Part shown: positions 1 through 64,000 of the stretch, one piece after another | How the letters are laid out: the number at the start of each line of letters is the position of its first letter | How positions within the stretch are numbered: the stretch's first letter is position 1 | NCBI GenBank assembly: GCA_963754875.1 | Contig: CAVWHO010000020.1 | Location: 175,374-239,373, forward strand | DNA: 64,000 bases | Reading direction: 5' to 3' | Origin: Nitrospirota bacterium | GTDB lineage: Bacteria > Nitrospirota > UBA9217 | The notes under the pieces: model-generated | The model's database searches: none | Told to the model about the DNA's origin: nothing | Seen by the model: only the letters and a program-made list of their open reading frames with translations | Position numbers and translations under genes: made by a program

Positions 1-95
1 CAAAACATAATAACCTTTCAAAACTAACGATCGCATCACGCGCCGCCATATGGGCGCGTCGCTGTGGACGCGATTGGTGTACCTTATATGTTCTA

Positions 96-1303
96 GTGTA
101 GTGTCTCTCAATTAACTGGTGTTATGCCATGACTTGTGATAGAATGCTGTTCATGGCACGACACGCTTTAATTATAGACCTTACGGCGTCAGATCGACAA
201 GAACTGGAGCAATGGGTACAAGCTCATCGCACCCCGCAACAAGTCGCTCAACGATGTCGAATTATTCTAGCAGCAGCGAGTGGCCAACAAGACAAGGCCA
301 TCGCAAAGCGAATTCAAATCAATTATAAAACGGCCGCATTATGGAGGCAGCGGTTCTGTAGCGAAGGTCCGGACTGCCTTTGGGAAGTTGCGGCAGGTCG
401 CGGACGTAAACCGGAGTTAACGACAACCAAAATTAATAAAATAATTAGATGCCACTCTGCAATCAAGGCCTGCTGGCGCGACCCACTGGAGTTGCCGAAC
501 AATGGCTGAAAAGCACGGCGTCAGCAAAGCAACGATCAATAGAATATGGCAGAGCCATAACATTAAACCGCACAGAACTAAGAGCTTCAAGTTGTCCCGC
601 GACCCACGGTTTTTGGAGAAGCTTACCGATGTAGTCGGTCTTTATCTGAATCCTCCAGCAAAAGCATTAGTGCTCTGCGTGGATGAGAAAAGCCAGATTC
701 AAGCGCTGGATCGCACACAACCTGGGTTGCCTTTGAAAAAAGGGCGTTGTGGAACAATGACCCATGATTATAAGCGCAACGGTACCACGACGCTATTTGC
801 GGCGCTCGAATTGGCACAAGGTAAAGTCATTGGTCAGTGTTACGCGCGGCATCGCCATCAGGAGTTTCTCAAGTTCTTGAAGCAACTGGACGCTGAGTTC
901 CCGGTCGAAAAGCAATTGCACCTGGTGATGGATAACTATGGAACCCATAAACATCCCAATGTCCAGAAATGGTTATCACGTCATCCACGCTTTGTGACGC
1001 ACTTCGTTCCGACCAGTTCAAGTTGGTTGAATCTTGTCGAGCGTTGGTTCGGAGAACTGACGGGAAAACGATTACGTCGTGGTGTCTTTGTCAGCGTGGA
1101 CGCGCTCAAGAGCGCGATCGAAGAGTATTTGGCTACTTGGAATAAAGACCCAAAACCGTTTGTATGGACCGCAACCGTCGAATCGATTGTTAAGAAACTT
1201 GGACGCTGCAAGCAGACATTGGAGAAAATTCAGCCAGGCTGCACGTTACCTCGCTCTCGCAAGAAAAAGGCTGATAACACCAGTCGTTTGTGAGACACTA
1301 CAC
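96..1303 (+). mobile_element. IS630-family insertion sequence, degenerate copy 1 (~1.2 kb) flanked by TA
   Basis: Left end GTGTAGTGTCTC at 96 and right end GAGACACTACAC ending at 1303, each preceded or followed by TA. About 90% identical in nucleotide sequence to the two intact copies downstream. The 33-nt leader before the ATG is conserved. Confidence 0.8.
129..1293 (+). pseudogene. IS630-family DDE transposase split by a +1 frameshift (ORFs 129..509 and 502..1293)
   Basis: The two ORFs together align with the intact 387-aa transposase of copies 2 and 3 ([19 protein letters not shown] motifs). Compared with the intact copies there is a one-base insertion near 437 (attaGatgcc versus attaatgcc) that shifts the frame, plus many substitutions. 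Confidence 0.75.
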
Positions 1304-1319
1304 TAGCTTATAAATAGAA

Positions 1320-1673
1320 TCACGGCTTCACTAAAGGCCACATCCGCAGAAAGCTTCGAATAAGAAATAGTACAAACAGTAGCACAACAGAATAGCGAAC
1401 GCGCCGCCAGTAACGCCAACCATCTGGGGTGAAGTTTTCTTGCCCTGCGCATAACTTCGACCAGAGAGTAATGTTCCAATATTCGTCTTGCCCCTCTGGT
1501 GATAATAATGTCATTGCTCTAAACCCCCAGTATGAGCCGAGGAGTATACTGCCCGCCATCATTAAGTCAATGATTGAAGCTGGTGGATTCCACGAAGTAA
1601 TTGCGGGTATAGCTAAAATGAGACTTACAAACAACATTCCGATGACATTCATTATTGCCACTGCTGCTCGCAT
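1320..1673 (-). CDS. hypothetical small membrane protein (about 3 TM helices) in an AT-rich island
   Basis: 117-aa ORF with hydrophobic segments. GGAG sits 5 nt upstream of the ATG on the minus strand. Local GC is far below the window average. Confidence 0.45.
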   Translation of the reverse strand: MRAAVAIMNVIGMLFVSLILAIPAITSWNPPASIIDLMMAGSILLGSYWGFRAMTLLSPEGQDEYWNITLWSKLCAGQENFTPDGWRYWRRVRYSVVLLFVLFLIRSFLRMWPLVKP

Positions 1674-1740
1674 ATTGACTCCGGTATAACGCGCGCGTGA
1701 GGAGCGTGGTTTTCGCGACTCACTCGACGCGCTCGTTATG

Positions 1741-2133
1741 TCATTTATGTGCCTTTAATTTCCTTAATGTGAGTGAGTATACGAGCAAGATGTTGCCGAT
1801 TAAGAAACTCAAAACGCAACCACCGCCGCAAATATTGCCTAACCAATCGAGCGATGGCCATACTGAAAGAAGAAGAGCAAGACCAGCAAGGAAGGAAGGT
1901 ATTATCCAGATAAAAAATAGCGATACTTTTAATAATATTTCGTTAACGAGTCTATCGTTCACAAGGAAGATGAAAAATACACTTTTTATGATAATAAATA
2001 ATCCACCGAAGATCTTTAGTTTTTCAAATACAGTTAGACCTGGAATGAAAATCAGAGAAAGGGCTATTATCGCTTCAGCAGATACCGCGATCACAGCTGA
2101 TTGGTAAATTCGCTTTTTGTTATGTGTTGTCAT
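1741..2133 (-). CDS. hypothetical membrane protein (about 4 TM helices) in an AT-rich island
   Basis: 130-aa ORF, strongly hydrophobic, with no recognisable motif and no clear RBS. Confidence 0.35.
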   Translation of the reverse strand: MTTHNKKRIYQSAVIAVSAEAIIALSLIFIPGLTVFEKLKIFGGLFIIIKSVFFIFLVNDRLVNEILLKVSLFFIWIIPSFLAGLALLLSVWPSLDWLGNICGGGCVLSFLIGNILLVYSLTLRKLKAHK

Positions 2134-2184
2134 TGTAGCGCCTCAGGAGGCAGCGTATAGACTTTCTGCCCAAATAATGTTAAG

Positions 2185-2217
2185 GCTTCTTTCTGAACGC
2201 ATTATTCAGAAAGAAGC
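2185..2217. repeat. perfect 13-bp stem hairpin (gcttctttctgaa-cgcatta-ttcagaaagaagc); possible end structure of the IS91-like element
   Basis: Perfect inverted repeat read directly from the sequence. It lies 270 bp beyond the 3' end of the IS91-family transposase gene. Confidence 0.6.
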
Positions 2218-2484
2218 TGGTTGGACTAAGCCGTAGCGCGCCACGTTGCTATGGGATTTCAAATGATTTTTCAGTTTAAAGCGAAGTCCGTGGAGGCGGC
2301 ATTGGCAGGGGCATGAGACTTGTTCGATTGAAAAGCGGCGATTCCGGACTGCTCCGCAAGCCCCTTTCGTAAATGACTATACAGGAAAAAGGGCTTTGGA
2401 GCAATAGAGTATCGTTGCGAAAAACAGGGCTGTTTTCGGGGGTGGATGTCGGGGCTGGGTTGTTCATTACAGTACTTGCGATAA

Positions 2485-3597
2485 TCATATTTGCGGCGGT
2501 CCTTTGCAGCGCGCGGGCTGCATGATCTCGATGGTACGCATTGTTCGTTCGCCGCAGGCAGGGCATTTGGCGACGTCGATGCCGGCGATCCTGAGCAGGG
2601 ATTCCTGCCACGTCTCGGTTTTCTGTTCCCCCTTGTTCTGCTCGGCGCAGGCTAGAAGCTCCCTGCAGCGATCGAGTTTCTTCTTACGGCATCTGTTGCC
2701 CAACAAACCGTAGTGCCTGATCTTCACGAACCTGTCGGGAAGGACGTGAAGCAGGAACCGCCTGATGAACTCATCGGGCTTAAGAGGCATGATTTTGGTT
2801 TTGTTGTTATCGGCGTAGTCGCGCCACCGGAAGGAAACTTCGTCTTTATCGATCTTCACGAGCCGGTGATTGCTGATCGCGATACGGTGAGTGTACCTGC
2901 CGAGATATTCAAGAACACCCTTGGTTCCGTCGAACGGCGGCTTGCAGTAAACGACCCATTTCTTCTTGTACAGATCGGTGATCAAAGCCTTGAATGCCCC
3001 CGGCGACGCAAAATGGCTTACGGCGCCGGGGTAAATGAGTTTATTTTCGGCACGGAGCTTTTCCAGATAAGCAATAAATTTTCCCCGAAAGAGCTTCGAC
3101 ATCACTTTGACCGGGAGGAAGAAGTCATTCTTGCATGACTTCCATTTCCGTCCATCACGGGACAAGCCTCCGCCGGTGACGATGTTGTGGAGGTGCGGAT
3201 GGTCCATGAGATTCTGTCCCCACGTGTGTAGGATCGAGATAAACCCGATGTCAGCGCCAAGATGCTTCCGGTTTTCCGAGAGCTGGGCCAGGGTTTCTGA
3301 GGCGGACTTGAACAGGATTCCGTAGAGAACTTCCTGATTCCGGAGCACCAGAGGATTGAGAAGATCGGGGAGGGTGAAGATAACATGGAAGTACGGGATG
3401 GGAAGCAGATCTTTCTCCCGAGCCTCTATCCACTGCTCTTTTTTGAGGAACTGGCACTTGGGACAATGCCGGTTTCTGCAGGAGTTGTACGAGATCACTT
3501 TCGTTCCGCAGTGCTCGCACTCGTCCACGTGGCCGCCTTGGTCGGCGGTACGGCAGGTTTCAATCGCCCGCATGGCGCGAAGACGATTCAAGGGCAT
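2485..3597 (-). CDS. IS91-family (rolling-circle, HUH Y2) transposase
   Basis: N-terminal zinc-binding CxxC...CPKC motif. LHTWGQNLMDHPHLHNIVTGGGL is the IS91 HxH motif region. The tyrosine region YLGRYTHRIAISNHRL follows. Confidence 0.8.
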   Translation of the reverse strand: MPLNRLRAMRAIETCRTADQGGHVDECEHCGTKVISYNSCRNRHCPKCQFLKKEQWIEAREKDLLPIPYFHVIFTLPDLLNPLVLRNQEVLYGILFKSASETLAQLSENRKHLGADIGFISILHTWGQNLMDHPHLHNIVTGGGLSRDGRKWKSCKNDFFLPVKVMSKLFRGKFIAYLEKLRAENKLIYPGAVSHFASPGAFKALITDLYKKKWVVYCKPPFDGTKGVLEYLGRYTHRIAISNHRLVKIDKDEVSFRWRDYADNNKTKIMPLKPDEFIRRFLLHVLPDRFVKIRHYGLLGNRCRKKKLDRCRELLACAEQNKGEQKTETWQESLLRIAGIDVAKCPACGERTMRTIEIMQPARCKGPPQI

Positions 3598-3699
3598 GGG
3601 ATGAGCGTTCCGGTAAAGAGGACCGTACCGGCGAAAGATGTCCGCGACTTCGATCTGTCGGCTATCTCGCGTCTACACGGCGGGTGTCGCGTGTGCAGG

Positions 3700-3921
3700 C
3701 TACGAGGGTTGCGAAGGATTTGAGAAGGGGCCTAAGTCCAGAGGGCTCACGATTTTCGAGAGGTTCTTTTTGCTCACGTGGAGATAAATGGTGGTCGTTC
3801 TCACCGACGCATGGCCGAGCAGAAGCTGAATATAGTGCAGATCAGCTCCCGACTCCAGCAGGTGTGTGGCGAAGCTGTGGCGGCTATTCCGCATGCGGAA
3901 TAGCCGCCATTCATTTGCCAC
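3700..3921 (-). pseudogene. C-terminal fragment of a tyrosine recombinase (phage-integrase/Xer family), upstream of and co-oriented with the IS91 transposase
   Basis: [18 protein letters not shown]...[16 protein letters not shown] carries the R-H...Y catalytic box. There is no N-terminal domain; it is truncated at the palindrome centre. Confidence 0.7.
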
Positions 3922-4060
3922 CCACCTTTTGCAGGCCGGCTATGACCTCCGCACGATCCAGGAACTGCTCGGGCACGCCGATATCCGGACGACGATGATC
4001 TACACCCACTGCGTGCCGAGCAAAACATTGAAAGAGATGAAGATCCCGTTGGATTTCTAG
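3866..4060 (+). pseudogene. second, diverged tyrosine recombinase C-terminal fragment in inverted orientation
   Basis: [28 protein letters not shown]...[14 protein letters not shown], about 70% identical to the minus-strand fragment. Confidence 0.65.
3878..3909. repeat. perfect 32-bp palindrome (tggcggctattccgca|tgcggaatagccgcca) at the centre of a ~190-bp imperfect inverted duplication of the integrase 3' end
   Basis: Arm-by-arm reverse complement verified base by base. The flanking ORFs encode near-identical peptides on opposite strands. Confidence 0.9.
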
Positions 4061-4513
4061 GAAGGGAACATACGACTGAAGCTTGTGAACCGCGATGGCG
4101 ACAGTTTATGCCGTGCCATGACAATAACAGGGAACAGGGTACTTTCGTGCAGAAAACGAATATGTGGTTCTCTGTGCGGGATAATGAGTAGTTGAATTTT
4201 ATCATGAATCGGATTATCATTGCTTACTATCATTCGTATCAGCATTTAACTGGAAAAACTTTTAATTGTGCATTATCAAAAACCATCAGTTAACGGCTCA
4301 CGTTTTGATCGATTTCATTTCATACTGCAATGCTGTTTACGCAATCCTTACGTTTTCTTTCATTAATGAAATATTCCTTTAAAGTTATTCGTCGTTTATG
4401 CCGATAAGTTAGATGAAGTGCGCGAGGTGCTTTTGCTCGAACAGGATGATCGGACGAGGCATTCAAGATGTCTGAATTCATTGTTTCTTTGCTCAAAAAA
4501 ACATCCTCTTCGG

Positions 4514-4542
4514 TTGACAACTAAACAAAATGATGCTTAATT
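4514..4542 (+). promoter_or_regulatory. candidate sigma-70 promoter (TTGACA-17-TTAATT) for the 4595 gene
   Basis: Hexamers and 17-bp spacing read in the AT-rich intergenic region 50 nt upstream of the RBS. Confidence 0.3.
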
Positions 4543-4594
4543 CCAGTCATCTGTTTTTTTATTTATTTAAAATCAATCGAGCCGGAGGTCGTAC

Positions 4595-5440
4595 ATGTAT
4601 ATTGTATTCCTCATCGCTGTAACTATGGGACTTATAGGCACCGCAGCCTACTTCTCGGTGTTCGGCATTGCCAGCATGTTCGCCTACAACTACATACCGG
4701 CCATGATCATGGGCATCACGCTCGAGGCGAGCAAGATCGGGGTTGCCGTTTACCTGTTTCGCTATTGGACGTTCATGTCCCGTCTGTTTAAAACGATTCT
4801 TATCGTATTTCTGGTGTCCCTCATGTTCATCACTTCTGTCGGCATTTTCGGCTTCCTGAGCCAGGGCTATCAGAAGACATCGGAGGATTTTAATCTCCTG
4901 TCCCTGGAACTGAAGAACCTCGAGGATGACTATAAAGTCAAAACAGCCCGTTTGGAGGACATTAATTCTCAGATCGCCCTTCTTCCTGCTCAATCGGTAA
5001 CCAACAAGATCCGCCTGTCCCGGGAGTTCAGCGACGAACAGGCCGAGATCCGGGACCGGCTGGCGGTGATCGGGCCGAAGGTCCAGGAACTGAAAGTCAA
5101 ACGGCTCGCCTTTGAAACCCACATCGGTCCCATTGCGTATGTGGCCCGCATGCTGAAAGCGCCCCAGGACACGGTCGTCTTTTTTGCGATCCTGATGCTG
5201 GTGTTTGTCGCCGATCCTCTGGCCATCACGCTCACGATTGCGAGCAATATGGTCCTCATCCGCTATTGGGAGCATGCCCGGCCGCAAGCCTCCAACCAGG
5301 CGTTCAAGTCTCCCATGGTGTTCAACAATATCCTGAACCGGGTGCAGACCATGGCAAAGGAATCCTATGAGCACACGTTCAAGAAGAAGCGGGTCCGCAA
5401 AAAAGCCGCCAAGACCAAGACGAGCAGAAAAAAGAAATAG
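4595..5440 (+). CDS. hypothetical membrane protein with 4 N-terminal TM helices, a central coiled-coil and a Lys-rich C-terminal tail
   Basis: GGAGG lies 7 nt upstream of the ATG. The translation is hydrophobic and heptad-like, whereas the antisense ORF 4559..5374 is compositionally junk. Confidence 0.6.
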   Translation: MYIVFLIAVTMGLIGTAAYFSVFGIASMFAYNYIPAMIMGITLEASKIGVAVYLFRYWTFMSRLFKTILIVFLVSLMFITSVGIFGFLSQGYQKTSEDFNLLSLELKNLEDDYKVKTARLEDINSQIALLPAQSVTNKIRLSREFSDEQAEIRDRLAVIGPKVQELKVKRLAFETHIGPIAYVARMLKAPQDTVVFFAILMLVFVADPLAITLTIASNMVLIRYWEHARPQASNQAFKSPMVFNNILNRVQTMAKESYEHTFKKKRVRKKAAKTKTSRKKK

Positions 5441-5461
5441 AAAAGGGAAGGCGGAGAATTC

Positions 5462-6169
5462 ATGAGGAAACTGCTGAGTATTGTTCTTCTCCTGACCGCG
5501 GCAGGCTGCGCCACAACACTCCGCGCACCGGAACCGGCGCCCCCGGAAACTGCTCAGGCGCCGCAGACGGTTCGTATCGAACCGGCGCCAGTGCCGCCTC
5601 TCGAAAAACCGGCCGCAATAATCACAGAACCTGCGTCACCTGTGCCAGGACACGGGGCGTCCCGGCCGCTTGCCGGGGAAAAAGAAAAACCGGAGCATCA
5701 TCCTGCAACGGCCCGGAAGCCTGGAGATCAGGCACAACCTCCCGTCGTCGCATCGAAACAACCGGGGACGCCGGCTGTAGAACAGAGAACAAGGCCCTCT
5801 GAGGAGTTACGGGAAAAACCCGTGCCTGACCATAAACTGCGGCCCCTGGCTGAGTTTGCCGCTGCCAACGACGATAAATTAATGAACGTGTACGTGGGAA
5901 TGTATAAGAAGACCGTGGAGACGATCATGGGCCCGGACCGCCGCAATCCTTACCGGAAGACGACGATCACGGGTAGAGAAGACCAGGTTTACGAGGTCCT
6001 GTTCTACCTCACGAGGGAACCGCGCCAGGGCAAGCCGATAACAGACCGGATGCTGTCGCCGGTCATTTTCAGGAAAGGCCGTGTTGTGGCAATGGGAAAC
6101 TATAAGCTCAAAAAGCTGATACGCGACGGAACGCTTGAGCGCCGGAGACCGGTGCTGAGCGTTCAATAA
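5462..6169 (+). CDS. lipoprotein with a Pro-rich linker and a C-terminal BamE/DUF3192-like domain
   Basis: Signal peptide with lipobox LTAAGC. AAGGGAAGG RBS is present. The C-terminal ~100 aa is globular. Confidence 0.6.
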   Translation: MRKLLSIVLLLTAAGCATTLRAPEPAPPETAQAPQTVRIEPAPVPPLEKPAAIITEPASPVPGHGASRPLAGEKEKPEHHPATARKPGDQAQPPVVASKQPGTPAVEQRTRPSEELREKPVPDHKLRPLAEFAAANDDKLMNVYVGMYKKTVETIMGPDRRNPYRKTTITGREDQVYEVLFYLTREPRQGKPITDRMLSPVIFRKGRVVAMGNYKLKKLIRDGTLERRRPVLSVQ

Positions 6170-6189
6170 TAAGCTTACGAAAAATTAAA

Positions 6190-6225
6190 AAGGCTGGGGA
6201 TTAAACACCCCCAACCTTTTTTTAT
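6190..6225 (+). terminator. rho-independent terminator candidate (ggctgggg...ccccaacc followed by a T7 run)
   Basis: Imperfect 8-bp stem followed by tttttttatttt, immediately after the lipoprotein gene stop. Confidence 0.5.
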
Positions 6226-6368
6226 TTTACTGCAGCAACGTCTCTTCCTCAATTTCTGAGATACTTCTCATAAAAAAAATTAGAATCAATTCCACAGGAG
6301 TAAAAGTCATTTTTTTGCGTCTCTGCGGCAAAAAAGGGTCTTGACGTGAAGTCCAAATAAACGGGCCT

Positions 6369-7733
6369 TTATGAGATCCCGAGTTTTTTCCTGAGTGTCA
6401 ACCTGTTGATGCCAAGCAGCCTGGCGGTCTCGGACTGGTTCTCCCGTGTATGAGACAGGAGATAGGCGAACACATGCCGGTCCACTTCGGTATGGACCTT
6501 GTCATAGATGTTTTTCTCCTTGTTGTCGAGCGCTTTTTTTACAAAGGGGACGAGTACGGCTGCAAGGGCGTCTGCATCGCCTGCCGGGGGCCTTGCCGTG
6601 GAATGCGAACCCAGGTCCCTCAGTTCCTGCGTAGTCAGGTAGTCTGTTTTGCAAAGGGCGATTGCCGACCGGAGGGTGTTTTCCAGCTCGCGAATGTTGC
6701 CCGGCCAGTCATAGGTGAGAAGCCGGTCCATGAAGGCCTTGGTCACTCCCTTGATCGGCTTCTGCGCCGTATGGGCATGGCGGTAGAACAGGCACTGGAC
6801 CAGCGGCGCGATGTCCTTCTTGCGTTCGCGAAGCGGCGGCACGTGGATCGATGCGACGCGGAGCCGGTGATAAAGGTCTTCCCGGAACTTTCCTTCGCGC
6901 ACCATGTCGGCAAGGTCGCGGTTCGTTGCCGAGATCACGCGTACGTTCACCTGTACCTCTTTCGTGCTGCCCACAGGATAAAATGTCTGGGTCTGAAGAA
7001 AGCGCAGGAGCTTTCCCTGGAGCTGCAGCGGAAGCTCTCCGATCTCGTCGAAGAACACGGAGCCTCCGTCGGCAGCTTTGAGCATGCCTTCTTTGGAGGC
7101 CACGGCGCCGGTGAATGCTCCGCGTTCATGGCCGAAGAGTTCCGATTCAAGCAAAGTGTCGGGCACGGCAGCTGAATTGATGACAACGAAGGGTTTGCCG
7201 AAGCGAAAAGAAAGCTGCGCAATCGCCTCGGCTACCAGTTCCTTTCCGGTGCCCGTCTCACCGGTGACGAGAACGGGGACCTCGACCTGAGCGATGCGCG
7301 CGATTTTTTCGCACAGGCTCATGACGAGCGTGGACCTGCCCACGATGACACACGTTGCGGCAGGCGCCAGCAGGTCCTTCGATATCGTTACGGTGTGCTC
7401 CATTTCCGTGGTGAGCCCCTGCAGCTCCGCCAGGAGCCGCTCGAACCGCTCCTTCCTGAGCGGCCTCCGCATGATTTCATAGGCGCCCCACGTGGCGGCC
7501 TCCATGACCGGACCGGTCCGTTCCTGGTCCGTGATAGCGATGACGAACGTCCGTTCGCTGTATCCCTTGATCACCTGGGCATCAATCGAATCGAGGTCCA
7601 CAAGAACGAAATATTCATCCCGGCCGGAGATCCCCGACTTACGGCCGGTCGTCAGCTTGTACCCTTTCGGCAGGATGGCGGAAACCTCCTGCTCCAGAGA
7701 CTGGTCTTTCGTCAACAGCAGCACTTTTTTCAT
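6369..7733 (-). CDS. sigma-54-dependent transcriptional regulator (degenerate receiver-like N-domain, AAA+ sigma-54 activator domain, Fis-type HTH)
   Basis: GETGTGKELVAEAIA Walker A, ESELFGHERGAFTGA (GAFTGA sigma-54 contact motif), C-terminal HTH. GGGAGG RBS present. Confidence 0.85.
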   Translation of the reverse strand: MKKVLLLTKDQSLEQEVSAILPKGYKLTTGRKSGISGRDEYFVLVDLDSIDAQVIKGYSERTFVIAITDQERTGPVMEAATWGAYEIMRRPLRKERFERLLAELQGLTTEMEHTVTISKDLLAPAATCVIVGRSTLVMSLCEKIARIAQVEVPVLVTGETGTGKELVAEAIAQLSFRFGKPFVVINSAAVPDTLLESELFGHERGAFTGAVASKEGMLKAADGGSVFFDEIGELPLQLQGKLLRFLQTQTFYPVGSTKEVQVNVRVISATNRDLADMVREGKFREDLYHRLRVASIHVPPLRERKKDIAPLVQCLFYRHAHTAQKPIKGVTKAFMDRLLTYDWPGNIRELENTLRSAIALCKTDYLTTQELRDLGSHSTARPPAGDADALAAVLVPFVKKALDNKEKNIYDKVHTEVDRHVFAYLLSHTRENQSETARLLGINRLTLRKKLGIS

Positions 7734-8072
7734 AGCGCCTCCCTAATGTTTAAATAATATACAGTATGTATATTTATAAATCAATTCTTTTTCTTTATTG
7801 CCTAGCCGGAACCAACGTTTTGGTTGCAACAGTGTGCCGTCGTCCGGACGCGATATCTCGCAGGTTGATCCACACTTTATTTCCTTTACGCATTATTACC
7901 GTTTAACTCCATCACGAGTTCGATATCTGTTATTTTCTGGCCTGTCCTGAATTGTTCTGCACTTTATTATTCAGCATATGGACACTAGTAATCGGGTTTC
8001 GTGGGGAAATGTTATAGTAATTATGAGGGCTCTTTTCAATGCGAGTGACATCTGATTGAGTGGAGGATTGAC

Positions 8073-9014
8073 ATGTTTGGATGCAGAACCATTTTGGGGT
8101 TTGTTCTCGCGTGCATTATCGGCTTGACCGGATGCAATGGAAAAGAAGCGCCGCGAAAAATTAGTCTTGAAAAGCGCCAAGAGACGCCCCGTCAAATTGA
8201 TCTTCGGGAGCTGCATCTCCGCATCGCCGTCGGAGGCATGATCACCCCAAAGGCCGGGTACGGGTATTACCGGCAGTTTTTGGACTACATCGGCGAAAAG
8301 GTCGGCATGCAGGTGGATTTTGTGGACCGCGATAATTATGCGGAGATCAACAAGCTGGTCAATACCGGCAACGTTGATGTCGCCTTTGTCTGCGGCGGCC
8401 CTTATGTGATAGGGCATGATAAATTCGGCATGGAGCTCCTGGCAGCGCCTCAGGCCTACGGCAAGACTGTCTACTATTCCTATATCATCGTTAACAGAGA
8501 CAGTACCATAAGCGGGTTCGAAGGTTTGCGAGGAAAAAGCTTTGCCTTTACCGATCCTCTTTCCAACTCAGGCACGCTCGTGCCCACCTATATGCTTGCG
8601 CGGATGCATGAAACACCAAACACCTATTTCAGCAAAACCATCTTCACACAGACCCACGATAAATCAATCAAGGCTGTTGCGCAGGGAATCGTGGACGGTG
8701 CGTCGGTGGACAGCCTCATCTGGGAATATGAGAACCGCGCGGATCCGGAATTTACTTCCCGGACAAGAATCATTAAAAAGTCTCTCCCCTACGGCATCCC
8801 GCCCGTTGTCGTTCGTCCGGGTTTAGACCCCAAATTGAAGGAACAAATTCGTGTGGTCTTACTGAACGCCCATCATGATCCTAAAGGAAAGGCAATTCTG
8901 GCGGGCATGATGATCGATAAGTTCGTTCCTATCGGGGACAGCGCTTACGACTCCATCAGGGAAATGGATAAATGGATCGCGGACCATAGAGAAAAAGGAA
9001 ACAAAAAACCGTAA
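8073..9014 (+). CDS. PhnD/SsuA-like periplasmic substrate-binding lipoprotein
   Basis: Lipobox LTGC; resembles the phosphonate-binding-protein fold often paired with sensor proteins. Confidence 0.6.
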   Translation: MFGCRTILGFVLACIIGLTGCNGKEAPRKISLEKRQETPRQIDLRELHLRIAVGGMITPKAGYGYYRQFLDYIGEKVGMQVDFVDRDNYAEINKLVNTGNVDVAFVCGGPYVIGHDKFGMELLAAPQAYGKTVYYSYIIVNRDSTISGFEGLRGKSFAFTDPLSNSGTLVPTYMLARMHETPNTYFSKTIFTQTHDKSIKAVAQGIVDGASVDSLIWEYENRADPEFTSRTRIIKKSLPYGIPPVVVRPGLDPKLKEQIRVVLLNAHHDPKGKAILAGMMIDKFVPIGDSAYDSIREMDKWIADHREKGNKKP

Positions 9015-9019
9015 GCATT

Positions 9020-10354
9020 ATGCAATCACTTCGACTCAAGACAAAATTTTTTATCGGAACGATCAGCATCGTCGTGCTCCTTGGCCTGGCGATGATCCTG
9101 TTTGTCGAGATTGTCGTGTATAAACAGTTGTATGCCAATCTTGAAAAAAGGGGCATATTCATGGCCCGCAAGATCGCAACGGACAGCATTGACCCCATTT
9201 TGACGGAAAAGTTTTTTGAGCTCCAGATGCTGATCAAGGACCAGAAAAACGCGGAAGATGATATAGAATATATTTTCGTTCAGAATGCACGAGGCGACGT
9301 CCTTGCGCACACGTTTGAACAGGGGTTCCCTGAAGACCTGCGACAGTTGGATGGCACCGGCAACGGCCGTACCAACGAAATCCAGCGTCTCTCCACCGAG
9401 CGGGGCGTAATCCTCGATTTCCCTTCTCCACTGCTCAATGGTACGATCGGTCGGCTGCACTTGGGGCTCTCGGAAGGGCCTGTCAGGGCAGGTGTGAATA
9501 AAGTCGTGGTTCTGTTGATGTGGACCATCGTTGCTGTGCTGATCCTCGGCGGAGGATCGGCCGTGGTCCTTGCCAGGTCGATAACAAAGCCGGTCCACCT
9601 CCTTGCCGTTGCAGCCCAGTCCCTCGAGCACGGCAATCTTAACACCAGGGTTCCGGTCCGCACACAGGACGAGGTAGGACAGCTGGCAATGGCCTTCAAC
9701 AGGATGGCCGAGACCTTGATGTTTGTAAATGATGCTCTTAGTGCCGGTGAAAAAAAGCTACGGGATATCACGTCGCATCTGGCGGAAGGACTCTATGTGA
9801 TGGACTTGAACGGGAAGATCACGTTTATGAATCCGGAGGCTGCGAATCTTCTGGGACGGAGCATGGACGAACTGAATGAGGGCGGACATTTTCTCATTCA
9901 TAACCGAAAAGCCGATGGAACGCCGTTGCCGCTGGAAGAGTGCCGGATGCATAACGTCATCCGTACCGGGATACGATTCGTTTCGACAGAGGAAGTGTTT
10001 ACCCGAAAGGACGGTACGGTCTTTCCGATAGCCGTTGTCAGCAGTCCCCTTTTTGAAGAAGGGAAAATTGTGGGGTCCGTGACAGCTTTCCGGGACATCA
10101 GCAGGCAGAAAGAGCTGGAGCAGGACCGGGACCAGTTGATTCTCGCCTACCGGGATGCCCTTGAACGCGTCAAGACCTTGAAAGGATTCATTCCGATCTG
10201 TTCTTCCTGCAAAAAAATCCGCAACGACAGCGGATTCTGGAGCCAGATCGAAGCATATATCAGCGAGCATTCAGATGTGGAGTTCAGTCACGGCATTTGT
10301 CCGGATTGTGCGCAAAAGCTTTATCCCGAATTTTACAAAGAAAAAGATCCTTAG
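9020..10354 (+). CDS. membrane signalling protein with TM, HAMP, PAS and a C-terminal 4-Cys module, and no kinase or other known output domain
   Basis: Two TM segments, HAMP (VHLLAVAAQSLEHGNLNTRV...), PAS (ITSHLAEGLYVMDLNGKITFMN...), ending IPICSSCKKIRNDSGFWSQIEAYISEHSDVEFSHGICPDCAQK. Starts 6 nt after the upstream stop (translational coupling). Confidence 0.7.
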   Translation: MQSLRLKTKFFIGTISIVVLLGLAMILFVEIVVYKQLYANLEKRGIFMARKIATDSIDPILTEKFFELQMLIKDQKNAEDDIEYIFVQNARGDVLAHTFEQGFPEDLRQLDGTGNGRTNEIQRLSTERGVILDFPSPLLNGTIGRLHLGLSEGPVRAGVNKVVVLLMWTIVAVLILGGGSAVVLARSITKPVHLLAVAAQSLEHGNLNTRVPVRTQDEVGQLAMAFNRMAETLMFVNDALSAGEKKLRDITSHLAEGLYVMDLNGKITFMNPEAANLLGRSMDELNEGGHFLIHNRKADGTPLPLEECRMHNVIRTGIRFVSTEEVFTRKDGTVFPIAVVSSPLFEEGKIVGSVTAFRDISRQKELEQDRDQLILAYRDALERVKTLKGFIPICSSCKKIRNDSGFWSQIEAYISEHSDVEFSHGICPDCAQKLYPEFYKEKDP

Positions 10355-10620
10355 CCTTGGACTTCTTGACCATGAAATAATCATGTCCAGATGCGCTGTT
10401 ATTATCACTAAGCCACGGGGCCCGTCTGTGTTCCACGTCATGCTGCTTTTTCCCGCCTCGCCATCTTCGTTGTCATTGCAAGATGCTTCGAGATAAAGGA
10501 CGTTTCCGATGCCGGCATTTGCTTTGTTCGACAGAATGTGATATTAATCGAATAGGGCAGGGTATGAAACAGGACCTGTGTCTCTTTCCGTCTTTCAAAC
10601 TGGGGGGAGGTATCCATATC

Positions 10621-12243
10621 ATGAAGGCGTCGGACTTGCTTGTCAAATGTCTCGAAAATGAAGGTGTGGAGTATATCTTCGGCATTCCCGGCGAAGAAAC
10701 ACTCGACCTCATGGAGTCGCTCAGGACCTCTCCCATAAAATTTATCATCACCCGTCATGAACAAGCCGCGGCCTTTATGGCGGACGCGTACGGCCGGCTT
10801 ACCGGCAGGGCCGGGGTCTGCATTGCGACGCTGGGACCGGGCGCTACAAACCTTTTGACGGGCGTAGCCGACGCCTATCTCGATGCTTCCCCCGTGGTCG
10901 CGATTACGGGACAGGCCGATCTCAAGCGGATCCACAAGGAATCGCATCAGTACATCAATATCGTCGATATTTACGAGAGCGTGACCAAGTGGAACGGCAG
11001 GATCGAGACGCCGGAAGTCATCCCCGAAATGGTACGGAAGGCCTTCAAACTTGCTGAAGCGGAAAAGCCGGGCCCTACGCACCTGGAGCTTCCCGAGAAC
11101 ATCGCCTCAATGAAAACGCATGAGATGTATGCGGCAATGATCCCGCCCATCAGGGCCAGGAGGAGCTCTCCTGACCGGCAGTCCCTCAGGAAAGCCGCTG
11201 ATTTGATAGAGTCGGCAAATTTCCCCGTCATCCTGGCAGGTCACGGCATTGTTCGCAAGGCGGCAAACGCCCAACTCCAGCAGTTCGCCGAACTGCTGTG
11301 CGTCCCCGTGGTAACAACCTTCATGGGTAAGGGGGCGATCAGCGCTAAAAGCCCGGCCTGCATCGGAAGCCTCGGCCTCTCGAACGACCTCCAGATCGAG
11401 GACGTTTTCAGCCGCGCCGACCTCATCATCGCCGCCGGGTACGGCCTCGTCGAATATGCTCCGAAAAACTGGAACCCGAAAATCGACAAGCGCATCATTC
11501 ACATTGATTTCACGTCGAGCGAGGTCGATCTCCACTACGTGCCCGAGGTCGAGATCGTTTCGGACATCCGGGAGAGCATTGAGCTCCTCGAGGGCATGCT
11601 CAGCACGAACAAGAAGAGCCAGTGCGCCATCGACCTCCATGCCAACTTCCGCGGGGAATTTGAACGCATCGGCTCGGAGAAGACCTGGCCCGTCCGGCCC
11701 CCGCAGGTGTTATACGGCATCAGGAAGGTGCTCGGAGATCCCGATATTTTGATCTCGGACGTGGGAACGTGCAAATTCTGGGCGGCGAAATTCTACCCCG
11801 TCTATGCCAACAATACGTTCATTTTGTCCAACGGATTCGCATCCATGGGGTTTTCCCTCCCGACAGCTATGGTAGCCAAGCTCGTGCACCCCGACCGCAA
11901 GGTGGTCGCCCTCTCCGGAGACGGCGGTTTTCTCATGAACCTGCAGGACCTCGAGACCGCGGTCCGGTTGAAGCTCAACATGGCCATTGTCGTTTTCAAC
12001 GACAGCAGCTACAACCTGATCAAATGGAAATCCATGAAGAAGTTCGGCGCCTCCTATGGCGTCGATTTCACGAACCCTGATTTTATCAAGGTTGCCGACG
12101 GTTTCGGCGCCATCGGCATGAGGCTGAAAACAGCTGAAGACTTTGAGCCCATGCTCCGTGAGGCCCTGACCAGGGACGTGCCGGTCATCATTGACGTTCC
12201 GATCGATTATTCGGACAATGAACTTATTTACAAACTCCTTTAG
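10621..12243 (+). CDS. alsS: thiamine-pyrophosphate enzyme, catabolic acetolactate synthase (AlsS)-like
   Basis: HEQAAAFMADAYGRLTGRAGVCIATLGPGATNL and C-terminal VPVIIDVPIDYSDN closely parallel B. subtilis AlsS. RBS GGGGGAGG is before the ATG at 10621; the ORF-track start at 10483 lacks an RBS. Confidence 0.75.
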   Translation: MKASDLLVKCLENEGVEYIFGIPGEETLDLMESLRTSPIKFIITRHEQAAAFMADAYGRLTGRAGVCIATLGPGATNLLTGVADAYLDASPVVAITGQADLKRIHKESHQYINIVDIYESVTKWNGRIETPEVIPEMVRKAFKLAEAEKPGPTHLELPENIASMKTHEMYAAMIPPIRARRSSPDRQSLRKAADLIESANFPVILAGHGIVRKAANAQLQQFAELLCVPVVTTFMGKGAISAKSPACIGSLGLSNDLQIEDVFSRADLIIAAGYGLVEYAPKNWNPKIDKRIIHIDFTSSEVDLHYVPEVEIVSDIRESIELLEGMLSTNKKSQCAIDLHANFRGEFERIGSEKTWPVRPPQVLYGIRKVLGDPDILISDVGTCKFWAAKFYPVYANNTFILSNGFASMGFSLPTAMVAKLVHPDRKVVALSGDGGFLMNLQDLETAVRLKLNMAIVVFNDSSYNLIKWKSMKKFGASYGVDFTNPDFIKVADGFGAIGMRLKTAEDFEPMLREALTRDVPVIIDVPIDYSDNELIYKLL

Positions 12244-12301
12244 AGTGAGCGTCGGGAATCATCAAAGAAATGACGCAAGAAGGCAAAGAGGTGCTTAAAC
12301 C

Positions 12302-12781
12302 ATGAAATGGGCTGTGCTTTTGCTTTTTGGAACTATCGGCTTGGCCTCGCTTGTCAGCGGGACAAGGTGGGGACTTGAATCCTACCCCCTTTATCGTGAC
12401 AGCGTGCCGACCCAGGGCACGGTCGTCGATCAGTACCAGAAAAAGGACGATAAAACATCGGAGGTCGTGTATTTCCCGGTGATAGAATTTTCCACTTCGG
12501 GCATGGAAAAAGTTCGCTTCCGGGGCAGTGCAGGGTCCTTCAGCAGCCCCGGATATGAGTTGGGAACTGTGGTCGATGTCCTTTATGATCCCCGCAATCC
12601 TGCGAACGCGAAGATGGGCAGCATTAAGCAATTGTGGATGGGACCCTTAACAGCAGCGGGCATCGGGCTTGTGCTTTTGCTGCTGAGCATAGTTCTTTTC
12701 GTGAAAATCGGAAGCTTTGAAAAACATCTCCGATCCATGCGACCTCGTACAAAAGAGGACAGGGGGGAGCGAACGGTTTAA
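12302..12781 (+). CDS. DUF3592-family membrane protein
   Basis: TM, beta-rich domain (EVVYFPVIEFSTSGMEKVRF...VVDVLYDPRNP), then TM; typical DUF3592 pattern. Confidence 0.6.
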   Translation: MKWAVLLLFGTIGLASLVSGTRWGLESYPLYRDSVPTQGTVVDQYQKKDDKTSEVVYFPVIEFSTSGMEKVRFRGSAGSFSSPGYELGTVVDVLYDPRNPANAKMGSIKQLWMGPLTAAGIGLVLLLLSIVLFVKIGSFEKHLRSMRPRTKEDRGERTV

Positions 12782-12980
12782 AAGGCCGTACAACCTTGTT
12801 CATCCACTTCAACGAGTTTTTTCCTTATCGAACACCGTTTCCCTCTCGAAGCCGCCATCCGACTGACTGTGCGCGGGTATTCATTGTATATATAAAAAAT
12901 AAACAAATTGTATAATAAATTAACAGATCTGAACGCTCCCCTTTGGTAAACCCTCTGAATTTGCCGTTGTTTTCGCTGGC

Positions 12981-13003
12981 ATGCACGTTGCTATAACGTG
13001 CAT
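12981..13003. promoter_or_regulatory. perfect 9-bp-arm palindrome (atgcacgtt-gctat-aacgtgcat), candidate operator ~115 nt upstream of the sulfite-reductase-like gene
   Basis: Read directly. It lies just downstream of a TGTATAAT-like -10 element at ~12905. Confidence 0.4.
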
Positions 13004-13116
13004 AGCATCAATGCCGCGATGTGCGAAAGCATGAAGTGGGCCCCTTCCTCCCCTTAGGCAGTTCTTGCTTCGTGCCTTCACAACGCTGCGGCATACTTCT
13101 CTGAGAGGTGACAAAA

Positions 13117-14261
13117 TGAGCGAAGTTGCTGCGCAGGTTTCCGTCGACGAACTGAAACGGGTCGGGATCATCGGCCAGAAACAGAAGGATTTTTATCTCA
13201 TTCGACTTCGGACCGTGGGCGGCGGAATGACCGCCGAGGAACTGAACACGGTCTCGGAGGTCTCGCGGAAATACGGGAACGGGCAGGTGCACCTCACGAC
13301 ACGCCAGGCAATCGAGATCCACAACATCCATGTCGAGAATCTTCAGGCCGCCCGTGAGGAAATAGAGGCGTGTGGGATCGTGCTTGGCGTATGCGGGCCG
13401 CGCGGCAGGGGGATCGTGGCCTGCCCCGGAAACGCAACATGCACCTCGGGTCTGATCGAAACCAGGGAACTGGCCGCAGAGTTCGACGAGGCCTATCTGC
13501 GCATGCCTGCTCCGCACAAGTTCAAAATCGGCATTTCCGGTTGCCCGAACAATTGTTCTAAACCTATTGAGAACGATGTCGGCATTATGGGCGGCGTACT
13601 GCCGCGTTGGCACAAGGACACCTGCACTGCCTGCCAGCTCTGCGTAAACATTTGTCCAACCAGGGCGATCGAGCAAAAAGGCGGGGATTTTGTCCTCGAC
13701 AGCGGCAAGTGCCTCCTGTGCGGGCTTTGCATCAGTAACTGCCCGTCGTCGACATGGACTGCAGAGAAGACCGGTTACACGCTCTATCTCGGCGGGACCA
13801 TGGGCAAGAAACCCCGCCTCGGGACCAGGGCAAAAGTATTAATTGAAACAAAGGAAGAGCTTGTAGCTGCGGTCCGCAAGGCGTTCGACTTTTACGTTGC
13901 CCACGGCAGGAAAAAAGAGCGTTTCGGCCACACCCTCGACAGGATCGGAGTGGACCAGGCTTTTGCCCAAATCTTTTCAGACAAGACTGAAAAGCCGGTG
14001 TCAGCACAGGATTCTACGGCAGCGTCACCAATAAAAAGGAACCTCCTCGACCTGAGAGGCGTCTGCTGTCCCATGAATTTCGTGAAGGCAAAACTTGCAA
14101 TGGACAAGATCAGGAACGGCGAAACGATTGAGTTTTACCTTGACGATGGGGAGCCGATCGTAAATGTCACCCGCAGTCTCAAAGATGAGGGACATCAGGT
14201 GCTGAGTGTAGTGCCGCAGGACGCATATTTCAAAGTACTGGTCGAGAAGAAGATCTCCTGA
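13117..14261 (+). CDS. sulfite/nitrite-reductase-family protein (ferredoxin-like half domain, siroheme-type 4Fe-4S site and 2x[4Fe-4S] ferredoxin insert; AsrC/DsrA-like) fused to a C-terminal TusA-like domain
   Basis: CPGNATCTSG...GCPNNC siroheme/FeS motifs. CTACQLCVNICP and CLLCGLCISNCP are ferredoxin motifs. C-terminal LDLRGVCCPMNFVKAKLAMDKIRNGETIEFYLDD is a TusA/SirA-like fold. RBS GAGAGGTG is before the ATG at 13117. Confidence 0.7.
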
Positions 14262-14458
14262 GAGGATGAACACCCTTTTGGTTTCCCCGCGGGAGTTCAG
14301 GGACGTTGGCGCAGAAATTGATTCTTTAGGGGTTCGACGTGCTGCGTTCGATTTTACCGGAACGGCCTGAAAGCGGGGGAAATCAAGGTGGACGGAGAAG
14401 GAGAAAAAGGCTGATTGTCTGTCGAATGCGGGGCCTGGGGTACTGAAGGCTGTCGCCG

Positions 14459-14998
14459 TTACAACACCTTTCCCATAAGCACTTCACTGATGAAATCCCT
14501 GCCCATCCGTATCCTGTTCTTCCTTACACCTTCTTCAATGAAGCCGGCCTTCTTGAACATGCTGAGAGAGCGCTGATTTGTCGTGAAGATATTTGCCTCC
14601 AGTTTTTTGAACCCCATCTCGGTGGCCCATTCTATCGAATAGTTGAGCAGGTTTGCCCCGATGCCGAGCCCCCGGAACTTCTCTTTCAAATGAAGCCCGA
14701 TGTGCAGAATGTGGGCTGTTTCCGGCCTCATCCCGGCATCTGCCTGCAAAGCCGCCAGGCAACCGACGACCTCATCGCCTGCTGAAGCAACGATGAGAAG
14801 GTTGCTCGTGCGCTCCAGTCCGCTTATATATTCTCTCTCCGACGCGGAATCCTTGCCATACTGCTCCATGAGGACATAACTGCGCTCATTTGCATTTGAT
14901 CGCACGGTGTCAATGATGGCGCAGGAATCATCAGGCTGGGCCGGCCTGATCGTTATTTCCGACCCGTCTTTTGCCATGAACGTCCTGATCGTGTGCAT
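14459..14998 (-). CDS. GNAT-family N-acetyltransferase
   Basis: Acetyl-CoA binding motif region (FRGLGIGANLLNYSIEWA). Confidence 0.7.
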   Translation of the reverse strand: MHTIRTFMAKDGSEITIRPAQPDDSCAIIDTVRSNANERSYVLMEQYGKDSASEREYISGLERTSNLLIVASAGDEVVGCLAALQADAGMRPETAHILHIGLHLKEKFRGLGIGANLLNYSIEWATEMGFKKLEANIFTTNQRSLSMFKKAGFIEEGVRKNRIRMGRDFISEVLMGKVL

Positions 14999-15041
14999 GG
15001 TCCCCTCCTTGCGGCCTCTATGAATTTGATTATATACCTGA

Positions 15042-15091
15042 ATCCCGCGACTTGCAATCCCCAGGCTCCTGCCGGAGGGGCTCCACTCGCA
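15042..15091 (+). repeat. ~50-nt dispersed repeat, copy A (atcccgcgacttgcaatccccaggctcctgccggagggg...)
   Basis: About 85% identical to 24279..24334, in the same orientation. Confidence 0.7.
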
Positions 15092-15342
15092 GCGATCACG
15101 ATGCGTAATGAGAAAAAATGATGCTCAACCGTTGAATGCCAATACCTCGGATCAACGGTCAAGCCATTGATCGACCTGATCGACCCGGCCCCGAGTATTA
15201 TTTTGGAATTTGCAACGGCTCGTCTACGGGGAAACTTTTGAGGGCATGCTCTTGGCGAGTACGGTGTACGGCTGGGATAAAATATCGCGGCAGGACGGGC
15301 GTTGAAAACAACACCCGGCCTGCCTTGTTCGGGGATCCTGTT

Positions 15343-15534
15343 TTACGGTTTCTTTTCTTCCAGTTTTTTCGCTTCTACCGTGTCTTCTTCCTTCTCAGAC
15401 ATGGCTTTCTTGAATCCCCGGATGCTTTTCCCGAGGCTTTCCCCGAGTGCCGGCAATTTCCCCGGGCCGAAGATGATCAAGACGATTACGAGAATCAAAA
15501 GCAAATGCATTGGCTGAAATAGTCCTCTACCCAT
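15343..15534 (-). CDS. tatA: twin-arginine translocase subunit TatA/E (paralog 1)
   Basis: MGRGLFQPMHLLLILVIVLIIFGPGKLPALGESLG is a TatA TM-hinge-amphipathic helix. GGAG RBS before the internal ATG; the ORF could begin 5 codons earlier. Confidence 0.85.
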   Translation of the reverse strand: MGRGLFQPMHLLLILVIVLIIFGPGKLPALGESLGKSIRGFKKAMSEKEEDTVEAKKLEEKKP

Positions 15535-15557
15535 GGTAGCACCCTCCAATATTCAGG

Positions 15558-15809
15558 TTACTTTTTTATATCGCGCGAAGATCGCGTCTTCTTTTTCAAC
15601 GACGTTAAAATAAACATCACGAGGATCAGTATCCAGACAAATTTTAATGTTAAAAGAGTGAACGATAAATAGATAAATTGCTTTATCGACTTTAACGCTA
15701 AACCTGCAGCCACGATGAGGCCGCCGATAAGTAATATTCTATCAAATTTCATATCACACAATGAGGAAAACGACGTGTATACTGTAAATCTTTTTCCTTT
15801 GTTCTGCAA
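15558..15809 (-). CDS. hypothetical small membrane protein
   Basis: 83-aa hydrophobic ORF directly downstream of tatA; AT-rich; no motif. Confidence 0.3.
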   Translation of the reverse strand: MQNKGKRFTVYTSFSSLCDMKFDRILLIGGLIVAAGLALKSIKQFIYLSFTLLTLKFVWILILVMFILTSLKKKTRSSRDIKK

Positions 15810-15870
15810 CCTCTTTTTTCACATTGAGAAACGCCTTTACAACGCACCCGGCAGTTTTATGTTCATACGC

Positions 15871-17232
15871 TCACTCGCTTTCTAACCCATACTTCTTGAG
15901 CTTTCTCCAGAGGGAGACGCGATCTATGCCCAGTATCTGAGCGGCGAGGGTCTTGTTGCCGCCGACCTCGTTCAGCACCCACTTGATATAGGCTTCTTCC
16001 TGTTCATCGAGCGACGGAATTTTGCCTTCCTTTTTTCGGAACGTTTTGATGCTGAGTTCCCGCAGGTCCTCGGGCAGGTGGCCGGTCTCGATCGCTCCGC
16101 CGTTCGCGAGCGCCACGCCCCGCTCCATGATGTTCTCTAGTTCCCGTACATTGCCGGGAAAGTCGTAGTGCATGAGCAGGGCGATCACTTCTTCCGCGAT
16201 TTCGGTGACCTCTTTCTTCATAAGCACCGCATATTTTTTGAGGAAGTAGTAGGAAAGGAGGGGGATATCGTCCTTGCGTTCGACGAGCGGCGGGATGCGA
16301 AGCGAAACGACGTTCAGCCTGAAGTACAGGTCCTGACGGAATGAACCGCTTTTCATCGAATCGTGAATGTCCCTGTTCGTTGCCGCTACGAACCGTACGT
16401 CTACCTTGAGCGGGTCAATGCCCCCGACGCGCAGCACTTCCTTCTCCTGGATCACGCGCAGCAGTTTTACCTGCATGGACTGCGGCATCTCGGTCACTTC
16501 GTCCATGAACAGGGTGCCGCCCGACGCCATCTCGATCAGTCCCTTTTTCATGGCGCTCGCGCCGGTGAAGGCGCCCTTTTCGTGCCCGAACAGCTCGTTT
16601 GACAACAGCTCCTCGGTGAAGGCCCCGCAGTTGATGGCAAAGAAGGGGCCTTCCATGCGCTTGCTGTTAAGGTGGATGTATCGCGCGAAGAGTTCTTTGC
16701 CGGTTCCACTTTCTCCGGTGATCAGCACATTGCAGTCCGTGGGCGCGATTTGGCGCGCGGTCTCAAGCAGCTTCTGCATCGACGGGTCCTGGGTGATGAT
16801 CTTGACCTTGCCCTGGTAGCTTTCGAGTTGCTCGCGGAGGTGACGGTTCTCGGTCTTGAGCCTCACCTTATGCACGGCCTCCGACACGACCTTTCGCACT
16901 TCCTCCAGTTTAAACGGTTTCGCAATGTAGTAGAACGCCCCATCCTTCATGGTCTCAACGGCAGAGTCGAGCGTTGCATAACCCGTGATCATGACGACTT
17001 CCGTGTCCGGGTAAAGCTCGCGGGTCTTTTTTAGGATCTGCATGCCGTCTACTTTTTCCATACGGAGGTCTGTGAGCACGACGTCGAACTGCCGGTCTTC
17101 GAGAAGTTTAAGGGCGTTTGTTCCGCTCTGCGTGGCCGTAACGTCGTATCCTTCTTTTTTCATCACGTGCTCAAGGTTCCTGAGGGCTATCCGTTCGTCG
17201 TCGATGATGAGCAACTTACCTGAATCGGGCAT
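15871..17232 (-). CDS. sigma-54-dependent two-component response regulator (NtrC family: REC-AAA+-HTH)
   Basis: Receiver domain with DDERIAL...VLTDLRMEKVDG. GESGTGKELFARYIH, GAFTGA, C-terminal Fis HTH. Confidence 0.9.
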   Translation of the reverse strand: MPDSGKLLIIDDERIALRNLEHVMKKEGYDVTATQSGTNALKLLEDRQFDVVLTDLRMEKVDGMQILKKTRELYPDTEVVMITGYATLDSAVETMKDGAFYYIAKPFKLEEVRKVVSEAVHKVRLKTENRHLREQLESYQGKVKIITQDPSMQKLLETARQIAPTDCNVLITGESGTGKELFARYIHLNSKRMEGPFFAINCGAFTEELLSNELFGHEKGAFTGASAMKKGLIEMASGGTLFMDEVTEMPQSMQVKLLRVIQEKEVLRVGGIDPLKVDVRFVAATNRDIHDSMKSGSFRQDLYFRLNVVSLRIPPLVERKDDIPLLSYYFLKKYAVLMKKEVTEIAEEVIALLMHYDFPGNVRELENIMERGVALANGGAIETGHLPEDLRELSIKTFRKKEGKIPSLDEQEEAYIKWVLNEVGGNKTLAAQILGIDRVSLWRKLKKYGLESE

Positions 17233-17349
17233 GAATATGACTCCTTGTCAAATCTTGTGAGGACCAGAGGAACGTCTATCTGGTTCATGATGCAATCTCT
17301 GTACTTCCCCTGCCTGTAACTGAGACATCTTCTGTGATTCGTTTCTTCT

Positions 17350-18874
17350 TTAGTACTTCATCGGCAGCCGGATTAAAAAGCTCGTCCCTTTACCGGCCTC
17401 GCTGTCAACGGCGATACACCCGTCATGTTCCTCGATGATCTCATGGACGATGTACAGGCCGAGGCCCGAACCCTTTCCCACGTCTTTGGTAGTGAAGAAG
17501 GGGTCGAAAATCTTGGGAATGATGTCGACCGGGATGCCGGGACCGGTGTCCCTGATCTCGATGTCGACGGTGTCCTGGTCAAGCGTGCACTTGCCGCCGT
17601 ATTTCAGGTAATTATAAATACCGATCTTTCCGTCTTCAACGTCGTCCAGTGCCCTGCGTTTCTCCGCCTTGATCGTTACCGACCCTTCGGCAGACGTTAT
17701 GGCTTCAATAGCGTTCTTGATCAGGTTCAGGAACGCCTGCTGGATCCGCTGCTTGTCCGCGAAGATCACGATATCGTCGGGAACTGCAACGGTGATTGCG
17801 ATCCTGGTCGGGACCTGGCCCTTGATGAACTGGATCGTTTCCTCAAAGATCTTTTTGAGTACCAGCGACTCTTTCGTGAACTCCCGGTCCCGGGAAAAGT
17901 CGAGCAGGGAGCGGACGATATTTCGCGCCCGGTCTGTTTGATCGTTGATCTGATTGATCAGTTCCTGAACAAAATCAGGGTCTACGGGCCAGGAGACGTC
18001 CGCCTGTTTGCCGCGTGCTTCTTTCACTTCTTCCGCCAGGATCTGGTTCGACGTCGAGATGTTCGAAAGCGGATTGTTCAGCTCGTGGGCCACGCCGGAG
18101 AGGAGCGTGCCCAGGGACGCGAGCTTCTCGGACTGGATGAGGTGCCGCTCGTGCAGCTCCAACTCCTTCAGCATCTTATTGAAGGCCCGTGTCAGCGAGG
18201 CGATTTCCCGGTCTTTCGAGTCAATGGCAATGCGTTCAAACTTGCCTTCCGCGATGATGCCCATGCTCTCTTCAAGAGATTTCAACGGCTTCACCACCAT
18301 CCGGGACAGGATCTGGCCGATGACGATCACGGCGACGGACAGGATCAGGATCGAGATGACCAGGATGAGCTGAGAGTTCTTCAGCAGCAGCTGCAGGCTC
18401 CTCCGTTCGGTTTTAGCGATATCTTCCGCGGCCGTGATGATGTCCTTGCCCGTAGCACGGATATTGCCGGCGAGCATGAGCTTCCGTGCACTGCTATGCC
18501 TGCCTGCGAGTGCGTACTCTTCCATGAGCTCCCGATAGGTTTTCAAGCCGACCTGAAGCGACGATATCTGTTGCGACGAAGCAAAAGCCCTGAACCCGCG
18601 GATGTTGCGGTCGATGAGGTCCTGTGCCCGGGCAACGTACTGCACGTTTTCGTCATAGTCCGATTGCTGCTCGTAGAGAAAGAAATTCTTCTCGAATCGC
18701 CTGATCTTCGAGCGTCGTATCGAAAAACTCGGAGATCGCCTCGCCGACGATGATCTTCCGTTCCACGAACCGGAGTTCGAGATAGGTGAAGATCGTCAGA
18801 CCGATGATCAGGGCGACGATCGCATAGTAGCCCAGGGTGATCTTCTGTCGTATGCTGGGTTGATAATTGAACAT
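17350..18874 (-). CDS. sensor histidine kinase (TM-periplasmic domain-TM-HAMP-HisKA-HATPase) whose reading frame is interrupted near 18646..18655
   Basis: HELNNPLSNIS H-box. DTGPGIP...GSGLGLYIV G-boxes. The 73-aa ORF 18653..18874 carries TM1 and the start of the sensor domain, and the 431-aa ORF carries the rest. The two are offset by a frame change, and the downstream ORF begins with GTG at 18643. Confidence 0.75.
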
Positions 18875-18896
18875 GGTTTTCGCAAAGAGAGCTTTA

Positions 18897-18957
18897 CGTC
18901 TCAGGTCTCAAGTTTCTGGTTTTAAACTTGAGACTTGAAACTGGAGACTTGAGACAT
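18897..18957. repeat. cluster of GTCTCAAGTTT / AAACTTGAGAC motifs, including an 11-bp-arm palindrome
   Basis: gtctcaggtctcaagtttctggttttaaacttgagacttgaaactggagacttgagac. It shares a 15-mer with 21981..22030. Confidence 0.7.
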
Positions 18958-20955
18958 CTAAATCAGCACCGCATGTACGGCGTCCATCACGTTGTCGACC
19001 AGGCGAAGCTCGATGTCCTTTTTTACTTCTTCATCCAGTTCATCCACGTCGTCGCGGTTGCGGGCGGGCACGATCATGGTCTTGACCTTTGCTCGCTTGG
19101 CTGCCAGGACCTTTTCCCTGATGCCGCCCACCGGAAGTACCCGTCCCGTGAGAGTGATCTCGCCGGTCACGGCGATGTCCTTTCGCGCCGGGCGCCCGGT
19201 GAGCAGCGAGGCAAGGGCAAGGAGGATGGTGATGCCGGCCGACGGGCCGTCTTTCTGGATCGCGCCGGAAGGCACATGGACGTGGATGTCTTTCTGCTCA
19301 AAAAAATTGTCAGGGATGCCGAAGGCCTCGGCATTGCTCCTGATATAGGATAGGGCCGCCTGCGCCGACTCACGCATGACGTCGCCGAGGGATCCGGTGA
19401 TGATCAACTCTTTCGTGCCGTTCATTTTTGCTGCTTCCACGAAAATGATGTCTCCGCCTGTTTCGGTCCGCACGAGTCCTGTTGCGACGCCGATGCGGTC
19501 TTGCTCCTCGACCACGTCGAAGTGGTACTTCCGTTTGCCGAGATACGTCTCGACCGCGGCCGGCGTAATCACGACGGTTTCCGGCAGACCATGCCGGTCG
19601 ACAGAGGATTTGGCGATCTTTCTGCAGATGGTAGCGATCGTGCGCTCGAGGTTCCGGATGCCTGCTTCCCGGGTGTACTCCCGGATGATTTTTGCTACGG
19701 CGTCACCGGTAAAAACGACGTCGTCCGGAGACAGACCTTTCTCGCGGATCTGTTTCGGACAGAGGAACCGTGAAGCGATAAGCGCTTTTTCCTCCTCTGT
19801 GTAACCCGAGAACTCGATTACTTCCATGCGGTCCCGAAGCGGGGCCGGGACGGTTTCAAGCACGTTCGCGGTCAGGATAAACATGACGCCTGAAAGGTCG
19901 AAGGGAGCGTCCAGATAGTGGTCCACGAACGCGCGGTTCTGCTCCGGATCGAGCACTTCGAGCAGCGCCGATGCAGGGTCGCCCTTGAAGTCACGTCCGA
20001 TCTTGTCAAGTTCGTCGAGCATGATCACCGGGTTGGCCGATTCGACGCGGCGGATCTCCTCTATCACCCTGCCGGGCTTCGCCCCGACGTACGTGCGGCG
20101 GTGCCCCCGGATGTCTGCTTCGTCCTTGAGGCCGCCGAGGGCGATGCGGGTGAACTTTCTGCCGAGGGCCCGCGCAATGGAACGGCCGAGGGACGTCTTG
20201 CCTGTACCCGGAGGACCGGCGAAACAGAGGACCGAGCCCTTCGTGTTTGCCCGCACTGTCTTTGTATCCAATGCCTTCTTGATGGTGTCACGGACTTCAT
20301 CGAGCTTAAAGGGCTTCGCAATATAGTGGAAAGCCCCTTTTTGCATTGCCTCGATGGCGGAGGGGACCGTGGCAAAGCCGGTTATCATGACGACCCGGGC
20401 GTCCGGGTACCGGACCTTGATCCGGTCCAGGAGGTCCATGCCGTCGATTTTCCCCATGCGAAGGTCGGTCAGCACTACATCGAACTCGTCCATGTCGAGC
20501 TCTTTGAGCGCATCTTCGCCGCCTGCTACGGCAACCACGTCATACTCTTCCTTCGTAAGCACGTGAGCAAGGTTCTTTCGCGCGATCTCTTCATCATCGA
20601 CGATCAGGATTCGTGCCTTTTTGCTCATCCTGAGCACCTTCACGGCCAGGTGCTCGAGGACCCGCTCCTTGATCGTGCTGAGGCCGTAGTGGTTTTCGTT
20701 CAGGATACGCTCGGCACGGGAGAGGTCGAGATTGTCTTCGGTCTTTTTGTTCCACGGCAGACAGGCGAGGTAGTCGATGTAGGTCACACCGATGGTGTAT
20801 TCGGCAGACGATGGGCTGATCTTTGCCAGGATCGAGAGCTCCTGATCAGCGATCTTCTCCACCGGCCCGGGCATGCCGGCGCGAGATATTTTCTGGCGCA
20901 GCTCGGCAATGATAAGTTCGTGCTCGTTGTCGTCCGATTTTTTAAAAAATTTCAT
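18958..20955 (-). CDS. Lon-family ATP-dependent protease lacking the N-terminal substrate domain and carrying an inserted response-regulator receiver domain (linker-REC-AAA+-protease)
   Basis: YIDYLACLPWNKKTEDNLDLSRAERILNENHYGLSTIKERVLEHLAV is the Lon pre-AAA helical linker. ARILIVDDEEIARKNL...VLTDLRMGKIDGMDLL...AKPFKL is a CheY-like REC. GPPGTGKTSLGRSIA...GHRRTYVGAKPGR is Lon AAA+. DGPSAGITIL...GGIREKVLAAKRA supplies the Ser-Lys dyad. The ORF track begins at 20988; the ATG at 20955 has GAAGG upstream. Confidence 0.8.
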   Translation of the reverse strand: MKFFKKSDDNEHELIIAELRQKISRAGMPGPVEKIADQELSILAKISPSSAEYTIGVTYIDYLACLPWNKKTEDNLDLSRAERILNENHYGLSTIKERVLEHLAVKVLRMSKKARILIVDDEEIARKNLAHVLTKEEYDVVAVAGGEDALKELDMDEFDVVLTDLRMGKIDGMDLLDRIKVRYPDARVVMITGFATVPSAIEAMQKGAFHYIAKPFKLDEVRDTIKKALDTKTVRANTKGSVLCFAGPPGTGKTSLGRSIARALGRKFTRIALGGLKDEADIRGHRRTYVGAKPGRVIEEIRRVESANPVIMLDELDKIGRDFKGDPASALLEVLDPEQNRAFVDHYLDAPFDLSGVMFILTANVLETVPAPLRDRMEVIEFSGYTEEEKALIASRFLCPKQIREKGLSPDDVVFTGDAVAKIIREYTREAGIRNLERTIATICRKIAKSSVDRHGLPETVVITPAAVETYLGKRKYHFDVVEEQDRIGVATGLVRTETGGDIIFVEAAKMNGTKELIITGSLGDVMRESAQAALSYIRSNAEAFGIPDNFFEQKDIHVHVPSGAIQKDGPSAGITILLALASLLTGRPARKDIAVTGEITLTGRVLPVGGIREKVLAAKRAKVKTMIVPARNRDDVDELDEEVKKDIELRLVDNVMDAVHAVLI

Positions 20956-21229
20956 GTGCCTTCGTAAAAAACAATAAAGTGGTTGCATTTTACAACGTTC
21001 AGATTATCAATGCAACACTCAAAAAATCTTTTTTATTCAACGCGTAGCATGACTTTAGAGATAAAGCATTGCATTCTAAAACAATGGTGGACGAAAGTAC
21101 GATTTTTTATATTTATGTATTGTATCATTTTTTCAATGCATTATGCCGAGAAAAGGTTTTGGCACGAAGGTTGTAATTAGGAATAGTGAAAGAGCACAAG
21201 AAAACATCACGGGAAAGGAGGAACAGAGT

Positions 21230-21406
21230 ATGAAAACCTTAATGGAGAAATTAGAAACCACCATGGCGGCAGCTGCATTTGCAGAGGAAGGCGAGTTCGA
21301 GACCGCCCTCCAGATCCTGAGGGAAGATCAGCCGAGAAAAACCGACAGGCCGTCTGTTCATGATTATAAGAGACCATCTGCCAGAAAAGAACTGCGAGCC
21401 GACTGA
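21230..21406 (+). CDS. small hypothetical protein with an N-terminal TMAAAAFAEEGEFETA motif
   Basis: AAAGGAGG RBS 8 nt upstream. Shares its motif with the next gene. Confidence 0.5.
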   Translation: MKTLMEKLETTMAAAAFAEEGEFETALQILREDQPRKTDRPSVHDYKRPSARKELRAD

Positions 21407-21464
21407 TATTGCTGGCAACGCCTCAAGCGACTGTGAAAAAGCTGCATTCGTCAATAGAGGGACC

Positions 21465-21971
21465 ATGGAAACGACAAAGATCAAAAAGATGATGAAAATG
21501 GTGGAGCAGGCCCTGACAGCAGCATCATTTGCCGAAGAAGGGGAAGCGGAGACCGCCAATGCATTACTGTGGGAATCGCGGCGGGTGCTGCTGGGGCTCA
21601 AGGCAGGGCAGATAGATCCCAAAACACTGAAATACGCTCTCAACTCAGCCAGGCGGATCAATGCGCATCTCGACATTCTCTACGTTACCGGAGCGGTCAG
21701 CCAGAGTAAGGGTACGATTGATCCCGTACTTGAGCCATTTGTGTCGGAACTAACTGCAGCAGGGATTCCTTTTCGCCTGATCCCCCGGTCCGGTTGTCTT
21801 AAACAGCAGATAATCGACTACTCGAACAGTGAGAAGGAAATCCTGTTCGCCGTCATTGAGTCCCCGGCTACATTGGACGATGACTGCAATAAGCGCGACA
21901 AGGTGCTTGCTGAACTGTGGCGCCAACTGAAGTGTCCGCTCGTCGTGGTTATGGACGGGGCTGGGGCGTAA
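21465..21971 (+). CDS. protein with the same N-terminal motif (LTAASFAEEGEAETA) followed by a Usp-like alpha/beta domain
   Basis: AGAGGGA RBS. The C-terminal region LDILYVTG...ILFAVIESP...VVVMDG resembles the universal stress protein / adenine-nucleotide alpha-hydrolase fold. Confidence 0.55.
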   Translation: METTKIKKMMKMVEQALTAASFAEEGEAETANALLWESRRVLLGLKAGQIDPKTLKYALNSARRINAHLDILYVTGAVSQSKGTIDPVLEPFVSELTAAGIPFRLIPRSGCLKQQIIDYSNSEKEILFAVIESPATLDDDCNKRDKVLAELWRQLKCPLVVVMDGAGA

Positions 21972-21980
21972 TTAAGATAA

Positions 21981-22030
21981 GTCTCAAGTTTCATGTCTCA
22001 GGTCTCAAGAAACTCAAGTTTCAAGTCAAA
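21981..22030. repeat. second cluster of GTCTCAAGTTT-type motifs
   Basis: gtctcaagtttcatgtctcaggtctcaagaaactcaagtttcaagtc. Lies directly after the stop of the Usp-like gene. Confidence 0.7.
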
Positions 22031-22076
22031 CCAGAAAACTCAATACAATATTATTTCAATTCAAGGAGGATTTATC

Positions 22077-22328
22077 ATGGCACACAGCACCACGAAGAAA
22101 AAGCCGGTCGCTGCGATGATCGTTATGGGCATCATATCCCTGGCGCTCTATGCGGCGCTCCTGCTCAAACAGGATATGGTAAACAGTATTTTTGCCAAGG
22201 GCGGGCTGTACGCGCTGCTGCCGATCATCACGGCATTCATTTTTTCGTTTTTCCACGGCTCGTTTACCGGGCATTTCTGGACCGTACTCGGCGTAGAAGC
22301 GTCAAAGAAAAAAATGGAGGTAAAATAA
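22077..22328 (+). CDS. small 2-TM membrane protein immediately upstream of the TauE/SafE permease
   Basis: AGGAGGA RBS. Its stop lies 1 nt before the next ATG, suggesting coupling. Confidence 0.55.
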   Translation: MAHSTTKKKPVAAMIVMGIISLALYAALLLKQDMVNSIFAKGGLYALLPIITAFIFSFFHGSFTGHFWTVLGVEASKKKMEVK

Positions 22329-22329
22329 C

Positions 22330-23412
22330 ATGGACGATATCGTGACGAATTTCATCAATCTTGACGCTATTACCATCCTCTATCTGTTCGGTGTCGGATT
22401 TGTCGGCGGTCTGGTCAGCGGATTTATCGGTTCGGGCGGCGCTTTTGTTCTCACGCCGGGCATGATGAGCCTGGGCGTCCCTGGTCTCGTTGCAGTGGCG
22501 AGCAATATGTGCCACAAGTTTCCCAAAGCGCTCGTGGGTTCAATCAAACGTGCAAAATACGGGCAGGTTGACGTAAAGCTCGGCATTGTACTGGGTATTT
22601 CGGCTGAAGCCGGCGTGCTCTACGGCGCCCAGATCCAGGAAAACATCAAAAAAGCCTTCGGTGATGCCGGTTCCAATCTGTACGTGAGCGTGGCTTTTGT
22701 TGTGATTTTGGCAACGGTCGGCGGCTTCGTTCTTTATGACGCGTGGAAAACCTACAAGGCCGGAAACTCCCATGCCGTGGAAACGACCGGGAAACTGGCC
22801 AAGTGGGTGCAGTCCATCAATATCCCCGGCACCATGGTCTATTTCAAGAGCATCAATGCACGCGTATCTATCCTCTTCACGATCCCCCTCGGGTTTGCCA
22901 CCGGCATGCTGGCAGCCACGATCGCGGTCGGCGGCTTCATCGGCGTCCCCTCTATGATCTACGTCCTCGGTGCACCCAGCCTCATGGCCTCGGCCACGGA
23001 GCTGGTGATCGCTTTCGTCATGGGCCTCGGCGGTTCGCTCAAGTATGCCATGCACGGCATGGTCGACATCCGCCTTGCCATGATCATCCTCGCGGGATCG
23101 CTCTTCGGCATTCAGCTCGGAGCAATCGGCACAACCTATGTGAAGCCCTTCATGATCAAGGTCGTCATGGGCCTGATCATGGTAATCGTATTGTTCAGCC
23201 GGGGCCTCATGGTCCCTGTGTATCTTGCCCAGCTCGGTCTCATTGATAAATTGGGCGAGGGAACGGTGTCGTTGCTCAAGACCACGAGCTTTGCGATAAT
23301 GATCTTTGCACTGATGCTCGGTGCCTTCATCGTCCTTCGTGCCATGTGGCAGGGACGCCAGGCCGAGAGATTACAGCATGCGACTGGAGCCCTGGAACGT
23401 GGGGAAGTATAG
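22330..23412 (+). CDS. TauE/SafE (TSUP) family anion (sulfite/sulfonate) exporter-type permease
   Basis: GFIGSGGAFVLTPGMM, the duplicated 4-TM repeats and an overall 8-10 TM topology. Confidence 0.75.
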   Translation: MDDIVTNFINLDAITILYLFGVGFVGGLVSGFIGSGGAFVLTPGMMSLGVPGLVAVASNMCHKFPKALVGSIKRAKYGQVDVKLGIVLGISAEAGVLYGAQIQENIKKAFGDAGSNLYVSVAFVVILATVGGFVLYDAWKTYKAGNSHAVETTGKLAKWVQSINIPGTMVYFKSINARVSILFTIPLGFATGMLAATIAVGGFIGVPSMIYVLGAPSLMASATELVIAFVMGLGGSLKYAMHGMVDIRLAMIILAGSLFGIQLGAIGTTYVKPFMIKVVMGLIMVIVLFSRGLMVPVYLAQLGLIDKLGEGTVSLLKTTSFAIMIFALMLGAFIVLRAMWQGRQAERLQHATGALERGEV

Positions 23413-24253
23413 GAAGATCCTTGTTGCTGTAGACGGATCGGAATCGAGCCGGAACGCCCTTCACCAGGCGTTCCGGTTTGCTATTGATGAGAAATGCTGG
23501 ATCACCGTGACGTCGGTGGTGCCCCCGTACGAGGGGGAGATAGAGATCCTTGGCGTCAGGGACATCCGCGCTGCCTTGCGGAAACCTTGTGAAGAGGCCC
23601 TGGATGATGCCCAACGGTTCGCGGACGAGGAGCGCGCTCTCATCAAGACGGTTTGCGAAGAAGGGGAGGCGCATGAGCGCATTGTCGAACTTGCCGACGC
23701 GGAGAACTGTGACCTCATCATCATGGGGCGGCGGGGGCTCCGGCCCGTCGAGCGCATGCTGGTCGGGCGCGTCACGGCGCGGGTCATCGGCCATACGCAT
23801 CTCGATGTCCTGGTTGTCCCGAACAATACGACCGTCGGCTGGAAAAAAATCGTGCTGGCGACCGACGGTTCGAAGTACAGCGCGGCAGCGGCAGAACGGG
23901 CGATCGCCTTTGCCAAATCCTACGGCGGGGAACTGAAAGTCCTGTCGGTTGCTGACCTGCCTCCGGAATTTTATGCCGAAGCCCCCCAAGCAGTAGAGGA
24001 TCTTGTGCACAAAGCGAAAGGGTTCGTGTCTGCTGTAAAAAAACAGGCCGAGGCTGTGGGAGTGCCGGCAGAGACCTTTGTGGGGGAGGCGGAAGCGTAT
24101 CAGGCGATCAATAACCTTAGGTGGGATCAGAAGGCCGACATCATCGTCCTGGGGTCGCATGGCAGGACCGGTCTGCGCCGTCTCCTCATGGGAAGCGTCA
24201 CTGAAAAAGTCATCGGATATGCGTCCTGTCCCGTGCTCGTTGTCAAAACGTAA
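23378..24253 (+). CDS. tandem universal stress protein (UspA) domain protein
   Basis: Two Usp repeats (KILVAVDGSESS... and KIVLATDGSKYS...GSHGRTGLRRLLMGSVTEKV). The start is uncertain (ATG 23378 or GTG 23399). Confidence 0.75.
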   Translation: MRLEPWNVGKYRKILVAVDGSESSRNALHQAFRFAIDEKCWITVTSVVPPYEGEIEILGVRDIRAALRKPCEEALDDAQRFADEERALIKTVCEEGEAHERIVELADAENCDLIIMGRRGLRPVERMLVGRVTARVIGHTHLDVLVVPNNTTVGWKKIVLATDGSKYSAAAAERAIAFAKSYGGELKVLSVADLPPEFYAEAPQAVEDLVHKAKGFVSAVKKQAEAVGVPAETFVGEAEAYQAINNLRWDQKADIIVLGSHGRTGLRRLLMGSVTEKVIGYASCPVLVVKT

Positions 24254-24278
24254 TGCCATTTAGATGTTAATCTCATGG

Positions 24279-24334
24279 ATCCCGCAACTTGCAATCCCCC
24301 GGCTCCTGCCTGCCGGAGGGTGCCCCATTCGCAC
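24279..24334 (+). repeat. ~50-nt dispersed repeat, copy B
   Basis: atcccgcaacttgcaatcccccggctcctgcctgccggagggtgccccattcgca; see copy A at 15042. Confidence 0.7.
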
Positions 24335-24495
24335 TCCCTGCTTATCCTGAATTTATTTGTCAGAACGATCTCTGTCAATGGGTACAACGACGCCGAAGGC
24401 TGGCTGGGAATAAAAAAAATCGGTTATGCTCTCTGCCTCATGTTCGTCGAGTAACCGTGAACAGGCGCCGGAGGCCTCCTTCGCCCATTTATGAA

Positions 24496-24524
24496 TTGAC
24501 AGCATGAAGAAAGGCCGGTATAAT
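24496..24524 (+). promoter_or_regulatory. consensus sigma-70 promoter (TTGACA-17 bp-TATAAT) for tatA paralog 2
   Basis: Perfect hexamers with a 17-bp spacer, 27 nt upstream of the tatA2 ATG. Confidence 0.75.
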
Positions 24525-24550
24525 AAATTGTCGTTAAGGAGGGGAACACC

Positions 24551-24751
24551 ATGTTTGAAGGCCTGTTTCAGCCCATGCATCTGATTCTTATCTTGCTTAT
24601 TGTGCTCATCATTTTTGGACCCGGCAAGCTTCCCGAACTCGGCGAGGGGCTCGGAAAAAGCATTAAAGCTTTTAAGAAGGCCATGAAGGACGAGAGCAGC
24701 GAAAAAACCGAAATACCAACCATAGAGCACAAGGAAGAAAAAAAGGCGTAG
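24551..24751 (+). CDS. tatA: twin-arginine translocase subunit TatA/E (paralog 2)
   Basis: MFEGLFQPMHLILILLIVLIIFGPGKLPELGEGLG; AGGAGGGG RBS. Confidence 0.9.
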   Translation: MFEGLFQPMHLILILLIVLIIFGPGKLPELGEGLGKSIKAFKKAMKDESSEKTEIPTIEHKEEKKA

Positions 24752-24796
24752 CCTACACCCCGCCATATCAGTTCCTTTTGAATATTCAGCATACCA

Positions 24797-24842
24797 AAGA
24801 CACGGGTTGAGGTAGTGATCCTCAATCCGTGTCTTTTTTGTG
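24797..24842 (+). terminator. rho-independent terminator after tatA2
   Basis: aaagacacgggttgagg...cctcaatccgtgtcttttttgtgttt: a long stem followed by a T-run. Confidence 0.8.
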
Positions 24843-24930
24843 TTTATCCCGTTGTTTACCGGCAACTCCAGGAACAACGATAGTAAACCGGATAGATTCG
24901 GTCATTGAATACTGTTTGTCCATTATCTTT

Positions 24931-26745
24931 ATGCCTGACACAACCTCCTCGTTCAGAGGAATCATAAAGTCTCTCGGCCTGGTCTTCGGCGACATCGGCA
25001 CAAGCCCGATCTACACCCTCACGGTCATTATCCTGCTCACCCCGCCGACGATGGAAAACGTGATCGGCGTACTATCGCTCATCGTCTGGACTCTCATCAT
25101 ATTGGTGACCGTGGAGTATGCATGGCTCGCCATGAGTCTGGGCAAGCGCGGCGAGGGCGGGACCATAGTGCTTAGGGAGCTACTGGTGCCGCTGCTGAAG
25201 ACAGGCCGGCAGGTGAGCCTTGTAACGCTGCTCTCCTTTATCGGCATTTCGCTCATCATCGGAGACGGTGTCATCACTCCTGCCATCAGTATCCTATCCG
25301 CTGTGGAAGGCATGCTTCTGATCAAGGGGCTTGAGGGGATAAGCCAGACGTCCCTCGTGGTCATCGCCGGTGCCATCGCCATCCTGCTCTTTTCATTTCA
25401 AAAAAAGGGAACCGAGCGCGTTGCCGGCGCTTTTGGCCCCCTGATGCTGGTTTGGTTTGCTGCCTTGAGTGTGTCGGGCCTGGCCTCCATCGTCCAGGTA
25501 CCTGTGGTGATCAAGGCGATCAACCCTTACTACGCCCTTGTCTTCCTCGTCAAAAACGGAATAGGCGGGTTCTTCGTACTCTCCGAGGTTATTCTGTGCG
25601 CAACGGGCGGTGAAGCACTTTATGCCGACATGGGCCATCTCGGCCGTGAGCCCATCGTCCGGGCATGGTACTTCGTTTTCATTGCACTCGTGCTCAATTA
25701 TCTCGGCCAGGGCGCCTTTTTGATCCAGCATCCCGATGCCAAGAACGTGCTGTTCGAAATGGTCTATCACCAGGCACAATTCCTCTACATCCCGTTCCTT
25801 GTCCTCTCCATCATTGCAACGGTCATTGCGTCACAAGCGATGATCAGCGGCATGTTCTCGATCGTCTATCAGGGTATCACGACGCGGATCATGCCCATGT
25901 TCAAGGTCGATTACACGTCCGAAGAACGACACTCCCAGATATATATCGGCTTCGTAAACTGGTTCCTGCTCTTCTGTGTGCTCTACATTATCAAAGAGTT
26001 CCGCGAATCAAGCAAGCTGGCTGCCGCCTACGGTCTGGCTGTCACCGGCACCATGACCCTTACCGGCATCTTCATGACCTGGATTTTCATGCTCCGGAAA
26101 AAATACGGACATGCGGCCGTTTCCCTGCTCGTCACGTTCGTAACTTTCACCTTTCTGTTGTCCAATACCTACAAGATACCGCACGGCGGGTATTGGTCCA
26201 TCATTATTGCAGCCATCCCGTTTTCTATCATCATGCTCTACCGCGTGGGGCAGCGGAAGCTCTACAATGCGCTCCAACCTCTGCCGATCGATGTTTTTTT
26301 GCTGAGCTACAATCAAATTTATCAAAGGGCGAGCAAGATCAACGGTACGGCGCTTTATTTTGCCAAGGATGCCAAAGAAATACCGCCCTACATCGTCCAT
26401 ACGATGTTCAAGAACAATATCCTTTACGAAGACAATATTATTGTTTCAATCGTAAAGCGGGAAGACCCCTTCGGCGTTACCGGATTTTTCAAAGGGGAGC
26501 TTGCCCAGGGCCTGCGCGCCTTCGAGATTCAGATGGGATACATGGAAGTGCCCGATGTTGAGGAGATTCTTAGGGAGGCGGGGATCCAGGAGAAGACGAT
26601 TTTCTACGGCGTCGAGGACATCCTGCCGAGCAACCTTATCTGGCAGATTTTTTCGTTGATCAAGAGGCTGACGCCGAACATCGTCCAGTTCTACAAACTT
26701 CCTTACAATAAACTTCACGGTGTCGTGACGAGGATTGAGTTATAA
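24931..26745 (+). CDS. kup: KUP/HAK/KT family potassium uptake transporter
   Basis: GLVFGDIGTSPIYT signature near the N-terminus, ~12 TM helices, and a C-terminal cytoplasmic domain. The start is taken at the internal ATG that precedes the conserved motif. Confidence 0.85.
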   Translation: MPDTTSSFRGIIKSLGLVFGDIGTSPIYTLTVIILLTPPTMENVIGVLSLIVWTLIILVTVEYAWLAMSLGKRGEGGTIVLRELLVPLLKTGRQVSLVTLLSFIGISLIIGDGVITPAISILSAVEGMLLIKGLEGISQTSLVVIAGAIAILLFSFQKKGTERVAGAFGPLMLVWFAALSVSGLASIVQVPVVIKAINPYYALVFLVKNGIGGFFVLSEVILCATGGEALYADMGHLGREPIVRAWYFVFIALVLNYLGQGAFLIQHPDAKNVLFEMVYHQAQFLYIPFLVLSIIATVIASQAMISGMFSIVYQGITTRIMPMFKVDYTSEERHSQIYIGFVNWFLLFCVLYIIKEFRESSKLAAAYGLAVTGTMTLTGIFMTWIFMLRKKYGHAAVSLLVTFVTFTFLLSNTYKIPHGGYWSIIIAAIPFSIIMLYRVGQRKLYNALQPLPIDVFLLSYNQIYQRASKINGTALYFAKDAKEIPPYIVHTMFKNNILYEDNIIVSIVKREDPFGVTGFFKGELAQGLRAFEIQMGYMEVPDVEEILREAGIQEKTIFYGVEDILPSNLIWQIFSLIKRLTPNIVQFYKLPYNKLHGVVTRIEL

Positions 26746-26875
26746 AGTTCGAATGCCGGTTGGGACCGTTTCAAGTTGAACCAGAGTGGTCATCAGTCCA
26801 ATCGGGGGTCGTTTTCTGACCCATAGTAATCTTTTTTCGGCTGTGGTATAGTATTCTCGAAGGTGGTGAACTTTT

Positions 26876-27181
26876 ATGGTGGACAACATCAATAATGCAC
26901 CGTTAACAGCGCTTAATGCTTATAGCACTCTGCTGAACAATACGGCCAATAATGTTGCCAATATGAATACCGATACCTATCGACCTCTTGAAACCACCAT
27001 GCAGGATTCCACTCCTTCAGGCGTCACGGCAATAACGTCGCGGAACGAAAATGGAGACCGTGTCGATCTTTCAAGGGAGGCGGTGAGTCTGATCACCGCG
27101 GAGACCGGTTTCAAGGCAAACATCGACGTTTTAAAAACCGTTCAAAAAATGCAGAAGAGCGTTATTGACATAATTGCATAG
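26876..27181 (+). CDS. short flagellar basal-body-rod-family (FlgB/FlgC-like) protein, orphan
   Basis: N-terminal ANNVANMNTDTY matches the rod N-terminal signature (ANNiANanTpGY), and the C-terminus is DVDLSREAVSLITAETGFKANIDVLKT. An upstream -10 tatagt is present. Confidence 0.45.
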   Translation: MVDNINNAPLTALNAYSTLLNNTANNVANMNTDTYRPLETTMQDSTPSGVTAITSRNENGDRVDLSREAVSLITAETGFKANIDVLKTVQKMQKSVIDIIA

Positions 27182-27215
27182 GTTCGTGAGAGGGTAGGCG
27201 TTGTTGGGGAAGGGG

Positions 27216-28316
27216 TTATAGCGGAAGTTTCGTTGTCTCCTCGATTACGGCGTGGGATTCCGTCCCGCTTAAAGACTGCAGCCGGTCCCCGAACTTTTCC
27301 AATCTCTTGTCCGCATCATCGTATTTCGATTTCGTATTTGTCAGATGTTTTCCCACCAGTTCAAAATCCGCCCTGAACTTCTCAAAATCACCGGACAGTC
27401 TCGCCAGGCTTTTCAGGATCTCCTGCGCCTGTTCTTCGACGTGCATTCCTTTAAGACCGAGAAGTATCGTCTGGAGATAAGCATAGAAACTGTTCGGCGA
27501 CACGGGGATAACGCGTTTCGTAAAAGCGTAGTTCAGCAGAGCCTTGTCCGTGTCCACTGCCTCGTCTTTAATGATGAGCTCGTAATAGACATTTTCCGCC
27601 GGGATGTACATAAGTGCGAAGTCAAAGGTCCCTTCGTCGGGCAGGATGTACTTGCCTGCAATGGCATCGATATGTTTTTTCACGTCGCTGATGAACTTCT
27701 TTTTTGCGGCCTTGCGATCCTCTTCCGTGGCCGTCTCCACGACGCGCTTGAAATTCTCCAGAGGAAACTTGGCGTCAATCGGCACAAGGTTGTGGCCGAG
27801 CCTGATGACGGCGTCTACGGCCTCGCCGCTCTTGAACCGGTGTTGAAGCGAGTAGTGGGCCGGCGGAAAGATTTGCGCCAGCAGGTCGCCGAGGAACAAC
27901 TCCCCGAGCCCGCCGCGAAGTTTTGGCGACCGCAGGATCTCCTGCAGGCTTGCGATGTCCTTCCCCACGTCGAACACCTTTTTCGTGGCCTCAGAGAGGC
28001 TGCCCAGTCCCTTGCTTACCTCCTGGACCACGCGCGCCGCGTTATCGAGCCGCGTATTCAGGTCTCCCGTTGATTTCTGGAGTTGCTGCGTCACCTGGCC
28101 GAGCTGCGAGTTGACCTGGAGCGTTATTTGGCCGAGTTGCTGGTTCACGGTCTCCTGGCTTTTGAGCATGGCCTCCGTCAGCTGACCGCGGAGGGATTGC
28201 ACTTCCTGTTGGAGCATCCCGACCGTAGGATCGATGCTCTTCTTCTGCGACTGGAGTACGAGCCAGAGAAGGATGAAGACGACTGCTGCAAGGAGTATGA
28301 GGATGGCGGTAAGCAT
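27216..28316 (-). CDS. rmuC: DNA recombination protein RmuC
   Basis: N-terminal TM, a long coiled-coil, and the C-terminal RmuC nuclease-like region (YILPDEGTFDFALMYIPAENVYYE). Confidence 0.75.
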   Translation of the reverse strand: MLTAILILLAAVVFILLWLVLQSQKKSIDPTVGMLQQEVQSLRGQLTEAMLKSQETVNQQLGQITLQVNSQLGQVTQQLQKSTGDLNTRLDNAARVVQEVSKGLGSLSEATKKVFDVGKDIASLQEILRSPKLRGGLGELFLGDLLAQIFPPAHYSLQHRFKSGEAVDAVIRLGHNLVPIDAKFPLENFKRVVETATEEDRKAAKKKFISDVKKHIDAIAGKYILPDEGTFDFALMYIPAENVYYELIIKDEAVDTDKALLNYAFTKRVIPVSPNSFYAYLQTILLGLKGMHVEEQAQEILKSLARLSGDFEKFRADFELVGKHLTNTKSKYDDADKRLEKFGDRLQSLSGTESHAVIEETTKLPL

Positions 28317-28400
28317 AGGTACGTTCGGAGTATTACCTTCGGAGTGATGAGTGCCGAGTCTGGAGCGCTGATTAAATTTGCTCCGAACTCTGGACCGCTA

Positions 28401-29607
28401 GTGTAGTGTCTCACAAACGACTGGTGTTATCAGCCTTTTTCTTGCGAGAGCGAGGTAATGTGCAGCCTGGCTGAATTTTCTCCAATGTTTGTTTGCAGCG
28501 TCCAAGTTTCTTAACGATCGATTCAACGGTTGCGGTCCATACAAACGGTTTTGGGTCTTTGTTCCAAGCAGCCAAATACTCTTCGATAGCGCTCTTGAGC
28601 GCGTCCACGCTGACAAAGACTCCGCGACGTATTCGTTTTCCCGTCAGTTCTCCGAACCAACGCTCAACAAGGTTCAACCAGCTTGAACTGGTCGGGACGA
28701 AGTGGGAAACAAAACGTGGATGCCGTGTTAACCATCTCTGGACTTTGGGGTGCTTATGCGTGCCATAGTTATCCATCACTATGTGCAGCTGCTTTTCGAC
28801 CGGGAATTCAGCATCCAGTTGCTTTAAAAACTTGAGAAATTCCTGATGGCGATGCCGAGCATAACATTGACCGATCACTTTACCTTGCGCCAATTCGAGC
28901 GCAGCAAAAAGGGTTGTCGTGCCGTTACGCTTATAGTCATGAGTCATGGTACCGCAACGCCCTTTTTTTAAAGGAAGTCCCGGTTGTGTACGATCTAACG
29001 CTTGAATCTGGCTTTTCTCATCCACACACAGCACTAATGCTTTTTCTGGAGGATTGAGATAGAGCCCGACGACATCGGTAAGCTTTTCCAAGAACCGTGG
29101 ATCGCGTGACAACTTAAATCCCGTGGTTCTGTGCGGCTGAATATGATGACTTTGCCAGATCCTATTGATCGTTGCTTTGCTCACGCCCTGCTGTTCAGCC
29201 ATCGTTCGGCAACTCCAATGGGTGGCTCCAGCAGGCTTCGTTTGCAGTGTGGCATTAATTATTTTATTAATTTTGGTTGCCGTTAACTCTGGCTTACGTC
29301 CGCGACCTGCCGCAACTTCCCAAAGGCAGTCCGGACCTTCACTACAGAACCGCTGCCTCCATAATGCAGCCGTTTTATAATTGATTTGCATTTGCTTTGC
29401 GATGGCCTTGTCTTGTTGGCCATTCGCAGCGGCTAGAATAATTCGACACCGTTGAGCAACTTGTTGCGGGGTGCGATGAGCCCGCACCCATTGCTCTAGT
29501 TCTTGTCGATCAGACTCAGTAAGGTTTATGGTTAAAGCGTGTCGTGCCATGAACAGCATCCTATCACAAATCATGACATAACACCAGTTAATTGAGAGAC
29601 ACTACAC
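28401..29607 (-). mobile_element. IS630-family insertion sequence, intact copy 2 (1207 bp, TA target duplication)
   Basis: Ends GTGTAGTGTCTC...GAGACACTACAC flanked by TA on both sides. Identical to copy 3. Confidence 0.9.
28411..29574 (-). CDS. IS630-family DDE transposase (387 aa)
   Basis: HTH N-terminus. DDE region VDEKSQ...VMDNYGTHK...[12 protein letters not shown]. Confidence 0.9.
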   Translation of the reverse strand: MICDRMLFMARHALTINLTESDRQELEQWVRAHRTPQQVAQRCRIILAAANGQQDKAIAKQMQINYKTAALWRQRFCSEGPDCLWEVAAGRGRKPELTATKINKIINATLQTKPAGATHWSCRTMAEQQGVSKATINRIWQSHHIQPHRTTGFKLSRDPRFLEKLTDVVGLYLNPPEKALVLCVDEKSQIQALDRTQPGLPLKKGRCGTMTHDYKRNGTTTLFAALELAQGKVIGQCYARHRHQEFLKFLKQLDAEFPVEKQLHIVMDNYGTHKHPKVQRWLTRHPRFVSHFVPTSSSWLNLVERWFGELTGKRIRRGVFVSVDALKSAIEEYLAAWNKDPKPFVWTATVESIVKKLGRCKQTLEKIQPGCTLPRSRKKKADNTSRL

Positions 29608-30605
29608 TAGTGTATCTCCAGCATCCTGTCCAGCGCACGCTTGGCAGGGATACGAATGTCTTCCGGTACTTTTATCACGTACTGCATCTTTTCCATGGCC
29701 GCGAGCACGCTTTCGAGTTTGGTCCGTTTCATATTGGGGCAGACCATTTCCTTGTTCAGGACATAGAACCGTTTGTCAGGGCTTTCTTTTTTGAGACGAT
29801 GGAGGATTCCTTCTTCGGTGCCGATAATGAATTCTTTATGATTTGACTCTCTGCAGAAACGGAGCATGCCCGACGTGCTCGTGATCTGATCAGCCATGTC
29901 CTGGACTTCAGGCGGGCATTCGGGGTGTACGACCAGGACCGCGTCGGGGTGTTCCGCCCTGGCGCGTTTCACATCGTCCACATCGAGATGAGCGTGATGC
30001 ACGTTGCAGAACCCGTCCCAGGAAATGATTTTCTTTTTTGTCCGCTTCGCTGCATAGGCAGAGAGGTTGCGGTCGGGGATGCAAATGACGGTGTCTGCCT
30101 TCAGGGATTCGACGACCTTGACGACATTGGAAGAGGTGCAGCAGATATCGCTTTCGGCCTTGACCGCCGCCGATGTGTTCACGTAGGCCACGACGGGCAC
30201 GCCGGGATATTTTTTCTTCATGTCCAGGAGCGTGAAATCATCGGCAAACTGAAAGGTTATTCCCATGACGTCCGAGTAGAGGTCTCTCCGCGTCTTGCGC
30301 GGTCCTTTGACCGTGACCATGTCCGCCATGGGACAACCGGCACTTATCTCCGGGAGCAACACGGTCTTGTCCGGGGAGAGAATCGATGCGCTTTCGGCCA
30401 TGAAATGTACGCCGCAGAACACGATCACGTCGTAGTCAGTCTTCGCAGCTGCGCGCGACAGTTCCAGGGAATCTCCGGTGATGTCGGCGATGTCCTGCAC
30501 CTCGGGGCGCTGATAATTGTGGGCGAGGATGACGGCATTCAGATCTTTTTTCCGTTTCCGAATTTTGTCGTGGAGGATGTCGATGTCCGATGCATGGGCA
30601 GTCAT
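29607..30605 (-). CDS. nadA: quinolinate synthase NadA
   Basis: The translation matches NadA throughout ([13 protein letters not shown]..., three Cys ligands). The stop codon TAG is formed by the last base of the IS plus the TA target duplication. Confidence 0.85.
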
Positions 30606-30727
30606 AAGTACGCTGATAATACCGATAATCGCTGCCGCTTGTCAAATGGAAAGTACTGAAGAGAAGTTGAATGGCAGGGCTTGCACGTCCGCCCGAAAGG
30701 AGGCGTTTTCCCGCGTTTATAAAAACA

Positions 30728-31268
30728 TCCTGAAATACCCAGCAGCTCTGCTGCTGGGATGAAAAGGATATCCTGACGAAGTCAGGATGAGAATCTGTTA
30801 CAATACGGGCCATGAGCCCATTGAGAAGAAGCAAACATAGCGTCTATGATCTGAAGTACCATTTTGTATGGATACCAAAATATCGAAGGAAGCTGTTCAG
30901 CGATCGAATGACGACGAGACTGAAAGAGATATTTCGTGAGATCGCAGAGCGATATGAATTTGAAATAGATACGATGGAAGCAATGGATGATCATGTGCAT
31001 TTGTTTTTGGTTGTGCCACCGAAGTATGCTCCAGCGAGGGTAGTACAGATAATCAAAAGCATATCGGCAAAGATGATGTTTCGAGAATTCCCCGAGATAA
31101 AGAAAAAACTTTGGGGAGGAGAACTCTGGAATGACGGCTACTTTGTCCGTTCGGTTGGCGACAAAGTAACGGCAGAAGTTATAAGAAAGTATATTCGGTA
31201 TCAGCATGATGAGCAAGTTGGCTTTAGGTTCTAGCGCATTTAGGATGCCCCGCAGCTCTGCTGCGGGG
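30728..31268 (+). mobile_element. IS200-like element (tnpA only) bounded by related hairpins CCCAGCAGC-TCT-GCTGCTGGG and CCCCGCAGC-TCT-GCTGCGGGG
   Basis: Two 9-bp-stem hairpins sharing a TCT loop flank a Y1 HUH transposase gene. Confidence 0.75.
30812..31234 (+). CDS. tnpA: IS200/IS605-family Y1 (HUH) transposase TnpA
   Basis: YHFVWIPKYRRK, the HVHLFL HUH motif, and the C-terminal Tyr region; 140 aa. Confidence 0.85.
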   Translation: MSPLRRSKHSVYDLKYHFVWIPKYRRKLFSDRMTTRLKEIFREIAERYEFEIDTMEAMDDHVHLFLVVPPKYAPARVVQIIKSISAKMMFREFPEIKKKLWGGELWNDGYFVRSVGDKVTAEVIRKYIRYQHDEQVGFRF

Positions 31269-31272
31269 TAAT

Positions 31273-33756
31273 TCACTCGCGAACCTTTCCGGATGCATCA
31301 GCCGGGCCGGCCGCGGATTTCGTGCGGAGCGGAACCGTGACGCGGACGCACGTCCCCTCATCCGTCGAGACAGTGACTGTCCCCCCGATCTCATTTGCCC
31401 GGTTTTTCATATTGGTCAACCCCCTGCCTCGGTTCAGGGTGGCAGAACGATCCCGTCCCCGGCCGTTGTCCTGCACGGTCAAAGTCAGGTCCTCCATGCC
31501 GATCCGGAAACTGACGACGACTTTGGTTGCCTGAGAATGCTTTACGATATTGGTGAGCGCTTCACGGTAAATCCTGAATAGGTTCAAATATAAAATGCTT
31601 CCGGGCTCGCCGCTGACGTCATCAATTTGTGAAGTCATGTCAAAGGATATCTTGTGGGCCTTGACGATCGACATGCCCTGGTTTCTCAATTCCGCGACGC
31701 AAGCATGCCAGCTCAGGTCCTTACTGTCAAGGCTGTGCATGAGGCTTCTTATCTCTCCCAAACCCTCCCGCGACAGGCTCGCGATGGTGGCGAGCGCCCT
31801 GTTGACGTCTTCCGGGGACTGCGCCTTCCGGGCGACCTCGGACAGCAGGCTGATATTGGTCGTTATGCCGCCGATCCCGTCATGAATGTCCATGAGTATC
31901 TTCTCTTTCTCCCGCTGGTGTCTCTTTTCCTCTTCGACCCTCTCACGGTATTGACTGACATTTTGTTCGTTCAGGCGTGCACGCTCATCATCCGCCTGTT
32001 TGTGCTCCGTGATGTCTAGGAGCGCCGCGATGGTCGCGGGTTCCCGCCCAAAATCGATGAGCCCCGCCGTGGCCAGCAGCCACCGTTCTTTGCCGTTTTT
32101 CCTGATGATCTTGAACTCATACTGGCTGGGGACGGGCTCCCCCTGGAGCCGTGCGATGACACGCTGGCGCACCAGGTCCAGATAGTCCGGATGGATGATA
32201 TTGCTGAAGTTCAGCCCGAGGAATTCTGCATGAGTATACCCCGTAATGGATTCAGTTGCGGGATTGATGTAGAGGAACTTATCGTCCCGGTAGATAACGA
32301 TCCCCACCTTAATGGTTTCCGCAAGGGTCCTGAATTTCTGTTCGCTCTCCTTGAGTGATTCCTTCACAAGACGGGCCTCTTCGTACAGCGCTGCATTTTC
32401 GATAGCCAGGGCCGCTTGCCCGGCCAGCGTCTGCAGGAGGTCGACGTCGCTTTTCACATAGGGTCTCCCGTTTCCCTTCGGTCCAAGCGCCAATATCCCC
32501 TGTATCTTACCCTTATAAATGAGGGGGATGAGGATTTCAGCGCCCATCTGCACCATCGCGGCGTGCAGTCTGGCTGGCTCCCCCTCGCCGGAGGCTCCTT
32601 CGAGTTCCTCCCTGATGATGATTTCGCGGACCTTTCCCAACCACAGCATGATCTCGTTGGTCCGGGCCTCAGTATTCGAGACACCGTCACCTTGCAGGGG
32701 TGTACTACGACCGGCCTCGTTCATCAGAAAAAGGTGGACCGTAACGACCTTCAGGCTCTTTTTGATGCTGTCGATGATGGTATTCAGAAGGATATCCCGG
32801 TCGAGGATCGTGATGATTGCCTGGGTGGAGTCTTTCAAAATCTGTTGATAGTCATACCTGCCCCGAAGGACAAGCGCATTTATCCAGACGATGATGGTTT
32901 GCGCAAAAGGCGTTGCAATCAAAACCAGGCCGATAAGGGTGAGCGAAACCAGGTCAGCCGGCATGTCACCCATGGCCGGTCCTAAAATTCTGTCCAGTCC
33001 GAGATGGATGCTCTCAAAGAGAGACAGAAGCAGTACGACACTGATGACTTTCGAGACCATAAGCGGTATGTCGAACAGGCGGTAGCGGGTTATAGCGTAG
33101 AACGTAAGCAGCACCCAGGGGAAGCTGAAATAGGAGGAGAGGGTAGGGTCGAACTTCCCCCAACCGAAGACGTGCAGAAAAGCGCCGATCATCGATCCGC
33201 CGAGGGCGAATACGAGGGTGCCGTAGAAAAAGTAATCGAGCTGCGCTTTTTTCATGCCGCTGACTTTTTTCCTGAACAGATATATCTCGACGATCAACCA
33301 CAGAATCAGGCTCCCGTCGAGGATACGGGCCGGTGTATCGAGGAAACCGGGATTGTAAATGAAGGGTACCAGCGTATACGGGCCGGCAACGATCCAGTTC
33401 GTCAGGAGCGAGATCAGCAGGATAAGCGACATGAGGGGATACAGGACCAGTCCGATAATCCGCGCCTTCCGGCTCTTTTCATTCTTGAGATAGGAGATAA
33501 ACTGGAGCGCGGGAGGGATGCAGAGCCAGCCGACCCACGTCGCTTTGGCGAAGGGAAGGAAGTCGAGGCCGAGGGAAGCTCGGAGGTACATGATTGCCGT
33601 CAACAGAGAAAAGGCGGACGAGAAAAAGGAAAAAGCGGCGACCGCTTTATTGATGGGGCTGTTGCGCGGATTGTGCCTGATGAGAATGATCCCGAGGACG
33701 ATCTCCAACGCCGCAACGAAAAACAGCGGATATCCGATTATTTCATGCAGGTTCAT
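31273..33756 (-). CDS. membrane sensor histidine kinase (multi-TM N-domain, GAF, PAS, HisKA_3, HATPase), orphan
   Basis: ~8 N-terminal TM helices; GAF and PAS segments; the HisKA_3 H-box HDGIGGITTNISLL; HATPase TVQDNGRGRD...GRGLTNM. Confidence 0.8.
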   Translation of the reverse strand: MNLHEIIGYPLFFVAALEIVLGIILIRHNPRNSPINKAVAAFSFFSSAFSLLTAIMYLRASLGLDFLPFAKATWVGWLCIPPALQFISYLKNEKSRKARIIGLVLYPLMSLILLISLLTNWIVAGPYTLVPFIYNPGFLDTPARILDGSLILWLIVEIYLFRKKVSGMKKAQLDYFFYGTLVFALGGSMIGAFLHVFGWGKFDPTLSSYFSFPWVLLTFYAITRYRLFDIPLMVSKVISVVLLLSLFESIHLGLDRILGPAMGDMPADLVSLTLIGLVLIATPFAQTIIVWINALVLRGRYDYQQILKDSTQAIITILDRDILLNTIIDSIKKSLKVVTVHLFLMNEAGRSTPLQGDGVSNTEARTNEIMLWLGKVREIIIREELEGASGEGEPARLHAAMVQMGAEILIPLIYKGKIQGILALGPKGNGRPYVKSDVDLLQTLAGQAALAIENAALYEEARLVKESLKESEQKFRTLAETIKVGIVIYRDDKFLYINPATESITGYTHAEFLGLNFSNIIHPDYLDLVRQRVIARLQGEPVPSQYEFKIIRKNGKERWLLATAGLIDFGREPATIAALLDITEHKQADDERARLNEQNVSQYRERVEEEKRHQREKEKILMDIHDGIGGITTNISLLSEVARKAQSPEDVNRALATIASLSREGLGEIRSLMHSLDSKDLSWHACVAELRNQGMSIVKAHKISFDMTSQIDDVSGEPGSILYLNLFRIYREALTNIVKHSQATKVVVSFRIGMEDLTLTVQDNGRGRDRSATLNRGRGLTNMKNRANEIGGTVTVSTDEGTCVRVTVPLRTKSAAGPADASGKVRE

Positions 33757-34127
33757 GTCCTCTCCGATCGCGGGAGTACTATTACTGTTACTATCGCAAA
33801 AGACAGGCTAAGCGTCAAGAGGATTCTTCACCGGGGCCGCGATTTCAGCGGTTGTTGCGCTCAAGCCGCGTGTCATCGGAGCGCCGCTCACTCTTGCGGA
33901 GTGCGTCTCATCTGGGGAAGATCTTACCGTGGAATACGATTGGTTCCGGTCTGCCCAGTCAGGCACACCGTCAAAGATACTCCTCGAAGCTCTTGCAATC
34001 GTGAAACGATTGTAGTACGCTCGACGCACTGGGAAAAGCATCGGCCTGAAGGGCTTTTCACAGACCGTAGACGACCTGTCATGAACGATACAGTCATGCA
34101 AAATGGAATCAGCATTCGAACGTTGCC

Positions 34128-34646
34128 ATGCGCAAGATCATTCTTTTCATAGCGTCAAGCCTCGACGGGTTCATAGCAAGGAAGTCCGGTGGGATCGACT
34201 GGCTGTTCACTGACCAGGATTACGGGTACACTGAATTTTTCAAGACCATCGGCGTAGTCATCATGGGAAGAAAGACCTATGATCAGACCTTGACCTTCGG
34301 CGAATATCCCTTCAAAGGGAAAGAGGCCTTCGTCTTCTCACGGTCCCGCGCAGGAGCAACGGATGGGAACGCGAGGTTCATTTCCGGAGATGTGGAAATC
34401 TTCATGGACTCTCTCAAGTCCAAACAAGGGAAGGATATCTGGCTCGTAGGCGGGTCCGAACTCATTCAGCAATTCCTAAAGCATGATCTCATTGATGAGT
34501 TCGTTATCTCCATCCATCCCATTATCCTCGGCGAGGGCATTCCCCTGTTTCTTGCCCCGACCCCCCAGAAAGCATTGCATCTGGAGCAGTGCAAGACATT
34601 TGACACGGGACTCGTCCAGATAACGTATAGCCGGAAATCTTTTTAA
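34128..34646 (+). CDS. dihydrofolate reductase-like / RibD C-terminal domain protein
   Basis: IILFIASSLDGFIA...GRKTYDQ...IWLVGGSELIQQFL pattern. Confidence 0.7.
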   Translation: MRKIILFIASSLDGFIARKSGGIDWLFTDQDYGYTEFFKTIGVVIMGRKTYDQTLTFGEYPFKGKEAFVFSRSRAGATDGNARFISGDVEIFMDSLKSKQGKDIWLVGGSELIQQFLKHDLIDEFVISIHPIILGEGIPLFLAPTPQKALHLEQCKTFDTGLVQITYSRKSF

Positions 34647-34672
34647 TTATCACATAAACGGGAAAAACCTCT

Positions 34673-35149
34673 ATGCTGCGCTCAAAGTTCATGATAGCGT
34701 TTCTGTTCCTAAGTTTGTCTCTTTTGACCCACGGCCAGGCATCCGCTGCCGGGCTGGGCGATTTCACCAGCGACGGCTGCAGTCTGTTCCCCGATGGAAC
34801 GATCGCGGACCGTGTGCTCTGGTGCGACTGCTGTCTTGCTCACGATATCGCTTACTGGCAGGGAGGAACTAAGAAAGAACGCCTGGCTGCGGACCGGATG
34901 TTGAGCGAATGCGTGTACGATCGTACGCACAACAAAGCTCTGGCAGACATGATGTATGACGGCGTCCGTGCAGGCGGTCATCCCGCATTTCCCACCTGGT
35001 ACCGTTGGGCCTACGGCTGGAAATACGGCAAGGGATATGCTCCTCTTACGGAGGAGGAGAAAAAACAGGTCCAGGAAAAGCTTGGCGCTTACCATGCAAA
35101 ACATCCGGCTGGCTATTGCCGTGAAAAGCACGGCGAGACGAAGCAGTAG
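34673..35149 (+). CDS. secreted protein with a prokaryotic phospholipase A2-like motif
   Basis: Signal peptide. SDGCSLFPDG...WCDCCLAHDIAYW parallels the bacterial PLA2 motif DLCTQAPD...ACARHDFGY. Confidence 0.45.
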   Translation: MLRSKFMIAFLFLSLSLLTHGQASAAGLGDFTSDGCSLFPDGTIADRVLWCDCCLAHDIAYWQGGTKKERLAADRMLSECVYDRTHNKALADMMYDGVRAGGHPAFPTWYRWAYGWKYGKGYAPLTEEEKKQVQEKLGAYHAKHPAGYCREKHGETKQ

Positions 35150-35272
35150 TGCGGCGGGAAAAGGAAATCAACGCTTTTTTCTGGGGTGATTCGTTATTAC
35201 GTTAAAAAACAGGCCGGCGGATTTGGACAACGCCGGCCTCTGCGAAAGGAAATCAGCAACGGACCACGCTTA

Positions 35273-35611
35273 CTACGACGGCCCGTCCATCGGCCCCATG
35301 TGCTGCCTGCCTGGTCCGCCATTGCGCCTGCCGCCGGGACCCATTCCTTCAGGCCGCTCGGGACGGCATTTTCTCAATGCGTCATTGTTCGTTGCAGCTT
35401 CTATGCATGTCTTTGCCTGATCGAGCTTCGCCCTGCGCTCCTCAATCATCTGGAGGATGCGGGCTTTTCTCTCCTGGAATTGCTCCGGCGTGACCGTCTT
35501 CCCGGTCCCTCCCGGCGCTGCTTGGGAGCCGGGGCCCTGCTGGGCCAGCGCGACCTGCGAAATCCCTGCTAAAAAAAGTATAATAACAGCAAAACGCAAT
35601 ATGCCTCTCAT
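35273..35611 (-). CDS. periplasmic Spy/CpxP/ZraP-family (LTxxQ) protein
   Basis: Signal peptide, VTPEQFQERKARIL LTxxQ-like motif, Gly/Pro-rich C-terminus. Confidence 0.5.
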   Translation of the reverse strand: MRGILRFAVIILFLAGISQVALAQQGPGSQAAPGGTGKTVTPEQFQERKARILQMIEERRAKLDQAKTCIEAATNNDALRKCRPERPEGMGPGGRRNGGPGRQHMGPMDGPS

Positions 35612-35801
35612 CGTATGCCCCTCCTTTTCAGATGAATGCCTTGTGCTGTATGAGACTCTCGATCAAGAAAAAGGTTGAACGCGTGGTTTGAGAAATGGCT
35701 AAAGATGACCGGAAAACCCCGGGCATACGGTATTCTTATAAAAGACCTTCGCGTCGCTGAGCTTTTTATGCTTTTTACAGTTGTTTACATGCGTACAACA
35801 A

Positions 35802-36101
35802 TCATCCTTTGTTTTTGTAGATAAACCCGAGAAATATCCGGTAGGGACCCGGTGTGCCCCATGGTACGAATGCCACGCGGTCTCCCGGCTGGATAGCATA
35901 GCTCAAAGACTGGGTGTAACCGTTGACAATTATTACTTCAATTTCTTCCCGGGCAAGTTCCAGCTTGTGGGCCAAAGCAGTACCCGTGATCGGCCCTTCG
36001 ATGTCAAGCAGGAGAGGGGTTGGTAAACCTCTTTTCTCGAAGATCCCGGATAAATGACCGAATGCTCTCACTTCAACTGGTTTCTTTGCAGGTTCTGGCA
36101 T
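35802..36101 (-). CDS. MoaD/ThiS-like beta-grasp protein lacking a C-terminal Gly-Gly
   Basis: VEVRAFGHL...IIVNGYTQSLSYAIQPGDRVAFVP follows the MoaD pattern but ends ...PWGTPGPYRIFLGFIYKNKG. GGAGGG lies 10 nt upstream of the internal ATG. Confidence 0.4.
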   Translation of the reverse strand: MPEPAKKPVEVRAFGHLSGIFEKRGLPTPLLLDIEGPITGTALAHKLELAREEIEVIIVNGYTQSLSYAIQPGDRVAFVPWGTPGPYRIFLGFIYKNKG

Positions 36102-36288
36102 TGATTGAAAACCCTCCGATCTCGTAATGTACACCTCTAGTATAGCAAACGAAATCCTGCGCAATTTCGAAATCGCACATTGGAAGGTTCATTGCATACA
36201 CCTTGGTCGGAACGCAACGCATCTGTATATTCCGTTGGTTCCGGCTTTTCTGTTGCGTGCAGCATGCATTTCGGGTATTCTGTCTTCC

Positions 36289-37188
36289 ATGGCAGGGGAA
36301 AAACCATTCAAATCAGGATTCATCTCGATCATCGGCAGACCGAATGTGGGCAAGTCCACGCTTTTGAACGCCCTTCTCGGCGAGAAGATCGCCATCATCT
36401 CCGACAAACCCCAGACAACGAGGAACCGTATCCTCGGCATCGTGAACAAGCCGGGGGCGCAGATGGTGTTCATGGACACGCCGGGCATCCACAAGCCCAT
36501 GCACAAGATGAACGAGTTCATGGTGCAGACCGCGCTCCGGACGTACAACGAAGTCGACATCATCCTCATGCTTGTTGAGGCAACCACGCCGGCCGGGTCA
36601 GGGGACCAGTTTATCATCGAGACTCTATCGAAGGTGAAGACGCCGGTCTTTCTCTTGATCAACAAAATCGATCTTATCAGTAAAGAAGCGCTCCTACCGC
36701 TTATCCAGCAATACAGCAACCTCTATCATTTCGCCGAGATCATTCCGATTTCCGCGCTCAAGAACGATCTCAGCAGCCTCCTTGACGCGATCCTGAAACG
36801 CCTTCCGCAGGGGCCTCAGTATTTCCCCGACGACCAGCTGACGGACCAGCCTGAACGGTTCGTCGTGGCTGAACTTGTCCGAGAGAAGGTCTTCGAACTC
36901 ACGAAAGAGGAGATTCCGTATTCCACGGCCGTGGTCATCGAGGAAATGAAAGAGGAACCGGACATCACGCGCATCCATGCGATGATCATCGTGGAACGGG
37001 ACTCGCAAAAGGGCATCCTGATCGGCAAGGGCGGCGGCATGCTCAAGCAGATCGGAACGCTTGCCCGGCAGGACGCGGAAAAACTGCTCGGGACCAAGAT
37101 ATTCCTGAAACTCTACGTCAAGGTCAAAAAGGGGTGGCGCGAAGACGAGCGGCTGCTCAAGAACTTCGGGATTATCGAAGAAAAATAG
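36289..37188 (+). CDS. era: GTPase Era
   Basis: GRPNVGKSTLLN (G1), DTPG (G3), NKID (G4), C-terminal KH domain. Confidence 0.9.
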   Translation: MAGEKPFKSGFISIIGRPNVGKSTLLNALLGEKIAIISDKPQTTRNRILGIVNKPGAQMVFMDTPGIHKPMHKMNEFMVQTALRTYNEVDIILMLVEATTPAGSGDQFIIETLSKVKTPVFLLINKIDLISKEALLPLIQQYSNLYHFAEIIPISALKNDLSSLLDAILKRLPQGPQYFPDDQLTDQPERFVVAELVREKVFELTKEEIPYSTAVVIEEMKEEPDITRIHAMIIVERDSQKGILIGKGGGMLKQIGTLARQDAEKLLGTKIFLKLYVKVKKGWREDERLLKNFGIIEEK

Positions 37189-37323
37189 AAAGCGGATGAG
37201 GGAGATGCGGCCCTGCGTAGCCGCCTATTTCAGGACAACACCCTGCTCTTGCGAAGGCGCGGGTGCGAGACCACACAGGGTTGCCTCTCCATTCGGATTT
37301 CGTACCTGGAAGGGAATAAATAA

Positions 37324-37947
37324 ATGCATGAACTGATCAACTGGCTCGTTCAAACCATCGGCGCCCTGGGCTATCCCGGTATCTTCCTCCTTATGGCCTT
37401 GGAGAGCTCGGTCATTCCGATCCCGAGCGAGTTGGTGATGCCGCCGGCTGGATATCTTGCCCAGCAGGGGCAGATGAACATGGCGATCGCTATCCTCTGC
37501 GGCACTGCCGGCAGCCTCATCGGCGCTTACGTGAATTACTTCGCGGCCCATTATCTCGGCAGACCACTCATCCTGAAATACGGCAAGTACGTCTGGATCA
37601 CCGAGGAGAAATTCTCCCGGGTAGAGGGTTTTTTCAAGGACCACGGCGAGATATCGACCTTCATTGCGAGGCTCCTGCCGGTGGTTCGGCACCTTATTTC
37701 GCTCCCTGCAGGACTCGTCGGCATGAACCACCTGAAGTTCTCGCTCTACACCGTGCTCGGAGCCGGCATCTGGGTCACCGTGCTCTCGTATATCGGCTAT
37801 ATCATCGGCGCGAATCAGGAGCTCATCATGAAGTATTCTCACCAGGCGGTCATCGGCGTGGTAATCGTGAGCGGATTCATCATCGCCGTGTATGTCCGGA
37901 ACCACCGGAAAAAAAAACAAAAGGCCGGAGTTGTTGATAGCCAGTAG
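37324..37947 (+). CDS. dedA: DedA-family membrane protein
   Basis: GYPGIFLLMALESSVIPIPSE and the conserved DedA core. Confidence 0.8.
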   Translation: MHELINWLVQTIGALGYPGIFLLMALESSVIPIPSELVMPPAGYLAQQGQMNMAIAILCGTAGSLIGAYVNYFAAHYLGRPLILKYGKYVWITEEKFSRVEGFFKDHGEISTFIARLLPVVRHLISLPAGLVGMNHLKFSLYTVLGAGIWVTVLSYIGYIIGANQELIMKYSHQAVIGVVIVSGFIIAVYVRNHRKKKQKAGVVDSQ

Positions 37948-38479
37948 GCGGTCTTCTTGTATGACTCTCCAAAATATGATGCGTTCAAATAACGTCATGA
38001 TACAAACGAACCCAGTTCTGGATAAATTCCATGCTTCCATTTCAGTATCTCCTGGCGTGAACGAATCAGGGGAAAACTGTGACAGAATGCCAAGTGGGGA
38101 TGGGCCTCGACAATAAGCGCAATCCCCGATACCTGCGTCAGGGAAGAGGTCTTGAAAAACATCTCCAAAAGATAGCAGCCCGGGATTCGGATCGCGCGGT
38201 TGGGTTCTTTTACCTGGAACTCTGTACTCTGAACGCTGTACTCTGTACTGCAGTAAGCTCCTACCCCGAAAATACCCCATTTTTCCCCTTTATCTCCTTT
38301 CGAAAATTCATTATACTTTACACAATCTTTCCAGCAGCACGTTCTAGCCTTTTTTACCCTGCATGCAGTATCAATGCAGAGATGATAGCAGCTCATTTCT
38401 GCTCGTAACTGAAAAACCAAGTCTCGCCGTTATTGCGTTAACAACACAACCGACAGCAGCCAAACAGGAGAGATATATC

Positions 38480-41400
38480 ATGAATGTCAAAACAGTCTTG
38501 GGAGTGATTCTGGGATTTTGCATCACCCTGGGGCAGGCAGGCGCGGAAGAAGCGTCAATCGATATGTTCAGCCCTCAGGGAGAAGTGAAGAACGTACGCC
38601 AAGTGACAGCCCGATTCACTGAACAGATGGTACCCTTCGGAGAGCCACGGCTTACGGAGCCTTTTGACATCACCTGCCCGGGAAAGGGGCAAGGCAGGTG
38701 GGTTGACGGCAGAAACTGGGCGTACGACTTCGATCGCGATCTTCCCGCAGGGGTCGTCTGTGAATTCACCATCAAACCTGATCTCAAAACACTTGCCGGC
38801 AAAAAGATCGGCGGGCAGCAGAGGTTTACTTTTACCACGGGAGGGCCGGCAGTGAAGCGATCCAACCCGGCCGAAGGATGGCAAATTGACGAGGAACAGG
38901 CGTTCGTGCTGGCACTCGATGCAGAAGCGAAAGAAGAATCAATGCTCCAGAACGCTTACTGCTCCGTGGACGGGATCGCGGAGAGGATCGGGATCAAAAT
39001 CCTGAAGGGCGACGACCGTGAAGAAATACTCAAGAACGAGGGGCGGCATTTCAGCTTCGGAATTTCCCGCGAAGAAGCAAAGGGCTTTCCGCTTGTGGTC
39101 GTTCAATGCAAGCAGCGTTTCCCCAGCAACGCAACGATGCGACTTGTCTGGGGCAAGGGCATCGAATCCCTGAACGGCGTGAAAACGTCGGCTGATCAGG
39201 TGCTGTCCTACAAGGTCCGCGAGCCGTTCAGGGCAACCTTCAGCTGTGACCGCGAGAATGAAAAGGCCGACTGCATTCCTATTCTGCCTTTTCAAATATA
39301 TTTTACGAGCGCGGTCTCCGGTGAATACGCAGAAAAGATCGTCATGCGGGGCCCGAACAATACCATCTTCAAACCTGTGCAGTCCAGGTCTGGAGAGGAG
39401 GGCGAGGGCACTGCAAAAAAGCCGGATTTCGTGAACCGCCTTGTGTTTGCTGCGCCGCTGCCGCCTCTTGCCTCGTTCACCATCGAGTTCCCGAAGGATC
39501 TTAAGGATGATGCGGGTAGGTCTCTGTCGAACGCGGACAAGTTCCCGCTTACGGTGAAGACAGCGGACTATCCGCCGCTTGCCAAATTTGCTGCGGACTT
39601 CGGCATTGTCGAACGGGCAGATCCGTTCCTTCCGGTGACCCTGCGTAACATCGAGGCCGAAGTTAAGGCGCATGTGTTCGATGCACGAGATGCCAAGAAC
39701 ATCGCTGAGAAAGCTGCAGATGGCGTCTCCGGCACTATCAAGAATTTGATTTCCGGCCAAGTCACGGGCAAGGTCAGGACCTTCGCTGCTGATACAGACA
39801 TCATGATCTGGCTGGACCGTGTGGAAGGCAAGTGGGAACGACCTGGACAAACCCTGTTTCCTGGTACCGAGGCGGAAACCAAGGCAACGGAGCTGACTCT
39901 GCCCAAACCCAATGGGCCCAAGGCATTCGAAGTGATCGGCATCCCGCTCAAACAACCGGGGTTCTACGTTGTCGAATTGGAGAGCCGTATCCTCGGTGAA
40001 TCGCTGTTAGCAGAACCAAGACCCTACTATGCTTCCGCGGCCGCGCTGGTGACGAACCTTTCAGCGCATTTTAAACGCGGCCGTGAATCGTCCCTGGTCT
40101 GGGTCACGACGCTCGATAAAGCGGAGCCGGTGAAGGACGCCCAGGTCACTATCCGTGACTGCGGGGGCACGGTCCATTGGGAAGGAAAGACCGATGCATC
40201 CGGCGTCGCGTACGTGAATAAGGAACTGCCGCAGGAGAAAAGCTGCAGGAACTCCCGGACGTGGGGGTACTACATTTTTGCTCGAACGTCCGATGACATG
40301 ACCTTTGTGCGTTCTGATTGGAACAAGGGCATCGAATCCTGGCGTTTCAATCTGCCGGAGGCGTCTTACGAGGGGCCGGTGATCGCCCACACAATCCTCG
40401 ACCGCAGCCTCTTGCGCGCGGGCGAAACAATCTCCATGAAGCATCTCATCCGAAAACACACGACCTCGGGCTTCTCACAGGTGAAGGATTTGCCCAATGC
40501 CGTCGTGATCCAGCACCAGGGCAGCGATCAACGATACGAGTTTCCCCTGGCATGGGACCAGAGCGGCATCGCCGAGACGACCTGGCAGATCCCGAAAGAC
40601 GCAAAGCTCGGGACTTACACCATTACTCTGCTTAAGAAGGCGAGTGCTAAGACGAAGCAGAGGACATCAGTGGGAGGTTATGAAGAGGGCGACGAGGAGT
40701 ATTTCAGCGCCGATGGCTGGCAATCCGGCACCTTCCGGGTGGAGGAATTCCGGGTGCCGCTCATGAAAGGGATCATCCAGCCGCCCAAAGAGCCGCTCGT
40801 GAATGCGCGTGAGGCAACGGTTGATCTCTTCGTAAAGTATTTGGCCGGAGGAGGTGCCTCCAATGCTTCGGTCAAGTTCAGGACACTGACTTCACCGAAA
40901 CAGGTGAGCTTCGACCAGTATGAGGATTTTCTGTTTGCCAACGGAAAGGTCAAGGAAGGGCTCACCAGCCGCGAGCAAGAACGGAATTATGAGGAAGAAT
41001 ATGAGGGGGGTGAAGGCGAAGCTGAGGAGGTGTCGCCCCGCACAAGAAGGATTGCGGTCCTTAAGGAGGCAAGGACCAGAGAACTTATGTTGGATATGAC
41101 CGGCGCTGTAAGAACGACGATCATTGATCTGCCGAAGGCTGCGGTTCCGCAGGACATCCAGGCTGAGATGGAGTTCAGGGACCCGAACGGAGAGGTGCAG
41201 ACCGTGTCTTCACGCATTCCTCTCTGGCCCTCGGCCATTCTCGTGGGCATCAAACCCGACTCCTGGGTCGCATCGAAAGAGTCCTTCAAATTCCATGTTC
41301 TTGTCGTTGACCTGGCAGGCAAGCCGCTGTCGAACCGCCCGGTAACAGCCGACCTCTTCGAACGAAAGACCTATTCTCATCGCAAGAGGCTGATCGGAGG

Positions 41401-44279
41401 CTTCTATGCCTATGAGCATACAACCGAAACAAAAAAGGTAACGCAGGTCTGTGAAGGGAAGACTGATTCCAAAGGTCTTCTTATCTGCGAGTCGAAGTCT
41501 CCCGTGTCCGGGAACGTGATCATCCAGGCGCGGGCAACAGATGATGCCGGCAACGAATCAATCAGCCACCGGGACATCTGGATAGCGGACAAGGGCGAGT
41601 GGTGGTTCGATGTGTCCGACAACGACCGCATCGACCTGCTGCCGGAGCAGAGACACTATGAACCGGGCGAGACAGCGCGATTCCAGGTCCGGATGCCATT
41701 CCGCGAGGCAACGGCCTTGGTGACCGTGGAACGAGAGGGAGTCATGGAGACCTTTGTCAGACACCTTTCGGGAAAGATGCCCGTAGTAGAAGTTCCTGTC
41801 AAAGGAAACTATGCACCGAATGTATTCGTTTCCGTACTAGTCGTGCGCGGACGGGTCGGAGACATAAAACCTACGGCATTGGTGGATCTGGGAAGACCTG
41901 CATACAAACTCGGCATCGCCGAGATCAACGTGGGCTGGCGCGCGCATGAGCTCAGGGTTTTCTTAACCCCGGAAAAGCAGGTCTACCGCATTCGCGACAA
42001 AGCAAAGGTCTTCATAAAAGTCCGTCAGAGGGACAGAAATAATCCCTGGCCCCCGAAAAGCACGGAACTGGCAATTGCTGTCGTGGATGAGGGACTTCTG
42101 GAACTCATGCCGAACAAAAGCTGGAAGCTTCTCGATGCCATGATGGGACGCCGGGGCTATGAGGTGCATACGTCCACTGCCCAGATGCAGGTCGTGGGCA
42201 AGCGGCATTACGGGCTCAAGGCATTCCCGCCGGGCGGCGGAGGCGGCAGGACGGTAACGCGCGAAATGTTCGACACGCTGCTTTTATGGAAAGGCAGGGT
42301 CAAGCTGAACGAGAACGGAGAGGCAACTGTCGATATTCCTCTGAACGACGCACTCACCAGTTTCAGGATCGCTGCGGTCGCGAACGCCGAATCAGGACTC
42401 TTCGGCAGCGGCGAAACCTCGATCCGCACGACCCAGGACCTGATGCTCCTTTCCGGTCTGCCGCCGGTCCTCCGTGAAGGGGATAAATATAAAGCAGGGT
42501 TTACGGTCCGGAATGCCTCGGACCACAAGATGGATGTCGACATCACAGCATCGGTAAGCGGCGCATCGATCAAGCCTGAATTGAAAACAGAAAGCCTCGG
42601 CCCCGGCGAGGCTCGGGAGATTTTCTGGGACGCAACAGCGCCGCTCAATATCGACTCGGTCCTCTGGGAAGTTTCTGCGACAGAGAAGAATGGCGGAGCA
42701 GCAGACAGGCTCAAGATCAAGCAGAAGATCGTCGAAGCAGTACAGGCTCGCGTGTTCCAGGCAACTATCACTCAGGTGGACAAGGTCCATACGCTCACAA
42801 TCGAAAAGCCGAAAGACGCGATGCCGGGCAAGGGTGGCGTGAACGTCTCGTTTAGGAAGAAGTTGTCGAACGGCCTTGGCGGTGTAACGTGGTACATGAA
42901 GAACTATCCTTACACGTGCATGGAGCAGAAGACTTCCCGTGCGATTGCTCTCCGGGATGAAGCGCTCTGGAAAGCGGTGATAGCGGAACTACCAGCGCAT
43001 CTCGACAGTGACGGCCTGGTCAAGTACTTCCCGACCTGTCTTGTGGGGAGCGATACCCTTACCGCATATATGCTATCGATTTCAAACGAGGCAGGCTGGG
43101 CAATACCCGACGATCTCCAGAATAAAATGATTGAAGGCCTGCGCGGGTTCATCGAGGGAAAGGTCATCCGCTGGTCTGCGCTTCCCACTGCCGATGTCTC
43201 GATCAGGAAGATGGCGGCGCTTGAGGCCCTTTCCCGCTATAACAAAGCAGAGTCGGGTCTCCTGAGCTCGATCATGCTCGAACCGAACCTGTGGCCGACG
43301 TCAGCGGTGATCGACTGGCTGAATGTGCTCGTGCGCGTGCCGGACATGCCGGACCGCGAAAAGCGCATCAACGAGACTGAGCAGATCATCCGCTCGCGCC
43401 TCAACTTCCAGGGGACCACGATGGGCTTCTCAACGGAGAAGACCGACTACTTCTGGTGGCTCATGGTATCGACAGACGTGAATGCAGTCCGCACCGTGCT
43501 CACCTTCCTCGACAGGGACCAGTGGAAGGACGACATTCCGCGGCTTGTGCGCGGCGCCATCAACAGGCAGTACCACGGCGCGTGGGGCACGACCACTGCA
43601 AATGCCTGGGGCGTTCTGGCCATGGAAAAATTCTCGAGGAAATTCGAGAATGTTCCGGTTACGGGCAAAACATCTGCCAAAATTGGGGACAAAGCAAAAA
43701 GCGTTGACTGGCAGGCTGCCGCAGAAGGAGCGGCATTGATGTTCAACTGGCCGGCCAAAGAGACCGATCTCACGGTAAACCACCAGGGCACGGGCAAGCC
43801 CTGGGCCACGATCCAGAGTATCGCAGCGATCCCGCTTGAAGGAGCCGTTCTCGAGCGGGTATACGATCAAGAAGACAGTGACGCCCGTAGAGCAGAAACA
43901 GCAGGGTGTCTGGTCGCGCGGCGACGTAGCGCGCGTCAAGCTTGAGCTCGATTCCCAGGCGGACATGACCTGGGTAGTGGTGAACGACCCGATTCCTGCG
44001 GGATCGACGATCCTCGGAAGCGGTCTGGGCGGAGATTCAAAAATGCTCACGAGCAATGAACAGAAAGCCGGTTGGGCCTGGCCGGTCTTTACGGAACGCA
44101 CTTTCACGGCATACCGCGCCTATTATGAATATGTCGCAAAAGGCAAGTGGTCACTGGAATACACCGTGCGTTTGAACACGAGCGGCGCCTTCCAACTTCC
44201 CGAGACCCGCGTGGAGGCGCTCTATGCCCCGGAAATGTTCGGGGAGATGCCGAATGCAGGAATGACGATCAATCCTTAA
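38480..44279 (+). CDS. bacterial alpha-2-macroglobulin family protein (~1930 aa) with an apparent +1 frame change near 43836..43845
   Basis: Signal peptide after an AGGAGA RBS. Thioester motif YTCMEQ (CxEQ). The protein continues as ...LSISNEAGW... typical of the A2M domains. The C-terminal domain continues in another frame (ORF 43836..44279, ...YTIKKTVTPVEQ...). Confidence 0.8.
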
Positions 44280-44404
44280 TGATACGATGGATGTGTCTTC
44301 GCTGGTTCAGGCGTGCAGCCCGAACCGGTTGTTAATGTGTGGTTCAATCTTCAAGATTGAACCAGCGAAGAGTCCATAGCAACGCATTGTATGGGTAAAA
44401 GAAC

Positions 44405-46492
44405 ATGAGATACACCTGGACCATAATAGTTTTGTTCCTGCTGGCCGGCCAATCCTTCGGGATGTCCTCGTTTGACGAAGTGAATGCCGCCTATCATTCG
44501 TCCGACGCGGTCCTTCTTGACCGTCACGGCGAGGTGATCCATGAACTGCGCGTTGATCCGAATTCCCGAAAGCTTCAGTGGACGAGGCTTGCTGATATTT
44601 CTCCGGCGCTCGTGAAGGCGGTTATCAGGTCCGAGGACAAGCGGTTCTACCTGCATCACGGCGTTGACTGGACAGCCTTGTCGTCTGCTGCAGTAGGGAG
44701 CATATTCTCGGGCAGGCCGCGTGGCGCGAGCACGATCACGATGCAGCTTGCTTCACTCATTGACGCGAAGGTGAAATCGAGGAGAGGCCGGCGCACCATC
44801 GGTGAGAAGTGGGAACAGATAAAGGCTGCTCAATCGATCGAAACTACCTGGACAAAAGACCAGGTGCTCGAAGCCTATCTGAACCTCGTGAGCTTTCGGG
44901 GAGAACTGCAGGGGATCGCGGCTGCGTCGCGCGGTATTTTCGACAAGGCACCGGCTGGATTGGATGATACTGAGTCGGCGATTCTTGCTGCGTTGATCCG
45001 GTCACCCAATGCTTCTCCTGAAAAAGTCGGAGAACGGGCCGAGCAGCTTGCCGCGTCCCTGGGGAACTCTCTCCCGGCAGGAAAGATCAGACAACTTGCA
45101 ATTGACCGGTTGTCCAAAGCATATTCTGTGCGAAAGAGCATTGACCTTGCGCCGCATGTCGCGAAGATGCTCTTGCGAAAAAGTGTCAGGACTGCAAAAA
45201 CGACGCTTGATGCCTCTATCCAGCGTTTCGCGGGGGAAGCTCTCAGCCAGGCAATCAGAGCCCTTGCTGAACAGAATGTGCAGGACGGCGCCGCCCTGGT
45301 CGTGGACAACAAAACCGGCGACGTTCTCGCCTATGTCGGCAATGTAGGCAGTGGTTCTTCGGCCGCCTATGTTGACGGCATTCAAGCGAGGAGGCAGGCA
45401 GGTTCTACGCTTAAACCGTTTCTCTACGGTCTCGCCATCGAGAAGAAGATTGTTACAGCAGCCTCGCTCATCGAGGATTCTCCGCTGGACTTGCAGACCG
45501 GGCGCGGCGTTTACCGGCCTGAGAACTACGACAAAAACTTTCGCGGCTTTGTTCCTGTCAGGACCGCTCTTGCCTCGTCCCTCAATATCCCGGCAGTAAA
45601 AACGCTGAATCTCGTGGGGGTGAGTGAATTCGCTTCAAAGCTTCGCCAGTTCGGATTCAGCGGGCTTAGGGATTCGGAATACTACGGCCCTTCTCTTGCG
45701 CTCGGAAGTGCTGATATCACGCTCCTTGAACTGGTGAACGCATACAGAACGCTTGCAAACGACGGGGTCTGGAGCAGGCTGCGGATGTCGCCCGGCGATA
45801 GCAGACATCTTCGCAGACGCGCTCTTTCCCCGGAGGCGGCCTTTATTATTTCCTCCATCCTCTCCGACCGCGAGGCAAGAAGCGCGACCTTCAGCCTCGA
45901 AAGCCCGCTCTCCACGCGCTTCTGGACTGCGGTAAAGACCGGTACGAGCAAGGACATGCGGGACAATTGGTGTGTGGGCTTTTCCGACCGCTACACCGTG
46001 GGCGTCTGGGTGGGGAACTTTTCAGGCGCAGCCATGTGGAACGTATCAGGGGTGAGCGGGGCAGCGCCGGTATGGCTCGAGATCATGAATTTTCTCCATC
46101 AGGACTCTCCGAGCCGCGCGCCTGCTGTTCCTGCCGGCGTTACATCACGGCTCGTCACGTTCGCTGATAAGGGATCGTCCGTGCGAAAACAAGAGTGGTT
46201 CATCAAAGGTACGGAACAGGACCGGGTCAGGACCGACGTCGCACTAGTGCAACCGAAGATCATCTATCCCGCACCGGATATGGTGATTGCTCTTGATCCG
46301 GACATCCCGCATGATGTGCAGAAAATCTTTTTCGAAGCATCATCAGATTCAACCATGCGATTCGTTCTGGACGACCGCCTCATCGGGTCAGCGCCTCTCG
46401 CATCGTGGCGGCCCGTACGAGGCATGCATAGAATTTCGCTTACAGGCGGGAATGGCGCTGTTATTGACCGGGTTACTTTTGAGGTGCGATGA
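44405..46492 (+). CDS. pbpC: penicillin-binding protein 1C (transglycosylase + transpeptidase)
   Basis: Glycosyltransferase-51 motifs (RSEDKRFYLHHGVD). Transpeptidase STLKP at SxxK. Confidence 0.85.
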   Translation: MRYTWTIIVLFLLAGQSFGMSSFDEVNAAYHSSDAVLLDRHGEVIHELRVDPNSRKLQWTRLADISPALVKAVIRSEDKRFYLHHGVDWTALSSAAVGSIFSGRPRGASTITMQLASLIDAKVKSRRGRRTIGEKWEQIKAAQSIETTWTKDQVLEAYLNLVSFRGELQGIAAASRGIFDKAPAGLDDTESAILAALIRSPNASPEKVGERAEQLAASLGNSLPAGKIRQLAIDRLSKAYSVRKSIDLAPHVAKMLLRKSVRTAKTTLDASIQRFAGEALSQAIRALAEQNVQDGAALVVDNKTGDVLAYVGNVGSGSSAAYVDGIQARRQAGSTLKPFLYGLAIEKKIVTAASLIEDSPLDLQTGRGVYRPENYDKNFRGFVPVRTALASSLNIPAVKTLNLVGVSEFASKLRQFGFSGLRDSEYYGPSLALGSADITLLELVNAYRTLANDGVWSRLRMSPGDSRHLRRRALSPEAAFIISSILSDREARSATFSLESPLSTRFWTAVKTGTSKDMRDNWCVGFSDRYTVGVWVGNFSGAAMWNVSGVSGAAPVWLEIMNFLHQDSPSRAPAVPAGVTSRLVTFADKGSSVRKQEWFIKGTEQDRVRTDVALVQPKIIYPAPDMVIALDPDIPHDVQKIFFEASSDSTMRFVLDDRLIGSAPLASWRPVRGMHRISLTGGNGAVIDRVTFEVR

Positions 46493-46564
46493 TCAGTTGC
46501 CTCCTGGTTGATTCCGCAGTATTGGGTTGTTTTTTTCCTTCTTTGCTCTCTTCCCCCGACAGTG

Positions 46565-46570
46565 TATAAT
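46565..46570 (+). promoter_or_regulatory. candidate -10 element (gTGTATAAT) for recO, implying a near-leaderless transcript
   Basis: TATAAT hexamer 10 nt upstream of the recO ATG. Confidence 0.25.
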
Positions 46571-46580
46571 GTCGTCACCC

Positions 46581-47333
46581 ATGAAATCCAAAACCGAAGC
46601 CATCATTATCAGCAGCATGAACCTGGGCGAAGCGGACAAGCTCGTTACGTTCTTCTCCCTTGACCGGGGCATGCTCAAAGGCGTAGCCAAGAACGCGCGA
46701 AAATCGTTCAAACGCTTCGGTGCAGGGCTCGAGAGTTTTACCCTCGTCCGGCTCCATCTCTACGAACGCGAGCACCAGGAACTTGCACGGATCGAATCTG
46801 CCGATATCATCGAGCAGCACTCCGGGATCAGCGCAGACCTCGGCCGCACTGCCGCCGGGGCAGTGATGCTGGAAATGGTGCGGGAAATGTCCCCGCTCGG
46901 CGAGCGGAATGCCGCGGCATTCCTGCTCCTCTCCCACGTGTTCCATCTTCTCGACGAAAGCGTAGACCCGCTTTTTCTGCTCAGCATCTTCAAAATAAAG
47001 TTCCTGTCGCTTTTGGGATATCAGCCCAAGCTCGACCACTGTCTGTCCTGCGGGAACCAGCCGAAAGGGGAGATCATTTTCCTCAGCATGAAGGGAGGCA
47101 TTCTCTGCCCGGACTGCATGGTGTCTTCCGGCGAACCGCAGGTGAAACTGTCTCCCGGAGCGGTCGGCTTTTATTACCAGGCGCTCAGGATGGAGATGGA
47201 CAAAATATCCCGGCTCAAGCCTTCATTGGGCATCGTGCAGGAGCTTGATAAGACGTTCACTGCCCACACCTTCCACATTCTCGGCAAACGGCTCAAAGCA
47301 ACGGAGTTTCTGAAAACAATAACGGCATTGTAA
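46581..47333 (+). CDS. recO: DNA repair protein RecO
   Basis: N-terminal OB-fold region and a C-terminal Zn motif CLSCGN...CPDC. Confidence 0.8.
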   Translation: MKSKTEAIIISSMNLGEADKLVTFFSLDRGMLKGVAKNARKSFKRFGAGLESFTLVRLHLYEREHQELARIESADIIEQHSGISADLGRTAAGAVMLEMVREMSPLGERNAAAFLLLSHVFHLLDESVDPLFLLSIFKIKFLSLLGYQPKLDHCLSCGNQPKGEIIFLSMKGGILCPDCMVSSGEPQVKLSPGAVGFYYQALRMEMDKISRLKPSLGIVQELDKTFTAHTFHILGKRLKATEFLKTITAL

Positions 47334-47364
47334 GGTTAGTTTCGCCACGGAGTCGCTGCGAATG

Positions 47365-48939
47365 TCAGGATGCTTTTTCCCGAATTTTTGCGGCCTTTTT
47401 GGAGAGGGCAGTGGCTTTTCTCGGGATTTTTGCCAGCAGGATCAGGCTTAAAATCACGCAGGCATAGGAGAAGAGGTCGCCGTACCGGGTATAGAAGGAG
47501 TGTTCGGTCCCCGGTACGAGCTTGTGCGTAAGGTATGCTTCGGTGAAGATCCCTGAGGTTTCGAGGATCCTTCCCCGTGAATCGATAAACCCCGAAATGC
47601 CGGTATTCGCAGCTCGGGCGACCGGCACGCGGTTCTCCACGGCACGGAAAACCGCCATAGAAAAGTGCTGGTAGGGGGCCGCGGTCCTGCCGAACCAGGC
47701 ATCGTTCGTGATCGTTGTCACGATCTCGGCCCCTCGATCGACAAATCTTCTGACGAGATCGGGGAAAATGATCTCATAACAAATGACCGTACAGAGCTTT
47801 GTTTCTTTCCGCTGCCCCGGCTCTCCATAAGGCAGCGTCATCACCGTGTACTCGTTTCCGCCCTGGAAGTCGCCGATTGCCTGCACCATCTTTTCGATAA
47901 AGAACAGGACTTTTTTGAGCGGCACGTATTCACCGAAGGGGACCAGGTGCATCTTATGGTACACGGCGTCGATGTTGCCGTCTCCCGAGATTAGAAACGC
48001 TGAGTTCCTTCCGATGATCCGCCTGTTGGGTTGTATTTCGTACGTCGGGCTGCCCGTGAGCAGCGGCACATGGTTCTGCCTCACGAATTCAATGAGGTCG
48101 GCAGTCATAACGCGGTCGGTCGTACCGACTCCCGTGAAGTAGAACGGTGTAGCGGTCTCAGGCCAGATGACCAGATCAGGACGCTGCCTGAGTGCTTCCT
48201 GCGTGAGCCGCTTGTAGGTCGAGATCACTTCTGACTGGTAGGCAGGGTCCCATTTTTTGTCCTGCTCGATGTTTCCCTGAATGACGGAGATCGAAACCCC
48301 ATCGGACGCCTGAGGAGCGCGAAGCTTCGCGAACCCGTAGCCCAGAACGAGGATCACCACGAGGGAAGCCGTGATGATAGGAACATGGTTTTTCCTGTCC
48401 ATGATGGCTGACGCCAGGGCGGCATTCACCAGTACGATAAAAAACGAGACCCCGTACACGCCGGTGATGTCAGAGATCTGTATGACCGGAAGCACGGAGT
48501 ATTGCGAGTAACCGAGCAATGACCAGGGGAAGCCGCTGAATACATAAGTCCGCGCAAGTTCAAGGGCGGTCCAGATCAAAGGTGCTGCGACGAAAAACAG
48601 TTTCGGATGATTGTACCTGATGTTGACCATGCAGGCGCCGAACAAGGCCGGGTAGAGCGCGAGATAAGCGCAGAGGGACAAGGTGATGAGGGATGCGGGA
48701 ATGAGCGGAAAACCGCCATAAAAATGAATTGAATTCGTGACCCAGTGGACGGTGCCGCTAAAGAACACTATTCCCGTAATTCCGCCGAGCCAGAAGCCGG
48801 TCTTGACGTTCAGTTCCCTGAGCGCAAAGAAAAGCGGAATAAAGGCAATCCAGGCAAGGAAATGGAGATTGAAGAGAGGGAAGGCTGCGGCGAGGAGAAG
48901 ACCGGACAGCGCGGCGAGGGCCGTGGAACGGAGGTTCAT
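47365..48939 (-). CDS. lnt: apolipoprotein N-acyltransferase
   Basis: Multi-TM N-terminus plus CN-hydrolase domain (catalytic E-K-C context). Confidence 0.85.
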   Translation of the reverse strand: MNLRSTALAALSGLLLAAAFPLFNLHFLAWIAFIPLFFALRELNVKTGFWLGGITGIVFFSGTVHWVTNSIHFYGGFPLIPASLITLSLCAYLALYPALFGACMVNIRYNHPKLFFVAAPLIWTALELARTYVFSGFPWSLLGYSQYSVLPVIQISDITGVYGVSFFIVLVNAALASAIMDRKNHVPIITASLVVILVLGYGFAKLRAPQASDGVSISVIQGNIEQDKKWDPAYQSEVISTYKRLTQEALRQRPDLVIWPETATPFYFTGVGTTDRVMTADLIEFVRQNHVPLLTGSPTYEIQPNRRIIGRNSAFLISGDGNIDAVYHKMHLVPFGEYVPLKKVLFFIEKMVQAIGDFQGGNEYTVMTLPYGEPGQRKETKLCTVICYEIIFPDLVRRFVDRGAEIVTTITNDAWFGRTAAPYQHFSMAVFRAVENRVPVARAANTGISGFIDSRGRILETSGIFTEAYLTHKLVPGTEHSFYTRYGDLFSYACVILSLILLAKIPRKATALSKKAAKIREKAS

Positions 48940-48940
48940 G

Positions 48941-49354
48941 CTACTTTGCCGCTTTCTGTTCCTGCATCCATTTCAAGAGTCCGTCCTTCATGCTGCTGTT
49001 GATGGGCTCGCCCGCAGATGCTGAAAGCGCCGGTTGCTGGTGCATTGGCCGCGGTTTGCGTGCAACACTTTTCCCAGATTTTGGATTTGGAGCTACGGAC
49101 GGTTTCCTCGCCGCGGGCCGCTGCTGCGCCGGCGGCCGTTTCTGCTCCTCCTGCACAGCGGGGCTGAGCGTAGAAATCGCATGGCGATACAGAATTTCCC
49201 GCTTCGGGCCTTCCATGATAATGACGTAGCCGTCGAATGCCTTGATTTTTCCCGAAACACGGATCTTGTTCTGGAGCGTTACGGTTACGGGCGTCTGCTC
49301 GGTCAGATAGGTATTCAGCATCCGGTCGAGGAGATTTGTTTCCATGGAAAACAC
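48941..49354 (-). CDS. hfq: Hfq paralog 2 (single Sm domain with a basic Pro-rich tail)
   Basis: LLDRMLNTYLTEQTPVTVTLQNKIRVSGKIKAFDGYVIIMEGPKREILYRHAISTLSP matches the Hfq Sm1/Sm2 consensus. Confidence 0.8.
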   Translation of the reverse strand: MFSMETNLLDRMLNTYLTEQTPVTVTLQNKIRVSGKIKAFDGYVIIMEGPKREILYRHAISTLSPAVQEEQKRPPAQQRPAARKPSVAPNPKSGKSVARKPRPMHQQPALSASAGEPINSSMKDGLLKWMQEQKAAK

Positions 49355-49363
49355 CTCATGCTA

Positions 49364-49861
49364 CTACCGATTGATCGTTGTGATCGAATGTTTATAGTAC
49401 AAGTGCTGCTTGCCGCTTTCTTTCAGAAGGAGCGTGAAACTGTCATATGCTTCTATATTCCCCTTGATTCGTTGCCCGTTGATCAGATACAGCGTAAGGA
49501 CCTGGTTTTCTCTGATAGCTTTATCGAGAAACTCCTGTTGAATGTTCGGCCGTCCTGACGCCGCCTCGGATGAGGATTGCGTCTGATCAGAAACTGCCGG
49601 GACCGCTTGTGATGCGGGAAACGTGAGGAGCGTCTGCGGAGCGGTGAGGTAGGATATTTCCTGTTTCAAAAGAGTGATGATCTTGCCGCCTGCGTCAAGA
49701 TTTATTTCGTACCTGCCGATCTCGCGGATGATTCCCTCAAATTCGGTTTTGTTCATCTGGCCGATACGAAGCTTGATGCCGCTTGCTAAAGCCTGAGACA
49801 GGAACTGAGGTTCGACGGTTGCCTTTGTTTCTTCCTTCAATACTTCCATTGAGAAAATCAT
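49364..49861 (-). CDS. hfq: Hfq paralog 1 with two Sm-like repeats (degenerate N-terminal repeat plus canonical C-terminal Hfq domain)
   Basis: C-terminal IQQEFLDKAIRENQVLTLYLINGQRIKGNIEAYDSFTLLLKESGKQHLYYKHSITTI is canonical Hfq. The N-terminal FEGIIREIGRYEINLDAGGKIITLLKQEISYLTAP repeats the Sm pattern. Confidence 0.75.
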   Translation of the reverse strand: MIFSMEVLKEETKATVEPQFLSQALASGIKLRIGQMNKTEFEGIIREIGRYEINLDAGGKIITLLKQEISYLTAPQTLLTFPASQAVPAVSDQTQSSSEAASGRPNIQQEFLDKAIRENQVLTLYLINGQRIKGNIEAYDSFTLLLKESGKQHLYYKHSITTINR

Positions 49862-50135
49862 ATCTGAAATTATTTACTTTTGCAAGAAAATTGTGCGGAC
49901 CGCTTTTTCTTCTCCTTCAAGAAAAATGACCCGTCACGGTCGTTCGCGATGAAGGTCGAAATATGGCACGATCATTCTTCCGGGGTGCCGGCTTTCCTCT
50001 GGTTCAGCGCGAACCGAAAGTGAAAAAGAACATCCCCCGCGTTCAATATTCATGCGGAAAATATCACTTTTCCGCCGCGGCAGAAAGCTTTTTCCTTATT
50101 GACTTTTCGACGTGTATGGCCTATTATCCAACGCT

Positions 50136-50504
50136 ATGTATGAACTTATGGTTGAATCAAAATTTGCAGCGGCCCATCAACTGCGGGGATATCAGGGCAA
50201 GTGCGAAAAACTCCACGGCCACAACTGGCGCGTGACGATTGCCGTGACCGCCGAACGGCTGGACGAAGTTGGGCTTGCAATCGATTTTCACGAATTGAAA
50301 GATTCGCTCCGCGAAGTGCTCGACCAGCTCGAACATACGTTTTTGAACGAAATATTCCCTTTTACGCAGATCAACCCGTCATCGGAAAACCTGGCCAAGT
50401 GGATCTACGACAACATGGCGAAAAAAATCGATGACGAGAATGTCGAAGTCGCGAGCGTGACTGTCTGGGAGTCCGACACGGCGTCGGCGAGTTACTTCGA
50501 GTAA
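50136..50504 (+). CDS. queD: 6-carboxytetrahydropterin synthase QueD / PTPS family
   Basis: SKFAAAHQL, CEKLHGHNW zinc-binding motif, 6-pyruvoyl-tetrahydropterin synthase (PTPS) fold signature. Confidence 0.8.
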   Translation: MYELMVESKFAAAHQLRGYQGKCEKLHGHNWRVTIAVTAERLDEVGLAIDFHELKDSLREVLDQLEHTFLNEIFPFTQINPSSENLAKWIYDNMAKKIDDENVEVASVTVWESDTASASYFE

Positions 50505-50543
50505 GATCCGTTATGCTTTACCGCAGGGCGCAGAGGAGGCACC

Positions 50544-51881
50544 ATGGAAAGAAACACTGCGGAAAAGATTCTCTCTTTTGCCCGATCCCATAAGGCCGAT
50601 GCAGCTGAAGTCTTTCTCCGGGCCTATTCCTCCACATCCATTGAAGTAAAAGACCAAAAGGTTGATGCCTTCGACCGCGCTAAGGACATCGGGGCCGGGC
50701 TCCGTCTCCTCGTCGGGACGCGCATGGGTTTTGCCTTCACGACCGACCTCTCCGAAAATTCGCTCAAGACGCTTGCCCAGGCTGCGGTCACGAACGCGCA
50801 AAACACGGAGCCCGATCCGTTCCATTCTCTCCCCAACAAACCTGCAACGGCTTATCACAAGGTAAATATCTTTGATTCCGAAATCGTCAACCTGGGCGAG
50901 AAGGAAAAAATTGAACGGGTGATGGCCATGGAACGGGAAGCTTTCGCCGTCGATGCGCGGATCAAGCGCATCCGCAAAGCATCAGCAACCTTCTCTGATG
51001 CCGAGACCCTGATCATGAATACCAATGGCGCTGAATCGTCGTACCGGAGCACTGCATGCTCATCGAGCATCGAGGTCGTTGCCGAGGACAAGGGCGAAGC
51101 GCAGGCGGGTTCCGACTTCGACGTAAACCGCTTTTACCGGAAACTCCGGATTGAGGAAGTAGGCCGGAAGGCCGCGCAGAATGCCCTCGACCTGCTCGGC
51201 GCAAAGCACATCGATTCAATCAAAGCTCCCGTCATCCTTGAAGCGACGGTGGCCCAGGAGTTCCTCTCGATGATGGCAAGCGGCTTCTCTGCGGAGAGCG
51301 TACAGAAGAAGCGGTCGCTCTTCATGGGCAAGCTTGACCAGGAGGTAGCATCTTCGGTCATCACGGTGTTCGATGACGGGCTGCTTGAGGGCGGGCTCGG
51401 GACCGCGCCATCGGACGACGAGACCGTGCCGATGATAAAAAAAACCGTGATCGAACGGGGCTGGCTGGCCATGTTCCTTTATAATACGTACACGGCGAAC
51501 AAAGACAAGACCGTATCAACGGGAAACGGCATGCGCGGCGGGTTTAAGGGCATCCCCGGCGTGGGTCTGACGAACCTTTATGTTGATCCGGGAAAGCAAT
51601 CTCTTGAAGACCTGATCGGTTCAATCGACAAGGGCCTTTACGTGACGGAAGTCATGGGCATGCATACCGCCAATCCGATCTCCGGGGACTTTTCCGTGGG
51701 GGCGATCGGGTTCTGGATCGAGAAGGGCAGGAAAGCCTATCCCGTGCGCGAGATCACGCTCGCAGGAAACATCCTCGATCTCATGAAACACGTAGATGCC
51801 GTGGGCAGCGACCTTCGCTTTTCCGGAAGGCTCGGCAGCCCGTCGCTTCGAATCAGGGAACTTTCGATAGGCGGGAAGTAG
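50544..51881 (+). CDS. pmbA: TldD/PmbA-family metalloprotease
   Basis: Typical PmbA N-terminal and C-terminal regions (GSDLRFSGRLGSPSLRI). Confidence 0.8.
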   Translation: MERNTAEKILSFARSHKADAAEVFLRAYSSTSIEVKDQKVDAFDRAKDIGAGLRLLVGTRMGFAFTTDLSENSLKTLAQAAVTNAQNTEPDPFHSLPNKPATAYHKVNIFDSEIVNLGEKEKIERVMAMEREAFAVDARIKRIRKASATFSDAETLIMNTNGAESSYRSTACSSSIEVVAEDKGEAQAGSDFDVNRFYRKLRIEEVGRKAAQNALDLLGAKHIDSIKAPVILEATVAQEFLSMMASGFSAESVQKKRSLFMGKLDQEVASSVITVFDDGLLEGGLGTAPSDDETVPMIKKTVIERGWLAMFLYNTYTANKDKTVSTGNGMRGGFKGIPGVGLTNLYVDPGKQSLEDLIGSIDKGLYVTEVMGMHTANPISGDFSVGAIGFWIEKGRKAYPVREITLAGNILDLMKHVDAVGSDLRFSGRLGSPSLRIRELSIGGK

Positions 51882-51889
51882 GTTGCGTC

Positions 51890-53260
51890 CTGAACCAGCG
51901 TTTTGTTCCATAATTAAGTTGAGTGATCTACCCCACGCCTGAAGGCGGGGGCTTCTCAGGTCAACGAAGGGCTTTAGTACGCCGATTCTCACTGAGCGTT
52001 ACTTTCGGGCGATCCGCCCGTAGTTAAATTTGTCCGAAAAGGAGAATGTTTTGAGCAGCATTGAAATCACGGTCAACGATTTCTCTGCAACCTTGACAAG
52101 TCCACTCTCGATCTTTGAGTGTAAGCCCGTCGTTGATCCAGCCGCACGTTGCATGCCGCTTAGACGATGGGAAAAACCTGTCGATTTGACCGAACATGGT
52201 TCCACTCCATTCGGATTTGTACGCAACCTGACGGATGAATTCAGACCAGCCAGCATCGCAAACGCTTTTTGCAATGCAGTGGTTCGCCGTCATGCCCTTC
52301 ACATTCAAGTCCTCGGCAAAGATAGCTTGGTTCTCGCTTACCAGCCGGGAACTCAATTTGTGAAGGAAATCTTTTCTTTGATTCGCAATTTTTTCATGAA
52401 GCAGCGCGACCTTGTGACGCGCTTTGTTCCGGTTCGCGCTGCCCTTTACCTTGCGGGAAAGACGGCACTGAAAGAACTTCAAGCGATCTTCGGACTTGCG
52501 GAGAAACTTTGGGGACTCAACCCGTTCACCATTGGAGGTTACGAGAAACGATTTGAGCCCCAGGTCGATGCCGATCTGATTACCAGACTTTTTCGGCTTT
52601 ATTTTCTTTTCGACTTCACAAAGAACGGAGGCAAAATACTTTCCGGTCGTTGTCTTCGAGATCGTAATGCTCTTCAATGCGCCTTCAATCTTGCGGTGAA
52701 GAACGGCCTTGATCGGAGCGAACTTCGGAATACTGATAGTCCCAGAGTCAGTATCGACGGAAAAATGTTGAGGCACCAGAAACGATTGTCTGTCATGCTT
52801 GCTCTTGAACTTCGGGAACTCCGATCGCTTGTTAAAAAAGTTGTTGTATGCAACATCAAGACGACGCAGGGACTGTTGAAGCGCCTGAGAATTTACAGCG
52901 TTCAGCCACACAAATTCAGGGCTCTTTTTGAGATCAGTCAGCATCTTCGCCGTGTCATTGTACGTCAATCCCTGTTTCTTCTTGCCCTTATTCGTAGCGT
53001 AGTAATCAATGCGCTCACGCAGAAATCGGTTGTAGACGAAACGGCAGGACCCGAAATGATGAGCGAGAAATTCGGACTGCTTCGCTGTCGGGTTAAGCCG
53101 AAAACTGTAAGCTTTATTGATGAGCATGATTTACAATATATCATGGTTTAATGTAAAAGGCAACTAAATTCTTAGCCCGCTTTGCGGGATGCGGCTTATA
53201 TCCCCATAGCTAAAGCAAGGGGTCTTACGCCGCGAGGTGATAAATAAGTATGAGATAGGC
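51890..53260 (-). mobile_element. IS605-family (IS1341-type, tnpB-only) element; boundaries approximate
   Basis: A TnpB gene with hairpins near both its 3' end (ccccacgcc-tgaa-ggcgggggc, cgggcg-atc-cgcccg) and its 5' flank (cccgc-tttg-cggg). Confidence 0.5.
52024..53127 (-). CDS. tnpB: TnpB (IS605 OrfB, RuvC-like RNA-guided nuclease family)
   Basis: MLINKAYSFRLNPT N-terminus; RuvC motifs IGIDLG, AIFAEDLN, DRDFNAAQNI; zinc finger CGWIND...CQGC. Confidence 0.85.
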   Translation of the reverse strand: MLINKAYSFRLNPTAKQSEFLAHHFGSCRFVYNRFLRERIDYYATNKGKKKQGLTYNDTAKMLTDLKKSPEFVWLNAVNSQALQQSLRRLDVAYNNFFNKRSEFPKFKSKHDRQSFLVPQHFSVDTDSGTISIPKFAPIKAVLHRKIEGALKSITISKTTTGKYFASVLCEVEKKIKPKKSGNQIGIDLGLKSFLVTSNGERVESPKFLRKSEDRLKFFQCRLSRKVKGSANRNKARHKVALLHEKIANQRKDFLHKLSSRLVSENQAIFAEDLNVKGMTANHCIAKSVCDAGWSEFIRQVAYKSEWSGTMFGQIDRFFPSSKRHATCGWINDGLTLKDREWTCQGCREIVDRDFNAAQNILLFGQI

Positions 53261-53846
53261 CAATCGTACTTCGAGCCGTTTAACCCCGCCCGTCACACGT
53301 CACGTATATCCAGATCACTGAGGGAAGCCCCCGAAGCGAGGCGTAGTTGTGGTTCCGCCTAACCTGTGCTTAACTATCCAGTGCGGCGGCCCCATGACAT
53401 GGAGTCGCTTATACCGCGGCCACTGGTGACAGTTCTGCCGCCAGCAGTTGCTGGATTTCCAAAGAAGCATGGCCGAATTCGAGTAGAAGAACATTCGGAT
53501 CATCGCGGCTTCGTCTGATCCCTTGAATAAGCTGCCAAGACTGTCGAACATTACGGTTTGACCTTTGCCGTGGGGTACGGCCTCGTCCCTAGAGCAGTGT
53601 CATCAATCACCGGGGCTTTCTGCAATCCCGCGAAAAACTTCCTCCATGCAACTGGATTTATCATCAGCCCGGGAGGAAAGATTGAGAACGCAGTATACAG
53701 CAGCAGGTCTATTGGAAGGCTCAGGCCCAAGTCTGCCTCGCTTTTATCAATACTTAGCACACCTCGATGAACAAAGGACGAATTTTCCCCCAAGGACCGC
53801 TAATGTATTCTCGAAGGAAAGTTTGTACCCACCGCAGAAGAATCTA

Positions 53847-55053
53847 GTGTAGTGTCTCACAAACGACTGGTGTTATCAGCCTTTTTCTTGCGAGAGCGAG
53901 GTAATGTGCAGCCTGGCTGAATTTTCTCCAATGTTTGTTTGCAGCGTCCAAGTTTCTTAACGATCGATTCAACGGTTGCGGTCCATACAAACGGTTTTGG
54001 GTCTTTGTTCCAAGCAGCCAAATACTCTTCGATAGCGCTCTTGAGCGCGTCCACGCTGACAAAGACTCCGCGACGTATTCGTTTTCCCGTCAGTTCTCCG
54101 AACCAACGCTCAACAAGGTTCAACCAGCTTGAACTGGTCGGGACGAAGTGGGAAACAAAACGTGGATGCCGTGTTAACCATCTCTGGACTTTGGGGTGCT
54201 TATGCGTGCCATAGTTATCCATCACTATGTGCAGCTGCTTTTCGACCGGGAATTCAGCATCCAGTTGCTTTAAAAACTTGAGAAATTCCTGATGGCGATG
54301 CCGAGCATAACATTGACCGATCACTTTACCTTGCGCCAATTCGAGCGCAGCAAAAAGGGTTGTCGTGCCGTTACGCTTATAGTCATGAGTCATGGTACCG
54401 CAACGCCCTTTTTTTAAAGGAAGTCCCGGTTGTGTACGATCTAACGCTTGAATCTGGCTTTTCTCATCCACACACAGCACTAATGCTTTTTCTGGAGGAT
54501 TGAGATAGAGCCCGACGACATCGGTAAGCTTTTCCAAGAACCGTGGATCGCGTGACAACTTAAATCCCGTGGTTCTGTGCGGCTGAATATGATGACTTTG
54601 CCAGATCCTATTGATCGTTGCTTTGCTCACGCCCTGCTGTTCAGCCATCGTTCGGCAACTCCAATGGGTGGCTCCAGCAGGCTTCGTTTGCAGTGTGGCA
54701 TTAATTATTTTATTAATTTTGGTTGCCGTTAACTCTGGTTTACGTCCGCGACCTGCCGCAACTTCCCAAAGGCAGTCCGGACCTTCACTACAGAACCGCT
54801 GCCTCCATAATGCAGCCGTTTTATAATTGATTTGCATTTGCTTTGCGATGGCCTTGTCTTGTTGGCCATTCGCAGCGGCTAGAATAATTCGACACCGTTG
54901 AGCAACTTGTTGCGGGGTGCGATGAGCCCGCACCCATTGCTCTAGTTCTTGTCGATCAGACTCAGTAAGGTTTATGGTTAAAGCGTGTCGTGCCATGAAC
55001 AGCATCCTATCACAAATCATGACATAACACCAGTTAATTGAGAGACACTACAC
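53847..55053 (-). mobile_element. IS630-family insertion sequence, intact copy 3 (identical to copy 2, TA-flanked)
   Basis: Same ends and TA duplication. The encoded 387-aa protein is identical to copy 2. Confidence 0.9.
53857..55020 (-). CDS. IS630-family DDE transposase (387 aa)
   Basis: Identical translation to the ORF at 28411..29574. Confidence 0.9.
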   Translation of the reverse strand: MICDRMLFMARHALTINLTESDRQELEQWVRAHRTPQQVAQRCRIILAAANGQQDKAIAKQMQINYKTAALWRQRFCSEGPDCLWEVAAGRGRKPELTATKINKIINATLQTKPAGATHWSCRTMAEQQGVSKATINRIWQSHHIQPHRTTGFKLSRDPRFLEKLTDVVGLYLNPPEKALVLCVDEKSQIQALDRTQPGLPLKKGRCGTMTHDYKRNGTTTLFAALELAQGKVIGQCYARHRHQEFLKFLKQLDAEFPVEKQLHIVMDNYGTHKHPKVQRWLTRHPRFVSHFVPTSSSWLNLVERWFGELTGKRIRRGVFVSVDALKSAIEEYLAAWNKDPKPFVWTATVESIVKKLGRCKQTLEKIQPGCTLPRSRKKKADNTSRL

Positions 55054-55090
55054 TAGGAAATTACACAGCGACCAGAGCAAGAAATTGTGC

Positions 55091-55137
55091 TTGACATTTA
55101 TGTAAAAGTATAATAATATTTGCATACTTTTATGTAA
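55091..55137 (+). promoter_or_regulatory. promoter (-35 TTGACA at 55091) overlapping a 14-bp-arm imperfect inverted repeat (ttatgtaaaagtat-N12-atacttttatgtaa); candidate ArsR-family operator
   Basis: Hexamer and inverted repeat read 40-80 nt upstream of the arsR ATG. Confidence 0.45.
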
Positions 55138-55172
55138 ATTGTTTTTCGTTTCGATATAAGGAGAAAAACAAA

Positions 55173-55514
55173 ATGCTCCCCATGGACAAGAGAATCGATC
55201 TCCTCAAAGTCATCGCCCACCCCATGCGCATCAAGATTCTCGAAGAGCTTACTCAAGGTGTGAAATGCGTAAGCGATTTCGAAGACTCCCTCGACATCAG
55301 CCAGCCGAATGTGTCACAGCACTTGACCCTCCTCCGAACGAACGGAATCATCGATTTCTTCGTTGACGGAAGGCTCAAGTGCTATTTCCTCAAAGAACCT
55401 CTCATCCCTGATCTCCTGGGACTTCTCAAAAAAAAGTATAAAGAAGACATACCCGCACCGGCCTGTTGTCCGGTGACGAAAAAAGGAACTTACCCTGGCG
55501 AAAGGAGAAGATAA
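55173..55514 (+). CDS. ArsR/SmtB-family transcriptional regulator with a C-terminal Cys pair
   Basis: HTH region CVSDFEDSLDISQPNVSQHLTLL. C-terminal PAPACCP. AAGGAGAAAAA RBS. Confidence 0.8.
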   Translation: MLPMDKRIDLLKVIAHPMRIKILEELTQGVKCVSDFEDSLDISQPNVSQHLTLLRTNGIIDFFVDGRLKCYFLKEPLIPDLLGLLKKKYKEDIPAPACCPVTKKGTYPGERRR

Positions 55515-55520
55515 GTCTGC

Positions 55521-55790
55521 ATGAAAAAGCACACAATTACTCTCTACGTGAACGACCCCATGGGCAAGCGCTGATTGTCCAATATGGATGCCGCTCGTGT
55601 GGCGGAGAAAGAGTTCGGCGCAGAAGTCGTCGTAATCAAGAAGACCTCGAAGGAGTATCAGGGGCAGCGAGACCCGCTTCCCTGTCCTTCCGTTGTCTTG
55701 AACGGGCGGCTCATCGCAAAGAAAGATACCATTACGTACCAAAGCTTGAAGACATCGATCATGTGCGACTGTGAAATAACACTCGTATAA
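55521..55790 (+). CDS. candidate thioredoxin-fold (redox-active-disulfide-protein-2-like) selenoprotein with an in-frame TGA at 55572..55574
   Basis: The ATG at 55521 has AAAGGAGAAG 9 nt upstream. Its 17 codons run in frame into the ORF 55575..55790, which has no RBS of its own. The translation MKKHTITLYVNDPMGKR-U-LSNMDAA...PCPSVVLNGRLIAKKD aligns with small Trx-like proteins, with U at the second position of the CxxC motif. Confidence 0.45.
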
Positions 55791-55801
55791 AGGAGGGTGC
55801 C

Positions 55802-56158
55802 ATGCCAAAAACCGTAACTCTATATTTATCAACATCGCCGTATTCCTACGAGAACACGCTGACGAGCGCCCGCATTGCCGAATCCGCTTTGAACAAGGGC
55901 CATACCGTCAACCTCATCGCATCGGCTGACGGCATCTACTGCTTTCTGACAAAGCAGAAGGCGAAAGGGATCCTGAATGCCGAAGAGGAATTCACCAGGC
56001 TCATACAAAAAGGCTTGAAGGTGTATCTCTGAGGCGGGTGCCTCAACTTTCGCCGTGCGGCGAAAGACGACTATCTTGCAGGTACAGAAGTAGGCTCGCT
56101 TAAAGGCCTGTTTGCAACCATGGGCGAGACGGACGTGTGGATTAATCTAGGTGCATAG
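55802..56158 (+). CDS. dsrE: DsrE/TusD-like sulfurtransferase with an in-frame TGA (probable selenocysteine) at 56030..56032
   Basis: AAGGAGGG RBS. The ORF through TGA and 42 further in-frame codons gives ...KVYL-U-GGCLNFRRAAKDDYL...GETDVWINLGA, which aligns with TusD ...NICVAAALRRGV...LTCDRVVQF with U at the active-site Cys78 position. A hairpin cuuucgcc-GUGC-ggcgaaag begins 14 nt after the UGA. The next gene starts 10 nt after the extended stop and has its own RBS. Confidence 0.7.
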
Positions 56159-56167
56159 GAGGAGCAT

Positions 56168-56521
56168 ATGTCAAATGTTGCGATGATCTTAAAGAGATCT
56201 CCCTACGGCGATATCAACGCGGCCGAGGCTGTACGCCATGCCCTTGGCGCTGTGTCCGGTGAACTTAGCGTTGATCTCATCCTGATCGACGGCGGGGTGC
56301 TGCTTGCAAAGAAGGGGCAGGACGACAAGGGTACGGGTTTCACAAATCTCGAAGGCACTCTCAAGGACTGCGTCGAAATGGGAGTCGCCGTCTATGCCGA
56401 CACTGCTTCGCTCAAAACGCAGGGTGTCCCGTCAAACGAGGTCGTCGAAAACGTCAAACTGGTCGGTGCCAAAGAGATCGCGGGACTGTTGAAGGAAGCA
56501 AAATCGACCATGATATTCTAG
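56168..56521 (+). CDS. dsrF: DsrF/TusC-like protein
   Basis: The DsrE/DsrF-family fold pattern (MILKRSPYGD...LILIDGGVLLAKKGQ). AGGAGG RBS. Confidence 0.7.
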   Translation: MSNVAMILKRSPYGDINAAEAVRHALGAVSGELSVDLILIDGGVLLAKKGQDDKGTGFTNLEGTLKDCVEMGVAVYADTASLKTQGVPSNEVVENVKLVGAKEIAGLLKEAKSTMIF

Positions 56522-56532
56522 AGGAGGCTGCT

Positions 56533-56814
56533 ATGTTCGTGATGATAAAGAGCGCGCCGGATACGACTGATGGAGCACTCGGATTGACCCTTGCGAAAGA
56601 AAGCGGGGCCGATCTTATCCTGCTGCAGAACGGCGTGTATTTTGCGAAAAAAGAACGGCTCGGCGATTTTGCCAGGACAGTGTATGTCCTGGATGACGAC
56701 AAGAGGCTCCGGGGTCTCAAGGATTCCGAAATGGATGGGCGTGCAAAAAACATCGACTACGACAAGCTGACCGACATCATTACGGGCGGCGACAAGGTGG
56801 TCGGGATGTTTTAA
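56533..56814 (+). CDS. dsrH: DsrH/TusB-like protein
   Basis: MFVMIKSAPD...LILLQNGVY pattern of TusB/DsrH. GAGGAGG RBS. Confidence 0.65.
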   Translation: MFVMIKSAPDTTDGALGLTLAKESGADLILLQNGVYFAKKERLGDFARTVYVLDDDKRLRGLKDSEMDGRAKNIDYDKLTDIITGGDKVVGMF

Positions 56815-56839
56815 ATCTTGTTGTACAGGGGAGGTTATT

Positions 56840-58030
56840 ATGTCAAGGATCGTTGTGGTAGGGGGATCGTTCGGGGGATTGACAGCGGCCTTCGAGCTTA
56901 AACGACTGCTTGGGAAGAAAGCCGACGTGACCGTGGTGAGCGACGATGACCGGTTTGTGTTCCTGCCGTCGCTGCCGTGGCTCATCATGGGGTGGAGAAA
57001 GCCGGAAGATATTACCCTTAAGGTGAGCGAGATCCTGAAGCCCAAGGGGATCGAGTTCGTTCATGACGCGGCAAAGCAGATCGACGCCGATTCATCGAAG
57101 GTAACAACCTCAAAAGGAAAAGAGCTGCCCTATGACTTTCTCGTAATATCTACGGGACCGTATCTTTCCTTTGATGAGATTCCCGGGCTGGGACCTGATA
57201 AGGGCCATACCGACTGTACGTTTACACTTGATCATGCATTAAGAGCCAGAGAATCGTGGAAAAAGATCCTGGAGAACCCCGGTCCGATAGTCGTCGGTTC
57301 GTCGCAGATGGTGAGCTGTTTCGGCCCGTCCTACGAGCTGGCGTTTGAGATGGACACCGAGCTTCGCCGTCGAAAAATGCGCCACAAAGTACCCATCCTC
57401 TATCTCACGTCTGAACCCTATCTCGGCCACATGGGGGTCGGTGGTCTCGGCAAATCAAAGCGCTTCATGGAAGACGAATTTGCCGAGCGGGACATCAAAC
57501 CCGTCATCAGCCAAGCCATTGAAGAGGTAACGCCCGGAGAAATCAAACTCAAGGACGGCACAAAGCTACCCTTCAAACTTGCCATGATCGCGCCGCCGTT
57601 CAAAGGCGTGCCTGCCGTCATGCCGTTGGGAAATCCCCGCGGGTTCATCCCGGTTGACAAGAACTATCGTCATACGAAATTTAAAAATATTTTTGCCATC
57701 GGTGTTACCATGGCCATCGCACCGCCGGAGGCGACGCCGGTGCCGACGGGCGTTCCCAAGACCGGATTTATGACGGTGAAGATGGCGAAGATTGCCGCGG
57801 CAACTATCGCTGCCGGCATCACCGGGAAGACCCCGCCTCCTCCGTCGGAAATCGGCGTGGTTTGTCTCATGGACATGGGAAACACAGCCGCATACATGAA
57901 GGCCTATCCCGTGCTTCCGCCGCGCCAGAGTTCCTATACGAGGAAGACCATCTGGGCGAAGTGGATGAAGGTCCGGTTCGAGAAATACTTCCTCTGGAAG
58001 ATGAAGAGGGGGCTCAGCAATCTGCCATGA
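56840..58030 (+). CDS. sqr: sulfide:quinone oxidoreductase-like FAD-dependent pyridine nucleotide-disulfide oxidoreductase
   Basis: VVVGGSFGGLTAA Rossmann motif. The length and the Cys positions (VSCFGP, VVCLMDMG) fit SQR/FCSD-type flavoproteins. GGGGAGG RBS. Confidence 0.65.
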   Translation: MSRIVVVGGSFGGLTAAFELKRLLGKKADVTVVSDDDRFVFLPSLPWLIMGWRKPEDITLKVSEILKPKGIEFVHDAAKQIDADSSKVTTSKGKELPYDFLVISTGPYLSFDEIPGLGPDKGHTDCTFTLDHALRARESWKKILENPGPIVVGSSQMVSCFGPSYELAFEMDTELRRRKMRHKVPILYLTSEPYLGHMGVGGLGKSKRFMEDEFAERDIKPVISQAIEEVTPGEIKLKDGTKLPFKLAMIAPPFKGVPAVMPLGNPRGFIPVDKNYRHTKFKNIFAIGVTMAIAPPEATPVPTGVPKTGFMTVKMAKIAAATIAAGITGKTPPPPSEIGVVCLMDMGNTAAYMKAYPVLPPRQSSYTRKTIWAKWMKVRFEKYFLWKMKRGLSNLP

Positions 58031-58173
58031 AGAAAGAGATATTGAAGCTGCACGCTGATTTTTGCAAGATATTTTCCAATCCCACGAGGCTTGAGATACT
58101 CTGCCTGCTTAGAGAAGGCGAACTGACTGCCGGCGAGATCACTGAGAAGCTCGGCGTGTCACATGGCTATTAA
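58027..58173 (+). pseudogene. second arsR-family gene truncated after the first HTH helix by inserted DNA
   Basis: MKKEILKLHADFCKIFSNPTRLEILCLLREGELTAGEITEKLGVS then HGY-stop. Homologous to the 55173 protein up to the recognition helix. Confidence 0.6.
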
Positions 58174-58180
58174 ACTTACA

Positions 58181-58798
58181 TCATAGGTGCAGGGCCAGGC
58201 GGTTATGTCGCCGCGATACGTGCAGCGCAGGCTCTTTCGTTCTTTGAGCTTCGGTGTAGATTTCATGGCTGAAAAGGTCAATGACATGCAGCGCATAGAA
58301 CCTACGGTCATCTTTGATGTAGCGCGGCCCCACCAAGCCCATCTGGTGGATATTGTTGCACCCCAAGGCCTCGGTGAAGTAAGGGTATTCGACTCCTTTG
58401 GACGCATAGGCTGTTTTTTTAACGAGCCCTTTGCGTTTCAGCACTCGGTTTATCGTGCTGTCCGAAGGAAATGGTAGCCCCTGCTTCTTGAGCTCCCATT
58501 TGATGGCGGAAACGCCGATCTGGGCATAAGGCGCATCCACCAGTTGCTGCCTGGTCAAAAGGATGCGCTTTTTCGCTCCCTCGTCGATCTCCGAGGGCCT
58601 TGTTTTGGGAGCCCGAGATTGTTCTTTGAACCAGCCTGCTGCTCCGGTTCGATATCGTATCAGCCATTTGAAGAACCACTTCTTGGATCGGTTCAGGCTG
58701 GTATAAACATCTTTGGGTGATTCGCCTCTTTGGATGTGTCGTTTGATAGGGGTCTGTCTGAGTGCGCTCTCCTTTAGTAATCTGAATAAGGAGAGCAT
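58181..58798 (-). pseudogene. IS481-like transposase N-terminal fragment (HTH plus the start of an rve integrase core)
   Basis: Transposase-type HTH. GPRYIKDDRRFYALHVIDLFSHEIY begins the DDE core, but the ORF ends after 205 aa. Confidence 0.55.
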
Positions 58799-58840
58799 GA
58801 ATTGGGCCGAGAAGATGCTCTAGCCTAATAAACACGATTT

Positions 58841-58879
58841 CGGGTAACCGATGTCTTGACCAGCCGGGTAACCGATGTC
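58841..58879. repeat. two copies of the 15-mer cgggtaaccgatgtc separated by 9 bp
   Basis: Exact direct repeat read beside the IS481-like fragment. Confidence 0.7.
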
Positions 58880-58912
58880 CTGAAACTTGTCAGCTATACC
58901 ATAATCCCTGCA

Positions 58913-60601
58913 CTACGAGTCTTGTTTCTTTTCATCCTCCCACACTTTTTTCTCGATCTCTTTTAACAAGCCTTCGAACGAACCCTGATTGATCGCTGAA
59001 CAGACAACGCCCCTGAACCGGTTTGCCATGGCTTTTGCCCAGAGGGGGTTTACGAGGTCCACCTTGTTCAGAACAACAATCTGGGGAATGTGTTCAAGGC
59101 CGATCTCCCTCAAGAGATTGTTCACCGAGTCCATCTGCTGCTCGAACCGGGGATTGCTGATATCAACTACGTGCAGGATCAGGTCGGCGTCCTGCATTTC
59201 GTCGAGCGTGGCACGGAACGCTCCGAGCAGGTCCTTCGGCAGGTCCTTGATGAATCCTACGGTGTCGGTGATGACGACCTCTCGGTCGCGCGGAAAGCGT
59301 AGTCTCCGCGTGGCCGTGTCGAGCGTGGCGAATAAAAGGTTTTCCGCCTTGACCTCCGATTTCGTCAGCGCATTAAAGAGCGTTGACTTGCCGGCATTGG
59401 TGTACCCGGCAATCGAAACGATGGGGATCTCGCTTTTGATGCGCCGCTCGCGCCGCTGGTCTCTGGCCTTCCCGAGGGCATCGAGCTGCTTCTCCAGCCT
59501 CCGGATCTTGTCCCGCGCCCTGCGCATGTCGACCTCGAGCCGCGTTTCGCCCGGGCCTCTTCCGCCGATGCCGCCTGTGAGCCGGGAAAGGGCAGTGGAA
59601 CGTTCCGATAATCTCGGCAGGCGGTATTTGAGCTGGGCAAGCTCGACCTGCACCTTGCCGTCGCCGCTGTGGGCACGGCGCGCGAAGATGTCGAGGATGA
59701 GCTGGGTGCGGTCGATGACGCGCATCTCGGTGATGTCGCCGATGGCCTTGACCTGGGCAGGAGACAGGTTCTGGTCGAACACGATCAGGTCCGCGCCGAG
59801 TTGCTGAGAACGGATGATGAGCTCCTTGAGTTTTCCTTCACCGAGCAGATACTTCGGGTTGATGTCATGCAGCCGCTGGATCACGGTATCCAGCACCGTG
59901 ATGCCGTCCGTTCGTGCGAGTTCCTTCAGTTCCTCGACGGATTCCTCCTGCTCGTGCCTGCTCTTTTTCGATACGCTCACGAGGATGGCGCGGTCTTTTT
60001 TGGCTACTTCACGTGCTTCCTGTGCCCTCTCCATCTGGCGCTCGATGTCCGCGATGAATTCCGCGGCATCCAGCGCGATCGCATGTACGGAACGCGGCGG
60101 CATGACCTCATAAATTTTCTCTTCGGGATTGGGCGGGACGAGATAGGCGATCGAGATGTTTCCGGGCAGCCCGTCGGCCTGGACCGCGAGTGCAGCCATG
60201 AAATCCAGCCGGAGCAGGGCAAGGTCCGTCAGGTCTTCCTGGTTCAGCGGCTGGCCCTTAAGATGGGTGTGGATGAAGCGGACGCCCCGCAGCCGTTTCG
60301 CGCCCAGGCGGTGCTCGGACAAGTCGGGAATGAGGATGTCCTTGTTCGTGCCGACAAGCACGTTGCGAACGCTGCCGGAGCGGTCGATGATGAGACCGAT
60401 CTGCCTGCCCGTCTCTGCAGAGGCCTCGGAAAGAGCCCTCGCTGCCTCGGGAGTGATAACCGCGTCCGGCGGCATTCTCCTTCGATAGAGACGCTCGAGC
60501 AGTTTTACTTCAGCAGGTTTAAGACCTGTTGTTTCGCCGTGAATAGTTGGGATGACGGTCTCCTCGGGATTTTCCTGTGTAAAAAGATACAGCGCAGGCA
60601 A
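58913..60601 (-). CDS. hflX: GTPase HflX with a ~195-aa N-terminal extension
   Basis: HflX N-domain (FVGEGKLKEL...VIDRTQLILDIFARRA), G-domain (GYTNAGKSTLFNALT, DTVGF, NKVD) and C-terminal domain. The start is uncertain. Confidence 0.8.
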   Translation of the reverse strand: MPALYLFTQENPEETVIPTIHGETTGLKPAEVKLLERLYRRRMPPDAVITPEAARALSEASAETGRQIGLIIDRSGSVRNVLVGTNKDILIPDLSEHRLGAKRLRGVRFIHTHLKGQPLNQEDLTDLALLRLDFMAALAVQADGLPGNISIAYLVPPNPEEKIYEVMPPRSVHAIALDAAEFIADIERQMERAQEAREVAKKDRAILVSVSKKSRHEQEESVEELKELARTDGITVLDTVIQRLHDINPKYLLGEGKLKELIIRSQQLGADLIVFDQNLSPAQVKAIGDITEMRVIDRTQLILDIFARRAHSGDGKVQVELAQLKYRLPRLSERSTALSRLTGGIGGRGPGETRLEVDMRRARDKIRRLEKQLDALGKARDQRRERRIKSEIPIVSIAGYTNAGKSTLFNALTKSEVKAENLLFATLDTATRRLRFPRDREVVITDTVGFIKDLPKDLLGAFRATLDEMQDADLILHVVDISNPRFEQQMDSVNNLLREIGLEHIPQIVVLNKVDLVNPLWAKAMANRFRGVVCSAINQGSFEGLLKEIEKKVWEDEKKQDS

Positions 60602-60647
60602 ACACCTGCGCTGTTTTCATTGTATCATAGTTTTGTGCGACGCAACG

Positions 60648-61124
60648 TTACTTCACAAGAAACACGATATCATGTTCCCGGGCGTGGTCTTTTACTTTGA
60701 GGCCGACGCTCTGGCCTGCCGAGGCCTGGTCTACGTGCTGGTGTTCATACTCCATGGATTCCACTGCTTGCGTAAAGTCTGTCACGTGTCCTTTTATGTG
60801 GATGGTAGCGCCGGTTTTGAGCTCTCCTTTATTGAGCTGGACAACCGCCACGCTGAGATGGCTGTAATAATGGGTCACCGTGCCGATGGCCTCCTCATTG
60901 GAGACAGGTTCTTCCAAAGGCGGCATGCTGCGCGGAGGCGGGCCTGGCTCTACGGTGGTCGGCTTCAGCGGAACAGCTTGCTCGAGCGAAGGCACTCTCT
61001 TTTTCGCAGCTTTTTTCTTAATGATTTTCTTTTTAGCAAGTTTTTTCTTGATTGTTTTCTTGGCGGGTTTTCGGGAAGCGGCTTTCTTTTTTGTTTTCTC
61101 GCCTTTTACTTTTTTTTTCGGCAT
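60648..61124 (-). CDS. Lys/Ala-rich histone-like N-terminus fused to a beta-barrel domain resembling EF-Tu domain 2
   Basis: The N-terminal 60 aa are a KKKxAxK low-complexity region. The C-terminus GTVTHYYSHLSVAVVQLNKGELKTGATIHIKG...SVGLKV resembles the EF-Tu domain 2 (EFTu_D2) fold. Confidence 0.5.
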   Translation of the reverse strand: MPKKKVKGEKTKKKAASRKPAKKTIKKKLAKKKIIKKKAAKKRVPSLEQAVPLKPTTVEPGPPPRSMPPLEEPVSNEEAIGTVTHYYSHLSVAVVQLNKGELKTGATIHIKGHVTDFTQAVESMEYEHQHVDQASAGQSVGLKVKDHAREHDIVFLVK

Positions 61125-61321
61125 TCGATAACCTCCTCCGTATTCTTTCTCGCATTACAAGAATTCTACGTCATGAATCTTCTGATTGTTTTGCGTGGTT
61201 GTGAGCCACATCCAGTCGAGATATCTCCTGACAGAAAAACTGTCAGAATTCTAGCAAAAAAACCGCAAAATGCAAGTGCAAAAGAAGTTAAAATCGTAAG
61301 TTGAGGGCCGTGAATGTTAGC

Positions 61322-61350
61322 TTGACAGCTTCTGATAAATGTGAAATAAT
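61322..61350 (+). promoter_or_regulatory. sigma-70-like promoter (TTGACA-17-AATAAT) in the leader of the FadL-family OMP gene
   Basis: Hexamers and spacing read from the sequence. Confidence 0.5.
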
Positions 61351-61371
61351 CGCCCAACAAATAGGAGGCCT

Positions 61372-61403
61372 CTCCCGCCGAAGTTCGACGGGGAGCTTTT
61401 TTT
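61372..61403 (+). terminator. intrinsic terminator-like hairpin plus T8 inside the 5' leader (candidate attenuator)
   Basis: ctccc...gggag stem followed by cttttttttgg, ~20 nt after the predicted transcription start and 90 nt before the ATG. Confidence 0.5.
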
Positions 61404-61489
61404 TGGTCCATATAGTTTAGTAGTATCGAAACATCATTACGAGTAGGGGTACTGGCCGAGTGCCAGATTGAGAAAGGAGAGGAGGGCGT

Positions 61490-62971
61490 ATGAAAAAAGG
61501 GATATCTGTAATGTTGTTTGCTCTGATCGTTGGAAGTGTGTCACTGTTTGTGCCTGCTACAGTCTTTGCAACCGATGGTATGAATCTTGAGGGATACGGT
61601 CCGATTGCGACGGGTATGGGCGGCGCGTCCATGGCCTACGACAACGGCACCGCGGCAATGATGAACAACCCTGCAACACTCGGCCTTATGCCGGAGGGGA
61701 ACCGGCTCGATGTGGCTTTTGGTTATCTGGGACCGAACATCAAGGTGAGTGTGCCCGGTCAGGAGACCACATCGCAATTGAATGCCTTCTATATGCCGGC
61801 CATCGGTTGGGTACAGAAGAGTGGGCAGTCGTCATACGGCGTTGGTGTGTTCGCTCAGGGCGGCATGGGAGCGCAATATTCGGCGGATTCATTCATGGCG
61901 GCGGGATCAGGTGACAAAGTCCGTTCCGAGTTGAGTGTCGGACGACTGATCATTCCGTATGCCTATCAGGTAGACAAGAACTTGATTTTGGCCGCGTCCG
62001 TTGATTATGTGTGGGCCGGTCTGGACCTGAAGATGGCGCTTCCGGGGGCAGCATTTCTTGACATGGCCGCTTTTCCGGGATCAACGCAAACCTACGGTAC
62101 GGTGTCAGGAAGCATGATGGACGCCTTTGGCAGTCTGGTTTTTGGCGGCGGCGCGTTTCCAGCTGGTACGGTCAATCCTGCCAACCCGGTGAACTATGGT
62201 CGCTTTGATTTCTCCGATAACGACCCATTTACTGGCAAGGCCATGGGATCCGGCTTTGCCGGCAAGCTCGGCGGCGTCTACAAGATAAACGATGCAGTAT
62301 CCGTTGGTTTGACTTATCACAGCAAAACCTGGCTCGGAGATCTGGAAACAAATGGCGCTCAGGTAAGCTTTAATGCGAATGTCGACTCGGGTGTTGCCGG
62401 CGGTGGTGCGCCAAACGGCGTATACGTCCCTGCCACAATCCCGCTCACGGGCAAGATCCAGATCAAGGATTTTCAGTGGCCCCAGATGATAGGCGCCGGC
62501 GTCTCTTATCAAGCGTCAGACAATCTGATGGTCGTATTCGATTATAAGTGGATCAACTGGGCAGACGTGATGAAGAACTTTAAAATGGTTTTCACCGCGG
62601 ACTCGACTCAGTCCAATCCTATGGCGCAGGCGGCTTTTGGCGGTACGGAACTTGATGCCACTCTGTTCCAAAAATGGAGGGACCAGCATGTGTTCATGAT
62701 CGGCGCAGGCTACAAGGTTAGTCCCGACTGGATACTGCGCGCGGGGTTGAATATCACCAACAATCCGATCCCTGACACCTATTTAAATGCATTGTTCCCG
62801 GCCATCGAAAAGAACCATGTGACGTTGGGCGCGGGCTATATGATCACCAAGGCCTCGAGCGTAGACGCATCCTTCACCTATGCTCCCGAGGTCAAGGCGA
62901 CCAACGGTCAGGGCCAGACCATAACCCACAGTCAGACCAATTCACAGGTCATGTACAGCTATCGTTTCTAG
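61490..62971 (+). CDS. outer-membrane transport protein, OmpP1/FadL/TodX family
   Basis: Signal peptide, beta-barrel composition, and a C-terminal ...YSYRF ending in Phe. GGAGAGGAGGG RBS. Confidence 0.75.
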   Translation: MKKGISVMLFALIVGSVSLFVPATVFATDGMNLEGYGPIATGMGGASMAYDNGTAAMMNNPATLGLMPEGNRLDVAFGYLGPNIKVSVPGQETTSQLNAFYMPAIGWVQKSGQSSYGVGVFAQGGMGAQYSADSFMAAGSGDKVRSELSVGRLIIPYAYQVDKNLILAASVDYVWAGLDLKMALPGAAFLDMAAFPGSTQTYGTVSGSMMDAFGSLVFGGGAFPAGTVNPANPVNYGRFDFSDNDPFTGKAMGSGFAGKLGGVYKINDAVSVGLTYHSKTWLGDLETNGAQVSFNANVDSGVAGGGAPNGVYVPATIPLTGKIQIKDFQWPQMIGAGVSYQASDNLMVVFDYKWINWADVMKNFKMVFTADSTQSNPMAQAAFGGTELDATLFQKWRDQHVFMIGAGYKVSPDWILRAGLNITNNPIPDTYLNALFPAIEKNHVTLGAGYMITKASSVDASFTYAPEVKATNGQGQTITHSQTNSQVMYSYRF

Positions 62972-63006
62972 TAGAAAATAGTTTTGTAAAGACTGGTTTA
63001 GCAAAG

Positions 63007-63045
63007 GAGCAATCCTCCCGAAAATGGAGGATTGCTCTTTTTTTC
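63007..63045 (+). terminator. rho-independent terminator after the OMP gene
   Basis: ggagcaatcctcc-cgaaaat-ggaggattgctc followed by tttttttc. Confidence 0.85.
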
Positions 63046-63132
63046 TACTCTTAATCCGAATCGGGTGTCTTGCGTCTGTTTTCGAGTTGACTGCGTCCAG
63101 TGATTGGATTATCATTGCTGAACGTCCGCACT

Positions 63133-64000
63133 ATGAAAATTCTTATCATCAAACTTTCCGCGATCGGCGATGTTGTCCAGACTTTGCCTGCACTCGAAGC
63201 AATCAAAAAAACCTATCCCGACAGCGAAATAACGTGGGTGGTCGAGGAGGCCGCGGCAGGCATTCTGGAAGGGCATCCGCTCATCGACCGGCTGCTGGTA
63301 TCGCACAGGAGAGCCTGGCTGCACTTGTTCAAAAATCCCTTCACTGCATGGCGGGGCCTGAGCGGTATCACCAGGTTCGTCCGCGAGCTGCGCAGCATCC
63401 GCTTCGACATCGCCATAGATTTCCAGGGGCTCTTCAAGAGCGGCGTCCTTATCGGTCTTGCCCATGGGGACCGAAAAATCGGATTCGACCGTACGCGCGA
63501 ATTTTCTTACCTGTTCCTGAATGAGCGCTTGCCGGCCTATGACATCGAAAAACATGCGCTCGAGCGGTATCTCGACATCGCGCGGTACCTCGGCGCGAGG
63601 GATGTTTCTACGGCCTGTGCGCTGCCGATCGAAGGGGAGCGGGAAAAGATCAAGCGGCGAATTGACGCAGTGAAGCCGGCGGGACGGCGTTTCGTGGTCA
63701 TGAATCCCGGAGCGCGCTGGACAACAAAGCTCTGGCCGGAGAGAAACTTCGCAGAACTTGCGGACCGGTTGATTCAGGAAAAAAATGCAGTAGTCATCTT
63801 TACCGGAGGTCCGGACGACCGCAGGATGATCGAGCGGGTAATTACTCTGATGAAGCACGGTGACGCTTTGAACTGGGGAGGGGAAACTACGCTCAAGGAA
63901 CTGGCAGCGCTCGCGTCGCTATCCGATCTGTTTATCACGACGGATACCGGCTCCATGCACCTTGCGGCGGCTGTCGGAGCGAAGGTCCTTGCGCTCTTCG
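63133..64000 (+). CDS. ADP-heptose:LPS heptosyltransferase (glycosyltransferase family 9), 5' partial running off the window
   Basis: MKILIIKLSAIGDVVQTLPALEAIKK is the classic WaaC/WaaF N-terminus. The open frame continues to the window end and is absent from the ORF track because it has no stop. Confidence 0.75.
   Translation, partial: MKILIIKLSAIGDVVQTLPALEAIKKTYPDSEITWVVEEAAAGILEGHPLIDRLLVSHRRAWLHLFKNPFTAWRGLSGITRFVRELRSIRFDIAIDFQGLFKSGVLIGLAHGDRKIGFDRTREFSYLFLNERLPAYDIEKHALERYLDIARYLGARDVSTACALPIEGEREKIKRRIDAVKPAGRRFVVMNPGARWTTKLWPERNFAELADRLIQEKNAVVIFTGGPDDRRMIERVITLMKHGDALNWGGETTLKELAALASLSDLFITTDTGSMHLAAAVGAKVLALF

What the first reader, a model, noticed from the sequence alone, without database searches (positions are those of the whole stretch)
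15871..20988. Receiver-gated Lon protease in an operon with its own sensor kinase and sigma-54 response regulator
The 18958..20955 product is collinear with LonA from the pre-AAA helical linker (YIDYLACLPWNKK...HYGL...KERVLEHLAV) through the AAA+ module and the Ser-Lys protease domain. The ~240-residue N-terminal substrate-recognition domain is missing, and a complete CheY-like receiver domain (phospho-acceptor context VLTDLRMGKIDG, KPF motif) sits exactly between the linker and Walker A. Downstream on the same strand, with gaps of ~80 and ~115 nt, lie a periplasmic-sensing histidine kinase (itself frameshifted) and an NtrC-type REC-AAA-HTH regulator. One kinase therefore appears wired to two receivers, one driving sigma-54 transcription and the other plausibly switching an AAA+ protease. 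A phosphorylation-controlled Lon replacing the normal N-domain recognition logic is, to my knowledge, not a characterised system.
Basis: partly seen in the sequence, partly recalled or inferred. Interest (0 to 1): 0.78.

Follow-up and report, generated by a model that had tools for sequence, protein, structure and literature searches.

The report
Receiver-domain Lon protease signalling operon
This is a real Lon protease with a phosphorylation-receiver domain spliced into its ATPase, sitting beside a sensor kinase and a sigma-54 activator, but the same module was already described in Desulfovibrio vulgaris in 2011, so this is a new member of a known and biochemically untested system.

Summary
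Window 18958-20955 (-) encodes a 665-aa LonA that lacks the N-terminal substrate-binding domain. It carries a complete CheY-like receiver (REC, aa 114-236) inserted cleanly between AAA+ helix alpha0 and strand beta1/Walker A.

A membrane histidine kinase follows at 17350-18874, broken by one extra base at 18707/18708. An NtrC-type sigma-54 activator follows at 15871-17232.

The fusion is not an artefact. At least 240 protein clusters from Nitrospirota and Desulfovibrionales share it, and it is under purifying selection.

The two receivers are paralogues, 57% identical, and match at all five alpha1 kinase-specificity positions. This supports one kinase feeding two receivers.

The divergent operon (two small proteins, a small membrane protein, TauE, tandem Usp) has a conserved sigma-54 promoter. 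The window's best match to the published DVU3305 binding motif lies in the same intergenic region.

The locus is therefore an orthologue of the D. vulgaris DVU3303-3305 "three-component system". Rajeev et al. (2011) described it and proposed phospho-dependent protease activity. Trotter et al. (2023) reported cofitness above 0.9 for the three genes.

Phospho-control of the protease remains untested anywhere I could find. Verdict: a new member of a known kind, of moderate interest.

The parts
18958..20955 (-). REC-Lon coding sequence (665 aa). It is a LonA without the N-terminal substrate-binding domain and with an inserted receiver.
   Evidence: Most homologues are 665 aa. The ATG at 20988 overlaps the conserved UAS, so 20955 is preferred.
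20617..20955 (-). aa 1-113: helical bundle plus AAA+ helix alpha0 (KERVLEHLAVKVL). This corresponds to the segment just before the AAA+ core of LonA.
   Evidence: Aligns to 3m6a residues 11-107 and 7p6u residues 251-349. Model helices 6-26, 30-45, 51-65, 78-88 and 93-111 have pLDDT 81-91 over blocks 11-100 and 72 over 101-110.
20248..20616 (-). aa 114-236: inserted CheY-like receiver. D120 and D121 bind metal, D164 is the phospho-acceptor, and T192 and K214 complete the active site.
   Evidence: Pfam 3.7e-29. These residues are invariant or nearly so in 85 homologues. Canonical (beta-alpha)5 fold with pLDDT 83-90 in nine of eleven 10-residue blocks. dN/dS 0.064.
19546..20247 (-). aa 237-470: AAA+ module and lid. 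Walker A is GPPGTGKT 247-254, the pore-loop residue is Y289, and Walker B is D314/E315.
18961..19536 (-). aa 474-665: Lon_C protease domain with catalytic S572 (KDGPSAG) and K615.
   Evidence: Pfam 9.6e-82. S572 and K615 are invariant.
18898..18941 (-). Strong RNA hairpin in the Lon-kinase spacer, with no T-run after it.
   Evidence: MFE -27.8 kcal/mol for the 96-nt spacer segment, z = -4.2. Function not tested.
17350..18874 (-). Sensor histidine kinase. After repair it is 507 aa, with TM helices 14-34 and 168-190, a ~130-aa extracytoplasmic region, then HAMP, HisKA and HATPase_c. One extra A at 18707/18708 interrupts it.
   Evidence: dN/dS 0.076 against L001. The sensor region has no Pfam family.
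15871..17232 (-). NtrC-type sigma-54 enhancer-binding response regulator (REC, AAA+ with GAFTGA, Fis-type HTH).
20982..20996 (.). Upstream activator site GTTGCATTTTACAAC, 27 nt upstream of the REC-Lon ATG.
   Evidence: Best hit in the whole 64-kb window to a matrix built from 34 published DVU3305-family sites: 18.8 bits, against a published median of 19.4. Conserved at the same offset in L001-L004, L006 and L010.
21068..21082 (.). Second, weaker activator-site-like element, ATTGCATTCTAAAAC.
   Evidence: 8.0 bits. Conserved among Nitrospirota loci.
21160..21174 (+). Sigma-54 promoter TGGCAC-N5-TTGT for the divergent operon.
   Evidence: Conserved near the same offset (201-204 nt from the Lon ATG) in L001-L004, L006 and L010.
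21230..24253 (+). Divergent target operon: up1 (21230-21406), up2 (~21465-21971, weakly Usp-like), a small membrane protein (21993-22328), a TauE/SafE anion exporter (22330-23412) and a tandem Usp (~23378-24253).
   Evidence: Pfam. Same order as DVU3302-3298. Syntenic in most Nitrospirota REC-Lon loci.

Best explanation
The locus is a Nitrospirota orthologue of the Desulfovibrio vulgaris DVU3298-3305 stress-signalling cluster.

Proposed pathway:
1. A membrane histidine kinase senses an extracytoplasmic cue.
2. It phosphorylates two paralogous receivers.
3. One receiver belongs to an NtrC-type activator. That activator binds GTTGCA-N3/4-(T/A)(G/C)CAAC sites in the shared intergenic region. It fires a sigma-54 promoter driving a divergent operon (two small proteins, a small membrane protein, a TauE anion exporter and a tandem Usp).
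4. The other receiver is spliced into an N-domain-less LonA, between helix alpha0 and strand beta1/Walker A, through three-residue connectors.
5. Phosphorylation of D164 most likely changes ATP binding or hexamer assembly, and so switches regulated proteolysis on.

Shown here: the domain anatomy, the insertion point, intact catalytic residues, purifying selection, conserved synteny, the promoter and activator sites, and shared specificity residues.

Inferred: phosphotransfer to both receivers, the direction of the switch, and the substrates.
For: Domains and insertion point.

Catalytic residues: REC D120/D121/D164/T192/K214, Walker A K253, Walker B D314/E315, Y289, S572 and K615 are invariant or nearly so across 85 homologues down to 46% identity.

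Structure: the model has pLDDT 83.4 and pTM 0.71. Alpha0 (93-111) leads through 3 residues to REC beta1. REC alpha5 (218-238) leads through 3 residues to AAA+ beta1. The Lon part superposes on solved LonA chains with TM up to 0.87.

Family: at least 240 clusters at 90% identity all carry PF00072 plus Lon_C.

Selection: dN/dS is 0.082 for Lon, 0.064 for its REC, 0.076 for the kinase and 0.044 for the activator.

Shared kinase: the two receivers are 57% identical. They form sister clades distinct from a second nearby activator. The five alpha1 specificity positions are I-A-N-H-V in both. Mean identity at these positions is 0.69 for 28 partner pairs, against 0.19 for 22 non-partner receivers in the same loci.

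Synteny: a kinase/activator pair is close by in most of the 37 REC-Lon loci. The TauE/Usp operon accompanies it in most Nitrospirota loci.

Regulatory region: sigma-54 promoter and activator sites.

Literature: DVU3305 binds the DVU3302/3303 intergenic region. The authors proposed that DVU3303 needs phosphorylation to be protease-active (PMC3333781). The three genes have cofitness above 0.9 (PMC10102598).
Against: - No biochemical test of phosphotransfer or phospho-dependent proteolysis exists, here or in the papers I found.
- The kinase is frameshifted in this window. The pathway may be inactive in this organism unless that is a sequencing error.
- REC-Lon is the first gene of the operon. The transposon cofitness could therefore reflect polarity on the kinase and activator; this caveat is my inference.
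- In D. vulgaris, mutants of the signalling genes are fitter in chlorate, whereas a mutant of the regulon gene DVU3299 is less fit. A simple 'activator turns on the transporter' reading does not explain this.
- The monomer model says nothing about the hexamer or about which state is active.
- I did not compare the window directly with the DVU3303 sequence.
Confidence: 0.6

Rival explanations
1. Inverse logic, as in CpdR. The unphosphorylated REC-Lon is the active protease, removing the activator or regulon proteins when there is no signal. Phosphorylation shuts it off, so the signal activates transcription and stops degradation together.
For: Precedent from established knowledge: the Caulobacter CckA-ChpT branch phosphorylates CtrA and the receiver CpdR, and only unphosphorylated CpdR primes ClpXP. 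The anatomy found here is compatible with either sign. It could also help explain why signalling mutants and the DVU3299 mutant have opposite chlorate phenotypes.
Against: If Lon opposed the activator, Lon mutants should behave opposite to kinase and activator mutants. Instead cofitness is above 0.9, although polarity could mask this. There is no direct data.
Confidence: 0.2
2. The Lon receiver is mainly a phosphate sink or competitor that tunes phosphorylation of the activator. Proteolysis is constitutive and not controlled by phosphorylation.
For: Branched pathways with sink receivers are established (for example the CheY1/CheY2 pair in Sinorhizobium). The two receivers share specificity residues, so they would compete for the kinase.
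Against: A sink needs no AAA+ protease. The insertion sits at a fixed site next to the nucleotide pocket with three-residue connectors. It is conserved, with all protease and ATPase residues intact, across two phyla. That argues for coupling rather than a passive appendage.
Confidence: 0.1
3. The receiver replaces the lost N domain as a substrate-recognition module. Phosphorylated receivers pair through the alpha4-beta5-alpha5 face, so REC-Lon~P captures the phosphorylated paralogous activator and degrades it. This would produce a pulse.
For: The N-terminal recognition domain is missing. The two receivers are most alike in the C-terminal half, which includes alpha4-beta5-alpha5: for example FHYIAKPFKLDEVR against FYYIAKPFKLEEVR.
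Against: The same-direction cofitness of Lon and the activator argues against it. There is no interaction data. High similarity in that region is common among NtrC-family receivers.
Confidence: 0.07
4. Chimeric assembly or mis-join artefact, or a degenerate pseudo-receiver.
For: The window does contain at least one indel, the kinase frameshift.
Against: The same fusion with the same borders occurs in at least 240 clusters, including complete genomes of cultured Pseudodesulfovibrio and Maridesulfovibrio. dN/dS of the receiver is 0.064. All five receiver active-site residues are conserved.
Confidence: 0.01

Closest known systems
DVU3303-DVU3304-DVU3305 'three-component system' of Desulfovibrio vulgaris Hildenborough, with its target operon DVU3302-3298 (Rajeev 2011, Kazakov 2015, Trotter 2023)
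   Same: Shares a receiver-containing truncated Lon, a histidine kinase and a sigma-54 response regulator. The divergent five-gene operon ends in a membrane/anion-transporter gene and a UspA gene. The GTTGCA..TGCAAC activator motif lies in the shared intergenic region, at about -27 of the Lon gene, as reported at -28 for T. yellowstonii.
   Different: Different phylum (Nitrospirota MAG relatives). It is about 50% identical to the Desulfovibrionales REC-Lons I could fetch. In several Desulfovibrionales loci the kinase-activator pair is convergent rather than co-directional. The kinase is frameshifted here. I did not compare the window with DVU3303 itself.
Canonical LonA (E. coli, B. subtilis, Meiothermus taiwanensis, Thermus thermophilus, human LONP1)
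   Same: Shares the helical bundle before the AAA+ core, the AAA+ module, lid and S16 protease with a Ser-Lys dyad. It is about 55-60% identical over the AAA+ and protease parts to bacterial Lons. It exceeds the TIGR00763 cutoff, and TM reaches 0.87 against solved chains.
   Different: It has no LON substrate-binding N domain or long coiled coil. A 122-residue receiver is inserted between alpha0 and beta1. No solved Lon has this.
NtrC-family REC-AAA+ activators (NtrC, NtrC1, DctD)
   Same: A CheY-like receiver of the same subfamily is covalently linked to an AAA+ ring ATPase. In those proteins phosphorylation controls ring assembly (established knowledge). The Lon receiver is 57% identical to the neighbouring activator's receiver.
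   Different: Here the receiver is an internal insertion within the AAA+ N-terminal region, not an N-terminal domain with a coiled-coil linker. The ATPase belongs to the protease (HCLR) type, not the sigma-54 activator type.
Receiver-type adaptors of AAA+ proteases (CpdR and RssB with ClpXP)
   Same: Two-component phosphorylation controls regulated proteolysis. In Caulobacter, one phosphorelay feeds both a transcription factor and a protease controller (established knowledge).
   Different: Those receivers are separate adaptor proteins acting on ClpXP. Here the receiver is part of the protease polypeptide, and the protease is Lon.

Membership tests
LonA (endopeptidase La, TIGR00763) | AAA+ module with Walker A/B and an aromatic pore loop | tested here: met
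   Pfam AAA 3e-24 and Lon_lid. GPPGTGKT, D314/E315 and Y289 are invariant.
LonA (endopeptidase La, TIGR00763) | C-terminal S16 protease domain with a Ser-Lys dyad | tested here: met
   Lon_C 9.6e-82. S572 and K615 are invariant.
LonA (endopeptidase La, TIGR00763) | N-terminal LON substrate-binding domain (PF02190) | tested here: not met
   No hit at E<=0.01. The protein starts at the equivalent of B. subtilis Lon construct 3m6a residue ~11, or T. thermophilus Lon residue ~251.
LonA (endopeptidase La, TIGR00763) | Whole-protein score above the curated cutoff | tested here: met
   739.4 bits against a cutoff of 608, in two stretches that skip the receiver.
Two-component response regulators (CheY-like receiver) | (beta-alpha)5 fold with the acidic pair, phospho-acceptor Asp, Thr/Ser and Lys | tested here: met
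   Response_reg 3.7e-29. D120, D121, D164, T192 and K214 are present. Predicted fold.
Two-component response regulators (CheY-like receiver) | Phosphorylated by a cognate histidine kinase | not testable with these tools
   Only indirect evidence: an adjacent kinase, and alpha1 specificity positions shared with the partner activator's receiver.
DVU3303-3305 three-component system | A REC-Lon gene linked to a histidine kinase and a sigma-54 response regulator | tested here: met
   Conserved in most of 37 REC-Lon loci.
DVU3303-3305 three-component system | Divergent operon with hypothetical proteins, a membrane/anion transporter and a UspA protein | tested here: met
   up1, up2, small membrane protein, TauE and tandem Usp, compared with the DVU3302-3298 descriptions.
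DVU3303-3305 three-component system | Activator-binding motif GTTGCRAWWTGCAAC in the shared intergenic region | tested here: met
   The best matrix hit in the 64-kb window is at 20982-20996, at 18.8 bits. The mean of the maxima in 50 shuffles was 13.2 and the highest was 20.6. Motif source.
DVU3303-3305 three-component system | Direct sequence orthology to DVU3303, DVU3304 and DVU3305 | not tested
I compared only with other Desulfovibrionales REC-Lons (about 50% identity, same insertion point).
Sigma-54 enhancer-binding proteins (the neighbouring regulator) | Sigma54_activat AAA+ domain with the GAFTGA loop, a DNA-binding HTH and a -24/-12 target promoter | tested here: met
   Sigma54_activat 6.9e-70 and HTH_8 1.5e-12. 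GAFTGA is in the translation. TGGCAC-N5-TTGT lies at 21160 and is conserved.

The most novel reading that the evidence does not exclude
An AAA+ protease is gated directly by two-component phosphorylation, through a receiver spliced between the adenine-contacting helix alpha0 and Walker A. Aspartyl phosphate would then control ATP binding or hexamer assembly of Lon itself, with the receiver taking the place of the lost N-domain logic. Receiver-receiver pairing with the paralogous activator might also be used to select substrates. No such mechanism has been shown experimentally for any Lon.
Probability: 0.4. Interest if true: 0.65.

Novelty: new member of a known kind. Interest (0 to 1): 0.4.

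Why it matters
If the receiver really gates Lon, it would be a built-in link between a sensor kinase and regulated proteolysis. That differs from the separate adaptor proteins (CpdR, RssB) known for ClpXP. It would also be a natural example of controlling an AAA+ machine by a domain inserted at its nucleotide pocket.

The family is widespread in sulfate-reducing Desulfovibrionales and in Nitrospirota. It has a genetically tractable representative in D. vulgaris, where mutant phenotypes are already known. The question is therefore directly testable.

For this window, the value is mainly correct annotation: 'endopeptidase La' hides a response regulator. It also adds a well-defined regulon, comprising the activator sites, the sigma-54 promoter and the TauE/Usp operon.

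Tried and rejected
- The first structure prediction used 51 close homologues. It gave pLDDT 59.7 and pTM 0.30 with an unfolded AAA+ module, so the junctions could not be interpreted. A second run with 85 more diverse homologues worked. It is a monomer and no coordinates were available, so I could not assess receiver position in the hexamer or the distance to the nucleotide site.
- Foldseek against the PDB returned only plain Lon chains.
- The sigma-70 scan did not support a promoter for the REC-Lon operon. My hand-found TTGCAT-17-TAAAAT overlapping the first activator site matches only 8 of 12 positions, so I do not rely on it.
- The kinase's extracytoplasmic region and up2 gave no significant Pfam family.
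- Five literature searches found no biochemical study of a receiver-containing Lon. A 2008 survey of serine-protease architectures does not mention it.
- The chimera and pseudo-receiver readings are rejected.
- A long-standing kinase pseudogene is rejected. dN/dS is 0.076 and there are no other lesions.
- Single versus repeated origin of the insertion is unresolved. A neighbour-joining tree of the Lon part separates all 34 REC-Lons from 44 canonical Lons by one split. The canonical sample lacks Nitrospirota and Desulfobacterota Lons, however. The receiver tree groups Desulfovibrio Lon receivers with Desulfovibrio activator receivers.


Full report
OBSERVATION. The three minus-strand genes exist as described.

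The first gene (18958-20955, 665 aa) scores as Response_reg (3.7e-29), AAA (3e-24), Lon_lid and Lon_C (9.6e-82), with no LON_substr_bdg hit. NCBIfam's LonA model TIGR00763 is exceeded (739 bits against a cutoff of 608), in two stretches that skip the receiver. An alternative ATG at 20988 would add 11 residues. Most homologues are 665 aa, and that ATG lies inside a conserved regulatory site, so I use 20955.

A residue-level alignment to B. subtilis and T. thermophilus Lon places query 17-113 and 237-659 on contiguous Lon sequence. The receiver (aa 114-236) is therefore a clean ~122-residue insertion. It lies between helix alpha0 (KERVLEHLAVKVL) and strand beta1 (KGSVLCFAGPPGTGKT), and nothing is removed.

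The N-terminal 113 residues correspond to the helical segment kept in the N-truncated Lon constructs used for crystallography (3m6a, 4ypl, 6on2).

NOT AN ARTEFACT. Two database searches returned 240 clusters at 90% identity, and every one carries PF00072 together with Lon_C. They come from Nitrospirota MAGs and from cultured Pseudodesulfovibrio, Maridesulfovibrio, Salidesulfovibrio and Paucidesulfovibrio. They are named only 'endopeptidase La', 'S16 family serine protease' or 'response regulator'.

In a library clustered at 50% identity, roughly 25-30 representatives match the N-helix, receiver and AAA start as one contiguous stretch.

Across 85 homologues down to 46% identity, the following are invariant or nearly so:
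- receiver residues D120, D121, D164, T192 and K214;
- Walker A K253 and Walker B D314/E315;
- pore-loop Y289;
- the protease dyad S572/K615.

dN/dS between the window and its closest relative L001 is 0.082 for the gene and 0.064 for the receiver part.

STRUCTURE. A shallow alignment gave an unusable model. A more diverse one gave mean pLDDT 83.4 and pTM 0.71. In that model:
- the receiver has the canonical (beta-alpha)5 order;
- alpha0 (93-111) runs through three residues into receiver beta1 (115-119);
- receiver alpha5 continues as a long helix (218-238) that reaches AAA+ beta1 (242-246) after three residues.

Only 234-240 and the pore loop fall below pLDDT 50. The Lon part superposes on solved LonA chains with TM up to 0.87, and no solved chain has a receiver insertion.

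From established AAA+ knowledge, alpha0 carries the Box II contacts to adenine. A tightly tethered receiver at this point is well placed to affect nucleotide binding or subunit packing. This is inference; the hexamer could not be modelled.

KINASE AND ACTIVATOR. The kinase has HAMP, HisKA and HATPase_c. Its N-terminal 73 codons are in another frame because of one extra A at 18707/18708 (CTCGAAGATC against CTCG-AGATC and equivalents in L001, L002 and L003).

After removing that base it is a 507-aa protein with TM helices at 14-34 and 168-190 and a ~130-aa extracytoplasmic region with no Pfam family. The L001 orthologue is intact at 513 aa.

The repaired gene shows dN/dS 0.076, like its neighbours. 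The lesion is therefore very recent or a sequencing error. A related long-read MAG locus (L004) has several split genes in the same cluster, which makes an error plausible.

The third gene is a complete REC-Sigma54_activat-HTH_8 activator with a GAFTGA loop.

ONE KINASE, TWO RECEIVERS. The Lon receiver is 57% identical to the activator's receiver.

In a tree of 93 receivers from 81 loci, Lon receivers and partner-activator receivers are sister groups. They are separate from a second paralogous activator found near many of these loci.

The five alpha1 positions that contact the kinase (Spo0F numbering 14, 15, 18, 21, 22, from established specificity work) read I-A-N-H-V in both window receivers. 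Over 28 partner pairs the mean identity at these positions is 0.69. For 22 non-partner receivers in the same loci it is 0.19. Desulfovibrionales pairs share IARENL, whereas Nitrospirota pairs have IARKNL or IALRNL. That pattern is what co-evolution with a shared kinase predicts.

Of 37 REC-Lon loci, most have the kinase and activator adjacent. Nitrospirota have them co-directional. Four of the five Desulfobacterota loci (L028-L030, L032) have them convergent. Three loci (L021, L034, L052) have the activator but no kinase between.

REGULATORY REGION AND REGULON. The intergenic region 20956-21229 contains TGGCACGAAGGTTGT at 21160-21174 (+). This lies about 55 nt upstream of an ATG at 21230 that has an AAGGAGG ribosome-binding site. 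The promoter lies near the same offset (201-204 nt from the Lon ATG) in L001-L004, L006 and L010. So do GTTGCATTTTACAAC (20982-20996) and ATTGCATTCTAAAAC (21068-21082).

A matrix built from 34 published DVU3305-family sites gives its best hit in the entire 64-kb window at 20982-20996. The score is 18.8 bits. The published median is 19.4, the mean of shuffle maxima is 13.2, and the highest shuffle maximum is 20.6. The site lies 27 nt upstream of the REC-Lon ATG. The published Thermodesulfovibrio yellowstonii site is at -28.

The divergent operon encodes a 58-aa protein, a ~170-aa weakly Usp-like protein, a 111-aa membrane protein, a TauE/SafE exporter and a tandem Usp. This operon is syntenic in most Nitrospirota REC-Lon loci.

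WHAT IS KNOWN. Rajeev et al. 2011 (PMC3333781) described 'a three-component system' in D. vulgaris Hildenborough:
- DVU3305 binds its own operon and the divergent DVU3302-3298 operon (hypothetical proteins, a membrane protein and a UspA protein).
- The genes are induced at high pH, on heat shock and in stationary phase.
- They noted orthologues in T. yellowstonii, Thioalkalivibrio and Dechloromonas with the motif conserved.

Kazakov et al. 2015 list the regulon. Trotter et al. 2023 found pairwise cofitness above 0.9 for the three genes. Their loss is beneficial in chlorate, whereas loss of DVU3299 is detrimental.

I found no biochemical work on the protease.

The window matches the published system in gene content, order, motif and motif position. 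I did not compare it directly with the DVU sequences.

MECHANISM. Best explanation (confidence 0.6): the kinase phosphorylates both receivers. The activator switches on the sigma-54 operon. Phosphorylation of D164 changes ATPase activity or assembly of the N-domain-less Lon and turns on regulated proteolysis of unknown substrates.

The same-direction cofitness favours Lon acting with, not against, the kinase and activator. Lon is the first gene of the operon, however, so transposon polarity could produce the same pattern (my caveat).

Rivals:
- phosphorylation inhibits the protease, as with CpdR (0.2);
- the receiver is a phosphate sink (0.1);
- the receiver recognises substrates by pairing with the activator's receiver (0.07);
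- artefact or pseudo-receiver (0.01, refuted).

The opposite signs of the signalling-gene and DVU3299 phenotypes remain unexplained.

NOVELTY AND SCORE. The system is not new: the architecture, the operon and the central hypothesis were published in 2011 and revisited in 2015 and 2023.

New here:
- the exact insertion point (alpha0 to beta1, with three-residue connectors);
- the paralogy and shared specificity residues of the two receivers;
- the breadth of the family;
- a defined promoter and activator-site layout in Nitrospirota.

I rate it a new member of a known kind, interest 0.4. Direct phospho-gating of an AAA+ protease remains an open and testable idea.

Noticed in passing
window 21230-21406 and 21465-21971; also about 25 Nitrospirota loci (e.g. 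L001 7420 and 7688, L003 5755): The first two proteins of the divergent operon share a conserved N-terminal helix motif, K-x-x-K-K-x-E-x-x-M-x-A-A-[AS]-F-A-E-[EA]-G-E-[FAH]-[ED]-T-A. It has no Pfam family. It could be a shared binding or degradation signal. It was not seen in the Desulfovibrio loci.
   Followed up: partly
window 18898-18941 (-): There is a stable hairpin in the 83-nt spacer between REC-Lon and the kinase. The 96-nt spacer segment folds at -27.8 kcal/mol with z = -4.2, and no T-run follows. It may be an mRNA-processing or stability element that sets the ratio of Lon to kinase and activator.
   Followed up: partly
L003 9-2022, L006 875-3467, L008 1695-4053, L010 1410-3797, L031, L033 and others: Many Nitrospirota REC-Lon loci carry a second, paralogous kinase and sigma-54 activator pair 4-7 kb away on the other strand. 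The activator is about 50% identical, and its receiver alpha1 reads EDEEITLKHL, a different specificity signature.
   Followed up: partly
L021 8001-10704 and around 14231: One Nitrospiraceae MAG contig carries two REC-Lon paralogues.
   Followed up: no
L004 (MFD10007.bin.2.19), 4400-12900: In this related long-read MAG, several genes of the same cluster are split by frameshifts: TauE in four pieces, Usp in three, the activator in two. Indel errors are evidently common in this kind of assembly, which bears on the window's kinase frameshift.
   Followed up: no
window 13065-14261 (+): A 398-aa protein fuses a sulfite/nitrite-reductase 4Fe-4S domain and two ferredoxin-type clusters to a C-terminal TusA sulfur-carrier domain.
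   Followed up: no
window around 7300 (-): Another sigma-54 activator-like AAA+ match lies about 11.6 kb downstream of REC-Lon, at 38% identity to the activator's AAA+ domain.
   Followed up: no
L021, L034, L052: In three loci REC-Lon is followed directly by the sigma-54 activator with no kinase between them. The kinase gene must lie elsewhere, or the pair may be served by another kinase.
   Followed up: no

What the first reader, a model, noticed from the sequence alone, without database searches (positions are those of the whole stretch)
21230..21971. Adjacent genes share an N-terminal (T/A)AA(A/S)FAEEGE(F/A)ETA peptide; the second adds a Usp-like domain
A 58-aa protein (MKTLMEKLETTMAAAAFAEEGEFETALQILRED...) and the next 168-aa protein (...MVEQALTAASFAEEGEAETANALLWESRR...) begin with nearly the same ~25-residue acidic motif, each behind its own good RBS. 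The longer one continues into a universal-stress-protein-like alpha/beta domain. The shared peptide looks like a docking or recognition module (a partner-switch or anti-sigma-antagonist style interaction is conceivable). The pair sits between the Lon/kinase/EBP operon and the TauE permease.
Basis: seen in the sequence. Interest (0 to 1): 0.5.

Follow-up and report, generated by a model that had tools for sequence, protein, structure and literature searches.

The report
Split TPR-like hairpin in stress-transporter operon
Two neighbouring genes really do share a conserved 33-residue helix-turn-helix. It is one unit of an unannotated TPR/PPR-like repeat that bacteria attach to stress-protein and response-regulator domains in sigma-54-controlled anion-transporter operons, most likely so that these small regulators can dock onto one another.

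Summary
g1 (21230-21406, 58 aa) and g2 (21465-21971, 168 aa) share a homologous 33-residue N-terminal segment: 16/32 identical, and profile-profile probability 97.7%. Both genes are conserved. The pair is adjacent in 32 of 33 evaluable genome loci, and g1 is under purifying selection (dN/dS about 0.12).

The segment is not a private peptide. It is a helix-turn-helix repeat with signature A-x-x-F-A-E-[A/E]-G-E-x-x-T-A. It occurs in 1,395 protein-cluster representatives, at 1-4 copies per protein, with a modal spacing of 34 residues. Only sub-threshold TPR/PPR matches were found, and there is no Pfam or NCBIfam model.

The repeat occurs in four arrangements:
- alone, with a basic tail (g1);
- in front of a Usp fold that lacks the ATP motif (g2);
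- inserted inside Usp-like domains;
- at the C-terminus of receiver domains.

In every readable context it sits next to a sigma-54 activator, a histidine kinase and an anion permease.

The window's locus has the same gene organisation as the Desulfovibrio vulgaris "three-component system" DVU3303-3305 and its target operon DVU3302-3298. That system is published, but the hairpin is not mentioned there.

Most likely mechanism (inferred): hairpins encoded on separate genes stack in trans. This would assemble g1 and g2 into a regulatory complex for the TauE permease and its signalling circuit.

The find is moderately interesting: a new variant of a known kind.

The parts
21160..21175 (+). sigma-54 type promoter TGGCACGAAGGTTGTA (-24 GG / -12 TG elements), 55 nt upstream of the g1 start codon
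   Evidence: This is the only match to TGGCAC-N5-TTGYW in the 64 kb window. TGGCA[CT] followed by a -12-like TG, about 30-90 nt upstream of the first hairpin gene, was found in the related loci examined: 19 by strict pattern and 15 by reading the upstream sequence, of about 38 g1-type starts.
21230..21406 (+). g1: 58-aa protein. Hairpin = residues 1-33 (21230-21328): helix 2-19, turn E20-G21-E22, helix 23-31. Then a conserved basic tail, residues 34-58 (...RPRKTDRPS..RP.ARKELRAD).
   Evidence: Family of 155+ members with 17 invariant columns. AlphaFold2 pLDDT is 81-91 over the hairpin and the tail is unstructured. dN/dS is 0.12. No Pfam or NCBIfam hit.
21465..21971 (+). g2: 168-aa protein. Hairpin = residues 6-39 (21480-21581). 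Usp-like alpha/beta domain = residues 40-163 (21582-21953), without the G-x2-G-x9-G-[ST] ATP-binding motif.
   Evidence: AlphaFold2 model. Foldseek PDB hits to Usp proteins. Pfam Usp below threshold. The sequence after beta4 reads ESPATLDDDCNKRDKVLAELW and contains no glycine (read directly).
22077..22328 (+). g3: 83-aa predicted two-helix membrane protein, ending one nucleotide before the TauE start codon
   Evidence: Conserved next to TauE in all 35 genome loci. No family hit.
22330..23412 (+). TauE/SafE (TSUP) family anion permease, 360 aa
   Evidence: Pfam PF01925, E=7.5e-33. It has the same position in the operon as DVU3299, called a putative anion transporter in PMC10102598. Homology to DVU3299 was not tested.
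23378..24253 (+). Tandem Usp protein, 291 aa, overlapping the end of the TauE gene. The second domain has the canonical G-x2-G-x9-G-S motif.
   Evidence: Pfam Usp E=1.8e-63, two stretches. The motif GSHGRTGLRRLLMGS was read in the translation.
18958..20988 (-). Lon protease with a receiver (REC) domain inserted before the AAA+ module and no N-terminal substrate-binding domain. Transcribed divergently from g1.
   Evidence: Pfam Response_reg 127-236, AAA 254-394, Lon_C 474-675. This is the domain make-up described for DVU3303 (PMC3333781).
17350..18874 (-). HAMP histidine kinase. In this window it is interrupted by an apparent +1 frameshift near 18708.
   Evidence: Pfam HAMP/HisKA/HATPase_c. The L001 orthologue is one 513-aa ORF.
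15871..17232 (-). Sigma-54 enhancer-binding response regulator (REC-AAA+-HTH_8, GAFTGA at residue 220)
   Evidence: Pfam. GAFTGA motif.
20982..21016 (.). Perfect 8-bp inverted repeat GTTGCATT-N19-AATGCAAC, about 150 nt upstream of the sigma-54 promoter. A candidate activator-binding site; weak evidence.
   Evidence: Conservation in other loci was not tested.

Best explanation
What is shown. The shared peptide is a single copy of a 33-34-residue helix-turn-helix repeat, with consensus K-K-h-E-x-x-M-x-A-x-x-F-A-E-[A/E]-G-E-[F/H]-[E/D]-T-A-R-x-I-h-x-E. It belongs to the TPR/PPR kind of helical-hairpin repeat but has no Pfam or NCBIfam model. It behaves as a mobile module: 1-4 copies per protein, either alone with a basic tail, in front of or inside Usp-like domains, or at the C-terminus of receiver domains.

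In the window, g1 (hairpin plus basic tail) and g2 (hairpin plus a Usp domain lacking the ATP motif) are the first two genes of a sigma-54-dependent operon, g1-g2-g3-TauE-tandem Usp. That operon is transcribed divergently from a Lon-REC protease, a HAMP histidine kinase and a sigma-54 activator. This is the organisation described in Desulfovibrio vulgaris as the DVU3303-3305 'three-component system' with target operon DVU3302-3298. That system is induced by high pH, heat and stationary phase, and its permease matters under chlorate stress.

What is inferred. A lone hairpin cannot form a stable solenoid. The hairpins of g1 and g2 would therefore stack on each other in trans, as tandem copies do in cis in related proteins, including proteins that look like g1 and g2 fused into one chain. 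This would bring g1's conserved basic tail to g2's Usp-like domain. The resulting small cytoplasmic complex would tune the TauE permease and/or feed its state back to the kinase/activator/Lon circuit.
For: Homology of the two N-termini.

Helix-turn-helix prediction: g1 helices 2-19 and 23-31 with pLDDT 81-91; g2 helices 2-24 and 28-37 with low confidence, as expected for a segment that needs a partner.

Repeat nature: an exhaustive profile search found 1,395 cluster representatives at E<=1e-3 and 179 at E<=1e-10, and the best hits carry 2-4 copies. The modal copy spacing is 34 residues, 30 of 119 spacings.

TPR/PPR kinship:
- The TPR clan is the only repeat clan hit recurrently among the 148 best representatives; the other recurrent family is Usp. 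All TPR-clan hits are below the gathering score.
- A 3-copy member matches natural maize PPR10 at E=1e-4 and designer PPRs in register.

Combination with signalling domains:
- Usp-like (g2 type).
- Inserted after beta2 of a Usp-like domain.
- REC with a C-terminal hairpin, in five separate proteins.

Support for trans pairing:
- Natural two-hairpin-plus-Usp proteins align to the whole of g2 and carry an extra g1-like hairpin and linker (P0357, hhalign 98.5%). At least 10 such 50%-identity clusters exist.
- Nearly every locus encodes two or more separate hairpin-bearing genes.

Neighbourhood:
- Synteny holds in 35 genome loci.
- Divergent members always sit beside a sigma-54 activator, a kinase and an anion permease.
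- The sigma-54 promoter is conserved upstream of g1.

System-level function comes from the literature: PMC3333781, PMC10102598 and PMC4641369. Usp proteins are known to regulate transporters; the top structural hit is TeaD of the TeaABC transporter.
Against: - No direct evidence of a g1-g2 contact. Only single chains could be modelled.
- In locus L042 a two-hairpin g2-type protein coexists with a separate g1-type gene. So fusion does not replace g1, which weakens the Rosetta-stone argument.
- Membership of TPR or PPR is not demonstrable by sequence. All Pfam scores are below threshold, and the single-hairpin profile against consensus TPR is not significant.
- g1 stays next to the Lon-REC gene in several different gene orders (window, L027, L036, L037, L042). 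This could point to Lon rather than g2 as its partner.
- Equivalence of the locus with DVU3298-3305 rests on gene organisation and on the paper's statement about Thermodesulfovibrio. I could not compare sequences with D. vulgaris.
Confidence: 0.5

Rival explanations
1. Common third partner in the signalling machinery. Each hairpin docks independently onto a protein of the two-component circuit rather than onto another hairpin. One version: g1 is a feedback anti-activator of the sigma-54 enhancer-binding protein. This is the PspA/PspF logic, where the first gene of the sigma-54 operon encodes a small helical protein and the activator is encoded divergently. A second version: the hairpin or the basic tail is an adaptor or degron for the Lon-REC protease, which lacks its own substrate-binding N-domain.
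For: - The sigma-54 activator plus a histidine kinase are the only neighbours constant across every context, whereas the transporter family changes.
- g1 is the first gene behind the sigma-54 promoter wherever this could be read.
- g1 stays adjacent to the Lon-REC gene in divergent, co-directional and convergent arrangements (window; L027 and L037; L036; L042).
- Lon-REC lacks the canonical N-terminal substrate domain.
- The three D. vulgaris signalling genes have cofitness above 0.9 (PMC10102598).
Against: - No similarity to PspA or to known anti-activators or Lon adaptors.
- Loci L029 and L031 have g1 and g2 but no Lon-REC gene between the kinase gene and g1.
- This reading does not explain why the unit occurs as in-register tandem arrays, or why loci carry several hairpin genes.
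Confidence: 0.27
2. Transporter docking. The hairpin anchors g1 and g2 to the cytoplasmic face of the TauE permease or its 83-aa partner g3. The Usp-like domain would then gate transport, as TeaD does for the TeaABC transporter.
For: - g1, g2, g3 and TauE are co-transcribed and syntenic in 35 loci.
- The best structural match of g2 is TeaD, a Usp encoded with and regulating a transporter.
- Paralogous systems again put a hairpin-Usp gene directly upstream of a TauE gene.
Against: - Hairpin proteins also occur with unrelated permeases of the DASS/CitMHS family and with no adjacent TauE (L045, L047).
- REC-hairpin fusions sit among signalling genes.
- A single conserved docking surface on two unrelated transporter families is unlikely.
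Confidence: 0.12
3. RNA binding. The unit is a bacterial PPR-like repeat, and g1's Arg/Lys-rich tail helps to bind an RNA, for example the operon leader.
For: - A three-copy family member matches PPR proteins in the PDB sequence search: natural PPR10 at E=1e-4, and designer PPRs in register.
- The g1 tail carries 8 Arg/Lys in 25 residues (read in the sequence).
Against: - Single repeats cannot read RNA.
- The position aligned with PPR residue 5 is a conserved Met or other hydrophobic residue, not Asn/Ser/Thr (read).
- Pfam and TIGRFAM PPR scores are below threshold.
- The hairpin surface is strongly acidic.
Confidence: 0.03
4. Chance resemblance of two Ala/Glu-rich helices, or g1 is a non-coding or leader ORF.
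For: The segment is rich in Ala and Glu.
Against: - Profile-profile E=1.4e-12.
- Invariant A14, F17, A18, E19, G21 and A26 across families.
- dN/dS of 0.12.
- Conserved pairing in 32 of 33 evaluable loci.
Confidence: 0.01

Closest known systems
Tetratricopeptide (TPR) and pentatricopeptide (PPR) helical-hairpin repeats (Pfam clan TPR)
   Same: - Helix-turn-helix unit of about 34 residues.
- Small-residue and Gly pattern (A..FA..G....A..h) in the same register as the TPR/PPR 'G-[DR]-[YL]-[DE]-E-A' core.
- Tandem copies with a modal period of 34.
- Weak, consistent hits to TPR_4/6/12/14 and PPR models, and to PPR structures.
   Different: - No model reaches its threshold.
- The signature F-A-E-[A/E]-G-E-x-x-T-A is distinctive and acidic.
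- Helix A is long (about 18 residues) and helix B short (about 9).
- Most members carry only 1-3 copies, often one copy per gene spread over several genes of one locus. Classical TPR and PPR proteins have three or more tandem copies in one chain.
Desulfovibrio vulgaris 'three-component system' DVU3303 (Lon-protease response regulator), DVU3304 (kinase) and DVU3305 (sigma-54 regulator), with target operon DVU3302-3298 (Rajeev et al. 2011, PMC3333781; Trotter et al. 2023, PMC10102598)
   Same: - Same gene organisation: a Lon-REC, kinase and sigma-54 activator operon divergent from a sigma-54 operon that encodes hypothetical, membrane, anion-permease and UspA-type proteins.
- The paper reports orthologues in Thermodesulfovibrio (Nitrospirota).
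   Different: - The papers treat the small upstream genes only as hypothetical proteins and do not describe the shared hairpin.
- Sequence-level orthology with the D. vulgaris genes could not be tested here.
- The window's activator has GAFTGA, whereas DVU3305 has GAFSGA.
Universal stress proteins that regulate transporters or kinases (TeaD of TeaABC; the Usp domain of KdpD)
   Same: g2 residues 40-163 adopt the Usp fold, and g2 is encoded in a transporter operon. TeaD and KdpD-Usp are among the best structural matches.
   Different: g2 lacks the ATP-binding glycine motif, scores below the Pfam Usp threshold, and carries the N-terminal hairpin, which these proteins do not have.
PspA/PspF negative feedback in sigma-54 operons
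   Same: A small helical protein is encoded as the first gene of a sigma-54 operon whose activator is encoded divergently. Small membrane proteins follow in the same operon.
   Different: There is no sequence or predicted-fold similarity to PspA. The activator here has a receiver domain and a cognate kinase. The resemblance is in circuit layout only.

Membership tests
TPR repeat (Pfam clan CL0020) | Repeat period of about 34 residues in tandem arrays | tested here: met
   The modal spacing of consecutive copies is 34 residues (30 of 119 spacings) in the 148 best representatives. The two window proteins have one copy each.
TPR repeat (Pfam clan CL0020) | Antiparallel helix-turn-helix unit | tested here: met
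   AlphaFold2 gives g1 helices 2-19 and 23-31 with pLDDT 81-91, and g2 helices 2-24 and 28-37 at low confidence. These are predictions, not solved structures.
TPR repeat (Pfam clan CL0020) | Sequence match to a TPR model above its curated threshold | tested here: not met
   g1 and g2 give no TPR hit at E<=1. Multi-copy relatives hit TPR_4/6/12/14/19 only below the gathering score; the best E-value is 5.6e-6. hhalign of the hairpin profile against consensus TPR gives probability 0.4%.
PPR repeat | Sequence similarity to PPR models or structures | tested here: inconclusive
   P0340 matches natural PPR10 at E=1e-4. Its match to designer PPR at E=5e-19 is inflated by repeats, since each stretch alone has i-E of about 0.03. 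Pfam PPR scores 16.7 against a 25-bit cut-off, and TIGR00756 about 17-18 against 20 bits.
PPR repeat | Polar RNA-reading residues at positions 5 and 35, and long tandem arrays | tested here: not met
   The aligned position 5 is a conserved Met or hydrophobic residue. Copy number is 1-4.
Universal stress protein (PF00582), for g2 | Usp alpha/beta fold | tested here: met
   Foldseek against the PDB: the top 46 of the 50 listed matches are all Usp-family entries, the best being TeaD 3hgm at E=6e-6, probability 1.00. The model has pLDDT 87-93 in the core.
Universal stress protein (PF00582), for g2 | Pfam score above the gathering threshold | tested here: not met
   14.4 bits against 24, E=0.059, covering only residues 39-78. 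A few homologues carry a precomputed PF00582 hit.
Universal stress protein (PF00582), for g2 | ATP-binding motif G-x2-G-x9-G-[ST] | tested here: not met
   The segment after beta4 is ESPATLDDDCNKRDKVLAELW, with no glycine. The downstream tandem Usp does carry the motif (GSHGRTGLRRLLMGS).
DVU3303-3305 / DVU3302-3298 type three-component stress system | Lon protease fused to a receiver domain, plus a histidine kinase and a sigma-54 response regulator in one operon | tested here: met
   Pfam domain calls. The arrangement is conserved in most genome loci. The kinase is frameshifted in this window.
DVU3303-3305 / DVU3302-3298 type three-component stress system | Divergent sigma-54-dependent target operon encoding membrane, hypothetical and UspA-type proteins | tested here: met
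   Sigma-54 promoter at 21160-21175, followed by g1-g2-g3-TauE-Usp.
DVU3303-3305 / DVU3302-3298 type three-component stress system | Sequence orthology to the D. vulgaris genes and the same activator binding site | not testable with these tools
The paper states that orthologues exist in Thermodesulfovibrio yellowstonii.
Partner-switch / anti-sigma antagonist (STAS) module | STAS domain protein together with an anti-sigma serine kinase or PP2C phosphatase | tested here: not met
   No such domain was found in g1, g2 or any gene from 13065 to 29574.

The most novel reading that the evidence does not exclude
The FAEAGE hairpin is a 'split solenoid' signalling connector: a TPR/PPR-like unit encoded one copy per gene. 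It would serve as the sole output module of single-domain response regulators and as the docking arm of Usp-like sensors. Phosphorylation or ligand state would then be read out by which hairpins stack together. In this locus the assembled g1-g2 complex, with g1's basic tail, would feed back on the sigma-54 activator or be cleared by the phosphorylation-gated Lon-REC protease. That would give a combined transcriptional and proteolytic control of an anion permease.
Probability: 0.25. Interest if true: 0.7.

Novelty: new variant of a known kind. Interest (0 to 1): 0.5.

Why it matters
This work gives names and a testable role to the 'hypothetical proteins' at the head of a widely conserved stress and anion-transport operon of sulfate reducers and Nitrospirota. 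The regulators of that operon (Lon-REC, kinase, sigma-54 activator) already have genetic phenotypes in a model organism.

It defines a repeat family with more than 1,000 50%-identity protein clusters and no Pfam or NCBIfam model. It also suggests an unusual design in which a helical repeat is split over several small genes and serves as the interaction or output module for receiver and Usp domains.

If the trans-assembly idea holds, it would explain how many orphan single-domain response regulators with short C-terminal extensions pass on their signal.

Tried and rejected
Family and structure searches that found nothing decisive:
- Pfam and NCBIfam scans of g1 and g2 gave no family for g1 and only a sub-threshold Usp hit for g2.
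- The PDB sequence search with the single-hairpin profile found nothing meaningful; the best hit was E=0.77, a CopG antitoxin over 14 residues.
- The Foldseek search with the g1 model found nothing significant; the best E-value was about 6.
- hhalign of the hairpin profile against consensus TPR was not significant.

Technical dead ends:
- Looking up the protein identical to g1 (P0121) on its contig returned 'not on record'.
- The first motif profile was too short for the homologue search.
- The afdb50 fold library was unavailable. I therefore could not obtain UniProt or organism links or the D. vulgaris counterparts.
- The listing of cluster members returned no organism names for ten multi-copy proteins.

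Other checks:
- A full-text search for FAEAGE, FAEEGE and AFAEAGEH returned only one unrelated paper.
- I tested the GAFSGA signature of DVU3305 as an orthology marker. The window's activator has GAFTGA, so this was not informative.

Ideas considered and dropped:
- Recent duplication or gene conversion: DNA identity is only 35/51.
- g1 as a non-coding leader: dN/dS is 0.12.
- A transcription terminator between g1 and g2: none was found.
- A mirror-tree or covariation test of g1 against g2: too few pairs (about 32), and shared phylogeny would dominate.
Full report
**1. The observation**

- g1 runs from 21230 to 21406 (58 aa) behind GGAAAGGAGG.
- g2 runs from 21465 to 21971 (168 aa) behind GAGGG.

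Their N-termini align without gaps: 16 of 32 residues identical, 23 of 32 similar, E=8e-8 for the pairwise comparison. When each is replaced by an alignment of its own family, the profile-profile comparison gives 97.7% probability and E=1.4e-12 over 33 columns.

No other stretch in the six frames of the window resembles the core AAFAEEGE. The two coding stretches share only 35 of 51 nucleotides. So the likeness is old and held by selection on the protein.

**2. Both are real, conserved genes and a conserved pair**

g2 has 458 relatives and g1 at least 155 in the metagenome protein collection. In g1, 17 columns are invariant among 22 diverse members. These include A14, F17, A18, E19, G21, F23, E24 and A26 in the helix-turn-helix, and R36, R40, P41, R48, R52 and R56 in the tail.

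Codon comparison of 14 orthologues gives a median dN/dS of 0.12: 0.09 for residues 1-33 and 0.17 for the tail.

A scan of one genome per species found 35 loci encoding g2. Thirty-three are labelled Nitrospirota, Nitrospirae or Nitrospira. One is a MAG labelled Betaproteobacteria and one is Caldimicrobium. Thirty-two of the 35 carry a g1-type gene upstream of g2. In 31 it lies 184-453 nt upstream. In L027 it lies 2.7 kb upstream, ahead of the Lon gene. Two of the three exceptions are cut by the contig end, and L003 has a decayed copy.

**3. Anatomy**

AlphaFold2 with family alignments gives the following.
- g1: helix 2-19, a turn at E20-G21-E22, helix 23-31 (pLDDT 81-91), then an unstructured Arg/Lys/Pro-rich tail.
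- g2: the same two helices (2-24 and 28-37) at low confidence, followed by a confident five-stranded alpha/beta domain, residues 40-163.

The best matches of the g2 domain in the PDB are universal stress proteins: TeaD of the TeaABC transporter at E=6e-6, then UspA, KdpD-Usp and others. The domain lacks the G-x2-G-x9-G-[ST] nucleotide-binding motif. It scores below the Pfam Usp threshold. The tandem Usp encoded downstream does have the motif.

**4. The peptide is a repeat unit of a large unannotated family**

I built a 34-column profile from the hairpins of both families and searched it against 1.84 billion cluster representatives. It found 1,395 proteins at E<=1e-3 and 179 at E<=1e-10. The top hits contain two to four copies.

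Among the 148 best representatives, 94 have two or more copies. The commonest spacing between copies is 34 residues.

No Pfam or NCBIfam model reaches threshold on any member tested. The only recurrent weak hits are TPR_4, TPR_6, TPR_12, TPR_14, TPR_19, PPR, the FimV C-terminal TPR-like motif, and Usp.

A three-copy member matches maize PPR10 at E=1e-4. It aligns in register with designer PPR repeats: FAEAGEFETARQI against LAKAGRLEEALQL. That summed E-value of 5e-19 is inflated by the repeats, since single stretches have i-E of about 0.03. The single-hairpin profile has no significant PDB relative and does not match consensus TPR by hhalign.

I therefore call it a TPR/PPR-like hairpin repeat. 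It is a relative in kind, but membership of either family is not demonstrated.

**5. Architectures**

The unit occurs in six arrangements.
- (a) Alone with a basic tail ending RKELRAD or RKQLRAPGI[KD]R. This is the g1 type.
- (b) In front of a Usp-like domain. This is the g2 type.
- (c) Twice in front of the same Usp-like domain. P0357 aligns to all of g2 at 98.5% probability and adds a g1-like hairpin plus linker. At least ten 50%-identity clusters have this layout.
- (d) Two to four times in front of a second kind of Usp-like domain (P0338, P0347, P0350).
- (e) Inserted after strand 2 of a Usp-like domain in a paralogous system (L008, L013, L030, L031).
- (f) At the C-terminus of receiver domains, in five separate proteins (L032, L043, L045 and two in L046).

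Some two- and three-copy proteins end in a further conserved motif, GLxGVxVxYG.

**6. Neighbourhood**

In the window and in the genome loci the order is: sigma-54 activator, HAMP kinase and Lon-REC on one strand; g1, g2, an 83-aa membrane protein, TauE and a tandem Usp on the other.

A sigma-54 type promoter, TGGCACGAAGGTTGTA, lies 55 nt before g1. It is the only such match in the 64 kb window. TGGCA[CT] with a -12-like TG was found about 30-90 nt upstream of the first hairpin gene in the loci examined: 19 by strict pattern and 15 by reading the sequence, of about 38 g1-type starts.

Divergent family members were looked up on their contigs. All contexts long enough to read contain a sigma-54 activator and a histidine kinase. 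They also contain an anion permease, which is TauE in most cases but DASS/CitMHS in L045 and L047. Nearly every locus carries two or more separate hairpin-bearing genes.

**7. What is already known**

The locus type is published. [quoted passage not shown] DVU3305 binds upstream of its own operon and of DVU3302-3298. [quoted passage not shown] The genes rise at high pH, under heat shock and in stationary phase. Orthologues are noted in Thermodesulfovibrio yellowstonii (PMC3333781).

Transposon fitness data show the three signalling genes cofit above 0.9. They also show the permease DVU3299 is needed under chlorate stress (PMC10102598). The sigma-54 regulome paper lists the same regulon (PMC4641369).

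None of these papers mentions the shared hairpin. The strings FAEAGE and FAEEGE occur in no relevant paper.

**8. Mechanism**

Shown:
- The two proteins share a conserved helical hairpin of the TPR/PPR kind.
- The unit is modular and combined with Usp and receiver domains.
- The genes head a sigma-54 operon for a TauE permease, next to a Lon-REC/kinase/activator set.

Inferred:
- Such hairpins stabilise each other by stacking.
- Relatives carry them in tandem at a 34-residue period.
- Some lineages have g1-like and g2-like parts in one chain.
- Loci almost always encode several hairpin genes.

From these points, the simplest reading is that hairpins on different proteins stack in trans. In this locus g1 would bind g2. 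The product, a Usp-like domain lacking the ATP motif decorated with g1's conserved basic tail, would be a regulatory accessory of the permease or of the signalling circuit.

I give this about 0.5. The main rival (0.27) is that each hairpin binds a common component of the two-component machinery. That would make g1 either a PspA-like feedback inhibitor of the activator, or an adaptor or substrate of the Lon-REC protease. The rival is favoured by two facts. The activator and kinase are the constant neighbours. And g1 stays next to the Lon-REC gene in different gene orders.

Direct docking on the permease is less likely because the permease family varies. RNA binding and chance resemblance are unlikely.

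**9. Verdict**

What is new is a distinctive, unannotated TPR/PPR-like repeat used as a split, combinable interaction unit in a known but poorly understood stress and transport system. Interest is moderate (0.5). It is directly testable in D. vulgaris, provided its DVU3302-3300 proteins carry the unit.

Noticed in passing
window 17350-18874 (-), shift near 18708: The histidine kinase gene appears broken by a +1 frameshift. The first ~57 codons (MFNYQPSIRQKITLGYY...FFDTTLE, containing the first membrane helix) are in a different frame from the remaining 431 codons. The L001 orthologue is a single 513-aa ORF. This is either an assembly error or a pseudogene.
   Followed up: partly
window 18958-20988 (-): This Lon protease lacks the usual N-terminal substrate-binding domain and has a receiver domain inserted just before the AAA+ module. 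It is the DVU3303 type. How phosphorylation gates such a Lon, and what it degrades, is unknown.
   Followed up: partly
window 28398-29610, 53844-55056, 93-1307: There are three copies of a DDE_3/IS630-like insertion element. Two are 99.9% identical. The third is 89.9% identical and inverted.
   Followed up: partly
window 24829-26745 (+): A Kup-type K+ transporter lies directly downstream of the operon. This is conserved in L001, L002, L004, L005, L006 and L010. In D. vulgaris the DVU3305 activator also targets the kdp potassium-uptake operon (PMC3333781). This hints at a link between the system and K+/pH homeostasis.
   Followed up: no
window 13065-14261 (+): A 398-aa protein combines nitrite/sulfite-reductase 4Fe-4S and ferredoxin-like domains with a C-terminal TusA sulfur-carrier domain.
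   Followed up: no
window 20982-21016: A perfect 8-bp inverted repeat, GTTGCATT-N19-AATGCAAC, lies in the divergent promoter region. It may be the activator's binding site. I did not check its conservation in other loci.
   Followed up: no
L008 14643-15143; L013 11258-11833; L030 15957-16502; L031 10473-10952: A paralogous kinase/activator/TauE system lies downstream of the main one. It encodes a Usp-like protein with the hairpin inserted inside the domain, after strand 2, rather than at the N-terminus.
   Followed up: partly
L032 13339-12872 (-); L043 541-1026; L045 9926-10405; L046 6337-6846 and 6850-7308: These single-domain response regulators have the same hairpin as their only C-terminal extension. 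They are encoded next to multi-hairpin proteins.
   Followed up: partly
proteins P0340, P0344, P0348, P0354, P0359 and others (27 of the 148 best representatives): Many two- and three-hairpin proteins end in a conserved C-terminal motif of the form (F)L..(V/L)GL.G(V/A).(V/L).YG.V. Its function is unknown.
   Followed up: no
window 22077-22328 (+): This 83-aa membrane protein ends one nucleotide before the TauE start codon and is conserved with TauE in all 35 loci. It has no family assignment and may be a permease subunit.
   Followed up: no
L036 4435-4542: A 35-aa mini-ORF consisting of little more than one degenerate hairpin (…LLTAVAFADVGEYRHAL…) lies directly upstream of, and overlaps, a g2-type gene in a paralogous system.
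   Followed up: no

What the first reader, a model, noticed from the sequence alone, without database searches (positions are those of the whole stretch)
55054..58912. IS-bracketed sulfur-trafficking island (arsR, Trx-like, dsrE(Sec)FH, sqr) with a disrupted second arsR
Between IS630 copy 3 and a truncated IS481-like transposase lies a compact same-strand cluster, every gene with a strong RBS. It comprises an ArsR/SmtB regulator with a C-terminal Cys pair (SqrR/BigR-like), a small thioredoxin-fold ORF containing an in-frame TGA, DsrE with an in-frame TGA, DsrF, DsrH and an SQR-type flavoprotein. A second arsR follows, cut after its first HTH helix by the IS fragment. The predicted promoter overlaps an inverted repeat suited to ArsR binding. 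The layout suggests a horizontally acquired persulfide/sulfide-handling module whose carrier protein uses selenium at the catalytic position.
Basis: partly seen in the sequence, partly recalled or inferred. Interest (0 to 1): 0.75.

Follow-up and report, generated by a model that had tools for sequence, protein, structure and literature searches.

The report
Selenocysteine DsrEFH–SQR sulfur operon
This is a real gene cluster, conserved in a group of sulfate-reducing Nitrospirota, that pairs a sulfide-oxidising enzyme with a sulfur-carrier complex whose reactive residue is selenocysteine, so gene callers cut that carrier gene short at a false stop and surveys report it missing.

Summary
Window 55173-58173 (+) carries arsR, a small thioredoxin-fold ORF with an in-frame TGA, dsrE with an in-frame TGA, dsrF, dsrH, a sulfide:quinone reductase (SQR) gene and a truncated second arsR. 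An IS630 copy lies upstream and an IS481-like fragment downstream.

Both TGAs are very probably selenocysteine codons:
- **DsrE:** TGA in 85 of 85 orthologous loci, with the downstream frame conserved. It aligns with Cys78 of DsrE and TusD. A downstream hairpin is frozen at synonymous sites.
- **Small ORF:** TGA in 27 of 27 copies. Three homologues carry Cys at that position, one of them near-identical. Its hairpin shows compensatory changes. It is a sub-threshold relative of the known selenoprotein TsoC.

The cluster is not a foreign island. It is a lineage-wide Nitrospirota (Thermodesulfovibrionales-type) operon, with GC content equal to the window's. The IS elements are later arrivals, and one removed the operon's downstream part.

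The regulator does not have the BigR/SqrR sensing cysteines.

The most likely function is SQR-generated sulfane sulfur passed to a selenium-based DsrEFH relay under a thiol-sensing ArsR repressor. A selenium or metalloid role is not excluded, because selD and an ArsM-like selenoprotein gene sit beside related units.

Both selenoprotein families are already known. The Sec-DsrE-F-H plus SQR operon and its systematic mis-annotation appear undescribed.

The parts
53844..55056 (-). IS630 copy 3 (transposase ORF 53857-55020). It sits 35 nt upstream of the operon's -35 box and is not part of the operon.
   Evidence: NCBIfam IS630 251 bits against a cutoff of 100. It is 99.9% identical to 28398-29610 and 90% identical to 93-1309.
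55091..55139 (+). Promoter-like TTGACA-17-TAATAT (55091-55119), overlapped by the inverted repeat ATTTATGTAAAAGTAT-N12-ATACTTTTATGTAAAT (55096-55139). Probable ArsR operator.
   Evidence: A TTGAC box followed about 22 nt later by TTTGCAT was found upstream of 42 of 76 arsR1 orthologues. In more distant loci the site is a clear palindrome, ATATGCAAAT...ATTTGCATAT.
55173..55514 (+). arsR1, an ArsR/SmtB repressor of 113 aa with conserved Cys32, Cys70 and Cys98-Cys99.
   Evidence: Pfam HTH_5 and NCBIfam HTH_metalloreg 68 bits against a cutoff of 55. The four cysteines are conserved in 73-75 of 77 orthologues. The BigR/SqrR sensing positions are not conserved.
55521..55790 (+). TsoC-like thioredoxin-fold selenoprotein gene of 89 codons. 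Motif NDPMGKR-U, Sec codon at 55572-55574. An invariant Cys in a CPS motif lies before strand 3.
   Evidence: NCBIfam TsoC 33.8 bits, below the cutoff of 45. TGA in 27 of 27 copies. Cys homologues P0135, P0164 and P0173. Model of P0135 has pLDDT 88 and matches thioredoxins. The Cys is invariant in 36 sequences.
55591..55605 (+). Candidate bacterial SECIS hairpin of the TsoC-like gene: CCGCU-CGUGU-GGCGG, with the stem starting 16 nt after the UGA.
   Evidence: 100% of cells paired in 21 sequences. One pair shows CG/UG/AU/UA at synonymous sites. 1 of 500 shuffles reached the observed covariation score.
55802..56158 (+). dsrE-like selenoprotein gene of 118 codons. Motif YL-U-GGC-LNFRR, Sec codon at 56030-56032.
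   Evidence: Pfam DsrE 53.7 bits. The top 120 database homologues all cover only the first 64% of the query, i.e. end at this TGA; most are 76 aa. TGA in 85 of 85 loci with 39-41 conserved downstream codons. U aligns with Cys in Cys-type homologues and with Cys78 of A. vinosum DsrE and E. coli TusD.
56047..56066 (+). Candidate bacterial SECIS hairpin of dsrE: CUUUCGCC-GUGC-GGCGAAAG, starting 14 nt after the UGA (position 18 counting the U of the UGA as 1).
   Evidence: Fold z-score -2.46. Four-fold degenerate sites inside the core are frozen: CGC 85/85, CGU 81/85, GCG 84/85. The neighbouring Gly codons vary freely. Core pairs are at least 98.7% paired and the loop is GUGC in 73 of 79 sequences.
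56168..56521 (+). dsrF/tusC-like subunit, 117 aa.
   Evidence: Pfam DsrE 60.9 bits. NCBIfam TusC 40.6 bits, below the cutoff of 94. A. vinosum DsrF 2HY5_B E=4.5e-8. Adjacent to dsrE in 80 of 80 loci.
56533..56814 (+). dsrH/tusB-like subunit, 93 aa, with no cysteine.
   Evidence: Pfam DsrH 33.9 bits. NCBIfam TusB 35.6 bits, below the cutoff of 49. TM0979 E=2.6e-5. Present in 77 of 78 loci.
56840..58030 (+). Sulfide:quinone oxidoreductase, 396 aa, close to the type I enzymes of Aquifex and Acidithiobacillus.
   Evidence: 3HYV E=1.4e-97 and 3T2Z-type E about 1e-94. VSCFGP and VVCLMDMG align with the Aquifex redox cysteines. Present downstream in 60 of 65 loci.
58027..58173 (+). 5' fragment of a second arsR. 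About 45 native codons, then 3 foreign codons and a stop.
   Evidence: Pfam HTH_5 positions 1-28 of 47 only. The orthologue in L004 is 96 aa. DNA homology to L007 and L009 ends at 58160-58161.
58181..58912 (-). Truncated IS481-like element. The ORF 58181-58798 encodes only the N-terminal part of the transposase. It marks a deletion that removed the rest of arsR2 and the downstream DrsE_2 and RND-transporter genes.
   Evidence: NCBIfam IS481 63.9 bits, below the cutoff of 224, covering model positions 6-169 of 284. DrsE_2 and MMPL are absent from the window but follow SQR in 29 of 59 and 46 of 59 loci respectively.

Best explanation
The stretch is the 5' two-thirds of an operon conserved in Thermodesulfovibrionales-type Nitrospirota. 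The ancestral gene order is arsR, [tsoC-like, tauE], dsrE(Sec), dsrF, dsrH, sqr, [arsR2, drsE2], RND transporter.

**Shown**
- dsrE and the tsoC-like gene are selenoprotein genes. Each UGA is read as selenocysteine with the help of a hairpin that starts 14-16 nt downstream.
- The Sec of DsrE occupies the position of the catalytic, persulfide-carrying Cys78 of DsrE and TusD, in a U-G-G-C motif.
- DsrE is always accompanied by DsrF-like and DsrH-like subunits and nearly always by a bona fide SQR.
- The TsoC-like protein has a thioredoxin fold. Its Sec lies in the first turn of helix 1, and it has an invariant Cys next to a Pro before strand 3.

**Inferred mechanism**
1. When reactive sulfur rises, the cysteines of the ArsR repressor (Cys32 and Cys98/Cys99) are modified and the repressor leaves the dyad that overlaps the promoter.
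2. SQR oxidises sulfide to enzyme-bound sulfane sulfur and passes the electrons to quinone.
3. The highly nucleophilic selenolate of DsrE, in a DsrE2F2H2-type complex, takes over the sulfane sulfur as a Se-S-S(-) adduct. The neighbouring Cys of the UGGC motif can resolve it.
4. The TsoC-like Sec/Cys protein recycles or relays the adduct.
5. In intact operons, further carriers and exporters (DrsE_2, TauE, an HAE3-type RND pump) dispose of the product.

**In this genome**
An IS481-like element has deleted everything after the first 45 codons of arsR2, and an IS630 copy has landed just upstream of the intact promoter.
For: **Sec decoding of dsrE**
- The top 120 database homologues cover only the first 64% of the query and end at the TGA; most are 76 aa.
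- TGA in 85 of 85 loci, followed by 39-41 conserved codons.
- Cys-type full-length homologues carry C at that column.
- Frozen synonymous sites in the hairpin.

**Catalytic position**
- A family profile aligns the column with Cys78 of 2HY5_A and 2D1P_A, and with the first Cys of the YchN CxxC motif.

**TsoC-like gene**
-.

**SQR identity and cysteines**
-.

**Synteny**
- DsrF 80/80, DsrH 77/78, SQR 60/65, ArsR 57/63.

**Accessory genes in relatives**
- Rhodanese, c-type cytochromes, TauE and DsrE2-like genes all point to sulfur.
- A Cys-type sister operon also combines an ArsR-rhodanese fusion, DsrEFH and an SQR/FCSD-like flavoprotein.

**Regulation**
- Conserved promoter and operator.
- Conserved cysteines in the repressor.

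**Sec machinery in the clade**
- A Sec-type SelD is encoded within the same locus in relatives, including the one with 98% DsrE identity.
Against: - No biochemical or expression data exist. The direction of sulfur flow and the partner of DsrE(Sec) are inferred only from homology and gene order.
- DsrH has no cysteine, whereas A. vinosum DsrH Cys20 is needed for sulfur oxidation (PMC13047784).
- DsrF and DsrH score below the NCBIfam TusC and TusB cutoffs.
- No dsrC, tusE, tusA or dsrAB was seen among the genes identified in the window or in the roughly 16-kb loci. This was not searched with dedicated queries.
- The regulator lacks the BigR/SqrR persulfide-sensing cysteine pair. Its Cys32 plus CC arrangement resembles the three-cysteine As(III) sites of some ArsR proteins (my recollection of the literature).
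- ArsR1 paralogues also head units with selD-tauE and with tsoC, a methyltransferase and an ArsM-like selenoprotein. That pattern fits a selenium or metalloid theme as well as a sulfur theme.
- Sec machinery could not be checked in this genome.
- The dsrE hairpin shows conservation but no compensatory double changes.
Confidence: 0.6

Rival explanations
1. It is a selenium or metalloid handling and response regulon rather than a sulfur one. ArsR1 senses selenide, selenite or As(III). DsrE(Sec)FH and the TsoC-like protein carry selenium, as Se-Se or Se-S adducts, to or from SelD. SQR acts on or protects against selenide. TauE moves a selenium oxyanion. Alternatively the repressor simply restricts expression of selenoprotein genes to times when selenium is available.
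For: - A Sec-type selD (motif CAG-U, TIGR00476 322 bits) lies inside or next to the operon in at least three different arrangements: between arsR1 and dsrE, after dsrH, and after sqr. It is present in 6 of 48 loci with enough flank.
- Chance adjacency would be well under 1%. This is my estimate and is not corrected for shared ancestry.
- ArsR1 paralogues 78-85% identical to the window's regulator head a canonical TsoC (68 bits), a methyltransferase and an ArsM-family selenoprotein.
- The best, though weak, NCBIfam hit of DsrE(Sec) is the CGxC region of the selenium-metabolism protein YedF (15.7 bits, E=0.01). YedF's DsrE-like domain with a CGXC motif has been linked to SelD (PMC5322559).
- The regulator's Cys32 plus Cys98/99 resemble three-cysteine metalloid sites.
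- The Cys-type sister operon carries two methyltransferases.
Against: - The near-constant partner is an SQR with 1e-97 similarity to enzymes characterised on sulfide. It is present in 60 of 65 loci, against selD in 6 of 48.
- Other accessory genes, rhodanese and DsrE2-like, are sulfur-type.
- Selenoprotein genes often cluster with sel genes for reasons unrelated to their chemistry.
- The YedF hit is not significant by the family cutoff of 110.
Confidence: 0.2
2. It is the missing DsrEFH of the dissimilatory Dsr pathway. DsrE(Sec)FH loads DsrC with SQR-derived sulfur, so that reductive-type DsrAB can run in reverse. These nominal sulfate reducers would then be able to oxidise or disproportionate sulfur for energy.
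For: - DsrEFH transfers sulfur to DsrC in A. vinosum. A second DsrEFH type in sulfate reducers has been shown to be a sulfur transferase and proposed to allow reversal of the pathway (PMC13293266).
- One survey reports that most Thermodesulfovibrionia with reductive dsrAB 'possess dsrFH, but no dsrE' (PMC11033732). That is what a UGA-truncated dsrE would produce.
- DsrF here is detectably homologous to A. vinosum DsrF.
- SQR and cytochrome genes lie in the operon.
Against: - DsrH lacks the Cys20 equivalent (sequence).
- No dsr, apr, qmo, tusA or yeeE genes were seen in more than 80 neighbourhoods (and gene calls).
- Control by an ArsR-type repressor, together with an efflux pump, looks like a stress or detoxification unit rather than a core catabolic one.
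- The E subunit is closer to YchN (53 bits) than to DsrE (40.6) or TusD (30.6).
Confidence: 0.15
3. The TGAs are genuine stops. dsrE and the small ORF would be decaying pseudogenes or short peptides in an IS-ridden region.
For: - Gene callers annotate a truncated DsrE (76 aa in most records) and a 68-aa C-terminal fragment of the small ORF.
- The region is flanked by IS elements and its 3' end is deleted.
Against: - TGA, never TAA or TAG, is conserved in 85 of 85 and 27 of 27 copies across 70-98% and about 50-90% protein identity respectively.
- The downstream frames evolve under amino-acid constraint.
- Cys-for-Sec homologues exist, one of them in the same 90% cluster.
- Both TGAs are followed by conserved hairpins.
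Confidence: 0.02

Closest known systems
DsrE-like selenoprotein family (PF02635, UxxC motif; Zhang & Gladyshev, PMC1088965; one member listed for Desulfovibrio vulgaris in PMC1794560; listed in the 2026 review PMC13188914)
   Same: A DsrE-fold protein with Sec in a UxxC motif, Cys-containing homologues and a downstream stem-loop.
   Different: - Here the selenoprotein is the E subunit of a three-gene E-F-H set fused into an operon with SQR.
- It is found in more than 80 Nitrospirota species.
- No NCBIfam model covers it, and public annotations truncate it at the TGA, to 76 aa in most records.
- I could not compare it directly with the published members.
Allochromatium vinosum DsrEFH (2HY5) and E. 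coli TusBCD (2D1P)
   Same: Three adjacent genes for E/D, F/C and H/B-type subunits. The reactive residue sits at the Cys78 position. DsrF is homologous at E=4.5e-8.
   Different: - Sec replaces Cys, and a second Cys follows three residues later (UGGC against CVAAA).
- DsrH has no cysteine.
- Scores fall below the TusC and TusB equivalog cutoffs.
- No dsrC, tusE or tusA was seen nearby.
- By profile score the E subunit is nearer to YchN.
DsrEFH type II of the YTD cluster (PMC13293266, PMC13047784)
   Same: A DsrEFH-like complex in sulfate reducers and disproportionators, including Nitrospirota, with a DsrH-like subunit that lacks Cys20.
   Different: - Type II is syntenic with yeeE and tusA, whereas this operon is syntenic with arsR and sqr.
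- Type II keeps its active Cys (conserved in 99.3% of sequences) and its F and H subunits do not align with canonical ones.
- Here F and H hit the Pfam and PDB families directly.
Tso 'three selenoprotein operon' (TsoR, TsoA, TsoB, TsoC; Haft & Tolstoy 2025, cited in PMC13188914; NCBIfam NF045707, NF045708)
   Same: An ArsR-type regulator next to a small NxPxGxxU thioredoxin-like selenoprotein and a sulfurtransferase-type selenoprotein.
   Different: - The window's protein scores 33.8 against a cutoff of 45. Its motif is NDP rather than NEP, and it has an extra invariant Cys.
- The regulator scores 30.6 against a cutoff of 115.
- No TsoA or TsoB was detected. The sulfurtransferase here is DsrE-type, not rhodanese/DsbD-type.
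- A true TsoC (68 bits) lies elsewhere in related loci.
- The original paper was not available to me.
Staphylococcus aureus cst operon and the SqrR/BigR regulons (sulfide and persulfide stress responses; from my own knowledge of the literature)
   Same: A thiol-based repressor controls SQR, a TauE-family permease and sulfurtransferases that include a DsrE/TusD-like domain.
   Different: - The repressor here is ArsR-type, but its cysteines sit at other positions than in BigR and SqrR.
- There is no persulfide dioxygenase.
- The carriers here are selenoproteins.
Type I SQR of Aquifex aeolicus (3HYV) and Acidithiobacillus ferrooxidans (3T2Z)
   Same: Full-length alignment at E=1e-97 and about 1e-94. 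The redox cysteines in VSCFGP and xxCxxDxG are conserved, and the amphipathic FEKYFLWKMK helix is present.
   Different: - It is 396 aa against 430-437, so the last ~30 C-terminal residues are missing.
- The Cys near position 126 aligns two residues off the FAD-linking Cys124.
- It is embedded in an operon with sulfur carriers.

Membership tests
DsrE-like selenoprotein (PF02635, UxxC) | DsrE/DsrF-like domain | tested here: met
   Pfam PF02635 53.7 bits against a cutoff of 22.7, covering residues 5-114 across the TGA.
DsrE-like selenoprotein (PF02635, UxxC) | In-frame UGA aligned with Cys in homologues (Sec/Cys pair), in a UxxC motif | tested here: met
   U-G-G-C motif. Cys is found at that column in P0204, P0206, P0209, P0213, P0219, P0221, P0225 and P0227. 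TGA in 85 of 85 loci.
DsrE-like selenoprotein (PF02635, UxxC) | Bacterial SECIS stem-loop shortly after the UGA, with G/U in the apical loop | tested here: met
   An 8-bp hairpin starts 14 nt after the UGA, with loop GUGC. Synonymous sites are frozen and core pairs are at least 98.7% paired. No compensatory double changes were seen. There was no Rfam hit.
DsrE-like selenoprotein (PF02635, UxxC) | Sec-decoding machinery (selA, selB, selC, selD) in the same genome | not testable with these tools
   None was found in the 64-kb window. The source contig was not retrievable. Relatives carry a Sec-type selD in the same locus.
DsrEFH / TusBCD sulfur-relay complex | Three adjacent genes for E/D, F/C and H/B subunits | tested here: met
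   Pfam DsrE, DsrE and DsrH for the three ORFs. Adjacency in 80 of 80 and 77 of 78 loci.
DsrEFH / TusBCD sulfur-relay complex | Reactive residue at the Cys78 position of the E/D subunit | tested here: met
   A profile alignment places the U column on Cys78 of 2HY5_A and 2D1P_A. The residue here is Sec, not Cys.
DsrEFH / TusBCD sulfur-relay complex | Conserved Cys20 in DsrH | tested here: not met
   The 93-aa DsrH-like protein contains no cysteine. The requirement is as stated in PMC13047784.
DsrEFH / TusBCD sulfur-relay complex | Scores above the NCBIfam equivalog cutoffs for TusD, TusC and TusB | tested here: not met
   TusD 15.4 against 89, TusC 40.6 against 94, TusB 35.6 against 49.
DsrEFH / TusBCD sulfur-relay complex | Genomic or functional link to DsrC/TusE, TusA or dsrAB | tested here: inconclusive
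   None was seen among the called genes and tblastn markers in 84 neighbourhoods of up to 16 kb. No dedicated DsrC or TusA query was run, and whole genomes were not examined.
DsrEFH / TusBCD sulfur-relay complex | E2F2H2 heterohexamer | not testable with these tools
   Only single-chain structure prediction was available.
TsoC (NF045708, NEPxGxxU selenoprotein) | HMM score at or above the curated cutoff of 45 bits | tested here: not met
   33.8 bits. Cys homologues score 33.7 and 39.6. A paralogue in L001 scores 68.4.
TsoC (NF045708, NEPxGxxU selenoprotein) | N-E-P-x-G-x-x-U motif with Sec | tested here: inconclusive
   The motif is N-D-P-M-G-K-R-U, with D in place of E. TGA in 27 of 27 copies.
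TsoC (NF045708, NEPxGxxU selenoprotein) | Operon context with TsoA, TsoB and TsoR | tested here: not met
   No match to TsoA or TsoB. The regulator scores 30.6 against 115 for TsoR. The neighbours are arsR1 and dsrE.
Thioredoxin fold | beta-alpha-beta-(alpha)-beta-beta-alpha topology, with the reactive residue at the N-terminus of helix 1 | tested here: met
   AlphaFold model of the Cys homologue P0135: pLDDT 88.3, pTM 0.79, strands 5-10, 35-40, 57-60 and 63-66, helices 16-32 and 73-84. Foldseek hits to thioredoxins, MtH895 and a SelW-related protein have probability 0.97-1.00.
Sulfide:quinone oxidoreductase (type I-like) | Full-length homology to characterised SQRs, with the two redox cysteines | tested here: met
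   3HYV E=1.4e-97 over residues 3-391. VSCFGP and VVCLMDMG align with the Aquifex Cys156 and Cys347 motifs.
BigR / SqrR persulfide-sensing ArsR repressors | Sensing cysteine pair (BigR Cys42/Cys108, SqrR Cys41/Cys107) | tested here: not met
   In alignments to 3PQJ and 6O8K the position of the first sensing Cys is Glu in this protein. Its cysteines are at 32, 70, 98 and 99. The BigR model scores 50.2 against a cutoff of 155.
ArsR/SmtB family | Winged-helix HTH_5 domain above threshold | tested here: met
   PF01022 42.9 bits against 22. NF033788 68.1 bits against 55.

The most novel reading that the evidence does not exclude
ArsR1 is a selenium- or metalloid-responsive repressor. Its regulon would comprise selD(Sec)-tauE, tsoC-methyltransferase-arsM(Sec), and tsoC-like-dsrE(Sec)FH-sqr. 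Together these would form a dedicated selenium economy: DsrE(Sec)FH and the TsoC-like protein act as Se-Se or Se-S carriers that feed or buffer SelD, and SQR handles selenide as well as sulfide. That would be a selenium-trafficking pathway built from sulfur-relay parts.
Probability: 0.12. Interest if true: 0.8.

Novelty: new variant of a known kind. Interest (0 to 1): 0.55.

Why it matters
**Marker-gene surveys**
- dsrEFH is widely used as a marker that separates sulfur oxidisers from sulfate reducers.
- One survey notes that most Thermodesulfovibrionia have 'dsrFH, but no dsrE' (PMC11033732).
- A 2026 census of DsrEFH found the active Cys in 99.3% of sequences and does not mention Sec (PMC13293266).
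- If the E subunit of a whole Nitrospirota clade is a selenoprotein cut short at the UGA by gene callers, these organisms do have a complete DsrEFH-like set, coupled to SQR. Marker-based inferences about their sulfur metabolism would need revisiting.

**Annotation**
- No NCBIfam model covers this protein, so the truncation is systematic.

**Biochemistry**
- A selenolate at the persulfide-carrying position of a sulfur relay is a natural experiment on why Sec replaces Cys.
- The repeated adjacency of selD raises a testable link between sulfur-relay proteins and selenium supply.

Tried and rejected
- **Rfam.** No match at gathering thresholds over the whole window. The permissive scan of 55500-56200 gave no SECIS family. 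Rfam's bacterial SECIS coverage is limited, so this carries no weight against Sec.
- **tRNA-Sec.** No tRNA genes at all in the window.
- **Source genome.** Retrieval failed. The proteins exist in the collection on a 465-kb contig, but exact look-ups returned nothing. So selA, selB and selC could not be searched.
- **Haft & Tolstoy 2025 (Tso operon).** The paper is not held. I relied on the 2026 review and on the NCBIfam models.
- **Representative search with the U-to-C read-through protein.** The native 76-aa N-terminal part was used instead.
- **Crude scan for other in-frame TGA genes in the window.** It gave 190 candidates dominated by noise, and nothing convincing beyond the two genes.
- **Horizontal transfer.** No GC deviation, and the operon is vertically widespread, so I rejected it. 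Flanks do differ between genomes, so local mobility is not excluded.
- **BigR/SqrR-type sensing.** Rejected on the cysteine positions.
- **Canonical TsoC membership.** Rejected on score and context.
- **Compensatory covariation in the dsrE hairpin.** None was found because the sequence is too conserved. The argument rests on frozen synonymous sites instead.

Full report
**1. What is in the sequence**

Window 55173-58173 (+) holds seven closely packed same-strand genes.

| Gene | Coordinates | Notes |
|---|---|---|
| arsR | 55173-55514 | 113 aa |
| Small ORF | 55521-55790 | in-frame TGA at 55572 |
| dsrE | 55802-56158 | in-frame TGA at 56030 |
| dsrF | 56168-56521 | 117 aa |
| dsrH | 56533-56814 | 93 aa |
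| Flavoprotein (SQR) | 56840-58030 | 396 aa |
| arsR fragment | 58027-58173 | about 45 native codons |

- Pfam and NCBIfam confirm the family assignments.
- Upstream lies one of three IS630 copies, 53844-55056. It is 99.9% identical to the copy at 28398-29610.
- Further upstream is a TnpB gene, 52024-53127.
- Downstream, on the minus strand, an IS481-like ORF covers only the first 60% of the transposase model.
- A promoter-like TTGACA-17-TAATAT (55091-55119) overlaps a 16-nt-arm inverted repeat.

**2. The dsrE TGA is a selenocysteine codon**

- A search of 5.8 billion proteins with the read-through sequence returned more than 400 hits. The best 120 (82-99% identical) all cover only the first 64% of the query, so they stop at the same TGA; most are 76 aa.
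- In 84 fetched loci plus the window the codon is TGA in 85 of 85. It is never TAA, TAG or a sense codon. It is followed by 39-41 codons that evolve like protein, for example AGTEVGSLKGLFATMGETDVWINLGA against EGAEIGSLKGLFRTMDESDIWLNIGA.
- More distant full-length homologues carry Cys at the aligned column, in the motif (L/A)C(G)xC(L)xxR(G/R). Other distant homologues are again truncated exactly there.
- A profile of the family aligns this column with the active-site Cys78 of A. vinosum DsrE (2HY5_A) and E. coli TusD (2D1P_A), and with the first Cys of the YchN CxxC motif.
- Fourteen nucleotides after the UGA lies the hairpin CUUUCGCC-GUGC-GGCGAAAG.
- Four-fold degenerate third positions inside its core are essentially invariant: Arg CGC 85/85, Arg CGU 81/85, Ala GCG 84/85. 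The two Gly codons just upstream use all four bases.
- The three central pairs are at least 98.7% paired, and the loop is GUGC in 73 of 79 distinct sequences.
- This is selection on the RNA, as expected for a bacterial SECIS. There are no compensatory double changes.

**3. The small ORF is a TsoC-like thioredoxin-fold selenoprotein**

- NCBIfam's only hit is NF045708, 'NEPxGxxU motif selenoprotein TsoC', at 33.8 bits against a cutoff of 45. The local motif is NDPMGKR-U.
- All 27 copies found in related loci have TGA there, followed by a conserved frame.
- Three homologues have Cys instead: P0135, P0164 and P0173. P0173 belongs to the same 90%-identity cluster as the window's protein.
- A 5-bp hairpin starting 16 nt after the UGA is paired in 100% of 21 sequences. 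One pair switches among C-G, U-G, A-U and U-A at synonymous sites. One of 500 shuffles reached the observed covariation score.
- An AlphaFold model of P0135 (pLDDT 88, pTM 0.79) has thioredoxin topology, with the Sec/Cys in the first turn of helix 1. Its best structural matches are thioredoxins, MtH895 and a SelW-related protein.
- A Cys in a C-P-S motif before strand 3 is invariant in 36 sequences. It is absent from true TsoC paralogues, which have FPA there. I infer a Sec-Cys redox pair.

**4. The other genes**

- **Flavoprotein.** It is a genuine SQR. It matches Aquifex aeolicus SQR at E=1.4e-97 and Acidithiobacillus ferrooxidans SQR at about 1e-94. The redox-cysteine motifs and the amphipathic membrane helix are conserved.
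- **DsrF.** It matches A. vinosum DsrF at E=4.5e-8.
- **DsrH.** It matches TM0979 at E=2.6e-5.
- **Shortfalls.** Both score below the NCBIfam TusC and TusB cutoffs, and DsrH has no cysteine.
- **ArsR.** Its four cysteines (32, 70, 98, 99) are conserved in 73-75 of 77 orthologues. In alignments with BigR and SqrR structures the first sensing Cys of those proteins corresponds to Glu here. The 'SqrR/BigR-like' label therefore fails on its defining feature. Cys32 occupies the classical ArsR alpha3 position.

**5. Not a foreign island but a lineage operon**

A scan of one genome per GTDB species gave 80 loci, almost all Nitrospirota. They include Thermodesulfovibrionales, Ca. Sulfobium and Dissulfurispiraceae.

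Gene order is arsR1, [tsoC-like, tauE, (cytochrome)], dsrE, dsrF, dsrH, sqr, [arsR2], [drsE2], HAE3/MMPL RND transporter. Counts below use loci with enough flank.

| Neighbour of dsrE | Present / loci assessed |
|---|---|
| DsrF | 80/80 |
| DsrH | 77/78 |
| SQR | 60/65 |
| ArsR1 upstream | 57/63 |
| MMPL | 46/59 |
| DrsE_2 | 29/59 |
| TsoC-like | 17/63 |
| TauE | 13/63 |

- The promoter and operator are conserved too. A TTGAC box followed about 22 nt later by TTTGCAT occurs in 42 of 76 upstream regions, and it is a clear palindrome in distant loci.
- GC of the cluster equals that of the window.
- DNA homology to the nearest relatives (L007, 91-93%) stops at 58160, inside arsR2.
- drsE2 and the transporter gene are absent from the window.

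So the IS481-like element is associated with a deletion of the operon's 3' part. The IS630 copy is a recent insertion 35 nt upstream of an intact promoter.

**6. Function**

The strongest inference is a sulfide and sulfane-sulfur module. SQR makes sulfane sulfur. A DsrEFH-like relay with a selenolate at the persulfide-carrying position accepts it. A thioredoxin-fold Sec/Cys protein and further carriers and exporters process it. A cysteine-rich ArsR repressor controls the set.

Supporting context:
- a rhodanese gene between tsoC-like and dsrE in L035;
- a dihaem cytochrome c gene between dsrH and sqr in L007;
- a DsrE2-like gene downstream;
- a Cys-type sister operon with an ArsR-rhodanese fusion, DsrEFH, two methyltransferases and an SQR/FCSD-like flavoprotein.

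The layout parallels the S. aureus cst operon (my knowledge of the literature).

Two observations keep a selenium or metalloid reading alive:
- **selD adjacency.** A Sec-type selD (MDIKLTELSSCAG-U-AAKF, TIGR00476 322 bits) lies within the locus in at least three different arrangements, often directly behind an arsR1 paralogue and before tauE. It is present in 6 of 48 assessable loci.
- **ArsR1 paralogue unit.** In L001 and L008 another arsR1 paralogue heads a canonical TsoC (68 bits), a methyltransferase and an ArsM-family protein with its own in-frame TGA.

A third reading is that this is the DsrEFH serving the dissimilatory pathway. The literature suggests it. The cysteine-free DsrH, the absence of dsr neighbours and the repressor-plus-pump context argue against it.

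**7. Relation to what is known**

- DsrE-like selenoproteins (UxxC) have been listed since 2005 (PMC1088965, PMC1794560, PMC13188914).
- TsoC has been listed since 2025 (cited in PMC13188914).
- New as far as I can tell: the selenoprotein is the E subunit of a full E-F-H set hard-wired to SQR in a whole Nitrospirota clade. No NCBIfam model recognises it; the best hit is YedF at 15.7 bits. Public records annotate a truncated 'DsrE family protein', 76 aa in most cases.
- This plausibly explains the published remark that most Thermodesulfovibrionia 'possess dsrFH, but no dsrE' (PMC11033732).
- It also explains why a 2026 DsrEFH census (PMC13293266) saw a conserved Cys in 99.3% of sequences and no Sec forms.
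- I could not compare sequences with that study's type II subtype 1, which is mostly Nitrospirota. Overlap with its Cys-type members cannot be excluded.

**8. Verdict**

- Confidence that both genes encode selenoproteins is about 0.95. It is short of certainty only because the Sec machinery of this genome could not be inspected.
- Confidence in the sulfur-relay mechanism is about 0.5-0.6.
- Novelty: a new variant of known kinds.
- Interest is moderate, 0.55. It rests mainly on the annotation and marker-gene consequence and on the unexplained link to selD.

Noticed in passing
L008:13837-14580 (+), with arsR1 paralogue at 11877-12245 and TsoC at about 12240-12497: An arsenite-methyltransferase-family gene has an in-frame TGA (…AEAWSQ-U-IGGTVP…). 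It scores 300 bits on the ArsM part of NCBIfam ArsM selenoprotein models. It lies in a unit made of an arsR1 paralogue, a canonical TsoC(Sec), a methyltransferase and this ArsM(Sec) gene, a few kb from the dsrE-sqr operon.
   Followed up: partly
L003:7180-8239, L005:10790-11826, L057:10870-11919, also L029, L032, L043 and L069: A Sec-type selD (N-terminal …SSCAG-U-AAKF…, truncated by gene callers) lies inside or beside the operon in three different positions. It usually follows an arsR1 paralogue and precedes a TauE-family permease gene.
   Followed up: partly
L090:3610-8523 (GCA_016208315.1): A Cys-type homologue of the DsrE (47% identical, motif LCGTC) sits in an operon with an ArsR-rhodanese fusion, a methyltransferase, DsrE, DsrF, DsrH, a second methyltransferase and an SQR/FCSD-like flavoprotein. 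The ArsR-DsrEFH-flavoprotein link therefore predates the use of Sec.
   Followed up: partly
window 93-1309, 28398-29610, 53844-55056: There are three IS630 copies. Two are 99.9% identical, which points to recent transposition. The third is 90% identical and in the opposite orientation.
   Followed up: yes
window 52024-53127 (-): An IS200/IS605-family TnpB (RNA-guided endonuclease family) ORF of 367 aa scores 403 bits on NF038281, just under its cutoff of 425. It lies between pmbA and the IS630 copy. No tnpA was seen next to it.
   Followed up: no
window 38363-46492 (+): A bacterial alpha-2-macroglobulin gene (1860 aa) is followed by a PBP1C-type transglycosylase/transpeptidase gene (695 aa). 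This is the known A2M-PbpC pairing.
   Followed up: no
window 18958-20988 (-): A Lon-type protease (AAA plus Lon_C) carries an N-terminal response-regulator receiver domain.
   Followed up: no
upstream of arsR1 orthologues, e.g. L073:7640-7700, L034, L047, L036: A near-perfect palindrome, ATATGCAAAT-N6-ATTTGCATAT, lies between the -35 and -10 boxes. The window's own operator is a diverged version whose best dyad is shifted.
   Followed up: partly
L085:2004-3096 and L087:260-912: More distant DsrE homologues (47% and 33% identical) are also truncated exactly before the active-site position. One is followed by two further DsrE-family genes and the other overlaps an arsR gene. Sec-DsrE may therefore extend beyond the Nitrospirota clade.
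   Followed up: no
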